A stretch of 64,000 nucleotides of DNA from Heptranchias perlo. Its lineage: Eukaryota. A program made the position numbers and the translations under genes. Below are positions 1-64,000 of the stretch, in pieces. The stretch is taken from NCBI RefSeq assembly GCF_035084215.1, contig NW_027139605.1, forward strand, positions 1-64,000, given 5' to 3'. Under the pieces are notes generated by a model. It did not search any database. It was not told the DNA's origin and saw nothing but the letters and a program-made list of their open reading frames with translations. Each line of letters starts with the position of its first letter. The first letter of the stretch is position 1.

Positions 1-410
1 TGGGGTTCATGCCCTGATCTCTCTCTCTCTGGGGTTGGTGTTTTGGGGTTCATGCCCTGATCTCTCTCTCTCTGGGGTTGGTGTTTTGGGGTTCATGCCC
101 TGATCTCTCTCTCTGGGGTTGGTGTTTTGGGGTTCATGCCCTGATCTCTCTCTCTCTGGGGTTGGTGTTTTGGGGTTCATGCCCTGATCTCTCTCTCTGG
201 GGTTGGTGTTTTGGGGTTCATGCCCTGATCTCTCTCTCTGGGGTTGGTGTTTTGGGGTTCATGCCCTGATCTCTCTCTCTCTCTGGGTTGGTGTTTTGGG
301 GTTCATGCCCTGATCTCTCTCTCTCTCGGTTGGTGTTTTGGGGTTCATGCCCTGATCTCTCTCTCTCTGGGTTGGTGTTTTGGGGTTCATGCCCTGATCT
401 CTCTCTCTCT
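1..410 (+). repeat. Intron 1 minisatellite, ~40-44 bp unit (TGGGGTTCATGCCCTGATC(TC)nTGGGGTTGGTGTTT)
   Basis: About 10 visible tandem copies with a variable TC run; runs off the window start. Confidence 0.95.
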
Positions 411-419
411 GTGTTTCAG

Positions 420-680
420 GCTCTCACTCTCTCCGGTATTTTTATACCTCAATGACCCCGATCCCTGGTTTTCCGGACTTTGTTGTTGTCGGTTATGTGG
501 ACGAGGCCCAGTTTGTTGAATATAACAGCGAGCGGAGGACGATGATCCCGCGGCAGCGCTGGATGGAGGAGCGTGAGGGGCCCGAGTACTGGGAACGGGA
601 CACACGGAATGTGCGGGGCGCGGAACGCATGGGGAAAGTCAATATTCAGACCCTCTCGACCCGGACCAACCAATCGGGCG
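420..680 (+). CDS. UAA: MHC class I exon 2 (alpha1 domain)
   Basis: Acceptor tgtttcag at 419, donor G|GTGAGT at 681. Translation (G)SHSLRYFYTSMTPIPGFPDFVVVGYVDEAQFVEYNSE...GPEYWERDT...IQTLSTRTNQSG; contains Y7, Y59, R84 and the N86 NQS glycosylation sequon. Confidence 0.96.
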
Positions 681-699
681 GTGAGTCCTCGGCTTCATC

Positions 700-950
700 C
701 GGGGCCCGGGGGGGGGGCGGGGTCCGGGGCAGGTCGCACCCCCCCCCCCCGGCCGTTCGAGCAGCCAATGGGGAGCGTCCTTACATCGGCCGTTTCTCTC
801 GGGCTCACCGATTGGCTCCTCGACAGGGTCTGGGATTCTGACCCCGCCCCCACATTCGGCCGACATTTAATCAGTTTAAAGGGGAAGTTCCCCCCATCGG
901 CCGCGAAGCTCGAGATCATCAACGGCGTTCGCGGGGGTCCTTTAAATACA
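700..950. promoter_or_regulatory. CpG-rich intron 2 element with two opposed CCAAT boxes, a GC box, a kappaB-like site and a TATA-like motif
   Basis: CAGCCAATG (CCAAT 765-769), CGATTGGCT (ATTGG 811-815), CCCCGCCCCC 842-851, GGGAAGTTCC 882-891 (fits GGGRNNYYCC), TTTAAATA 941-948. Confidence 0.45.
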
Positions 951-1082
951 CAGAGCGGGGTCTGAAGATGTCATCGATTAGAGGGCGGTCTGAGGGGAGG
1001 TGTCAGGGCGGTCCGGGGGGGAGAGGGGTGGTGCGGCCTAGGGAGGAGGGGGTCGAGGATCACTCCGCAGTATTCCTTCACT

Positions 1083-1475
1083 CTGACCCCTGACCCTGGG
1101 CGGGGGGTGTGGGTCTGACCCCTGACCCTGGGTGGGTGTTGTGGGTCTGACCCCTGACCCTGGGTGGGTGTTGTGGGTCTGACCCCTGACCCTGGGTGGG
1201 GGGTGTGGGTCTGACCCCTGACCTGGGCGGGGGGTGTGGGTCTGACCCCTGACCCTGGGCGGGGGGTGTGGGTCTGACCCCTGACCCTGGGCGGGGGGTG
1301 TGGGTCTGACCCCTGACCCTGGGCGGGGGGTGTGGGTCTGACCCCTGACCCTGGGCGGGGGGTGTGGGTCTGACCCCTGACCCTGGGTGGGGGGTGTGGG
1401 TCTGACCCCTGACCCTGGGTGGGGGGTGTGGGTCTGACCCCTGACCCTGGGTGGGGGGTGTGGGTCTGACTGACC
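1083..1475 (+). repeat. Intron 2 minisatellite, ~32 bp unit (CTGACCCCTGACCCTGGGYGGGGGGTGTGGGT)
   Basis: About 12 tandem copies directly visible. Confidence 0.95.
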
Positions 1476-1494
1476 CCCTGTGTTTGATTGACAG

Positions 1495-1767
1495 GAATCC
1501 ACACGTATCAGGTGATGTACGGCTGTGAGCTGGGGGATGATGGGACCACGAGAGGGTTCGAGCAGCACGCCTGGGACGGGGAGGATTTGATCAACTTCGA
1601 TAAGGATCAGATGGTGTGGGTAACACCGGTACAGTGGGGAGAGATCACCAAGAACAAGTGGGACCAGGAAAAGGCCATGAACCAGCAGAGGAAGGGATAC
1701 CTGGAGGAGGAGTGCATCGAGTGGCTGAGGAAATACCTCGAGTACGGAAAGAGGGAACTGAGGGCCG
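1495..1767 (+). CDS. UAA: MHC class I exon 3 (alpha2 domain)
   Basis: Acceptor ttgacag at 1494, donor CCG|GTGAGT at 1768. GIHTYQVMYGCELG...AWDGEDLINFD...ITKNKWD...KGYLEEECIEWLRKYLEYG; contains C101/C164, T143, K146, W147, Y159, W167, Y171. Confidence 0.97.
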
Positions 1768-4700
1768 GTGAGTGAGGGGGGAGTGAGAGTCGGTGAGTGA
1801 GGGGGGGAACTGAGAGTCGGTGAGTGAGGGGGGAGTGAGAGTCGGTGAGTGAGGGGGGAGTGAGAGTCGGTGAGTGAGGGGGGAGTGAAGAGTCGGTGAG
1901 TGAGGGGGGGAGTGAGAGTCGGTGAGTGAGGGGGGAGTGAGAGTCGGTGAGAGAGGGGGGAGTGAAGAGTCGGTGAGAGAGGGGGGAGTGAACAGTCGGT
2001 GAGTGAGGGGGGGAGTGAGAGTCGGTGAGTGAGGGGGGAGTGAAGAGTCGGTGAGAGAGGGGGGAGTGAAGAGTCGGTGAGAGAGGGGGGAGTGAAGAGT
2101 CGGTGAGTGAGGGGGGGAGTGAGAGTCGGTGAGTGAGGGTGGGAGTGAGAGTCGGTGAGTGAGGGGGGGAGTGAGAGTCGGTGAGTGAGGGGGGAGTGAG
2201 AGTCGGTGAGAGAGGGGGGAGTGAAGAGTCGGTGAGAGAGGGGGGAGTGAACAGTCGGTGAGTGAGGGGGGGAGTGAGAGTCGGTGAGTGAGGGGGGAGT
2301 GAAGAGTCGGTGAGAGAGGGGGGAGTGAAGAGTCGGTGAGTGAGGGGGGGAGTGAGAGTCGGTGAGTGAGGGTGGGAGTGAGAGTCGGTGAGTGAGGGGG
2401 GGAGTGAGAGTCGGTGAGAGAGGGGGGAGTGAAGAGTCGGTGAGAGAGGGGGGAGTGAAGAGTCGGTGAGTGAGGGGGGGAGTGAGAGTCGGTGAGTGAG
2501 GGGGGGAGTGAGAGTCGGTGAGTGAGGGGGGAGTGAGAGTCGGTGAGTGAGGGGGGAGTGAAGAGTCGGTGAGAGAGGGGGGAGTGAAGAGTCGGTGAGA
2601 GAGGGGTGAGTGAAGAGTCGGTGAGTGAGGGGGGGAGTGAGAGTCGGTGAGTGAGGGGGGAGTGAAGAGTCGGTGAGAGAGGGGGGAGTGAAGAGTCGGT
2701 GAGTGAGGGGGGGAGTGAAGAGTCGGTGAGTGAGGGGGGGAGTGAAGAGTCGGTGAGTGAGGGGGGGAGTGAGAGTCGGTGAGTGAGGGTGGGAGTGAGA
2801 GTCGGTGAGTGAGGGGGGGAGTGAGAGTCGGTGAGAGAGGGGGGAGTGAAGAGTCGGTGAGAGAGGGGGGAGTGAAGAGTCGGTGAGTGAGGGGGGGAGT
2901 GAGAGTCGGTGAGTGAGGGGGGGAGTGAGAGTCGGTGAGTGAGGGGGGGAGTGAGAGTCGGTGAGTGAGGGGGGGACTGAGAGTCGGTGAGTGGGGGGGG
3001 AGTGAGAGTCGGTGAGTGAGGGTGGGAGTGAGAGTCGGTGAGTGAGGGTGGGAGTGAGAGTCGGTGAGTGAGGGTGGGAGTGAGAGTCGGTGAGTGAGGG
3101 TGGGAGTGAGAGTCGGTGATTGAGGGGGGAGGGTGGGTGAGTGAGGGAGGGGGAGTGAGAGTCGGTGAGTGAGTGAGGAGGGAGGGGGAGTGAGAGTCGG
3201 TGAGTGAATGGGGCGTGAGAGTCGGGGGGGGGGCGTGAGAGTCGGGGGGGGCGTGAGAGTCGGGGGGGGAGGGGTGAGACTCGGTGAGTGAGGGGGGGAG
3301 TGAGGGGGGAGGGTGAGTGAGGGGGGAGGGGGAGTGAGAGTCGGTGAGTGAGGGGGGGAGTGAGGGTCGGTGAGTGAGGGGGGAGGGGGAGTGAGGGTCG
3401 GTGAGTGAGGGTCGGTGAGTGAGGGGGGGGTGTGAGGGTCGGTGAGTGAGGGGGGAGGGGGAGTGAGGGTCGGGGAGTGAGGGTCGGGGAGTGAGGGGGG
3501 AGTGAGAGTCGGTGAGTGAGGGGGGAGTGAGAGTCGGGGGGGGAAGGGGTGAGAGTCGGGGGGGGAGGGGTGAGAGTCGGTGGGGGAGGGGGGGAGTGAG
3601 GGTCGGTGAGTGAGTGAGGGTCGGTGAATGAGGGTCGGTGAGTGAGGGGGGGGAGTCAGGGTCGGTGAGTGAGGGGGGGGAGTGAGGGTCGGTGAGTGAG
3701 GGTCGGTGAGTGAGGGGGAGGGGGAGTGAGGGGGTGAGTGAGGGTCGGTGAGTGAGGGGGGGAGTGAGGGTCGGTGAGTGAGGGGGGAGTGAGAGTCGGT
3801 GAGTGAGGGGGAGGGGGAGTGAGAGCAGGGGAGGGGTGAGAGTCAGTGAGTGAGGGGGGAGTGAGAGTCGACGGGGGAGGGATGAGAGTCGGTGACTGAG
3901 GGGGGAGGGGGAGTGAGAGTCGGTGAGTGAGGGGGGGGAGTGAGGGTCGGTGAGGGGGGGAGTGAGAGTCGGTGAGTGAGGGGGGAGTGAGAGTCGGTGA
4001 GTGAGGGGGGAGCGAAGAGTCGGTGAGTGAGGGGGGGAGTGAGAGTCGGTGAGTGAGGGGGGAGTGAAGAGTCGGTGAGTGAGGAGGGAGTGAAGAGTCG
4101 CTGAGTGAGGGTGGGAGTGAGAGTCGGTGAGAGAGGGGGGGAGTGAGAGGGGGGGAGTGAGAGTCGGTGAGTGAGGGGGGGAGTGAGAGTCGGTGAGTGA
4201 GGGTGGGAGTGAGAGTCGGTGAGTGAGGGGGGAGGGTGGGTGAGTGAGGGAGGGGGAGTGAGAGTCGGTGAGTGAGTGAGGAGGGAGGGGGAGTGAGAGT
4301 CGGTGAGTGAATGGGGCGTGAGAGTCGGGGGGGGCGTGACAGTCGGGGGGGCGTGAGAGTCGGGGTGGGAGGGGTGAGACTCGGTGAGTGAGGGTCGGTG
4401 AGTGAGGGGGGAGTGAGGGTCGGTGAGTGAGGGGAGGGGGAGTGAGGGTCGGTGAGTGAGGGGGGGAGTGAGGGTCGGTGAGTGAGGGGGGGCAGTGAGG
4501 GTCGGTGAGTGAAGGGGGAGGGGGAGTGAGGGTCGGGGAGTGAGGGTCGGGGAGTGAGGATCGGGGAGTGAGGGTCGGGGAGTGAGGGTCGGGGAGTGAG
4601 AGTCGGGGGGGAGGGGTGAGAGTCGGTGGGGGAGGGGGAGTGAGGGTCGGTGAGTGAGGGGGGGGAGTGAGGGTCGGTGAGTGAGGGGGGGAGTGAGGGT

Positions 4701-7700
4701 CGGTGAGTAAGTGGGGGGAGTGAGGGTCGGTGAGTGAGGGGGGGGAGTGAGAGTCGGTGAGTGAGGGGGGTGAGTGAGGGTTGGTGAGTGAGGGTCGGTG
4801 AGTGAGGGTCGGTGAGTGAGGGTCGGTGAGTGAGGGGGGGGAGTGAGGGTCGGTGAGTGAGGGTCGGTGAGTGAGGGGGGGGAGTGAGGGTCGGTGAGTG
4901 AGGGGGGGGAGTGAGGGTCGGTGAGTGAGGGGGGAGGGGGAGTGAGGGTCGGGGAGTGAGGGTCGGGGAGTGAGGGTCGGGGAGTGAGAGTCGGTGGGGG
5001 AGGGGGGGAGTGAGGGTCGGTGAGTGAGTGGGGGGGAGTGAGGGTCGGTGAGTGAGGGGGGGGGAGTGAGGGTCGGTGAGTGAGGGGGGAGTGAGGGTCG
5101 GTGAGTGAGTGGGGGGAGTGAGGGTCGGTGAGTGAGGGGGCGGGGAGTGAGAGTCGGTGAGTGAGGGGGGGGAGTGAGGGTTGGTGAGTGAGGGTCGGTG
5201 AGTGAGGGGGGGGAGTCAGGGTCGGTGAGTGAGGGGGGGGAGTGAGGGTCGGTGAGTGAGGGTCGGTGAGTGAGGGGGGGGAGTGAGGGTCGGTGAGTGA
5301 GGGGGGGGAGTGAGGGTCGGTGAGTGAGGGTCGGTGAGTGAGGGGGGTGAGTGAGGGTCGGTGAGTGAGGGTCGGTGAGTGTGGGGGGGGAGTGAGGGTC
5401 GGTGAGTGTGGGGGGGAGTGAGAGTCGGTGAGTGAGTGGGGGGAGTGAGGGTCGGTGAGTGAGGGGGGGGGAGTGAGAGTCGGTGAGTGAGGGGGGGGGA
5501 GTGAGGGTTGGTGAGTGAGGGGGGGGAGTGAGGGGGGGGAGTGAGGGGGGGGAGTGAGGGTCGGTGAGTGAGGGGGGTGAGTGAGGGTCGGTGAGTGAGG
5601 GGGGGAGTGAGGGTCGGTGAGTGAGGGGGGTGAGTGAGGGTCGGTGAGTGAGGGGGCAGAGTGAGGGTCGGTGAGTGGGGGGGGAGTGAGAGTCGGTGAG
5701 TGAGGGGGGGAGTGAGAGTCGGTGAGTGAGGGTGGGAGTGAGAGTCGGTGAGTGAGGGTGGGAGTGAGAGTCGGTGATTGAGGGGGGAGGGTGGGTGAGT
5801 GAGGGAGGGGGAGTGAGAGTCGGTGAGTGAGTGAGGAGGGAGGGGGAGTGAGAGTCGGTGAGTGAATGGGGCGTGAGAGTCGGGGGGGGGGGGCGTGAGA
5901 GTCGGGGGGGGCGTGAGAGTCGGGGGGGAGGGGTGAGACTCGGTGAGTGAGGGGGGGAGTGAGGGGGAGGGTGAGTGAGGGGGGAGGGGGAGTGAGGGTC
6001 GGTGAGTGAGGGGGGAGGGGGAGTGAGGGTCGGTGAGTGAGGGTCGGTGAGTGAGGGTCGGTGAGTGAGGGGGGGAGTGAGGGTCGGGGAGTGAGGGGGA
6101 GTGAGAGTCGGTGAGTGAGGGGGGAGTGAGAGTCGGGGGGGGAAGGGGTGAGAGTCGGGGGGGGAGGGGTGAGAGTCGGTGGGGGAGGGGGGGGAGTGAG
6201 GGTCGGTGAGTGAGTGAGGGTCGGTGAGTGAGGGTCGGTGAGTGAGGGGGGGGAGTCAGGGTCGGTGAGTGAGGGTCGGTGAGTGAGGGTCGGTGAGTGA
6301 GGGTCGGTGAGTGAGTGAGGGGGGGAGTGAGGGTCGGGGAGTGAGGGGGGGAGTGAGGGTCGATGAGTGAGGGGGGAGTGAGAGTCGGTGAGTGAGGGGG
6401 AGGGGGAGTGAGAGTCGGGGAGGGGTGAGAGTCAGTGAGTGAGGGGGGAGTGAGAGTCGACGGGGGAGGGATGAGAGTCGGTGAGTGAGGGGGGAGGGGG
6501 AGTGAGAGTCGGTGAGTGAGGGGGGGGAGTGAGGGTCGGTGAGGGGGGGAGTGAGAGTCGGTGAGTGAGGGGGGAGTGAGAGTCGGTGAGTGAGGGGGGA
6601 GGGGGAGTGAGAGTCGGTGAGTGAGGGGGGGGAGTGAGGGTCGGTGAGGGGGGGAGTGAGAGTCGGTGAGTGAGGGGGGAGTGAGAGTCGGTGAGTGAGG
6701 GGGGGAGTGACAGTCGGTGAGTGAGGGTGGGAGTGAGAGTCGGTGAGTGAGGGGGGAGGGTGGGTGAGTGAGGGAGGGGGAGTGAGAGTCGGTGAGTGAG
6801 TGAGGAGGGAGGGGGAGTGAGAGTCGGTGAGTGAGTGAGGAGGGAGGGGGAGTGAGAGTCGGTGAGTGAGGGGGTGAGGGGGGAGGGTGAGTGAGGGGGG
6901 AGGGTGAGTGAGGGGGGAGGGTGAGTGAGGGGGGAGGGTGAGTGAGGGTCGGTGAGTGAGGGGGGAGTGAGGGTCGGTGAGTGAGGGGGAGGGGGAGTGA
7001 GGGTCGGTGAGTGAGGGTCGGTGAGTGAGGGGGGGAGTGAGGGTCGGTGAGTGAGGGTCGGTGAGTGAGGGTCGGGGAGTGAGGGTCGGGGAGTGAGGGT
7101 TGGGGAGTGAGGGTCGGGGAGTGAGAGTCGGGGGGGAAGGGGTGAGAGTCGGGGGGGAGGGGTGAGAGTCGGTGGGGGAGGGGGGGGAGTGAGGGTCGGT
7201 GAGTGAGGGGGGCAGTGAGGGTCGGTGAGTGAGGGGGGGGAGTGAGGGTCGGTGAGTGAGTGGGGGGAGTGAGGGTCGGTGAGTGAGGGGGGGGAGTGAG
7301 GGTCGGTGAGTGAGGGTCGGTGAGTGAGGGGGGGGAGTCAGGGTCGGTGAGTGAGGGGGGGAGTGAGGGTCGGTGAGTGAGGGTCGGTGAGTGAGGGGGG
7401 GAGTGAGGGTCGGTGAGTGAGGGGGGGGAGTGAGGGTCGGTGAGTGTGGGGAGGGAGTGAGGGTCGGTGAGTGAGGGGGGAGGGGGAGTGAGGGTCGGGG
7501 AGTGAGGGTCGGGGAGTGAGGGTCGGTGAGTGAGGGGGGGAGTGAGGTCGGTGAGTGAGAGTCGGTGAGTGAGGGGGAGGGGGAGTGAGAGTCGGGGAGG
7601 GGTGAGAGTCAGTGAGTGAGGGGGGGAGTGAGAGTCGAGGGGGGAGGGATGAGAGTCGGTGAGTGAGGGGGGAGGGGGAGTTAGGGTCGGTGAGTGAGGG

Positions 7701-10700
7701 GGGAGGGGGAGTGAGGGTCGGTGAGTGAGGGGGGAGGGGGAGTGAGAGTCGGTGGGGGAGGGGGAGTGAGGGTCGGTGAGTGAGGGGGGAGTGAGAGTCG
7801 GTGAGTGAGGGGGGGAGTTAGAGTCGGTGAGTGAGGGGGGGAGTGAGGGGGAGTGAGAGTCGGTGAGTGAGGGGGGAGTGAGAGTCGGTGAGTGAGGGGG
7901 GGAGTGAGGGGGAGTGAGGGTCGGTGAGTGAGGGGGGAGTGAGGGTCGGTGAGTGAGGGGGGAGTGAGAGTCGGTGAGTGAGGGGGAGGGGGAGTGAGAG
8001 TCGGGGAGGGGTGAGAGTCGGTGAGTGAGGGGGGAGTGAGAGTCGGTGAGTGAGGGGGGGGAGTGAGGGTCGGTGAGTGAGGGTCGGTGAGTGAGGGGGG
8101 AGGGGGAGTGAGGGGGTGAGTGAGGGTCGGTGAGTGAGGGGGGGAGTGAGGGTCGATGAGTGAGGGGGGAGTGAGAGTCGGTGAGTGAGGGGGAGGGGGA
8201 GTGAGAGTCGGGGAGGGGTGAGAGTCAGTGAGTGAGGGGGGAGTGAGAGTCGACGGGGGAGGGATGAGAGTCGGTGAGTGAGGGGGGAGGGGGAGTGAGA
8301 GTCGGTGAGTGAGGGGGGGGAGTGAGGGTCGGTGAGGGGGGAGTGAGAGTTGGTGAGTGAGGGGGGAGTGAGAGTCGGTGAGTGAGGGTGGGAGTGAGAG
8401 TCGGTGAGTGAGGGTGGGAGTGAGAGTCGGTGAGTGAGGGTGGGAGTGAGAGTCGGTGAGTGAGGGGGGAGGGTGGGTGAGTGAGGGAGGGGGAGTGAGA
8501 GTCGGTGAGTGAGTGAGGAGGGAGGGGGAGTGAGAGTCGGTGAGTGAGTGAGGAGGGAGGGGGAGTGAGAGTCGGTGAGTGAATGGGGCGTGAGAGTCGG
8601 GGGGGAGGGGTGAGACTCGGTGAGTGAGGGGGTGAGTGAGGGGGGAGGGTGAGTGAGGGGGGAGGGTGAGTGAGGGTCGGTGAGTGAGGGGGGAGTGAGG
8701 GTCGGTGAGTGAGGGGGAGGGGGAGTGAGGGTCGGTGAGTGAGGGTCGGTGAGTGAGGGTCGGTGAGTGAGGGTCGGTGAGTGAGGGGGGAGGGGGAGTG
8801 AGGGTCGGGGAGTGAGGGTCGGGGGGGAAGGGGTGAGAGTCGGGGGGGAGGAGTGAGGGTCGGTGAGTGAGGGGGGGGAGTGAGGGTCGGTGAGTGAGGG
8901 GGGGAGTGAGGGTCGGTGAGTGAGGGTCGGTGAGTGAGGGGGGGGAGTGAGGGTCGGTGAGTCAGGGTCGGTGAGTGAGGGGGGGGAGTGAGGGTCGGTG
9001 AGTGAGGGTCGGTGAGTGAGGGGGGGGAGTGAGGGTCGGTGAGTGGGGGGGGGAGTGAGGGTCGGTGAGTGTGGGGAGGGAGTGAGGGTCGGTGAGTGAG
9101 GGGGGAGGGGAGTGAGGGTCGGTGAGTGAGGGGGAGTGAGAGTCGGTGAGTGAGGGGGAGGGGGAGTGAGAGTCGGGGAGGGGTGAGAGTCAGTGAGTGA
9201 GGGGGGAGTGAGAGTCAGGGGGGGAGTGAGAGTCGAGGGGGGAGGGATGAGAGTCGGTGAGTGAGGGGGGTTTGGGAGTGAGGGTCGGTGAGTGAGGGGG
9301 GAGGGGGAGTGAGGGTCGGTGAGTGAGGGGGAGGGGGAGTGAGAGTCGGTGAGTGAGGGGGGAGGGGGAGTGAGGGTCGGTGAGTGAGGGGGAGTGAGGG
9401 TCGGTGAGTGAGGGGGGAGTGAGAGTCGGTGAGTGAGGGGGGGAGTTAGAGTCGGTGAGTGAGGGGGGGAGTGAGAGTCGGTGAGTGAGGGGGGAGTGAG
9501 AGTCGGTGAGTGAGGGGGGGAGTGAGGGTCGGTGAGTGAGGGGGGGAGTGAGGGTCGGTGAGTGAGGGGGGAGTGAGGGTCGGTGAGTGAGGGGGAGTGA
9601 GGGTCGGTGAGTGAGGGGGGAGTGAGGGTCGGTGAGTGAGGGGGGAGTGAGAGTCGGTGAGTGAGGGGGAGGGGGATTGAGAGTCGGGGAGGGGTGAGAG
9701 TCGGTGAGTGAGGGGGGAGTGAGAGTCGGTGAGTTAGGGGGGAGTGAGAGTCAGGGGGAGTGAGAGTCGAGGGGGAGGGATGAGAGTCGGTGAGTGAGGG
9801 GGGAGGGGTAGTGAGAGTCGGTGAGTGAGGGGGGGAGTGAGAGTCGGTGAGTGAGGGGGGGGGAGTGAGGGTCGGTGAGTGAGGGGGGAGTGAGAGTCGG
9901 TGAGTGAGGGGGGAGGGGGAGTGAGGGGGGGGAGGGGGGTGAGAGTCGAGGGGTGAGGGTCGGTGAGTGAGGTTCGGTGAGTGAGGGGGAGGGGGAGTGA
10001 GGGTCGGTGAGTGAGGGGGAGGGGGAGTGAGGGTCGGTGAGTGAGGGTCGGTGAGTGAGGGGGGAGGGGGAGTGAGAGTCGGTGAGTGAGGGGGGAGTGA
10101 GATTCGGGGGGAGGGGTGAGAGTCGGTGAGTGAGGGGGGGAGTGAGAGTCGGTGAGTGAGGGGGGGGAGTGAGAGTCGGTGAGTGAGGGGGGGAGTGAGA
10201 GTCGGTGAGTGAGGGGGGGGAGTGAGAGTCGGTGAGTGAGGGGGGGAGTGAGAGTCGGTGAGTGAGGGGTGAGTGAGAGTCGGTGAGTGAGGGGGGAGGG
10301 GGAGTGAGCGTCGGTGAGTGAGGGGGGAGTGAGAGTCGGGGGGGGAGGGGTGAGGGTCGGTGAGTGAGGGTCGGGGAGTGAGAGTCGGTGAGTGAGGGGG
10401 GAGTGAGTCGGGGGGGGAGGGGTGAGAGTCGGGGGGGGGAGGGGTGAGAGTCGGGGGGGGAGGGGTGAGAGTCGGTGGGGGAGGGTGAGAGTCGGTGAGT
10501 GATGGGGGGAGTGAGGGTCGGGGAGTTAGGGTCGGGGAGTGAGGGGGGGTGAGTGAGGGGGGGTGAGTGAGGGTCGGGGAGTGAGGGTCGGGGAGTGAGG
10601 GTCGGTGAGTGAGGGGGGAAGTGAGGGTCGGTGAGTGAGGGGGGGAGTGAGGGTCGGTGAGTGAGGGGGGAGTGAGAGTCGCGGGGGGGGAGTGAGAGTC

Positions 10701-13700
10701 GAGGGGGGAGGGATGAGAGTCGGTGAGTGAGGGGGGAGGGGGAGTGAGAGTCGGTGAGTGAGGGGGGGAGTGAGGGTCGGTGAGTGAGGGGGGGAGTGAG
10801 GGTCGGTGAGTGAGGGGGGAGTGAGAGTCGGTGAGTGAGGGGGGAGTGAGAGTCAGCGAGTGAGGGGGGAGGGGGAGTGAGGGGGGAGGGGGAGTGAGGG
10901 GGGAGGGGGAGTGAGGGGGAGGGGTGAGAGTCGGGGGGGAGGGGGAGTCAGGGTCGGTGAGTGAGAGTCGGGGGGGAGGGGTGAGAGTCGGTGAGTGAGG
11001 GGGGGAGTGAGAGACGGTGAGTGAGGGGGGGGAGTGAGGGTCGGTGAGTAAGGGGGGGGAGTGAGGGTCGGTGAGTGAGGGGGGAGTGAGAGTCGGTGAG
11101 TGAGGGGGGGAGTGAGAGTCGCTGAGTGAGGGGGGGAGTGAGAGTCGGTGAGTGAGGGGGGGAGTGAGAGTCGGTGAGTGAGGGGGGAGTGAGAGTCGGT
11201 GAGTGAGGGGGGAGTGAGAGTCGGTGGGGGAGGGGGAGTGAGAGTCGGTGAGTGAGAGGGGAGGGGGAGTGAGCGTCGGTGAGTGAGAGTCGGGGGGGGA
11301 GGGGTGAGGGTCGGGGAGTGAGGGTCGGGGAGTGAGGGTCGGGGAGTGAGGGTCGGTGAGTGAGGGTGGGTGGGTGAGTGAGGGTGGGTGGGTGAGTGAG
11401 GGTGGGTGAGTGAGGGTGAGTGAGTGAGGGTGGGTGAGTGAGTGAGGGTGGGTGAGTGAGTGAGGGTGGGTGAGTGAGGGTGGGTGAGTGAGTGAGGGTG
11501 GGTGAGTGAGTGAGGGTGGGTGAGTGAGTGAGGGTGGGTGAGTGAGTGAGGGTGGGTGAGTGAGTGAGGGTGGGTGAGTGAGTGAGGGTGGGTGAGTGAG
11601 TGAGGGTGGGTGAGTGAGTGAGGGTGGGTGAGTGAGTGAGGGTGGGTGAGTGAGTGAGTGAGGGTGGGTGAGTGAGGGTGGGTGAGTGAAGATGGGTGAG
11701 TGAGGGGGAGGGGGAGTGAGAGTCGGTGAGTGAGGGGGGGAGTGAGAGTCGGTGTGAGGGGGGGGAGTGAGAGTCGGTGAGTGAGGGGGGGAGTGAGAGT
11801 CGGTGAGTGAGGGGGGGGAGTGAGAGTCGGTGAGTGAGGGGGGAGTGAGTCGGGGGGGGGAGTGAGAGTCGAGGGGGGAGGGGTGAGAGTCTGTGAGTGA
11901 GGGGGGAGTGAGAGTCGGTGAGTGAGGGGGGGGAGTGAGGGTCGGTGAGTGAGGGGGGGAGTGAGTGAGGGGGGAGTGAGAGTCGGTGAGTGAGGGGGGG
12001 TGTGAGGGTCGGTGAGTGAGGGGGGAGGGGGAGTGAGAGTCGGTGAGTGAGGGGGGAGGGGGAGTGAGGGGGAGGGGTGAGAGTCGGTGAGTGAGGGTCG
12101 GTGAGTGAGGGTCGGTGAGTGAGGGGAGGGGAGTGAGGATCGGTGAGTGAGGGGGGGAGTGAGGGTCGGTGAGTGAGGGGGGAGTGAGGGTCGGTGAGTG
12201 AGTGGGGGGAGTGAGGATCGGTGAGTGAGGGGGAGGGGGAGTGAGGGTCGGTGAGTGAGGGTCGGTGAGTGAGGGTCGGTGAGTGAGGGTCGGTGAGTGA
12301 GGGGGGAGGGGGAGTGAGAGTCGGTGAGTGAGGGGGGAGTGAGAGTTGGGGGGGAGGGGTGAGAGTCGGTGAGTGAGGGGGGGGAGTGAGGGGGGGGAGT
12401 GAGAGTCGGTGAGTGAGGGGGGGAGTGAGAGTCGGTGAGTGAGGGGGGAGTGAGAGTCGGTGGGGGAGGGGGAGTGAGAGTCGGTGGGGGAGGGGGGAGG
12501 GGGAGTGAGCGTCGGTGAGTGAGGGGGGAGTGAGAGTCGGGGGGAGGGGTGAGAGTCAGTGAGTGAGGGGGGGAGTGAGGGTCGGTGAGTGAGGGGGGGG
12601 AGTGAGGGTCGGTGAGTGAGGGTCGGTGAGTGAGGGTCGGTGAGCGAGGGTCGGTGAGCGAGGGTCGGTGAATGAGGGGGGGAGTGAGGGTCGGTGAGTG
12701 AGGGGGGAGGGGGAGTGAGAGTCGGTGAGTGAGGGGGGAGGGGGTGTGAGAGTCGGTGAGTGAGGGGGGAGGGGGAGTGAGAGTCGGTGAGTGAGGGGGG
12801 AGGGGGAGTGTGAGTCGGTGAGTGAGCGGGGAGTGAGAGTCGGGGGGGAGGGGTGAGAGTCGGTGAGTGAGGGGGGAGTGAGAGACGGTGAGTGAGGGGG
12901 GAGTGAGAGACGGTGAGTGAGGGGGGGAGTGAGAGTCGGTGAGTGAGGGGGGGAGTGAGGGTCGGTGAGTGAAGGGGGGAGTGAGGGTCGGTGAGTGAAG
13001 GGGGGAGTGAGAGTCGGTGAGTGAGGGGGGAGGGGGAGTGATCGTCGGTGAGTGAGGGGGGAGTGAGAGTCGGGGGGGGGAGAGGTGAGAGTCGGTGAGT
13101 GAGGGGGGAGTGAGAGACGGTGAGTGAGGGGTGGGAGTGAGGGGGGAGTGAGGGTCGGTGAGTGAGGGGGGGGGAATGAGAGTCGGTGAGTGAGGGGGGG
13201 GAATGAGAGTCGGTGAGTGAGGGGGGGGAGTGAGAGTCGGTGAGTGAGGGGGGGGAATGTGAGTCGGTGAGTGAGGGGGGGGAATGAGAGTCGGTGAGTG
13301 AGGGTCGGTGAGTGAGGGGGGAGTGAGGGTCGGTGAGTGAGGGTGGGGAATGAGAGTCGGTGAGTGAGGGGGGAGTGAGGGTCGGTGAGTGAGGGGGGAG
13401 TGAGGGTCAGTGAGTGAGGGGGGGAATGAGAGTCGGTGAGTGAGGGTCGGTGAGTGAGGGGGGAGTGAGGGTCGGTGAGTGAGGGGGGGAGTGAGGGTCG
13501 GTGAGTGAGGGGGGAATGAGAGTCGGTGAGTGAGGGGGGGAATGAGAGTCGGTGAGTGAGGGGGGGAGTGAGGGTCGGTGAGTCAGGTGGTGAGTGAGGG
13601 TCGGTGAGTGAGGGGGGGGGAGTGAGGGTCGGTGAGTGAGGGGGGGAGTGAGGGTCGGTGAGTGAGGGGGGGAGTGAGGGTCGGTGAGTGAGGGGGGGAA

Positions 13701-15515
13701 TGAGAGTCGGTGAGTGAGGGGGGGGAATGAGAGTCGGTGAGTGAGGGGGGAATGAGAGTCGGTGAGTGAGGGGGGAGTGAGGGTCGGTGAGTGAGGGGGG
13801 GGAATGAGAGTCGGTGAGTGAGGGGGGAATGAGAGTCGGTGAGTGAGGGGGGAGTGAGGGTCGGTGAGTGAGGGGGGGGAATGAGAGTCGGTGAGTGAGG
13901 GGGGGTGAGTGAGGGGGGGTGAGTGAGGGGGGGGGAGTGAGGGGGGGGAATGAGAGTCGGTGAGTGAGGGGGGGTGAGTGAGGGGGGGTGAGTGAGGGGG
14001 GGGAGTGAGGGGGGAGAGTGAGAGTCGGTGAGTGAGGGGGGTGAGTTAGGGGGGTGAGTGAGGGGGGGGAGTGAGAGTCGGTGAGTGAGGGGGGGAATGA
14101 GAGTCGGTGAGTGAGGGGGGGTGAGTGAGGGGGGGGGAGTGAGGGGGAGAGTGAGAGTCGGTGAGTGAGGGGGGTGAGTGAGGGGGGTGAGTGAGGGGGG
14201 GGAGTGAGGGGGGTGAGTGAGGGGGGGGAGTGAGAGTCGGTGAGTGAGGGGGGTGAGTGAGGGGGGTGAGTGAGGGGGGGGAGTGAGAGTCGGTGAGTGA
14301 GGGGGGGTGAGTGAGTGGGGGGAGTGAGGGGGGAGAGTGAGGGGGGGAATGAGAGTCGGTGAGTGAGGGGGGAATGAGAGTCGGTGAGTGAGGGGGGAGT
14401 GAGGGTCGGTGAGTGAGGGGGGGGAATGAGAGTCGGTGAGTGAGGGGGGAATGAGAGTCGGTGAGTGAGGGGGGAGTGAGGGTCGGTGAGTGAGGGGGGG
14501 AATGAGAGTCGGTGAGTGAGGGGGGTGAGTGAGGGGGGGGAGTGAGGGGGGAGAGTGAGGGGGGAGAGTGAGAGTCGGTGAGTGAGGGGGGGGAGTGAGG
14601 GGGGAGAGTGAGGGGGGGGAGTGAGAGTCGGTGAGTGAGGGGGGGAGTGAGAGTCGGTGAGTGAGGGGGGGGGAGTGAGGGGGGAGAGTGAGGGGGGGGA
14701 GTGAGGGGGGGGAGTGAGAGTCGGTGAGTGAGGGGGGGGAGTGAGAGTCGGTGAGTGAGGGGGGAGAGTGAGGGGGGAGAGTGAGGGGGGGGAGTGAGAG
14801 TCGGTGAGTGAGAGTCGGTGAGTGAGGGGGGAGAGTGAGAGTCGGTGAGTGAGGGGGGAGAGTGAGAGTCGGTGAGTGAGGGGGGAGAGTGAGAGTCGGT
14901 GAGTGAGGGGGGTGAGTGAGGGGGGAGAGTGAGAGTCGGTGAGTGAGGGGGGGGAGTGAGGGGGGAGAGTGAGAGTCGGTGAGTGAGGGGGGGGAGTGAG
15001 GGGGGAGAGTGAGGGGGGAGAGTGAGAGTCGGTGAGTGAGGGGGTGAGTGAGGGGGGTGAGTGAGAGTCGGTGAGTGAGGGGGAGAGTGAGAGTCGGTGA
15101 GTGAGGGGGGTGAGTGAGGGGGGTGAGTGAGGGGGGAGAGTGAGGGTCGGTGAGTGAGGGGGGTGAGTGAGGGGGGGAAGTGAGAGTCGGTGAGTGAGGG
15201 GGGGGAGTGAGGGGGGAGAGTGAGAGTCGGTGAGTGAGAGGGGGTGAGTGAGGGGGGAGAGTGAGAGTCGGTGAGTGAGGGGGGGGGAGTGAGGGGGGGG
15301 AGTGAGAGTCGGTGAGTGAGGGGGGTGAGTGAGGGGGGAGAGTGAGAGTCGGTGAGTGAGAGTCGGTGAGTGAGGGGGGTGAGTGAGGGGGGGAGTGAGG
15401 GTCGGTGAGCGAGGGGGGGAGTGAGGGTCGGTGAGTGAGGGGGGGGAATGAGAGTCGGTGAGTGAGTGAGGGGGGTGAGTGAGGGGGGTGAGTGAGGGGG
15501 GGAGTGAGGGGAGGG
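1768..15515 (+). repeat. Intron 3 G-rich satellite, ~25-30 bp unit (GAGTGAGRGTCGGTGAGTGAG(G)n)
   Basis: About 13.7 kb of continuous variant repeats, strongly G/purine-biased on the + strand, starting at the exon 3 donor. Confidence 0.98.
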
Positions 15516-15578
15516 AGGATTCTCTGCCTTGAGCTTCCTGTTCTTACTCCTCTTCCTCTTCCTCTCTCTGTCTCTCAG

Positions 15579-15842
15579 TTGCCCCTGTCGTGTATTTTAC
15601 CCGTCCGCCCGGGACTAACCGCCTGTCCTGTGCTGTCACTGGATTTTACCCTCGAGCCATCGAGGTGAATCTGCTGCGAGATGGAGAGTCCATCGAGGAG
15701 ACCCTGTCCAGTGGGACTTTGCCCAATCACGACGGCACCTACCAGGTCAGGAAATGGACGGAGTTTGAGGAGAAGGACGGGGCCCAGTATTCCTGTCAGG
15801 TGGATCACAGCGGGCTGGGGGAGAGGGTGCTGGTGTTTTATG
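15579..15842 (+). CDS. UAA: MHC class I exon 4 (alpha3 C1-set Ig domain)
   Basis: Long polypyrimidine tract plus ctctcag at 15578, donor G|GTAAGA at 15843. VAPVVYFTR...LSCAVTGFYPRAIEV...LPNHDGTYQVRKW...YSCQVDHSGL; C1-set motifs CxxxGFYP, PNxDGTYQ and YxCxVxH. Confidence 0.96.
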
Positions 15843-15920
15843 GTAAGACTGTCTCTCACTGTTATAGAGTCGATGTAGAAACTGATATTAATTGGCCGTC
15901 CTCTGTACAAGAGGGTCCAG

Positions 15921-17625
15921 TGTATCCTGGGATATTACAGTCCGACAGAGCCCGGTGTATCCTGGGATATTACAGTCTGACACGGCCCTCTGTACCCTGG
16001 GATATTACAGTCAGACAGGGCCCGCTGTATCCTGGGATATTACAGACCGACAGAGCCCGGTGTATCCTGGGATATTACAGTCTGACACGGCCCTCTGTAC
16101 CCTGGAATATTACAGACCGACAGGGCCCGCTGTATCCTGGGATATTACAGACCGACAGGGCCCGGTGTATCCTGGGATATTACAGACCGACAGGGCCCGC
16201 TGTATCCTGGGATATTACAGACCGACAGGGCCCGCTGTATCCTGGGATATTACAGACCGACAGGGCCCGGTGTATCCTGGGATATTACAGACCGACAGGG
16301 CCCGCTGTATCCTGGGATATTACAGACCAACAGGGCCCGTTGTATCCTGGGATATTACAGACCGACAGGGCCCGGTGTATCCTGGGATATTACAGACCGA
16401 CAGGGCCCGCTGTATCCTGGGATATTACAGACCGACAGGGCCCGGTGTATCCTGGGATATTACAGACCGACAGGGCCCGCTGTATCCTGGGATATTACAG
16501 ACCGACAGAGCCCGGTGTATCCTGGGATATTACAGACCGACAGGGCCCGCTGTATCCTGGGATATTACAGACCGACAGGGCCCGGTGTATCCTGGGATAT
16601 TACAGTATGACAGGGCCCGGTGTATCCTGGGATATTACAGTATGACAGGGCCCGGTGTATCCTGGGATATTACAGTACGACAGGGCCCGGTGTATCCTGG
16701 GATATTACAGACCGACAGGGCCCGCTGTATCCTGGGATATTACAGACCGACAGGGCCCGGTGTATCCTGGGATATTACAGACCGACAGGGCCCGCTGTAT
16801 CCTGGGATATTACAGACCGACAGAGCCCGGTGTATCCTGGGATATTACAGACCGACAGGGCCCGCTGTATCCTGGGATATTACAGACCGACAGGGCCCGG
16901 TGTATCCTGGGATATTACAGTATGACAGGGCCCGGTGTATCCTGGGATATTACAGTATGACAGGGCCCGGTGTATCCTGGGATATTACAGTCCGACAGGG
17001 CCCGGGGTATCCTGGGATATTACAGTCTGACGGGGCCCGCTGTATCCTGGGATATTACAGTATGACAGGGCCCGGTGTACCCTGGGATATTACAGTCCGA
17101 CGGGGCCCGCTGTATCCTGGGATATTACAGTCCGACGGGGCCCGCTGTATCCTGGGATATTACAGTCCGACGGGGCCCGCTGTATCCTGGGATATTACAG
17201 ACCGACAGGGCCCGGTGTATCCTGGGATATTACAGACCGACAGGGCCCGCTGTATCCTGGGATATTACAGACCGACAGAGCCCGGTGTATCCTGGGATAT
17301 TACAGTATGACAGGGCCCGGTGTATCCTGGGATATTACAGTATGACAGGGCCCGGTGTATCCTGGGATATTACAGTCCGACAGGGCCCGGGGTATCCTGG
17401 GATATTACAGTCCGACGGGGCCCGCTGTATCCTGGGATATTACAGTATGACAGGGCCCGGTGTACCCTGGGATATTACAGTCCGACGGGGCCCGCTGTAT
17501 CCTGGGATATTACAGTCCGACGGGGCCCGCTGTATCCTGGGATATTACAGTCCGACGGGGCCCGCTGTATCCTGGGATATTACAGTCCGACGGGGCCCGC
17601 TGTATCCTGGGATATTACAGTCTGA
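15921..17625 (+). repeat. Intron 4 minisatellite A, 35 bp unit (TGTATCCTGGGATATTACAGACCGACAGGGCCCGS)
   Basis: Highly homogeneous tandem copies, roughly 48 by length/period. Confidence 0.97.
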
Positions 17626-17758
17626 CAGCGACCGGCCCTGAGGATCTGTAAAGATTGTCCCTGTGCCTCACCCACAGAGACTCTGCTTTATTCAGTGGAT
17701 CCGGCTGTATAGGGCGAATATGGGGACTGGACTCGGAATCCAAAATGGGTCAACTGGT

Positions 17759-18317
17759 GGGGTCTGGTCCTGGGTGCCCCCCAGTACGGTATTAATCCTT
17801 GTACTGTCTACGGGGTCTGGTGCTGGGTGCCCCCAGTACGGTATTAATCCTTGTACTGTCTACGGGGTCTGGTGCTGGGTGCCCCCCAGTATGGTATTAA
17901 TCCTTGTACTGTCTACGGGGTCTGGTGCTGGGTGCCCCCCAGTATGGTATTAATCCTTGTACTGTCTACGAGGTCTGGTGCTAGGTGCCCCCCAGTACGG
18001 TATTAATCCTTGTACTGTCTACGGGGTCTGGTGCTGGGTGCCCCCCAGTATGGTATTAATCCTTGTACTGTCTACGGGGTCTGGTGCTGGGTGCCCCCCA
18101 GTACGGTATTAATCCTTGTACTGTCTACGGGGTCTGGTGCTGGGTGCCTCCCAGTATGGTATTAATCCTTGTACTGTCTACAGGGTCTGGTGCTGGGTGC
18201 CCCCCAGTACGGTATTAATCCTTGTACTGTCTACGGGGTCTGGTGCTGGGTGCCCCCCAGTACGGTATTAATCCTTGTACTGTCTACGGGGTCTGGTGCT
18301 GGGTGCCTCCCAGTACG
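17759..18317 (+). repeat. Intron 4 minisatellite B, ~53 bp unit (GGGGTCTGGTGCTGGGTGCCCCCCAGTACGGTATTAATCCTTGTACTGTCTAC)
   Basis: About 10 tandem copies. Confidence 0.95.
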
Positions 18318-18479
18318 ATACCAAACTTCTCTCTCTTTGATCCTCGACGGGTCATTCTGTGTCTGTCTCGCTCTGTGTCATTCTCTCTGTGTCTGTCTTG
18401 CTCTCTGCCTATCTGGTTCTGTGTCTCAGTCTGTCTGTCTGGTCCCTGACGGGTGACTGTCTGTTTCTGTGTGACTCGC

Positions 18480-18726
18480 TCTCTCTCTCTCTCCCTCTCT
18501 CCCTCTCTCTGATCTCCGATGTGTGACTCTCTCTCTGATCCCAGATGTGTGACTCTCTCCCTCTCTCTGATCCCCGATGTCTGACTCTCTCTCTCTCTCT
18601 CTCTCTGATCCCCGATGTCTGACTCTCTCTCTCTCTCTCTCTCCCTCTCCCTCCCTGATCCCCATTGTGTCTCTGTCTGTCTCTCTGATCCCCGATGTCT
18701 GACTCTCTCTCTCTCTCTCTCTCTCT
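18480..18726 (+). repeat. Intron 4 CT-rich repeat (TCTCTGATCCCCGATGTCTGAC(TC)n) abutting the exon 5 acceptor
   Basis: About 6 degenerate copies; the last copy forms the branch point and polypyrimidine tract. Confidence 0.8.
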
Positions 18727-18731
18727 AACAG

Positions 18732-18833
18732 TCCCGGAGTCTGCCTCCCTGCTCCCTGTGATTATCGGGGTTGTGATTCTGATCCTGCTGCTCACTCTCA
18801 TCGCTGGAGCTGTCGTCATCTACAGAAAGAGAG
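18732..18833 (+). CDS. UAA: MHC class I exon 5 (connecting peptide + transmembrane)
   Basis: (CT)n-taacag acceptor, G|GTAGGA donor. VPESASLLPVIIGVVILILLLTLIAGAVVIYRKR gives a hydrophobic helix followed by a basic stop-transfer; phase matches exon 4. Confidence 0.93.
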
Positions 18834-18867
18834 GTAGGAAATGGTGAAAAAATCTGCAGATCCTCAC

Positions 18868-20050
18868 TGAGGGGGAGGAGGGGGCCCAGGGAGGGGGAGG
18901 AGGGGGCCCATGGAGTGAGGGGAGGGGGAGGAGGGGGCCCATGGAGTGAAGGGAGGGGGAGGAGGAGGCCCATGGAGTGAGGGGAGGGGGAGGAGGGGGC
19001 CCATGGAGTGAGGGGAGGGGGAGGAGGGGGCCCATGGAGTGAGGGGAGGGGGAGGAGGGGGCCCATGGAGTGATGGGAGGGGGAGGAGGGGGCCCATGGA
19101 GTGAAGGGAGGGGGAGGAGGAGGCCCATGGAGTGAGGGGAGGGGGAGGAGGGGGCCCATGGAGTGAGGGGAGGGGGAGGAGGGGGCCCATGGAGTGAGGG
19201 GAGGGGGAGGAGGGGGCCCATGGAGTGAGGGGAGGGGGAGGAGGGGGCCCATGGAGTGAGGGGAGGGGGAGGAGGGGGCCCATGGAGTGAGGGGAGGGGG
19301 AGGAGGGGGCCCATGGAGTGATGGGAGGGGGAGGAGGGGGCCCATGGAGTGAAGGGAGGGGGAGGAGGAGGCCCATGGAGTGAGGGGAGGGGGAGGAGGG
19401 GGCCCATGGAGTGAGGGGAGGGGGAGGAGGGGGCCCATGGAGTGAGGGGAGTGGGAGGAGCGGGCCCATGGAGTGAGGGGACCCATGGAGTGAGGGGAGG
19501 GGGCCCATGGAGTGAGGGGAGGGGGAGGAGGGGGCCCATGGAGTGAGGGGAGGGGGAGGAGGGGGCCCATGGAGTGAGGGGAGGGGGAGGAGGGGGCCCA
19601 TGGAGTGAGGGGAGGGGGAGGAGGGGGGCCCAGGGTGTGAGGGAGGGGGAGGTGGGGGCCCAGGGTGTGAGGGGAGGGGGAGGAGGGGGCCCAGGGTGTG
19701 AGGAGGTGGCCCTGGGTGTGAGGGTGGGGGAGGAGGTGGCCCAGGGTGTGAGGGGAGGGGGAGGAGGGGGCCCAGGGTGTGAGGGGAGGGGGAGGAGGTG
19801 GCCCTGGGTGTGAGGGAGGGGGAGGAGGTGGCCCTGGGTGTGAGGGAGGGGGAGGAGGTGGCCCTGGGTGTGAGGGAGGGGGAGGAGGGGGCCCTGGGTG
19901 TGAGGGAGGGGGAGGAGGGGGCCCAGGGTGTGAGGGAGGGGGAGGAGGTGGCCCTGGGTGTGAGGGAGGGGGAGGAGGTGGCCCTGGGTGTGAGGGAGGG
20001 GGAGGAGGTGGCCCTGGGTGTGAGGGAGGGGGAGGAGGGGGCCCAGGGAG
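18868..20050 (+). repeat. Intron 5 G-rich minisatellite, 30-32 bp unit (GGGGCCCATGGAGTGAGGGGAGGGGGAGGAG, switching to GCCCWGGGTGTGAGGGAGGGGGAGGAGGKG)
   Basis: Tandem copies with a change of unit variant near 19630. Confidence 0.95.
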
Positions 20051-20279
20051 TGGGGGGAAGGGGCCGAGGGTGTGAGGGGAGGATTGGGGGGCCCTGGGAA
20101 GTGGGGAGGTGGTGCAGGGAGGGTTTCTGGGGGGAGGGATTGGGGCTTCGGGCTCCATGTGGGGGGAGCAAGGTGGGTGCTGGGAAATATAAAATGGTGG
20201 CCATCTCTCTCTGCCTCTGGGAGTTTGCGCCTCTCTCCTCTCTGACTGTCGGTCTCACCGAGGGTTTCTTGTTTTACAG

Positions 20280-20312
20280 TGGGAATGAAGAGCGGCTACA
20301 ATCCTACAACGA
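20280..20312 (+). CDS. UAA: MHC class I exon 6 (cytoplasmic, conserved Tyr)
   Basis: tttcttgttttacag acceptor, A|GTAAGT donor; 33 nt, VGMKSGYNPTT, in phase with exon 5. Confidence 0.85.
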
Positions 20313-20404
20313 GTAAGTTGCTCCTCAAACCACCCTCTGGATCTCCGTGTAACGGTGAAGAGCAGGAATTGTCCTTAATTCTGTGTCTGATACAATGAAC
20401 AGTT

Positions 20405-20407
<3 letters not shown>

Positions 20408-20443
<36 letters not shown>

Positions 20444-20755
20444 CTCACTTTCTGTGTGTGTCTGTGTGTGTCTCTCTCTGATGTGTGTGTGTATGCCTGT
20501 CTCTCTGTCTGTCTACGTGACTCTGGCTCTGTGTGTGTGGCTGTGTTTGTGTGTGTCTGTGATTGTGTGCGTGTTTGTGACTGTCTCTGTATGTGTGGTG
20601 TGTGTGCGACTGTTTGTGTGTTTGTGACTGTGTGTGTGCGACTGTCTCTGTGCGTGAGACTATGCGTCTGTGTGTATGTGAGTGTGACTGTCTGTATCTC
20701 TGTGTGTGACTGTCTGGGGGGGGTGTCTGTGCGAATGTCTGTGTCTGTGTGTGAA
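20408..20755 (+). repeat. (TC)n followed by degenerate (TG)n low-complexity tract
   Basis: Directly visible dinucleotide repeats. Confidence 0.85.
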
Positions 20756-22126
20756 TTTTTTGATTTGTTCATGGGATGTGGGCTTCGCTGGCGAGGCCGG
20801 CATTTATTGCCCATCCCTAATTGCCCTTGAGAAGGTGGTGGTGAGCCGCCTTCTTGAACCGCTGCAGTCCGTGTGGTGAAGGTTCTCCCACAGTGCTGTT
20901 AGGAAGGGAGTTCCAGGATTTTGACCCAGCGACAATGAAGGAACGGCGATATATTTCCAAGTCGGGATGGTGTGTGACTTGGAGGGGAACGTGCAGGTGG
21001 TGTTGTTCCCATGAGCCTGCTGCTCTTGTCCTTCTAGGTGGTAGAGGTCGCGGGTTTGGGAGGTGCTGTCGAAGAAGCCTTGGCGAGTTGTTGCAGTGCA
21101 TCCTGTGGATGGTACACACTGCAGCCACAGTGCGCCGATGGTGAAGGGAGTGAATATTTAGGGTGGTGGATGGGGTGCCAATCAAGCGAGCTGCTTTGTC
21201 CTGGATGGTGTCGAGCTTCTTGAGTGTTGTTGGAGCTGCACTCGTCCAAGCAAGTGGAGAGTATTCCATCACACTCCTGACTTGTGCCTTGTAGATGGTG
21301 GAAAGGCTTTGGGGAGTCAGGAGGTGAGTCACTCGCCGCAGAATACCCAGCCTCTGACCTGCTCTTGTAGCCACAGTATTTATATGGCTGGTCCAGTTAA
21401 GTTTCTGGTCAATGGTGACCCCCAGGATGTTGATGGTGGAGGATTTGGTGATGGTAATGCCGTTGAATGTCAAGGGGAGGTGGTTAGACTCTCTCTTGTT
21501 GGAGATGGTCATTGACTGGCACTTGTCTGGTGCGAATGTTACTTGCCACTTATGAGCCCAAGCCTGGATGTTGTCCAGGTCTTGCTGCATGTGGGCTCGG
21601 ACTGCTTCATTATCTGAGGGGTTGTGAATGGAACTGAACACTGTGCAATCATCAGTGAACATCCCCATTTCTGACCTTATGACGGAGGGAAGTTCATTGA
21701 TGAAGCAGCCGAAGATGTTTAGGCCGAGGACACTGCCCTGAGGAACTCCTGCAGCAATGCCCTGGGGCTGAGATGATTGGCCTCCAACAACCACTACCAT
21801 CTTCCTTTGTGCTAGGTATGACTCCAGCCACTGGAGAGTTTTCCCCCTGATTCCCATTGACTTCAATTTTACTCGGGCTCCTTGGTGCCACACTCGGTCA
21901 AATGCTGCCTTGATGTCAAGGGCAGTCACTCTCACCTCACCTCTGGAATTCAGCTCTTTTGTCCATGTTTGGACCAAGTCTGTAATGAGGTGTGGAGCCG
22001 AGTGGTCCTGGCGGAACCCAAACTGAGCATCGGTGAGCAGGTTATTGGTGAGTAAGTGCCGCTTGATAGCACTGTCGACGACACCTTCCATCACTTTGCT
22101 GATGATTGAGAGTAGACTGATCGGGC
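20756..22126 (-). mobile_element. 5'-truncated non-LTR retrotransposon (LINE family B, CR1/L2/Jockey group), RT 3' part
   Basis: RT motifs [38 protein letters not shown]; ORF ends HHHLLKGN*, then AATAAA and an A-rich tail at 20756-20761 (as T on +). Confidence 0.9.
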
Positions 22127-34359: not shown

Positions 34360-34365
34360 AATAAA
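34360..34365 (+). terminator. Candidate polyadenylation signal AATAAA
   Basis: AATAAA at the end of the unique stretch, followed by a T/GT-rich tract and then LINE sequence. Confidence 0.4.
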
Positions 34366-34429
34366 TGAGGTGTGGTCCCCACTTCTTCTCTCTGTCTGTA
34401 CAGTACTCTGGGGTGGGGGAATGTTGGTC

Positions 34430-37412
34430 ATTTGGGTTAATAAAAGAAAGTCAGCACGGATTTGTTGAAGGCAAATCGTGTTTGACCAACTTGATTGAGT
34501 TCTTTGATGAAGTAACGGAGAGGGTTGATGAGGGCAGTGAGGTGGATGTTGTGTATATGGACTTTCAAAAAGGCATTTGATAAAGTGCCACATAATTGAC
34601 TTATTAGTAAAATTAAAGCCCATAGGATGAATATCCCAACACTGGACAAACAGGGGGCTCTGGGGGGAGGAGCTAAATACGATTAAAATCACTAAGGAAT
34701 TGGTACTCAGTAAATTAATGGGACTCAAGGCAGATAAATCCCCTGGACCTGATGACTTACATCCTAGGGTCTTGAGGGAAGTGGCAGTAGGGATTGTGGA
34801 TGCTTTGGTAATAATTTTCCAAAATTCTCTGGACTCAGCAAAGGTCTTGGCAGATTAGAAAACTGCTAATGTAACACCCTTATTTAAAAAGGGTAGTAGG
34901 CAGAAGGCTGGAAATTATAGACCAGTTAGCCTAACATCTGTGGTGGGTAAAATTTTGGAGTCTATTATTAAGGAGACAGTAACGGAACATTTGGATAAAC
35001 ATAATTTAATAGGACAAAGTCAGCATGGCTTTACGAAGGGGAAGTCATGTCTGACAAATTTGCTTGAGTTCTTTGAGAACATAACGTACAGGGTGGATAA
35101 AGGGGAACCAGTGGACGTAGTGTATTTAGACTTCCAGAAGGCATTCGACAAGGTGCCACATAAAAGATTATTGCCCAAGATAAAGAATCACTGGATTGGG
35201 GGTAATATTCTGGCATGGGTGGAGGATTGGTTATCTAACAGGAAGCAGAGAGTTGGGATAAATGGTTCAATCTCAGACTGGCAACCAGTGGCCAGTGGTG
35301 TTCCGCAGGGGTCGGTGCTGGGTCCCCAACTCTTTACAATCTATATTAACGATTTGGAGGAGGGGACCGAGTGTAACATCAAAGTTTGCAGATGATACAA
35401 AGATGGGAGGGAAAGTAGAGAGTGAGGTGGACATAAAAAACCTACAAGGGGATATAGACAGGCTGGGTGAGTGGGCGGAGATTTGGCAGATGCAATACAA
35501 TATTGGAAAATGTGAGGTTATGCACTTTGGCAGGAAAAATCAGAGAGCAAGTTATTATCTTAATGGCGAGAAACTGGAAAGTACTGCAGTACAAAGGGAT
35601 CTGGGGGTCCTAGTGCAAGAAAATCAAAAAGTTAGTTTGCAGGTGCAGCAGGTGATCAAGAAGGCCAACGGAATGTTGGCTTTTATTGCTCGGGGGATAG
35701 AATATAAAAACAGGGAGGTATTGCTGCAGTTATATAAGATATTGGTGAGACCGCACCTGGAATACTGCATACAGTTTTGGTGTCCATACTTAAGAAAAGA
35801 CATACTTGCTCTCGAGGCAGTACAAAGAAGGTTCACTCGGTTAATCCCGGGGATGAGGGGGCGGACATATGAGGAGAGGTAGAGTAGATTGGGACTCTAC
35901 TCATTGGAGTTCAGAAGATTGAGAGGCGATCTTATTGAAACATATAAGATTGTGAAGGGGCTTGATCGGGTGGATGCGGTAAGGATGTTCCCAAGGATGG
36001 GTTAACCTGGAAGTAGGGGGCATAATCTTAGAATAAGGGGCTGCTCTTTCAAAACTGACATGAGGAGAAACTTCTTCACTCAGAGCGTGGTGGGTCTGTG
36101 GAATTTGCTGCCCCAGGAAGCTGTGGAAGCTACATCATTAAATAAATTTAAAACAGAAATCGACAGTTTCCGAGAAGTAAAGGGAATTAGGGGTTACGGG
36201 GAGCGGGCAGGAAATTGGACATGAATTTAGATTTGAGGTTAGGATCAGATCAGCCATGATCTTATTGAATGGCGGAGCAGGCTCGAGGGGCCGATTGGCC
36301 TACTCCTGCTCCTATTATGTTCTTAAAGGGACAGTGGCAGCATAGGTACAAAATTGGCTCAGGGACAGAAAGCAGAGAGTCGTGGTGAACGGTTGTTTTT
36401 CAGACTGGAGGGAAGTTTACAGTGGGGTTCCCCAGGGCTCAGTATTAGGACCACTGCTCTTTTTGAGATACATTAATGACCTGGACTTGGGTATAGAGGG
36501 TATAATTTCAAAGTTTGCAGATGACTCAGAATTCAGAAATGTAGAAAACAGTGAAAAGGATAGTAACAGACTTCAGGAGGCCACAGACAGACTGGTGAAA
36601 TGGGCAGACACATGGCAGATGAAATTTAACACATAGAAGTGTGAAGTGATACATTTTGGTAGGAAGAATGAGGAGAGGCAATATAAACTAAATTCTAAAG
36701 GGGGTTCAGGAACAGAGAGACCTGGGGGTGTATGTACACAAATCTTTGAAGGTGGCAGGACAAGTTGAGAAGGCTGTTAAAAAAGCAAATGGGATCCTGG
36801 GCTTTATAAATAGAGGCATAGAGTACAAAAACAAGGAAGTTATGCTAAACCTTTATAAACACTGGTTAGGCCTCAGCTGGAGTATTGTGTCTGATTCTGG
36901 GCACCGCACTTTAGGAAGGATGTGAAGGCCTTAGAGAGGGTGCAGAGGAGAATGGTTCCAGGGATGAGGGACTTCAGTTATGTGGATAGACTGGAGAAGC
37001 TGGGATTGTTTTTCTTAGAGCAGAGAAGGTTAAGGGGAGATTTAATAGAGGTGTTCAAAATCATGAAGGGTTTTGATAGAGTAAATAAGGAGAAACTGTT
37101 TCCAGTGGCAGGAGGGTCAGTAACCAGAGGACACAGATTTAAGGTAATTAGCAAATCTGCCAAAGGGGAGATGAGGAGAATTTTCTTTACACAGCCAGTT
37201 GTTATGATCTGGAATGCACTGCCTGAAAGGGCGGTGGGAGCAGATTCAATAATAACTTTCAAAAGGGAAATCGGATAAATATTTGAAGGGGAGAAATTTG
37301 CAGGGCAATGGGGAAAGAGCAGGGCGAGTGGGACTAATTGGCTGGATCGTTCAAAGAACCAGCACAGGCAGGATGGGCCGAATGGCCGCCTTCTGTGCTG
37401 TACGATTGTATG
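34430..37412 (+). mobile_element. CR1-type LINE RT/3' fragment (host) split by a nested CR1
   Basis: [16 protein letters not shown]...KIKAH at 34430-34628 resumes as aaagggacagtggcagca... at 36325 and continues to a 3' tail near 37412. Confidence 0.85.
34629..36324 (+). mobile_element. Nested 5'-truncated CR1-type LINE
   Basis: [43 protein letters not shown] with stops and frameshifts; ends cctattatgttctt. Confidence 0.87.
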
Positions 37413-39930
37413 ATGAAGGGGTATGGAATTACGGGGAGGATAGTTAACTGGATCATAAATTGGTTGAAAGGGAGCAAACCGAGAGTTGGAGTTAAGGGTA
37501 GTTTCTCCGAGTGGTTGGAAGTGGGTCGTGGTGTCCCTCAGGGTTCAGTTCTGGAGCCACTCCTGTTCACCGTGTCTATCAGTGATTAGGATACAGGCCC
37601 AGAGGGAGTGAGGTTGGAGTTTGACACCAAAGGAGGCTGTAAAGGGATATTGATAAGATGGGGGATGGGCTACAAAGTGTGAGATGGAATTTAATGTCAG
37701 TCAGTGTGAGGGGTTGTATTTTGGTTAAAACCAGCAGTGATGATACTGGGAATGGGAGGAGGCTCGGACAGTGGGAGAGCAGAGGGTCTCAGAGGGGGAC
37801 AGGTTCACAGGACATTAAAGGCAGCACCTCAGGGTGATAAGGTTTAAAATAAGCTCATGGAATTGAAGGTTTTATCACGAAGTATAGAATCTAACAACCA
37901 ATCGGTGATGAGGAGCCTGTCCATAACCTTAATCAGAGCCCAGTTCGAGCACTGTGTGCAGTATTAGACTCCACACTATAGGAAGGAGATTGAGGCTTTC
38001 GAGAGGGGACAACACAGATTCCCCAGGACACTGCTGGCTGTGAGGAAATACAAAGAAACACAAAGTTTTTTTCACTACAGCAACACAGATTTTTTTATTT
38101 GTTCATGGGATGTGGGCGTCGCTGGCGAGGCCGGCATTTATTGTCCATCCCTAATTGCTCTTGAGGTGGTGGTGAGCCGCCTTCTTGAACCGCTGCAGTC
38201 CGTGTGGTGAAGGTTCTCCCACAGTGCTGTTAGGAAGGGAGTTCCAGGATTTTGACCCAGCGACGATGAAGGAACGGCGATATATTTCCAAGTTGGGATG
38301 ATGTGTGACTTGGAGGGGAACGTGCAGGTGGTGTTGTTCCCATGTGCCTGCTGCCCTTGTCCTTCTAGGTGGCAGAGGTCGCGGGTTTGGGAGGTGCTGT
38401 CGAAGAAGCCTTGTCGAGTTGCTGCAGTGCATCCTGTGGATGGTACACACTGCAGCCACGGTGTGCCAGTGGTGAAGGGAGTGAATGTTTAGGGTGGTGG
38501 ATGGGGTGCCAATCAAGCGGGCTGCTTTGTCCTGGATGGTGTTGAGCTTCTTGAGTGTTGTTGGAGCTGCACTCATCCAGGCAAGTGGAGAGTATTCCAT
38601 CACACTCCTGACTTGTGCCTTGTTGATGGTGGAAAGGCTTTGGGGAGTCAGGAGGTGAGTCACTCGCCACAGAAGACCCAGCCTCTGACCTGCTCTTGTA
38701 GCCACAGTACTTATGTGGCTGGTCCAGTTAAGTTTCTGGTCAATGGTGACCCCCAGGATGTTGATGGTGGGGGATTCGGTGATGGTAATGCCGTTGAATG
38801 TCAAGGGGAGGTGGTTGGACTCTCTCTTGTTGGAGATGGTCATTGCCTGGCACTTGTCTGGCGCGAATGTTACTTGCCACTTATCAGCCCAAGCCTGGAT
38901 GTTGTCCAGGACGTGCTGCATGCGGGCTCGGACTGCTTCATTATCTGAGGGGTTATGAATGGAACTGAACACTGTGCAATCATCAGCGAACATCCCCATT
39001 TCTGACCTTATGATGGAGGGAAGGTCATTGATGAAGCAGCTGAAGATGGTTGGGCCGAGGACACTGCCCTGAGGAACTCCTGCAGCAATGTCCTGGGGCT
39101 GAGATGATTGGCCTCCAACAACCACTACCATCTTCCTTTGTGCTCGGTATGACTCCAGCCACTGGAGAGTTTGCCCCCTGATTCCCATTGACTTCAATTT
39201 TACTCGGGCTCCTTGGTGCCACACTCGGTCAAATGCTGCCTTGATGTCAAGGGCAGTCACTCTCACCTCACCTCTGGAATTCAGCTCTTTTGTCCATGTT
39301 TGGACCAAGTCTGTAATGAGGTCTGGAGCCGAGTGGTCCTGGCGGAACCCAATCTGAGCATCGGTGAGCAGGTTATTGGTGAGTAAGTGCTGCTTGATCG
39401 CACTGTCGACGACACCTTCCATCACTTTGCTGATGATTGAGAGTAGACTGATGGTGCGGTAATTGGCCAGATTGCATGTGTCCTGCTTTTTGTGGACAGG
39501 ACATACCTGGGCAATTTTCCACATTGTCGGGTAGATGCCAGTGTTGTAGCTGTACTGGAACTGCTTGGCTAGAGGCGCAGCTAGTTCTGGAGCACAGGTC
39601 TTCAGCACTACAGCCGGGATGTTGTCGGGGCCCATAGCCTTTGCAGTGTCCAGTGCACTCAGCCGTTTCTTGATATCACGTGGAGTGAATCGAATTGGCT
39701 GAAGACTGGCTTCTGTGATGGTGGGGATATCGGGAGGAGGCCGAGATGGATCATCTGCTCAACACATCTGGCTGAAGATTGTCGCAAACAGATTAGGGGC
39801 AATCTGATCGAACTGTTTAAAATGATGAAAGGATGGGACAGGGTAGATGGACACAGACTCTAGAATGAGGAGCCATGGGGATAAGATTAAATGTAGGAGA
39901 TTGAGAACCTAGGACAGGAGTTACAGATAA
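37413..39930 (+). mobile_element. Old, degraded CR1-type fragment interrupted by LINE family B
   Basis: [26 protein letters not shown]; continues across the insertion as CAACACAGATT / AGGGGCAATCTGATC. Confidence 0.7.
38092..39787 (-). mobile_element. LINE family B, 5'-truncated, with open RT frame
   Basis: 494-aa ORF with [39 protein letters not shown]; flanked by a 7-bp direct repeat ACAGATT (38085-38091, 39788-39794). Confidence 0.92.
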
Positions 39931-41460
39931 CTACAGACCTGTCAGTTTAATGTCAGATGTACGGCCCTACTAGAATCTATCATCAGGGACAGAGTGACTG
40001 AGCATTTCATCAAATATGAGCTGATCAGAGAGAGCCAGTGTGGATTTGTAACGGGTAAGTCATGTCTAACGAACCTGGTTGAATTTTTTGCATCAGTAAC
40101 TAACGTGGTAGATAAGGGAGTGTCTGTGGATATTATTTCTGTGGCCATTTAAGGTATTCGATAAGGTTCCACATAAGAGACTGTTAACAAAAATGAGAGT
40201 GCATGGAATTGGAGGCAACCTATTGGCTTGGATCAGGAATTGGTCAGGGGGTTGGAGACAGGGAGTGGGGAGAATGGGAATGGACTCAGATTTTCTGTAC
40301 CTGTCTACGACCTTTCAGTGATTTCTGTACTTAGACCCCTAAATCTCTCTGCTCACCCAGTTCCCAGCTTCTCACCATTTAGACCTGGGTTGAACATTGG
40401 CTGGGAGGTTGGAGACAGAGAGTGGGGAGAAAGGGGATGTCCTCTGATTGGCAGGAGGTGACCAGTGGTGTCCCCCAGGGATCTGTACTGGTCATGACTT
40501 GGATGAAGAATAGAGAGCTGGATATCCAAGTTTACTGACGACACTAAATTAGGAGGGACAGGAAATAGTGTAGACGGGAGCAGGGAGTTGTGAAGGGACA
40601 GAGACAGATTAAGTGAGTGGGCAAAACTGTGGCAAATGGAGTTCAATGTGGGAAAGTGTGAGGTCATTGACTTTAGACCTAAGAAAGATAAATCAGAGTA
40701 TTTTCTACACGGTGAGAAACTAGGAACTAGAGAGGAACAGAGAGATTTGGGAGTCCAAGTACAGAAATCATTAAAAGCCAGTGGAGATACAAAAAGGATT
40801 GGGAAAGGCTAATGGAACGTTGGCCTTTATCTCGGGGGCTGGAATACAAAGGGGAGGAAGTTATGTTCCAGCTGTGCAGAGCTCTGGTCAGACCACATCT
40901 GGAGACTGTGTTCAGTTCTGGGCACCGCACCTCAGGAAGGATAGATTGGCCTTGGAGGGGGTGCAGCCCAGATTCACCAGAATGATCCCGGGGCTAAAAG
41001 GGTTAAATTACGAGGATATAAACTTGGTTTGCTTTTCTTGTATTCCCTCGAGTTTCGAAGATTGAGGGGTGATCTGATCGAGGTGTTTATAATGTTAAAA
41101 GATTTGTGTAGACTCAGCTTGTTTGCCTCATGTATAGAAGATTAAGGGGTGATGTAATTGAGATATTTAAGATGATGAAAGGACACAAAATTGGGGGGTG
41201 TAGTTAATACCCAGGAGGACTGTGACAAAATACAGGAAGTCATTAATAAACTTACAGAATGGGCATGTAATTGGCAAATGAATTTCAATATAGATAAGTG
41301 TGAGGTGGTGTATTTTGTAGGAAGAATAAGGAGGCCCCATACTGATTGGATAATAAGAGTCCAAATGGGGTAAAGGAGCAGAGGGATCTGGGGATACAGA
41401 TACACAAATCACGAAAAGTAGCGACACAGGTGAATAAGGTCATGAAAAAGCAAACCACGC
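39925..41460 (+). mobile_element. Degraded CR1-type RT fragments (several pieces, one inverted segment)
   Basis: NYRPVSL-like, SQCGF, FTDDTK-like and QFWAPHLRKD remnants with many stops and frameshifts. Confidence 0.7.
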
Positions 41461-41859
41461 ACCGTGGGGAATTCCTTATTTCTTGTGATTCTTGGACATT
41501 GGATGAATAGTCAAGGAAAGAAAGTCACCCTCACTCACGGTAGGTTCATTAATCAAAAGTAATTAATTAATGATGTCATCACTTATACGAGCATTCATGA
41601 AGCAAAATCAAACCATACATATGACTTTTATAAAATCCCGTTATACACTTAATAATTCACAACCTGATTTAATGACTTAACAATTGATACACACATCAGG
41701 CAAATCATTAATACATATACAACCATTAAACCAAGGGTTTTGCCCATCAGGCCTGAAGGTTGGTCAGCTCTTCAGAACTCAAGATCTTCTTCTTCTTCTT
41801 CTTCTTCTGGCCTGATGTTCAACTGCAGTGGGCGTTCCTTGTGACTGCCAGGTGATGAA

Positions 41860-44800
41860 GAGAGAGGGAGAGCGAGCGAGCGGATCAGAGCGAGCACGAG
41901 CGGATCAGAGAGAGAGAGAGCGCGGATCAGAGAGAGAGAGCGCGGATCAGAGCGAGAGCGAGCGGATCAGAGAGAGCGAGAGCGAGTGGATCAGAGAGAG
42001 AGAGCGAGCGGGCGGATCAGAGAGAGAGAGCGAGCGGATCAGAGAGAGAGAGAGCGAGCGGGCGGATCAGCGAGCGAGCGGATCAGAGAGAGAGCGGATC
42101 AGAGAGAGAGAGAGCGGATCAGAGAGAGAGAGAGCGGATCAGAGCGAGAGCGAGCGGATCAGAGAGAGCGAGAGCGAGTGGATCAGAGAGAGAGAGTGAG
42201 CGGGCGGATCAGAGAGAGAGAGAGCGAGCGGATCAGAGAGAGAGAGAGCGAGCGGGCGGATCAGCGAGCGAGCGGATCAGAGAGAGAGAGCGAGCGGGCG
42301 GATCAGAGAGCGAGCGAGCGGATCAGAGAGAGAGAGAGCGGATCAGAGAGAGAGAGAGAGAGCGGATCAGAGAGAGAGAGAGCGAGCGGATCAGAGAGAG
42401 AGAGCGAGCGGATCAGAGAGAGAGAGAGAGCGAGCGGATCAGAGAGAGAGCGAGCGGATCAGAGAGAGAGAGAGAGAGCGGATCAGAGAGAGAGCGAGCG
42501 AGCGGATCAGAGAGAGAGAGCGAGCGGATCAGAGAGAGAGAGCGAGCGGATCACAGAGAGAGAGCGAGCGGATCAGAGAGAGAGAGAGCGAGCGGATCAG
42601 AGAGCGAGCAAGCGGATCAGAGAGAGAGAGAGCGAGCGGATCAGAGAGAGAGAGAGAGAGCGGATCAGAGAGAGAGCGAGCGAGCGGATCAGAGAGGGAG
42701 AGAGCGAGCGGATCACAGAGAGAGAGAGCGAGCGAGAGGATCAGAGAGAGAGAGAGCGGATCAGAGAGAGAGAGAGCGAGCGGATCAGAGAGAGAGAGCG
42801 AGCGAGCGGATCAGAGAGAGAGAGCGAGCGAGCGGATCAGAGAGCGAGCAAGCGGATCAGAGAGAGAGAGAGCGAGCGGATCAGAGAGAGAGAGAGAGCG
42901 AGCGGATCAGAGAGAGAGAGAGAGAGAGCGGATCAGAGAGAGAGAGAGCGAGCGAGCGGATCAGAGAGAGAGAGAGCGAGCGGATCACAGAGAGAGAGAG
43001 AGCGGATCAGAGAGAGAGCGAGCGGATCAGAGAGAGAGAGAGCGAGCGGATCAGAGAGAGAGAGCGAGCGAGCGGATCAGAGAGAGAGAGAGAGCGAGCG
43101 GATCAGAGAGAGAGCGAGCAGATCAGAGAGAGAGAGAGAGAGCGGATCACAGAGAGAGCGAGCAAGCGGATCAGAGAGAGAGAGAGAGCGAGCGGATCAG
43201 AGAGAGAGAGAGCGAGCGGATCAGAGAGAGAGAGAGCGAGCGGATCAGAGAGAGAGAGAGCGGATCAGAGAGAGAGAGAGAGAGAGCGGATCACAGAGAG
43301 AGAGAGCGAGCGAGCGGATCAGAGAGATAGAGCGAGCAGATCAGAGAGAGAGAGAGAGCGAGCGGATCAGAGAGAGAGAACGCGAGCGAGCGGATCAGAG
43401 AGAGAGCGAGCGAGCGGATCAGAGAGAGAGCGACCGAGCGGATCAGAGAGAGAGAACGCAAGCGAGTGGATCAGAGAGAGAGCGAGCGAGCGGATCAGAG
43501 AGAGAGCGAGCGAGCGGATCAGAGATAGAACGCGAGCGAGCGGATCAGAGAAAGAGCGCGAGCGAGCGGATCAGAGAGAGAGCGCGAGCGAGCGGATCAG
43601 AGAGTACGCGAGCGAGCGGATCAGAGAGAGAGCGAGCGAGCGAGCGGATCAGAGGGAGAGCGCGAGCGAGCGGATCAGAGAGAGAGAACGCGAGCGAGCG
43701 GATCAGAGAGAGAGAACGCGAGCGAGCGGATCAGAGAGAGAGAACGCGAGCGAGCGGATCAGAGGGAGAGCGCGAGCGGATCAGAGGGAGAGAACGCGAG
43801 CGAGCGGATCAGAGAGAGAGAACGCAAGCGAGCGGATCAGAGAGAGAGATCGCGAGCGAGCGGATCAGAGAGAGAGAACGCGAGCGAGCGGATCAGAGGG
43901 AGAGAGAGCGGATCAGAGAAATAGAACGCGAGCCAGCGGATCAGAGGGAGAGAGAGCTGATCAGAGAGAGAGAACGCGAGCGAGCGGATCAGAGGGAGAG
44001 CGAGCGAGCGGATCAGAGGGAGAGAGAGAGCGAGCGGATCAGAGAGAGAGAACGCGAGCGAGCGGATCAGAGAGAGAGAGCGAGCGGATCAGAGAGAGAG
44101 AACGCGAGCGGATCAGAGAGATGGAGAGCGAGCGGATCAGAGAGAGAGAGAACGCGAGCGAGCGGATCAGAGGGAGAGAACGCGAGCGAGCGGATCAGAG
44201 GGAGAGAGAGCGGTTCAGAGAGAGAGAACGCGAGCCAGCGAGCGGATCAGAGGGAGAGCGAGCGAGCGGATCAGAGGGAGAGCGCGAGCGGATCAGAGGG
44301 AGAGCGCGGGCGGATCAGAGAGAGAGCGAGCGAGCGGATCAGAGAGAGAGAACGCGAGCGAGCGGATCAGAGAGAGAGAACGCGAGCGAGCGGATCAGAG
44401 AGAGAGAACGCGAGCGAGCGGATCAGAGAGAGAGAACGCGAGCGAGCGGATCAGAGAGAGAGAACGCGAGCGAGCGGATCAGAGAGAGAGAACGCGAGCG
44501 AGCGGATCAGAGGGAGAGCGCGAGCGGATCAGAGGGAGAGCGCGCGCGAGCGAGCGGATCAGAGAGAGAGAACGCGAGCGAGCGGATCAGAGAGAGAGAA
44601 CGCAAGCGAGCGGATCAGAGAGAGAGAGAGCGAGCGGATCAGAGAGAGAGAGAGTGAGCGAGCGGATCAGAGAGAGAGCGAGCGGATCAGAGAGAGAGAG
44701 AGAGCGAGCGGATCAGAGAGAGAGAGCGCAAGCGAGCGGATCAGAGAGAGAGCGAGCAGATCAGAGAGAGAGAACGCGAGCGAGCGGATCAGAGAGCGAG

Positions 44801-47800
44801 CGAGCAAGCGGATCAGAGGGAGAGCGCGAGCCAGCGAGCGGATCAGAGGGAGAGCGCGAGCGGATCAGAGAGAGAGAACGCGAGCGAGCGGATCAGAGAG
44901 AGAGAGCGAGCGGATCAGAGAGAGAGAACGCGAGCGGATCAGAGAGATGGAGAGCGAGCGGATCAGAGAGAGAGAACGCGAGCGAGCGGATCAGAGAGAG
45001 AGAATGCGAGCGAGCGGATCAGAGAGAGAGAGCGAGCGGATCAGAGAGAGAGAACGCGAGCGGATCAGAGAGATGGAGAGCGAGCGAGCGGATTAGAGGG
45101 AGAGAGAGAGAGCGGATCAGAGAGAGAGAACGCGAGCCAGCGAGCGGATCAGAGGGAGAGCGAGCGAGCGGATCAGAGGGAGAGCGCGAGCGGATCAGAG
45201 GGAGAGCGGGAGCGGATCAGAGAGAGAGCGAGCGGATCAGAGGGAGAGCGCGAGCCAGCGAGCGGATCAGAGGGAGAGCGCGAGCCAGCGAGCGGATCAG
45301 AGAGAGAGAGAGCGAGCAGATCAGAGAGAGAGAGAGAGAGCCAGCGGATCAGAGGGAGAGCGCGAGAGGATCAGAGAGAGAGTGAGCGAGCGGATCAGAG
45401 AGAGAGAGAGAGAGCGAGAGGATCAGGGTGAGAGAGAGCGGATCAGAGAGAGAGAGAGAGAGCGAATCAGAGAGAGAGAGAGAGAGCGAGAGGATCAGAG
45501 GGAGAGCGCGAGCGGATCAGAGAGAGAGAGAGCGGATCAGAGAGAGAGAACGCGAGCGAGCAGATCAGAGAAAGAGCGAGCGAGCGGATCAAAGAGAGAG
45601 AGAGAGCGGATCAGAGAGAGAGAGAGCGGATCAGAGAGAGAGAGAGAGCGAGCGGATCAGAGAGAGAGAGAGAGCGGATCAGAGAGAGAGAGAGAGAGCG
45701 GATCAGAGAGAGAGAGAGCGAGCGGATCAGAGAGAGAGAGCGAGCGAGCGGATCAGAGAGAGAGAGAGCGGATCAGAGAGAGAGAGAGCGAGCGGATCAG
45801 AGAGAGAGAGCGAGCGAGCGGATCAGAGAGAGAGAGCGAGCGAGCGGATCAGAGAGCGAGCAAGCGGATCAGAGAGAGAGAGAGCGAGCGGATCAGAGAG
45901 AGAGAGAGCGAGCGGATCAGAGAGAGAGAGAGAGAGAGCGGATCAGAGAGAGAGAGAGCGAGCGAGCGGATCAGAGAGAGAGAGAGCGAGCGGATCACAG
46001 AGAGAGAGAGAGAGAGGATCAGAGAGAGAGCGAGCGGATCAGAGAGAGAGAGAGCGAGCGGATCAGAGAGAGAGAGAGAGCGAGCGGATCAGAGAGAGAG
46101 AGAGCGAGCGGATCAGAGAGAGAGCGAGCAGATCAGAGAGAGAGAGAGAGAGCGGATCACAGAGAGAGCGAGCAAGCGGATCAGAGAGAGAGAGAGAGCG
46201 AGCGGATCAGAGAGAGAGAGAGAGCGAGCGGATCAGAGAGAGAGAGAGCGAGCGGATCAGAGAGAGAGAGAGCGGATCAGAGAGAGAGAGAGAGAGAGCG
46301 GATCACAGAGAGAGAGAGCGAGCGAGCGGATCAGAGAGATAGAGCGAGCAGATCAGAGAGAGAGAGAGAGCGAGCGGATCAGAGAGAGAGAACGCGAGCG
46401 AGCGGATCAGAGAGAGAGCGAGCGAGCGGATCAGAGAGAGAGCGACCGAGCGGATCAGAGAGAGAGAACGCAAGCGAGTGGATCAGAGAGAGAGCGAGCG
46501 AGCGGATCAGAGAGAGAGCGAGCGAGCGGATCAGAGAGAGAACGCGAGCGAGCGGATCAGAGAAAGAGCGCGAGCGAGCGGATCAGAGAGAGAGCGCGAG
46601 CGAGCGGATCAGAGAGAGAGAACGCGAGCGAGCGGATCAGAGAGAGAGAACGCGAGCGAGCGGATCAGAGAGAGAGAACGCGAGCGAGCGGATCAGAGGG
46701 AGAGCGCGAGCGGATCAGAGGGAGAGAACGCGAGCGAGCGGATCAGAGAGAGAGAACGCAAGCGAGCGGATCAGAGAGAGAGATCGCGAGCGAGCGGATC
46801 AGAGAGAGAGAACGCGAGCGAGCGGATCAGAGGGAGAGAGAGCGGATCAGAGAAATAGAACGCGAGCCAGCGGATCAGAGGGAGAGAGAGATGATCAGAG
46901 AGAGAGAACGCGAGCGAGCGGATCAGAGGGAGAGCGAGCGAGCGGATCAGAGGGAGAGAGAGAGCGAGCGGATCAGAGAGAGAGAACGCGAGCGAGCGGA
47001 TCAGAGAGAGAGAGCGAGCGGATCAGAGAGAGAGAACGCGAGCGGATCAGAGAGATGGAGAGCGAGCGGATCAGAGAGAGAGAGCGAGCGGATCAGAGAG
47101 AGAGAGAACGCGAGCGAGCGGATCAGAGGGAGAGAACGCGAGCGAGCGGATCAGAGGGAGAGAGAGCGGTTCAGAGAGAGAGAACGCGAGCCAGCGAGCA
47201 GATCAGAGGGAGAGCGAGCGAGCGGATCAGAGGGAGAGCGCGAGCGGATCAGAGGGAGAGCGCGAGCGGATCAGAGAGAGAGAACGCGAGCGAGCGGATC
47301 AGAGAGAGAGAGCGAGCGGATCAGAGAGAGAGAACGCGAGCGGATCAGAGAGATGGAGAGCGAGCGGATCAGAGAGAGAGAACGCGAGCGAGCGGATCAG
47401 AGAGAGAGAATGCGAGCGAGCGGATCAGAGAGAGAGAGCGAGCGGATCAGAGAGAGAGAACGCGAGCGGATCAGAGAGATGGAGAGCGAGCGAGCGGATT
47501 AGAGGGAGAGAGAGAGAGCGGATCAGAGAGAGAGAACGCGAGCCAGCGAGCGGATCAGAGGGAGAGCGAGCGAGCGGATCAGAGGGAGAGCGCGAGCGGA
47601 TCAGAGGGAGAGCGGGAGCGGATCAGAGAGAGAGCGAGCGGATCAGAGGGAGAGCGCGAGCCAGCGAGCGGATCAGAGGGAGAGCGCGAGCCAGCGAGCG
47701 GATCAGAGAGAGAGCGAGCAGATCAGAGAGAGAGAGAGAGAGCCAGCGGATCAGAGGGAGAGCGCGAGAGGATCAGAGAGAGAGTGAGCGAGCGGATCAG

Positions 47801-50800
47801 AGAGAGAGAGAGAGAGCGAGAGGATCAGGGTGAGAGAGAGCGGATCAGAGAGAGAGAGAGAGAGCGAATCAGAGAGAGAGAGAGAGAGCGAGAGGATCAG
47901 AGGGAGAGCGCGAGCGGATCAGAGAGAGAGAGAGCGGATCAGAGAGAGAGAACGCGAGCGAGCGGATCAGAGAAAGAGCGAGCGAGCGGATCAAAGAGAG
48001 AGAGAGAGAGCGGATCAGAGAGAGAGAGAGCGGATCAGAGAGAGAGAGAGAGCGAGCGGATCAGAGAGAGAGAGAGAGCGGATCAGAGAGAGAGAGAGAG
48101 AGCGGATCAGAGAGAGAGAGAGCGAGCGGATCAGAGAGAGAGAACGAGAACGGATCAGAGAGAGAGAGAGAGAGAGTGAGCGGATCAGAGAGAGAGAGCG
48201 AGCGGATCAGAGAGAGAGAACGCGAGTGAGCGGATCAGAGAGAGAGAGCGCGAGCGGATCAGAGGGAGAGCGCGAGCGGATCAGAGGGAGAGCGCGAGCG
48301 GATCAGAGATAGAGAACGCGAGCGGATCAGAGAGAGAGAGCGAGCGGATCAGAGAGATGGAGAGAGAGCGGATCAGAGAGAGAGAGAGAGAGCGGATCAG
48401 AGAGAGAGAGAGCGAGCGGATCAGAGAGAGAGAACGAGAACGGATCAGAGAGAGAGAGAGAGAGAGTGAGCGGATCAGAGAGAGAGAGCGAGCGGATCAG
48501 AGAGAGAGAACGCGAGTGAGCGGATCAGAGAGAGAGCGCGAGCGGATCAGAGGGAGAGAGCGAGCGGATCAGAGAGAGAGAACGCGAGTGAGCGGATCAG
48601 AGAGAGAGAGCGCGAGCGGATCAGAGGGAGAGCGCGAGCGGATCAGAGGGAGAGCGCGAGCGGATCAGAGAGATGGAGAGCGAGCGGATCAGAGAGAGAG
48701 CGCGAGCGGATCAGAGGGAGAGAGCGAGCGGATCAGAGAGAGAGAACGCGAGCGGATCAGAGAGATGGAGAGCGAGCGGATCAGAGAGAGAGAACGCGAG
48801 CGAGCGGATCAGAGAGAGAGAACGCAAGCGAGCGGATCAGAGAGAGAGCGAGCGAGCGGATCAGAGAGAGAGCGACCGAGCGGATCAGAGAGAGAGAATG
48901 CGAGCGAGCGGATCAGAGAGAGAGCGAGCGAGCGGATCAGAGAGAGAGCGAGCGAGCGGATCAGAGAGAGAGAACGCGAGCGAGCGGATCAGAGTGAGAG
49001 CGCGAGCGAGCGGATCAGAGAGAGAGCGCGAGCGAGCGGATCAGAGAGTACGCGAGCGAGCGGATCAGAGAGAGAGCGAGCGAGCGAGCGGATCAGAGGG
49101 AGAGCGCGAGCGAGCGGATCAGAGAGAGAGAACGCGAGCGAGCGGATCAGAGAGAGAGAACGCGAGCGAGCGGATCAGAGAGAGAGAACGCGAGCGAGCG
49201 GATCAGAGGGAGAGCGCGAGCGGATCAGAGGGAGAGCGCGAGCGAGCGGATCAGAGAGAGAGAACGCGAGCGAGCGGATCAGAGAGAGAGAACGCAAGCG
49301 AGCGGATCAGAGAGAGAGAGAGCGAGCGGATCAGAGAGAGAGAGTGAGTGAGCGGATCAGAGAGAGAGCGAGGGGATCAGAGAGAGAGAGAGAGCGAGCG
49401 GATCAGAGAGAGAGAGCGCAAGCGAGCGGATCAGAGAGAGAGCGAGCGGATCAGAGAGAGAGAACGCGAGCGAGCGGATCAGAGAGCGAGCGAGCGAGCG
49501 GATCAGAGGGAGAGCGCGAGCCAGCGAGCGGATCAGAGGGAGAGCGCGAGCGGATCAGAGAGAGAGAACGCGAGCGAGCGGATCATGGAGAGAGAGCGAG
49601 CGGATCAGGGAGAGAGAACGCGAGCAGATCAGAGAGATGGAGAGCGAGCGGATCAGAGAGAGAGAACGCGAGCGAGCGGATCAGAGAGAGAGAATGCGAG
49701 TGAGCGGATCAGAGAGAGAGAGCGAGCGGATCAGAGAGAGAGAACGCGAGCGGATCAGAGAGATGGAGAGCGAGCGAGCGGATTAGAGGGAGAGAGAGAG
49801 AGCGGATCAGAGAGAGAGAACGCGAGCCAGCGAGCGGATCAGAGGGAGAGCGAGCGAGCGGATCAGAGGGAGAGCGCGAGCGGATCAGAGGGAGAGCGGG
49901 AGCGGATCAGAGAGAGAGCGAGCGGATCAGAGAGAGAGCGCGAGCCAGCGAGCGGATCAGAGGGAGAGCGCGAGCCAGCGAGCGGATCAGAGAGAGAGAG
50001 AGCGAGCAGATCAGAGAGAGAGAGAGAGAGCCAGCGGATCAGGGGGAGAGCGCGAGAGGATCAGAGAGAGAGTGAGCGAGCGGATCAGAGAGAGAGAGAG
50101 AGAGCGAGAGGATCAGAGGGAGAGAGAGCGGATCAGAGAGAGAGAGAGAGAGCGAATCAGAGAGAGAGAGAGAGAGCGAGAGGATCAGAGGGAGAGCGCG
50201 AGCGGATCAGAGAGAGAGAGAGCGGATCAGAGAGAGAGAACGCGAGCGAGCGGATCAGAGAGAGAGCGAGCGAGCGGATCAGAGAGAAAGCGAGCGAGCG
50301 GATCAGAGAGAGAGAACGCGAGCGAGCGGATCAGAGAGAGAGCGCGAGCGAGCGGATCAGAGAGTACGCGAGCGAGCGGATCAGAGAGAGAGCGAGCGAG
50401 CGAGCGGATCAGAGGGAGAGCGCGAGCGAGCGGATCAGAGAGAGAGAACGCGAGCGAGCGGATCAGAGAGAGAGAACGCGAGCGAGCGGATCAGAGAGAG
50501 AGAACGCGAGCGAGCGGATCAGAGGGAGAGCGCGAGCGGATCAGAGGGAGAGCGCGAGCGAGCGGATCAGAGAGAGAGAACGTGAGCGAGCAGATCAGAG
50601 AGAGAGAACGCAAGCGAGCGGATCAGAGAGAGAGAGAGCGAGCGGATCAGAGAGAGAGAGAGTGAGCGAGCGGATCAGAGAGAGAGCGAGCGGATCAGAG
50701 AGAGAGAGAGAGCGAGCGGATCAGAGAGAGAGAGCGCAAGCGAGCGGATCAGAGAGAGAGCGAGCGGATCAGAGAGAGAGAACGCGAGCGAGCGGATCAG

Positions 50801-53800
50801 AGAGCGAGCGAGCGAGCGGATCAGAGGGAGAGCGCGAGCCAGCGAGCGGATCAGAGGGAGAGCGCGAGCGGATCAGAGAGAGAGAACGCGAGCGAGCGGA
50901 TCAGAGAGAGAGAGCGAGCGGATCAGAGAGAGAGAACGCGAGCGGATCAGAGAGATGGAGAGCGAGCGGATCAGAGAGAGAGAACGCGAGCGAGCGGATC
51001 AGAGAGAGAGAATGCGAGCGAGCGGATCAGAGAGAGAGAGCGAGCGGATCAGAGAGAGAGAACGCGAGCGGATCAGAGAGATGGAGAGCGAGCGAGCGGA
51101 TTAGAGGGAGAGAGAGAGAGCGGATCAGAGAGAGAGAACGCGAGCCAGCGAGCGGATCAGAGGGAGAGCGAGCGAGCGGATCAGAGGGAGAGAGAGCGGA
51201 TCAGAGAGAGAGAGAGAGAGCGAATCAGAGAGAGAGAGAGAGAGAGCGAGAGGATCAGAGGGAGAGCGCGAGCGGATCAGAGAGAGAGAGAGCGGATCAG
51301 AGAGAGAGAACGCGAGCGAGCGGATCAGAGAAAGAGCGAGCGAGCGGATCAAAGAGAGAGAGAGAGAGCGGATCAGAGAGAGAGAGAGCGGATCAGAGAG
51401 AGAGAGAGAGCGAGCGGATCAGAGAGAGAGAGAGAGCGGATCAGAGAGAGAGAGAGAGAGCGGATCAGAGAGAGAGAGAGCGAGCGGATCAGAGAGAGAG
51501 AACGAGAACGGATCAGAGAGAGAGAGAGAGAGAGTGAGCGGATCAGAGAGAGAGAGCGAGCGGATCAGAGAGAGAGAGAGCGGATCAGAGAGAGAGAACG
51601 CGAGCGAGCGGATCAGAGAAAGAGCGAGCGAGCGGATCAAAGAGAGAGAGAGAGAGCGGATCAGAGAGAGAGAGAGCGGATCAGAGAGAGAGAGAGAGCG
51701 AGCGGATCAGAGAGAGAGAGAGAGCGGATCAGAGAGAGAGAGAGAGAGCGGATCAGAGAGAGAGAGAGCGAGCGGATCAGAGAGAGAGAGCGAGCGGATC
51801 AGAGAGAGAGAGAGCGGATCAGAGAGAGAGAACGCGAGCGAGCGGATCAGAGAAAGAGCGAGCGAGCGGATCAAAGAGAGAGAGAGAGAGCGGATCAGAG
51901 AGAGAGAGAGCGGATCAGAGAGAGAGAGAGAGCGAGCGGATCAGAGAGAGAGAGAGAGCGGATCAGAGAGAGAGAGAGAGAGCGGATCAGAGAGAGAGCG
52001 AGTGAGCGGATCAGAGAGAGAGAGCGCGAGCGGATCAGAGGGAGAGCGCGAGCGGATCAGAGGGAGAGCGCGAGCGGATCAGAGAGATGGAGAGCGAGCG
52101 GATCAGAGAGAGAGAGCGAGCGGATCAGAGGGAGAGCGTGGGCGGATCAGAGAGAGAGCGAGCGAGCGGATCAGAGGGAGAGCGTGAGCCAGCGAGCGGA
52201 TCAGAGGGAGAGCGCGAGCCAGCGAGCGGATCAGAGAGAGAGAGAGCGAGCGGATCAGAGAGAGAGAGAGAGCCAGCGGATCAGAGGGAGAGAGAGAGAG
52301 CGGATCAGAGAGAGAGAGAGAGAGAGCGAGCGGATCAGAGGGAGAGCGCGAGCGGATCAGAGAGAGAGAGAGCGAGCGGATCAGAGAGAGAGAGAGCGGA
52401 TCAGAGAGTACGCGAGCGAGCAGATCAGAGAGAGAGCGAGCGAGCGAGCGGATCAGAGGGAGAGCGCGAGCGAGCGGATCAGAGAGAGAGAACGCGAGCG
52501 AGCGGATCAGAGAGAGAGAACGCGAGCGAGCGGATCAGAGAGAGAGAGAGAGCGAGCGAGCGGATCAGAGAGCGAGAACGCGAGCGAGCGGATCAGAGGG
52601 AGAGAACGCGAGCGAGCGGATCAGAGGGAGAGAGAGAGCGAGCGGATCAGAGAGAGAGAACGCGAGCGAGCGGATCAGAGAGAGAGAACGCGAGCGAGCG
52701 GATCAGAGAGAGAGAGAGAGAGCGAGCGAGCGGATCAGAGAGCGAGAACGCGAGCGAGCGGATCAGAGGGAGAGAACGCGAGCGAGCGGATCAGAGGGAG
52801 AGAGAGAGCGAGCGGATCAGAGAGAGAGAACGCGAGCGAGCGGATCAGAGGCAGAGAGAGAGCGGATCAGAGAGAGAGCGAGCGAGCGGATCAGAGGGAG
52901 AGCGCGAGCGGATCAGAGGGAGAGCGCGAGCCAGCGAGCGGATCAGAGGGAGAGAGCGAGCGGATCAGAGAGAGAGAACGCGAGCGGATCAGAGAGATGG
53001 AGAGCGAGCGGATCAGAGAGAGAGAGCGAGCGGATCAGAGAGAGAGAACGCGAGCGAGCGGATCAGAGAGAGAGAACGCGAGCGAGCGGATCAGAGGGAG
53101 AGAGAGCGGTTCAGAGAGAGAGAACGCGAGCCAGCGAGCGGATCAGAGGGAGAGCGAGCGAGCGGATCAGAGGGAGAGCGCGAGCGGATCAGAGGGAGAG
53201 CGCGGGCGGATCAGAGAGAGAGCGAGCGAGCGGATCAGAGGGAGAGCGCGAGCCAGCGAGCGGATCAGAGGGAGAGCGCGAGCCAGCGAGCGGATCAGAG
53301 AGAGAGAGAGAGCGAGCGGATCAGAGAGAGAGAGAGAGCCAGCGGATCAGAGGGAGAGAGAGAGAGCGGATCAGAGAGAGAGAGAGAGAGCGAGCGGATC
53401 AGAGGGAGAGCGCGAGCGGATCAGAGAGAGAGAGAGAGAGAGCGGATCAGAGAGAGAGAGAGAGAGCGAGCGGATCAGAGGGAGAGCGCGAGCGGATCAG
53501 AGAGAGAGAGAGAGAGAGCGGATCAGAGAGAGAGAACGCGAGCGAGCGGATCAGAGGGAGAGCGCGAGCGGATCAGAGGGAGAGCGCGAGCGAGCGGATC
53601 AGAGAGAGAGAACGCGAGAGAGCGGATCAGAGAGAGAGAACGCAAGCGAGCGGATCAGAGAGAGAGAGCGAGCGGATCAAAGAGAGAGAGAGTGAGCGAG
53701 CGGATCAGAGAGAGAGCGAGCGGATCAGAGAGAGAGAGAGAGCGAGCGGATCAGAGAGAGAGAGCAAGCGAGCGGATCAGAGAGAGAGCGAGCGGATCAG

Positions 53801-56800
53801 AGAGAGAGAACGCGAGCGAGCGGATCAGAGAGCGAGCCAGCGAGCGGATCAGAGGGAGAGCGCGAGCCAGCGAGCGGATCAGAGGGAGAGCTCGAGCGGA
53901 TCAGAGAGAGAGAACGCGAGCGAGCGGATCAGAGAGAGAGAGCGAGCGGATCAGAGAGAGAGAACGCGAGCGGATCAGAGAGATGGAGAGCGAGCGGATC
54001 AGAGAGAGAGAACGCGAGCGAGCGGATCAGAGAGAGAGAATGCGAGCGAGCGGATCAGAGAGAGAGAGCGAGCGGATCAGAGAGAGAGAACGCGAGCGGA
54101 TCAGAGAGATGGAGAGCGAGCGAGCGGATTAGAGGGAGAGAGAGAGAGCGGATCAGAGAGAGAGAACGCGAGCCAGCGAGCGGATCAGAGGGAGAGCGAG
54201 CGAGCGGATCAGAGGGAGAGCGCGAGCGGATCAGAGGGAGAGCGCGAGCGGATCAGAGGGAGAGCGAGCGGATCAGAGGGAGAGCGCGAGCGGATCAGAG
54301 AGAGAGAGAGAGCGAGCGGATCGGAGAGAGAGAACGCGAGCGAGCGGATCAGAGGGAGAGAACGCGAGCGAGCGGATCAGAGGGAGAGAGAGAGCGAGCG
54401 GATCACAGAGAGAGAACGCGAGCGAGCGGATCAGAGGGAGAGAGAGAGAGCGGATCAGAGAGAGAGAACGCGAGCCAGCGAGCGGATCAGAGGGAGAGCG
54501 AGTGAGCGGATCAGAGGGAGAGCGCGAGCGGATCAGAGGGAGAGCGCGAGCGGATCAGAGAGAGAGCGAGCGAGCGGATCAGAGGGAGAGCGAGCGAGCG
54601 GATCAGAGGGAGAGCGCGAGCGGATCAGAGGGAGAGCGCGAGCGGATCAGAGGGAGAGCGAGCGGATCAGAGGGAGAGCGCGAGCGGATCAGAGAGAGAG
54701 AGAGAGCGAGCGGATCGGAGAGAGAGAACGCGAGCGAGCGGATCAGAGGGAGAGAACGCGAGCGAGCGGATCAGAGGGAGAGAGAGAGCGAGCGGATCAC
54801 AGAGAGAGAACGCGAGCGAGCGGATCAGAGGGAGAGAGAGAGAGCGGATCAGAGAGAGAGAACGCGAGCCAGCGAGCGGATCAGAGGGAGAGCGAGTGAG
54901 CGGATCAGAGGGAGAGCGCGAGCGGATCAGAGGGAGAGCGCGAGCGGATCAGAGAGAGAGCGAGCGAGCGGATCAGAGGGAGAGCGAGCGAGCGGATCAG
55001 AGGGAGAGCGCGAGCCAGCGAGCGGATCAGAGGGAGAGCGCGAGCCAGCGAGCGGATCAGAGAGAGAGAACTCGAGCGAGCGGATCAGAGAGAGAGAACG
55101 CGAGCGAGCGGATCAGAGGGAGAGCGCGAGCGGATCAGAGGGAGAGAGAGAGCGGATCAGAGGGAGAGCGCGAGCGGATCAGAGGGAGAGCGCGAGCGGA
55201 TCAGAGGGAGAGCGCGAGCCGATCAGAGGGAGAGCGCGAGCCAGCGAGCGGATCAGAGGGAGAGCGCGAGCCAGCGAGCGGATCAGAGGGAGAGCGAGCG
55301 AGCGGATCAGAGAGAGAGAGAGAGAGCGAGAGGATCAGGGTGAGAGAGAGCGGATCAGAGAGAGAGAGAGAGAGCGAATCAGAGAGAGAGAGAGAGAGCG
55401 AGAGGATCAGAGGGAGAGCGCGAGCGGATCAGAGAGAGAGAGAGCGGATCAGAGAGAGAGAACGCGAGCGAGCGGATCAGAGAAAGAGCGAGCGAGCGGA
55501 TCAAAGAGAGAGAGAGAGAGCGGATCAGAGAGAGAGAGAGTGGATCAGAGAGAGAGAGAGAGCGAGCGGATCAGAGAGAGAGAGAGAGCGGATCAGAGAG
55601 AGAGAGAGAGAGCGGATCAGAGAGAGAGAGAGCGAGCGGATCAGAGAGAGAGAACGAGAACGGATCAGAGAGAGAGAGAGAGAAAGTGAGCGGATCAGAG
55701 AGAGAGAGCGAGCGGATCAGAGAGAGAGAACGCGAGTGAGCGGATCAGAGAGAGAGAGCGCGAGCGGATCAGAGGGAGAGCGCGAGCGGATCAGAGGGAG
55801 AGCGCGAGCGGATCAGAGATAGAGAACGCGAGCGGATCAGAGAGATGGAGAGCGAGCGGATCAGAGAGATGGAGAGCGAGCGGATCAGAGAGAGAGCGAG
55901 CGGATCAGAGAGAGAGAACGCGAGTGAGCGGATCAGAGAGAGAGAGAGCGCGAGCGGATCAGAGGGAGAGAGCGAGCGGATCAGAGATAGAGAACGCGAG
56001 CGGATCAGAGAGATGGAGAGCGAGCGGATCAGAGAGAGAGAACGCGAGCGAGCGGATCAGAGAGAGAGAACGCAAGCGAGCGGATCAGAGAGAGAGCGAG
56101 CGAGCGGATCAGAGAGAGAGCGACCGAGCGGATCAGAGAGAGAGAACGCGAGCGAGCGGATCAGAGAGAGAGCGAGCGAGCGGATCAGAGAGAGAGCGAG
56201 CGAGCGGATCATAGAGAGAGAACGCGAGCGAGCGGATCAGAGTGAGAGCGCGAGCGAGCGGATCAGAGAGAGAGCGCGAGCGAGCGGATCAGAGAGTACG
56301 CGAGCGAGCGGATCAGAGAGAGAGCGAGCGAGCGAGCGGATCAGAGGGAGAGCGCGAGCGAGCGGATCAGAGAGAGAGAACGCGAGCGAGCGGATCAGAG
56401 AGAGAGAACGCGAGCGAGCGGATCAGAGAGAGAGAACGCGAGCGAGCGGATCAGAGGGAGAGCGCGAGCGGATCAGAGGGAGAGCGCGAGCGAGCGGATC
56501 AGAGAGAGAGAACGCGAGCGAGCGGATCAGAGAGAGAGAACGCAAGCGAGCGGATCAGAGAGAGAGAGAGCGAGCGGATCAGAGAGAGAGAGAGTGAGTG
56601 AGCGGATCAGAGAGAGAGCGAGCGGATCAGAGAGAGAGAGAGAGCGAGCGGATCAGAGAGAGAGAGCGCAAGCGAGCGGATCAGAGAGAGAGCGAGCGGA
56701 TCAGAGAGAGAGAACGCGAGCGAGCGGATCAGAGAGCGAGCGAGCGAGCGGATCAGAGGGAGAGCGCGAGCCAGCGAGCGGATCAGAGGGAGAGCGCGAG

Positions 56801-59800
56801 CGGATCAGAGAGAGAGAACGCGAGCGAGCGGATCAGGGAGAGAGAGCGAGCGGATCAGGGAGAGAGAACGCGAGCGGATCAGAGAGATGGAGAGCGAGCG
56901 GATCAGAGAGAGAGAACGCGAGCGAGCGGATCAGAGAGAGAGAATGCGAGCGAGCGGATCAGAGAGAGAGAGCGAGCGGATCAGAGAGAGAGAACGCGAG
57001 CGGATCAGAGAGATGGAGAGCGAGCGAGCGGATTAGAGGGAGAGAGAGAGAGCGGATCAGAGAGAGAGAACGCGAGCCAGCGAGCGGATCAGAGGGAGAG
57101 CGAGCGAGCGGATCAGAGGGAGAGCGCGAGCGGATCAGAGGGAGAGCGGGAGCGGATCAGAGAGAGAGCGAGCGGATCAGAGGGAGAGCGCGAGCCAGCG
57201 AGCGGATCAGAGGGAGAGCGCGAGCCAGCGAGCGGATCAGAGAGAGAGAGAGCGAGCAGATCAGAGAGAGAGAGAGAGAGCCAGCGGATCAGCGGGAAAG
57301 CGCGAGAGGATCAGAGAGAGAGTGAGCGAGCGGATCAGAGAGAGAGAGAGAGAGCGAGAGGATCAGAGGGAGAGAGAGCGGATCAGAGAGAGAGCGCGAG
57401 CGAGCGGATCAGAGAGAGAGAACGCGAGCGAGCGGATCAGAGAGAGAGAACGCGAGCGAGCGGATCAGAGAGAGAGAACGCGAGCGAGCGGATCAGAGGG
57501 AGAGCGCGAGCGGATCAGAGGGAGAGCGCGAGCGAGCGGATCAGAGAGAGAGAACGTGAGCGAGCGGATCAGAGAGAGAGAACGCAAGCGAGCGGATCAG
57601 AGAGAGAGAGAGCGAGCGGATCAGAGAGAGAGAGTGAGCGAGCGGATCAGAGAGAGAGCGAGCAGATCAGAGAGAGAGACAGAGCGAGCGGATCAGAGAG
57701 AGAGCGCAAGCGAGCGGATCAGAGAGAGAGCGAGCGGATCAGAGAGAGAGAACGCGAGCGAGCGGATCAGAGAGCGAGCGAGCGAGCGGATCAGAGGGAG
57801 AGCGCGAGCCAGCGAGCGGATCAGAGGGAGAGCGCGAGCGGATCAGAGAGAGAGAGCGAGCGGATCAGAGAGAGAGAACGCGAGCGGATCAGAGAGATGG
57901 AGAGCGAGCGGATCAGAGAGAGAGAACGCGAGCGAGCGGATCAGAGAGAGAGAATGCGAGCGAGCGGATCAGGGAGAGAGAGCGAGCGGATCAGAGAGAG
58001 AGAACGCGAGCGGATCAGAGAGATGGAGAGCGAGCGAGCGGATTAGAGAGAGAGAGAGAGAGCGGATCAGAGAGAGAGAACGCGAGCGAGCGGATCAGAG
58101 AGAGAGCGAGCGGATCAGAGAGAGAGAATGCGAGCGAGCGGATCAGAGAGAGAGCGCGAGCGAGCGGATCAGAGAGTACGCGAGCGAGCGGATCAGAGAG
58201 AGAGAACGCGAGCGAGCGGATCAGAGAGAGAGAACGCGAGCGAGCGGATCAGAGGGAGAGCGCGAGCGGATCAGAGGGAGAGCGCGAGCGAGCGGATCAG
58301 AGAGAGAGAACGTGAGCGAGCGGATCAGAGAGAGAGAACGCAAGCGAGCGGATCAGAGAGAGAGAGAGCGAGCGGATCAGAGAGAGAGAGTGAGCGAGCG
58401 GATCAGAGAGAGAGCGAGCGGATCAGAGAGAGAGAGAGAGCGAGCGGATCAGAGAGAGAGCGCAAGCGAGCGGATCAGAGAGAGAGCGAGCGGATCAGAG
58501 AGAGAGAACGCGAGCGAGCGGATCAGAGAGCGAGCGAGCGAGCGGATCAGAGGGAGAGCGCGAGCCAGCGAGCGGATCAGAGGGAGAGCGCGAGCGGATC
58601 AGGGAGAGAGAACGCGAGCGAGCGGATCAGAGAGAGAGAGCGAGCGGATCAGAGAGAGAGAACGCGAGCGGATCAGAGAGATGGAGAGCGAGCGGATCAG
58701 AGAGAGAGAATGCGAGCGAGCGGATCAGAGAGAGAGAATGCGAGCGAGCGGATCAGAGAGAGAGAGCGAGCGGATCAGAGAGAGAGAACGCGAGCGGATC
58801 AGAGAGATGGAGAGCGAGCGAGCGGATTAGAGGGAGAGAGAGAGAGCGGATCAGAGAGAGAGAACGCGAGCCAGCGAGCGGATCAGAGGGAGAGCGAGCG
58901 AGCGGATCAGAGGGAGAGAGAGCGGATCAGAGAGAGAGAGAGAGAGCGAATCAGAGAGAGAGAGAGAGAGAGCGAGAGGATCAGAGGGAGAGCGCGAGCG
59001 GATCAGAGAGAGAGAGAGCGGATCAGAGAGAGAGAACGCGAGCGAGCGGATCAGAGAAAGAGCGAGCGAGCGGATCAAAGAGAGAGAGAGAGAGCGGATC
59101 AGAGAGAGAGAGAGCGGATCAGAGAGAGAGAGAGAGCGAGCGGATCAGAGAGAGAGAGAGAGCGGATCAGAGAGAGAGAGAGAGAGCGGATCAGAGGGAG
59201 AGAGAGAGAGCGGATCAGAGAGAGAGAACGCGAGCCAGCGAGCGGATCAGAGGGAGAGCGAGCGAGCGGATCAGAGGGAGAGAGAGCGGATCAGAGAGAG
59301 AGAGAGAGAGCGAATCAGAGAGAGAGAGAGAGAGCGAGAGGATCAGAGGGAGAGCGCGAGCGGATCAGAGAGAGAGAGAGCGGATCAGAGAGAGAGAACG
59401 CGAGTGAGCGGATCAGAGAAAGAGCGAGCGAGCGGATCAAAGAGAGAGAGAGAGAGCGGATCAGAGAGAGAGAGAGCGGATCAGAGAGAGAGAGAGAGCG
59501 AGCGGATCAGAGAGAGAGAGAGAGCGGATCAGAGAGAGAGAGAGAGAGCGGATCAGAGAGAGAGAGAGCGAGCGGATCAGAGAGAGAGAACGAGAACGGA
59601 TCAGAGAGAGAGAGAGAGAGAGTGAGCGGATCAGAGAGAGAGAGCGAGCGGATCAGAGAGAGAGAACGCGAGTGAGCGGATCAGAGAGAGAGAGCGCGAG
59701 CGGATCAGAGGGAGAGCGCGAGCGGATCAGAGGGAGAGCGCGAGCGGATCAGAGAGAGAGAACGCGAGCGAGCGGATCAGAGGGAGAGAACGCGAGCGAG

Positions 59801-62800
59801 CGGATCAGAGGGAGAGAGAGCGGTTCAGAGAGAGAGAACGCGAGCCAGCGAGCGGATCAGAGGGAGAGCGAGCGAGCGGATCAGAGGGAGAGCGCGAGCG
59901 GATCAGAGGGAGAGCGTGGGCGGATCAGAGAGAGAGCGAGCGAGCGGATCAGAGGGAGAGCGTGAGCCAGCGAGCGGATCAGAGGGAGAGCGCGAGCCAG
60001 CGAGCGGATCAGAGAGAGAGAGAGCGAGCGGATCAGAGAGAGAGAGCCAGCGGATCAGAGGGAGAGAGAGAGAGCGGATCAGAGAGAGAGAGAGAGAGAG
60101 CGAGCGGATCAGAGGGAGAGCGCGAGCGGATCAGAGAGAGAGAGAGAGCGAGCGGATCAGAGAGAGAGAGAGCGGATCAGAGAGTACGCGAGCGAGCAGA
60201 TCAGAGAGAGAGCGAGCGAGCGAGCGGATCAGAGGGAGAGCGCGAGCGAGCGGATCAGAGAGAGAGAACGCGAGCGAGCGGATCAGAGAGAGAGAACGCG
60301 AGCGAGCGGATCAGAGAGAGAGAGAGAGCGAGCGAGCGGATCAGAGAGCGAGAACGCGAGCGAGCGGATCAGAGGGAGAGAACGCGAGCGAGCGGATCAG
60401 AGGGAGAGAGAGAGCGAGCGGATCAGAGAGAGAGAACGCGAGCGAGCGGATCAGAGGCAGAGAACGCGAGCGAGCGGATCAGAGGCAGAGAGAGAGCGGA
60501 TCAGAGAGAGAGAACGCGAGCCAGCGAGCGGATCAGAGGGAGAGCGAGCGAGCGGATCAGAGGGAGAGCGCGAGCGGATCAGAGGGAGAGCGCGAGCCAG
60601 CGAGCGGATCAGAGGGAGAGAGCGAGCGGATCAGAGAGAGAGAACGCGAGCGGATCAGAGAGATGGAGAGCGAGCGGATCAGAGAGAGAGAGCGAGCGGA
60701 TCAGAGAGAGAGAACGCGAGCGAGCGGATCAGAGAGAGAGAACGCGAGCGAGCGGATCAGAGGGAGAGAGAGCGGTTCAGAGAGAGAGAACGCGAGCCAG
60801 CGAGCGGATCAGAGGGAGAGCGAGCGAGCGGATCAGAGGGAGAGCGCGAGCGGATCAGAGGGAGAGCGCGGGCGGATCAGAGAGAGAGCGAGCGAGCGGA
60901 TCAGAGGGAGAGCGCGAGCCAGCGAGCGGATCAGAGGGAGAGCGCGAGCCAGCGAGCGGATCAGAGAGAGAGAGAGAGCGAGCGGATCAGAGAGAGAGAG
61001 AGAGCCAGCGGATCAGAGGGAGAGAGAGAGAGCGGATCAGAGAGAGAGAGAGAGAGCAAGCGGATCAGAGGGAGAGCGCGAGCGGATCAGAGAGAGAGAG
61101 AGAGAGAGCGGATCAGAGAGAGAGAGAGAGAGCGAGCGGATCAGAGGGAGAGCGCGAGCGGATCAGAGAGAGAGAGAGAGAGCGGATCAGAGAGAGAGAG
61201 AGAGAGTGAGCGGATCAGAGGGAGAGCGCGAGCGGATCAGAGAGAGAGAGAGAGAGAGCGGATCAGAGAGAGAGAACGCGAGCGAGCGGATCAGAGGGAG
61301 AGCGCGAGCGGATCAGAGGGAGAGCGCGAGCGAGCGGATCAGAGAGAGAGAACACGAGCGAGCGGATCAGAGAGAGAGAACGCAAGCGAGCGGATCAGAG
61401 AGAGAGAGAGCGAGCGGATCAAAGAGAGAGAGAGTGAGCGAGCGGATCAGAGAGAGAGAGAGAGCGAGCGGATCAGAGAGAGAGAGAGCAAGCGAGCGGA
61501 TCAGAGAGAGAGCGAGCGGATCAGAGAGAGAGAACGCGAGCGAGCGGATCAGAGAGCGAGCCAGCGAGCGGATCAGAGGGAGAGCGCGAGCCAGCGAGCG
61601 GATCAGAGGGAGAGCTCGAGCGGATCAGAGAGAGAGAACGCGAGCGAGCGGATCAGAGAGAGAGAGCGAGCGGATCAGAGAGAGAGAACGCGAGCGGATC
61701 AGAGAGATGGAGAGCGAGCGGATCAGAGAGAGAGAACGCGAGCGAGCGGATCAGAGAGAGAGAATGCGAGCGAGCGGATCAGAGAGAGAGAGCGAGCGGA
61801 TCAGAGAGAGAGAACGCGAGCGGATCAGAGAGATGGAGAGCGAGCGAGCGGATTAGAGGGAGAGAGAGAGAGCGGATCAGAGAGAGAGAACGCGAGCCAG
61901 CGAGCGGATCAGAGGGAGAGCGAGCGAGCGGATCAGAGGGAGAGCGCGAGCGGATCAGAGGGAGAGCGCGAGCGGATCAGAGGGAGAGCGAGCGGATCAG
62001 AGGGAGAGCGCGAGCGGATCAGAGAGAGAGAGAGAGCGAGCGGATCGGAGAGAGAGAACGCGAGCGAGCGGATCAGAGGGAGAGAGAGAGCGAGCGGATC
62101 ACAGAGAGAGAACGCGAGCGAGCGGATCAGAGGGAGAGAGAGAGAGCGGATCAGAGAGAGAGAACGCGAGCGAGCGGATCAGAGGGAGAGAGAGAGCGAG
62201 CGGATCACAGAGAGAGAACGCGAGCGAGCGGATCAGAGGGAGAGAGAGAGAGCGGATCAGAGAGAGAGAACGCGAGCCAGCGAGCGGATCAGAGGGAGAG
62301 CGAGCGAGCGGATCAGAGGGAGAGCGAGCGGATCAGAGAGAGAGAGAGAGAGAGCGGATCAGAGGGAGAGCGCGAGCGGATCAGAGGGAGAGCGCGAGCG
62401 GATCAGAGGGAGAGCGCGAGCGGATCAGAGGGAGAGCGCGAGCCAGCGAGCGGATCAGAGGCAGAGCGCGAGCCAGCGAGCGGATCAGAGGGAGAGCGAG
62501 CGAGCGCATCAGAGGGAGAGCGCGAGCGGATCAGAGGGAGAGCGCGAGCCAGCGAGCGGATCAGAGGGAGAGCGCGAGCCAGCGAGCGGATCAGAGAGAG
62601 AGAGAGCGAGCAGATCAGAGAGAGAGAGAGAGAGAGAGCCAACGGATCAGAGGGAGAGCGCGAGAGGATCAGAGAGAGAGTGAGCGAGCGGATCAGAGAG
62701 AGAGAGAGAGCGAGAGGATCAGAGGGAGAGAGAGCGGATCAGAGAGAGAGAGAGAGAGAGCGGATCAGAGAGAGAGAGAGAGCCAGCGGATCAGAGGGAG

Positions 62801-64000
62801 AGAGAGAGAGCGGATCAGAGAGAGAGAGAGAGAGCGAGCGGATCAGAGGGAGAGCGCGAGCGGATCAGAGAGAGAGAGAGAGAGAGCGGATCAGAGAGAG
62901 AGAGAGAGAGCGAGCGGATCAGAGGGAGAGCGCGAGCGGATCAGAGAGAGAGAGAGAGAGAGCGGATCAGAGAGAGAGAACGCGAGCGAGCGGATCAGAG
63001 GGAGAGCGCGAGCGGATCAGAGGGAGAGCGCGAGCGAGCGGATCAGAGAGAGAGAACGCGAGAGAGCGGATCAGAGAGAGAGAACGCAAGCGAGCGGATC
63101 AGAGAGAGAGAGAGCGAGCGGATCAAAGAGAGAGAGAGTGAGCGAGCGGATCAGAGAGAGAGCGAGCGGATCAGAGAGAGAGAGAGAGCGAGCGGATCAG
63201 AGAGAGAGAGAGCAAGCGAGCGGATCAGAGAGAGAGCGAGCGGATCAGAGAGAGAGAACGCGAGCGAGCGGATCAGAGAGCGAGCCAGCGAGCGGATCAG
63301 AGGGAGAGCGCGAGCCAGCGAGCGGATCAGAGGGAGAGCTCGAGCGGATCAGAGAGAGAGAACGCGAGCGAGCGGATCAGAGAGAGAGAGCGAGCGGATC
63401 AGAGAGAGAGAACACGAGCGGATCAGAGAGATGGAGAGCGAGCGGATCAGAGAGAGAGAACGCGAGCGAGCGGATCAGAGAGAGAGAACGCGAGCGAGCG
63501 GATCAGAGAGAGAGAGCGAGCGGATCAGAGAGAGAGAACGCGAGCGGATCAGAGAGATGGAGAGCGAGCGAGCGGATTAGAGGGAGAGAGAGAGAGCGGA
63601 TCAGAGAGAGAGAACGCGAGCCAGCGAGCGGATCAGTGGGAGAGCGAGCGAGCGGATCAGAGGGAGAGCGCGAGCGGATCAGAGGGAGAGCGCGAGCGGA
63701 TCAGAGGGAGAGCGAGCGGATCAGAGGGAGAGCGCGAGCGGATCAGAGAGAGAGAGAGAGCGAGCGGATCGGAGAGAGAGAACGCGAGCGAGCGGATCAG
63801 AGGGAGAGAGAGAGCGAGCGGATCAGAGGGAGAGAGAGCGAGCGGATCACAGAGAGAGAACGCGAGCGAGCGGATCAGAGGGAGAGAGAGAGAGCGGATC
63901 AGAGAGAGAGAACGCGAGCCAGCGAGCGGATCAGAGGGAGAGCGAGCGAGCGGATCAGAGGGAGAGCGAGCGGATCAGAGAGAGAGAGAGCGGATCAGAG
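41860..64000 (+). repeat. Purine-rich satellite, core GAGCGGATCAGA separated by (GA)n/GAGC spacers
   Basis: More than 22 kb continuous array running off the window end; GGATCA core roughly every 18-30 bp. Confidence 0.98.

What the first reader, a model, noticed from the sequence alone, without database searches (positions are those of the whole stretch)
1750..15578. 13.8-kb intron made of hundreds of copies of its own 5' splice donor
Seen: the exon 3 end reads GGAACTGAGGGCCG|GTGAGTGAGGGGG. An early repeat copy (~1806-1830, GGAACTGAGAGTCG|GTGAGTGAGGG) is almost a copy of this junction, and the whole array reiterates TCG|GTGAGT several hundred times (estimated from the ~25-30 bp period). The first decoy lies 25 nt downstream, at 1793. 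Use of any decoy would include the in-frame TGA at 1773-1775, giving an alpha1-alpha2-only product or an NMD target. The array has no polypyrimidine tract until ~15520. Established: G|GTGAGT is a consensus U1 donor, and intronic G-runs bind hnRNP H/F. Inference: the satellite arose by amplification of the exon/intron junction. It could act as a U1-loading or splice-competition array whose copy number tunes class I expression.
Basis: partly seen in the sequence, partly recalled or inferred. Interest (0 to 1): 0.8.

Follow-up and report, generated by a model that had tools for sequence, protein, structure and literature searches.

The report
Splice-donor minisatellite filling shark MHC intron
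In a shark MHC class I gene, a 13.8-kb intron is almost entirely a tandem repeat that grew out of its own exon/intron junction, so about 450 near-copies follow the real splice donor; this kind of repeat is known from a few human genes at 5-26 copies, and the RNA available shows only the real donor in use.

Summary
Observation confirmed. The window holds a classical-type shark MHC class I gene. Its alpha2-alpha3 intron (1768-15578, 13,811 nt) is 99.6% one minisatellite of 14/25-27-nt units. It holds 494 GTGAGT, 449 G|GTGAGT and 371 TCG|GTGAGT; it is 63% G and 4% C, with no pyrimidine tract before 15520. The TGA at 1773-1775 and the first decoy at 1793 are as stated.

The origin claim is supported. 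Junction positions -15..+14 form one repeat unit, 26/29 identical to the array consensus. Unit 2 keeps the exon's GGAACTGAG. The exon end encodes ELR, which a nurse shark class I also has, so the exon came first.

The function claim is not supported, though it remains untested. RNA contigs from one sample cover exactly the alpha2 exon. They break only at 1767 and give no depth over five decoys. The donor T's are among the least conserved unit positions. Every intron here carries minisatellites, and two of them reiterate the branch point and pyrimidine tract.

The kind is known. In human F7, IFI6, CBS, LMNB2 and PDGF, minisatellites reiterate a donor, and usually only the most upstream site is used. 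This case is 20-100 times larger.

The scan flagged an 18-kb analogue on another piece of this genome (s1-883218); I could not check it. Interest is moderate.

The parts
420..680 (+). MHC class I alpha1 exon (phase 1); donor GCG|GTGAGT at 681
   Evidence: Pfam MHC_I 3e-26; borders read from the sequence; RNA loose ends before 1495 equal this exon's 3' end
   Evidence: Pfam MHC_I 7e-29; best solved relative is nurse shark class I 6lup_A, 3e-38; RNA contigs cover exactly 1495-1767
1753..1781 (+). First monomer of the minisatellite. It spans the exon/intron boundary: 15 exon nt, then the authentic donor CCG|GTGAGT, then a G run.
   Evidence: 26/29 identical to the array consensus in register; the exon half is the best match among 845 exon windows
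1759..1778 (+). Two TGAGGG motifs (1759-1764 and 1773-1778), 14 nt apart, flanking the donor. This is the likely slippage seed of the 14-nt period.
   Evidence: the TRF period-14 consensus is TGAGGGTCGGTGAG; GTGAGTGAGGGTCG is the commonest single unit, with 37 copies
1793..1798 (+). First decoy donor, TCG|GTGAGT, 25 nt downstream of the authentic one
1803..1831 (+). Second unit, a hybrid that keeps the exon-type GGAACTGAG (1806-1814)
   Evidence: GGAACTGAG/AACTGAG occurs only once in the intron; 12/14 identical to the exon end
1759..15517 (+). Donor-reiterating minisatellite. There are about 470-520 units of 14/25-27/30-31 nt and 181 distinct unit types. It is 63% G on the sense strand and shows block duplications at lags 259, 417 and about 1,700-1,800 nt.
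   Evidence: TRF; unit census; repeated 80-mers; per-kb profile
1768..3100 (+). Very regular 5' part of the array, with a higher-order repeat of about 10 units (about 260 nt) and local variants (GTGAGAGAG, GAAGAGTCG)
   Evidence: unit string ...AEFDCEEDGDAEFDCEDGD...; lag 259
15518..15578 (+). The only non-repeat part of the intron: branch-point-like CTTAC (A at 15546), a 23-nt pyrimidine tract and the acceptor AG
15579..15842 (+). alpha3 (Ig C1-set) exon
   Evidence: Pfam C1-set 4.8e-16; one RNA contig joins an alpha2 end to TTGCCCCTGTCGTG..., which is this exon's start
1..411 (+). Intron-1 minisatellite (41-43 nt, at least 10 copies, running off the window). Its last unit supplies the branch-point-like CTGAT and the (CT)n tract of the alpha1 acceptor.
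1082..1470 (+). Intron-2 minisatellite (32 nt x12) with CTGAC motifs, ending 24 nt before the alpha2 acceptor
15912..18726 (+). Intron-4 arrays: 35 nt x49, 53 nt x10, and a CT-rich 26-38-nt array that runs to within about 7 nt of the TM-exon acceptor
18732..18833 (+). Transmembrane exon
   Evidence: read from the sequence
18889..20070 (+). Intron-5 G-rich minisatellite (31 nt x38). It starts 55 nt after the donor and is not donor-derived.
20280..20312 (+). Short cytoplasmic exon (33 nt); donor CGA|GTAAGT
   Evidence: read from the sequence

Best explanation
This is a minisatellite whose first monomer spans the alpha2 exon/intron boundary. It has grown until it makes up 99.6% of the intron.

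Origin.
- Shown: the junction is itself one unit of the repeat, and the exon part is ancestral coding sequence.
- Inferred: slippage or unequal exchange between the two TGAGGG motifs that flank the donor, 14 nt apart, duplicated TGAGGGCCGGTGAG. The 14-nt and 25-27-nt units then multiplied by unit and block duplication (260-nt and kb-scale blocks) to about 13.75 kb. This happened in a locus or genome where every intron breeds minisatellites.

The roughly 450 donor copies are passengers of that growth, not a device.

How splicing survives (inferred from human precedents).
- The most upstream donor is committed first, through exon definition with the alpha2 acceptor and co-transcriptional 'first come' or 5'-to-3' scanning.
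- The copies lie in G-run-dense sequence with no pyrimidine tract, so they cannot form internal exons.
- hnRNP H/F-type binding to the G runs may compact the intron.
- Any leak from a decoy carries the in-frame TGA at 1773 and would be an NMD target.

Likely side effects (inferred, untested): several extra minutes of transcription per mRNA, R-loop and G-quadruplex proneness of the G-rich sense strand, and length polymorphism.
For: Junction and origin.
- The junction is one unit: 26/29 identical.
- The in-register exon match has an empirical chance rate of about 5e-4 to 1e-3.
- The exon-type second unit is unique in the intron.
- TGAGGG motifs lie 14 nt apart, equal to the TRF period of 14.
- ELR at the exon end is shared with nurse shark class I.

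Growth of the array.
- Block duplications and 181 unit types are typical of unequal exchange.

No sign of selection on the donors.
- T at +2 is 85% conserved and T at +6 is 84%, among the lowest in the unit (only -5, +12 and +13 are lower).
- The commonest losses are G-ward, to GGGAGT and GGGGGG.

The other introns of the gene.
- They hold arrays too, and those of introns 1 and 4 reiterate the branch point and pyrimidine tract up to 6-8 nt from the acceptor.

RNA.
- Depth is confined to 1495-1767 and is zero at 1771-1900.
- Loose ends at 1767/1769 (one at 1765) read into alpha3 exon starts; the few other loose ends are single contigs of adapter or variant sequence inside the exon.

Precedents.
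- In F7 IVS7 the first monomer spans the boundary. The pseudo-sites are functional but silent, and the most upstream site is always chosen.
- The same architecture occurs in IFI6, CBS, LMNB2 and PDGF (PMC1557585).
- hnRNP F/H sites improve splicing of enlarged introns (PMC1326234).
Against: - The RNA evidence is from assembled contigs of one sample. Contigs drop rare variants, a filter may remove repeats, and NMD would hide decoy use.
- Reads from paralogues cannot be separated. The only contig reaching this window's alpha3 start has AG rather than CG at 1766-1767, so correct splicing of this exact copy is not shown directly.
- 477 sites are as good as most real donors of the gene. Silence of all of them is assumed from mammalian work, not shown in sharks.
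- An unchecked scan note reports an 18-kb analogue at another class I gene. If the array is old and retained in several genes, pure neutrality becomes less comfortable.
- Array length was not verified with DNA reads.
Confidence: 0.68

Rival explanations
1. A functional splice-regulatory array. The hundreds of U1-type sites and G runs load U1 snRNP and hnRNP H/F on the nascent RNA. Copy number then sets splicing efficiency, decoy/NMD loss or transcription, and so tunes class I level.
For: - The decoys are nearly as strong as the real site: 7/9 against 8/9 consensus matches, with 14 sites at 8/9.
- They start 25 nt downstream, within exon-definition range.
- F7 intron-7 repeat number is reported to correlate with mRNA level (PMC3492156).
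- A CBS VNTR is associated with enzyme activity (reference list of PMC1557585).
- An unchecked note reports a second, 18-kb array in another class I gene of the same genome.
Against: - No decoy junction and no intronic words appear in RNA contigs despite very high exon depth.
- The donor positions are not preferentially conserved.
- Arrays fill all introns of the gene regardless of what they reiterate.
- In F7 the pseudo-sites do not compete with the upstream site (PMC1557585).
- The array holds no AATAAA or ATTAAA, so protection against premature polyadenylation is not needed there.
Confidence: 0.12
2. The DNA or RNA structure matters, not the donors. A 13.75-kb, 63% G sense strand forms R-loops and G-quadruplexes when transcribed. 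It would act as a transcription brake or intron delay. Alternatively it would act as a recombination hotspot that uncouples the peptide-binding exons (alpha1, alpha2) from alpha3-TM and promotes exon shuffling among class I genes.
For: - GC skew is +0.85 to +0.93 over the whole array.
- The sense strand holds 68 canonical G4 motifs and the other strand none, with about 530 G runs of 5 nt or more.
- RNA contigs join the same alpha2 3' end to two different alpha3 starts, TTACTCC... and TTGCCCC.... This is compatible with shuffling, or simply with a conserved exon end in paralogues.
- From general knowledge: minisatellites are known meiotic recombination hotspots, and G-rich sense strands promote R-loops.
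Against: - Nothing here measures R-loops, elongation or recombination.
- There is no AGCT and almost no WRC motif, so it is not switch-region-like as an AID target.
- Transcripts carrying this exon are very abundant, which argues against a strong block. Which paralogue they come from is unknown.
Confidence: 0.1
3. The array is real but its assembled length or arrangement is partly an assembly artefact (an over-expanded or mis-joined satellite).
For: - Another satellite in the window contains N runs at 27180-27399 and 27460-27967, so satellites were hard to assemble or were masked.
- No DNA reads could be laid on the array.
Against: - There are 181 distinct unit types, ordered local variants and non-trivial block structure along the whole array. 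This is not a collapsed or copied consensus.
- Both flanks join cleanly to exons in frame.
Confidence: 0.08

Closest known systems
Human F7 (factor VII) intron 7 37-bp VNTR
   Same: - The first monomer spans the exon/intron boundary, so the donor is reiterated downstream.
- The pseudo-sites are competent but silent, and the most upstream site is used (PMC1557585).
- Repeat number is reported to correlate with mRNA level (PMC3492156).
- Here too the junction is unit 1, and only the first site is seen in RNA.
   Different: - F7 has 5-9 copies (about 0.2-0.3 kb) with identical pseudo-sites. Here there are about 450-500 copies (13.75 kb), and the decoys differ from the real site at -3 (T for C).
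- The F7 monomer takes 4 exon nt; here it takes about 15.
- F7's site is the weak UGG/gugggu; here it is a strong G|GTGAGT.
- No functional tests exist for the shark gene.
Human IFI6 (6-16) exon 2/intron 2 minisatellite
   Same: A minisatellite reiterates the splice donor: the authentic site is followed by 25 pseudo-sites (described in PMC1557585, citing Turri et al. 1995).
   Different: [quoted passage not shown]
- Here any decoy use includes a TGA, and none was seen in contigs.
[quoted passage not shown] 1997, cited in PMC1557585)
   Same: [quoted passage not shown]
   Different: LMNB2 has 10-15 copies of a 100-bp monomer. The shark array has a short unit, is about 10 times longer and has extreme G content.
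Intronic G-run splicing enhancers / hnRNP F/H binding sites
   Same: G runs lie just downstream of the donor and throughout the intron. hnRNP F/H sites stimulate splicing of enlarged introns and modulate 5' splice-site choice (PMC1326234).
   Different: These are normally a few G triplets near intron ends. Here there are about 530 runs of 5 or more G. Binding was not tested.
Immunoglobulin switch regions (resemblance only)
   Same: Both are kilobase-scale intronic tandem repeats that start just after a donor and are G-rich on the sense strand, hence prone to R-loops (general knowledge).
   Different: This array has no AGCT and almost no WRC motif, lies in an MHC gene and has no recombination partner. 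It is not a member.

Membership tests
Exon/intron-junction-reiterating minisatellite (F7 IVS7 / IFI6 / LMNB2 type) | A tandem array abuts the donor, and its first monomer spans the exon/intron boundary | tested here: met
   TRF starts the array at 1759, inside the exon. Positions -15..+14 are 26/29 identical to the unit consensus. The chance rate of the exon half is about 5e-4 to 1e-3.
Exon/intron-junction-reiterating minisatellite (F7 IVS7 / IFI6 / LMNB2 type) | The donor consensus is reiterated in the downstream monomers | tested here: met
   There are 449 G|GTGAGT and 371 TCG|GTGAGT, and 477 sites with at least 7/9 matches to MAG|GTRAGT. The authentic site scores 8/9.
Exon/intron-junction-reiterating minisatellite (F7 IVS7 / IFI6 / LMNB2 type) | Mature RNA uses the most upstream site (or only the first few sites) | tested here: inconclusive
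   Contigs of four RNA runs from one sample stop at 1767 and give zero depth over 1771-1900. Contigs cannot show absence of rare forms, paralogues are mixed in, and NMD could hide decoy products.
Exon/intron-junction-reiterating minisatellite (F7 IVS7 / IFI6 / LMNB2 type) | Copy-number polymorphism (VNTR behaviour) | not testable with these tools
This needs long DNA reads from several individuals.
Classical-type MHC class I heavy-chain gene | MHC_I alpha1 and alpha2 domains, a C1-set alpha3 and a TM exon, in phase-1 exons | tested here: met
   Pfam; exon phases and the TM exon read from the sequence; the best solved relative is nurse shark class I 6lup_A. Exons were searched one by one, and the joined model was not searched.
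Classical-type MHC class I heavy-chain gene | Conserved residues that bind the peptide termini (Y7, Y59, R/Y84, T143, K146, W147, Y159, Y171) | tested here: met
   Read off the exon translations: RYFYT, PEYWE, LSTRTNQ, EITKNKW, KGYLE, RKYLEYG. The numbering is by my own alignment to the human scheme, not a tool output.
Immunoglobulin switch-like region | Dense AGCT/WRCY hotspots in a G-rich sense-strand repeat | tested here: not met
   AGCT 0, WRCY 1 and WRC 13 in 13,750 nt. Only the G-rich repeat character is shared.

The most novel reading that the evidence does not exclude
The donor-derived array is kept in several class I genes of this shark (an 18-kb version is noted, unchecked, on another piece) because it does something that depends on length. 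One possibility is that it is a U1/hnRNP H-coated or R-loop-forming intron that sets the amount or timing of class I mRNA. The other is that it is a recombination hotspot that lets the peptide-binding exons be reshuffled onto different alpha3-TM backbones.
Probability: 0.12. Interest if true: 0.7.

Novelty: new member of a known kind. Interest (0 to 1): 0.4.

Why it matters
As it stands, this is a natural extreme of a known oddity. A strong, highly used splice donor is followed by about 450 near-equal copies over 13.75 kb, in a gene family that RNA shows to be very highly expressed.

That makes it a ready-made test of how 5' splice sites are chosen: first-come or scanning, as opposed to site strength or proximity to the acceptor. 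It also tests how a vertebrate cell transcribes and splices through a 63% G sense strand.

It warns annotators of shark genomes in two ways. MHC introns can be almost pure satellite. The antisense strand of this array also carries stop-free frames of up to 1,862 codons that a gene caller could mistake for genes.

If array length varied between alleles and affected expression, it would add a new layer to MHC polymorphism. Nothing here shows that.

Tried and rejected
1. Comparators from other sharks or paralogues.
- The search for homologous proteins with the alpha2 exon (90 aa) gave a single 109-aa eukprot hit. The length window (0.55-1.75x) excludes full-length class I.
- The age and spread of the array therefore remain untested.

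2. Scan notes.
- The 'near' and 'relatives' look-ups were blank.
- Word and genome look-ups gave titles only.

3. Literature.
- I found no paper in the library on minisatellite introns in shark MHC.
- Two searches failed on syntax.

4. Simple higher-order periodicity.
- Autocorrelation shows only lags 4, 14, 26, 52 and 78, plus weak kb-scale lags.
- The array is a patchwork of block duplications, not one higher-order repeat.

5. Selection on donors.
- Positional conservation anchored on TCG shows no excess at GT or +6.
- Concerted evolution makes this a weak test.

6. Splice-site scoring.
- MaxEntScan tables are not available offline. I used matches to MAG|GTRAGT instead.

7. Other readings considered and set aside.
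- Telescripting: there are no poly(A) signals in the array.
- A switch-region analogy: there is no AGCT.

8. Read laying.
The 1767-to-15579 joint could therefore only be seen as loose ends.

Full report
WHAT IS THERE

The first 20.3 kb of the window carry an MHC class I heavy-chain gene on the + strand.
- Pfam finds MHC_I in the translations of 422-679 (3e-26) and 1497-1766 (7e-29), and C1-set in 15581-15841 (4.8e-16).
- The exons were searched one at a time.
- Read from the sequence, the exons are alpha1 420-680, alpha2 1495-1767, alpha3 15579-15842, TM 18732-18833 and a 33-nt cytoplasmic exon 20280-20312. All are in phase 1.
- The leader exon lies upstream of the window.
- The closest solved structure to the alpha2 exon is the nurse shark class I chain 6lup_A (3e-38).
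- The residues that bind the peptide termini are all present (my reading of the translations), so the gene is of classical type.
- The rest of the window holds LINE reverse-transcriptase fragments (RVT_1 1e-36) and large satellites. Earlier notes of the scan on other pieces of this genome also call it a shark.

- The alpha2-alpha3 intron is 1768-15578, 13,811 nt.
- TRF calls one array at 1759-15517, with period 26 x519 and period 14 x1021. That is 13,750 nt, or 99.6% of the intron.
- The array contains 494 GTGAGT, 449 GGTGAGT and 371 TCGGTGAGT. TCGGTGAGT is absent from the other 50 kb of the window.
- Composition is 63% G, 18% A, 15% T and 4% C, with GC skew about +0.87 throughout.
- No pyrimidine run longer than 3 nt occurs before 15520.
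- The last 61 nt are the only unique part. They hold a branch-point-like CTTAC (A at 15546), a 23-nt pyrimidine tract and the AG.
- Reading through the donor gives Gly, Glu, then TGA at 1773-1775. The first decoy GT is at 1793. The copy at 1806-1830 with GGAACTGAG is real and unique.
- Donor-like sites run at about 27-50 per kb from end to end. The median spacing is 26 nt and the largest gap is 145 nt.

STRENGTH OF THE DECOYS

- The measure is matches to MAG|GTRAGT. MaxEntScan tables were not available.
- The authentic site CCG|GTGAGT scores 8/9.
- 463 intronic GT sites score 7/9 and 14 score 8/9.
- The gene's other real donors in the window score 6-7/9.
- The main decoy differs from the real site only at -3 (T for C).

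ORIGIN

I aligned all 449 G|GTGAGT sites in register.
- The consensus from -15 to +14 is GGGGAGTGAGGGTCG|GTGAGTGAGGGGGG.
- The authentic junction is GGGAACTGAGGGCCG|GTGAGTGAGGGGGG. It is identical at 26 of 29 positions and differs only at -12, -10 and -3. The junction is therefore itself one unit of the repeat, with about 15 nt contributed by the exon.
- As a chance control, the 12/15 match of the exon half is the single best among 845 windows in the four exons. Matches this good occur in 13 of 27,178 windows elsewhere, and 9 of those lie in one G-rich repeat.
- The second unit (1803-1831) carries the exon-type GGAACTGAG, which occurs nowhere else in the intron.
- The exon end encodes E-L-R-A. 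Nurse shark class I ends its alpha2 domain with ELR, and the Leu is general in vertebrate class I. The exon sequence is therefore old coding sequence and the array derives from it, not the reverse.

A plausible seed is visible at the junction.
- TGAGGG occurs at 1759 and again at 1773. These are 14 nt apart and flank the donor.
- 14 nt is the shorter TRF period, and GTGAGTGAGGGTCG is the commonest single unit, with 37 copies.

Later growth was by unit and block duplication.
- There are 181 unit types.
- Repeated 80-mers occur at lags 259, 417 and about 1,700-1,800 nt.
- A block of about 10 units (about 260 nt) is repeated right next to the exon.

Within this window there is no other copy.

CONTEXT: EVERY INTRON HERE IS FULL OF MINISATELLITES

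- Intron 1 holds a 41-43-nt unit in at least 10 copies. Its last unit supplies the CTGAT and (CT)n of the alpha1 acceptor and ends 8 nt before the exon.
- Intron 2 holds a 32-nt unit x12 with CTGAC motifs.
- Intron 4 holds a 35-nt unit x49, a 53-nt unit x10 and a CT-rich array that runs to about 7 nt from the TM acceptor.
- Intron 5 holds a 31-nt G-rich array x38 that starts 55 nt after the donor and does not copy it.
- First-stage notes on other pieces of this genome describe the same habit ('intron ends amplified into minisatellites', s1-883304 and s1-883307). They also describe an 18-kb donor-derived satellite in another class I gene (s1-883218). I could not check those pieces.
- The donor array therefore looks like one product of a general mutational tendency, seeded by low-complexity sequence at intron ends. 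It does not look like a one-off device.

RNA

- The run search found four runs of one sample that hold 54-62% of the sampled words of 1471-1900. The alpha2 exon makes up 61-63% of that stretch, depending on whether 31-nt words or bases are counted.
- Laid on that stretch, their contigs cover 1495-1767 and nothing else. Summed word depth in the exon bins mostly lies between 10^4 and 6x10^5. It is zero in every bin from 1771 to 1900, which includes five decoys, and zero at 1471-1485.
- Loose ends before 1495 read GGACCAACCAATCGGGC, the 3' end of the alpha1 exon. The runs are therefore spliced RNA.
- Loose ends behind 1767 read TTACTCCCCAAG..., a different alpha3 exon and hence a paralogue or allele.
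- One contig continues from 1765 with AG+TTGCCCCTGTCGTG..., which is this window's alpha3 start. It has a synonymous A at 1766, hence a CAG|GT donor in that copy.
- No loose end lies at 1792, 1819, 1844, 1869 or 1895.
- Limits. These are contigs, which drop rare forms. A filter may remove repeats, and three rows were not shown. Paralogues are pooled, and NMD would remove decoy products. The result therefore says 'only the authentic position is seen'. It does not say 'decoys are never used'.

NO SIGN OF SELECTION ON THE DONORS

- I anchored the units on TCG, which is independent of the donor.
- T at +2 is conserved in 85% of 487 units and T at +6 in 84%. Most other positions stand at 88-100%; only -5, +12 and +13 are lower.
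- The commonest losses are G-ward, to GGGAGT and GGGGGG.
- Concerted evolution weakens this test, but it gives no hint that donor function is being kept.

HOW IT MOST LIKELY WORKS

The architecture is known. Borensztajn et al. [quoted passage not shown]
- F7 intron 7: 37 bp x5-9.
- IFI6/6-16: 25 pseudo-sites.
- CBS intron 13: 15-20 repeats.
- LMNB2: 100 bp x10-15.
- PDGF: 81 bp x16-18.

In F7 they show that the pseudo-sites are functional but never compete. [quoted passage not shown] Exon skipping rises as the first usable site moves away.

Applied here (inference):
- The alpha2 exon is defined by its acceptor and the first donor at 1768.
- The copies lie in sequence with no pyrimidine tract and no exonic context, so they cannot form pseudo-exons.
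- The dense G runs may bind hnRNP F/H, which improves splicing of enlarged introns and influences 5' site choice (PMC1326234).
- Any leak carries the TGA at 1773.

Expected side effects are also inference.
- There would be minutes of extra transcription time.
- The sense strand would be prone to R-loops and G4. It holds 68 canonical G4 motifs and the other strand none.
- It has no AGCT or WRC motifs, so it does not resemble a switch region as an AID target.
- It has no AATAAA or ATTAAA, so U1 'telescripting' is not needed there.

RIVALS

F7 repeat number is reported to correlate with mRNA level (PMC3492156, citing Pinotti et al. 2000). It has no support in this locus.
- A structural or recombinational role is possible but unmeasured.
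- The assembled length is unverified. Another satellite in the window contains N runs, but the ordered diversity of units argues against an artefact.

VERDICT

- The origin inference is supported.
- The functional inference is unsupported, though not excluded.
- This is a new and by far the largest member of a known kind of repeat. It sits in a new lineage and gene family, and it is probably one of several in this genome.
- It is of moderate interest, mainly as a natural experiment in 5' splice-site choice and in transcription through extreme G-rich repeats.

Noticed in passing
window 41861-64000: A purine-rich satellite of more than 22 kb (24-26-nt unit AGAGAGAGAGAGCGAGCGAGCGGATC, about 880 copies, AT skew +0.77) runs off the 3' end of the window. 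It is larger than the MHC intron array and has no obvious gene context.
   Followed up: no
window 1-411, 1082-1470, 18475-18726: Minisatellites at the 3' ends of introns 1, 2 and 4 reiterate branch-point-like CTGAT/CTGAC plus pyrimidine tracts. Two of them run to within 6-8 nt of the real acceptor. The copies lack the AG (for example TTTTGG in place of TTTCAG).
   Followed up: partly
window 1765-1767 (RNA contigs): RNA contigs join the same alpha2 3' end to two different alpha3 exons, TTACTCCCCAAG... (most contigs) and TTGCCCCTGTCG... (this window's type). The latter has A instead of C at 1766, which gives a perfect CAG|GT donor in that allele or paralogue. So there are several expressed class I genes with near-identical alpha2 ends.
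   Followed up: partly
window 1768-15517, minus strand: T before A and C before A are rare on the + strand. As a result the antisense strand of the array has stop-free frames of 1,002-1,862 codons. The intron-5 array likewise gives 464-477-aa proline-rich ORFs. These are compositional artefacts that ORF-based gene callers could report as proteins.
   Followed up: yes
window 26712-29445: A TG-rich 22-24-nt satellite (GTGTGTGTCTGTCTCCGAGTGTGT) is interrupted by two N runs (27180-27399 and 27460-27967). I left these as they are.
   Followed up: no
window 20800-41800: Nested, mostly broken LINE copies lie on both strands. One example is a 494-aa ORF at 38151-39635(-) with RVT_1 at 1e-36. They share 3' tails ending ...GGCCGAATGGCCTACTCCTG, and short satellites derived from the element flanks lie between them (39-nt unit at 29962-30542 and 32154-32509).
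   Followed up: partly
window 18889-20070: The intron-5 31-nt array (GGGAGGGGGAGGAGGGGGCCCATGGAGTGAG) has two sub-families, CCCATGGAGTGAG then CCCAGGGTGTGAG/CCCTGGGTGTGAG, arranged in blocks. It is another G-rich sense-strand repeat just downstream of a donor.
   Followed up: no
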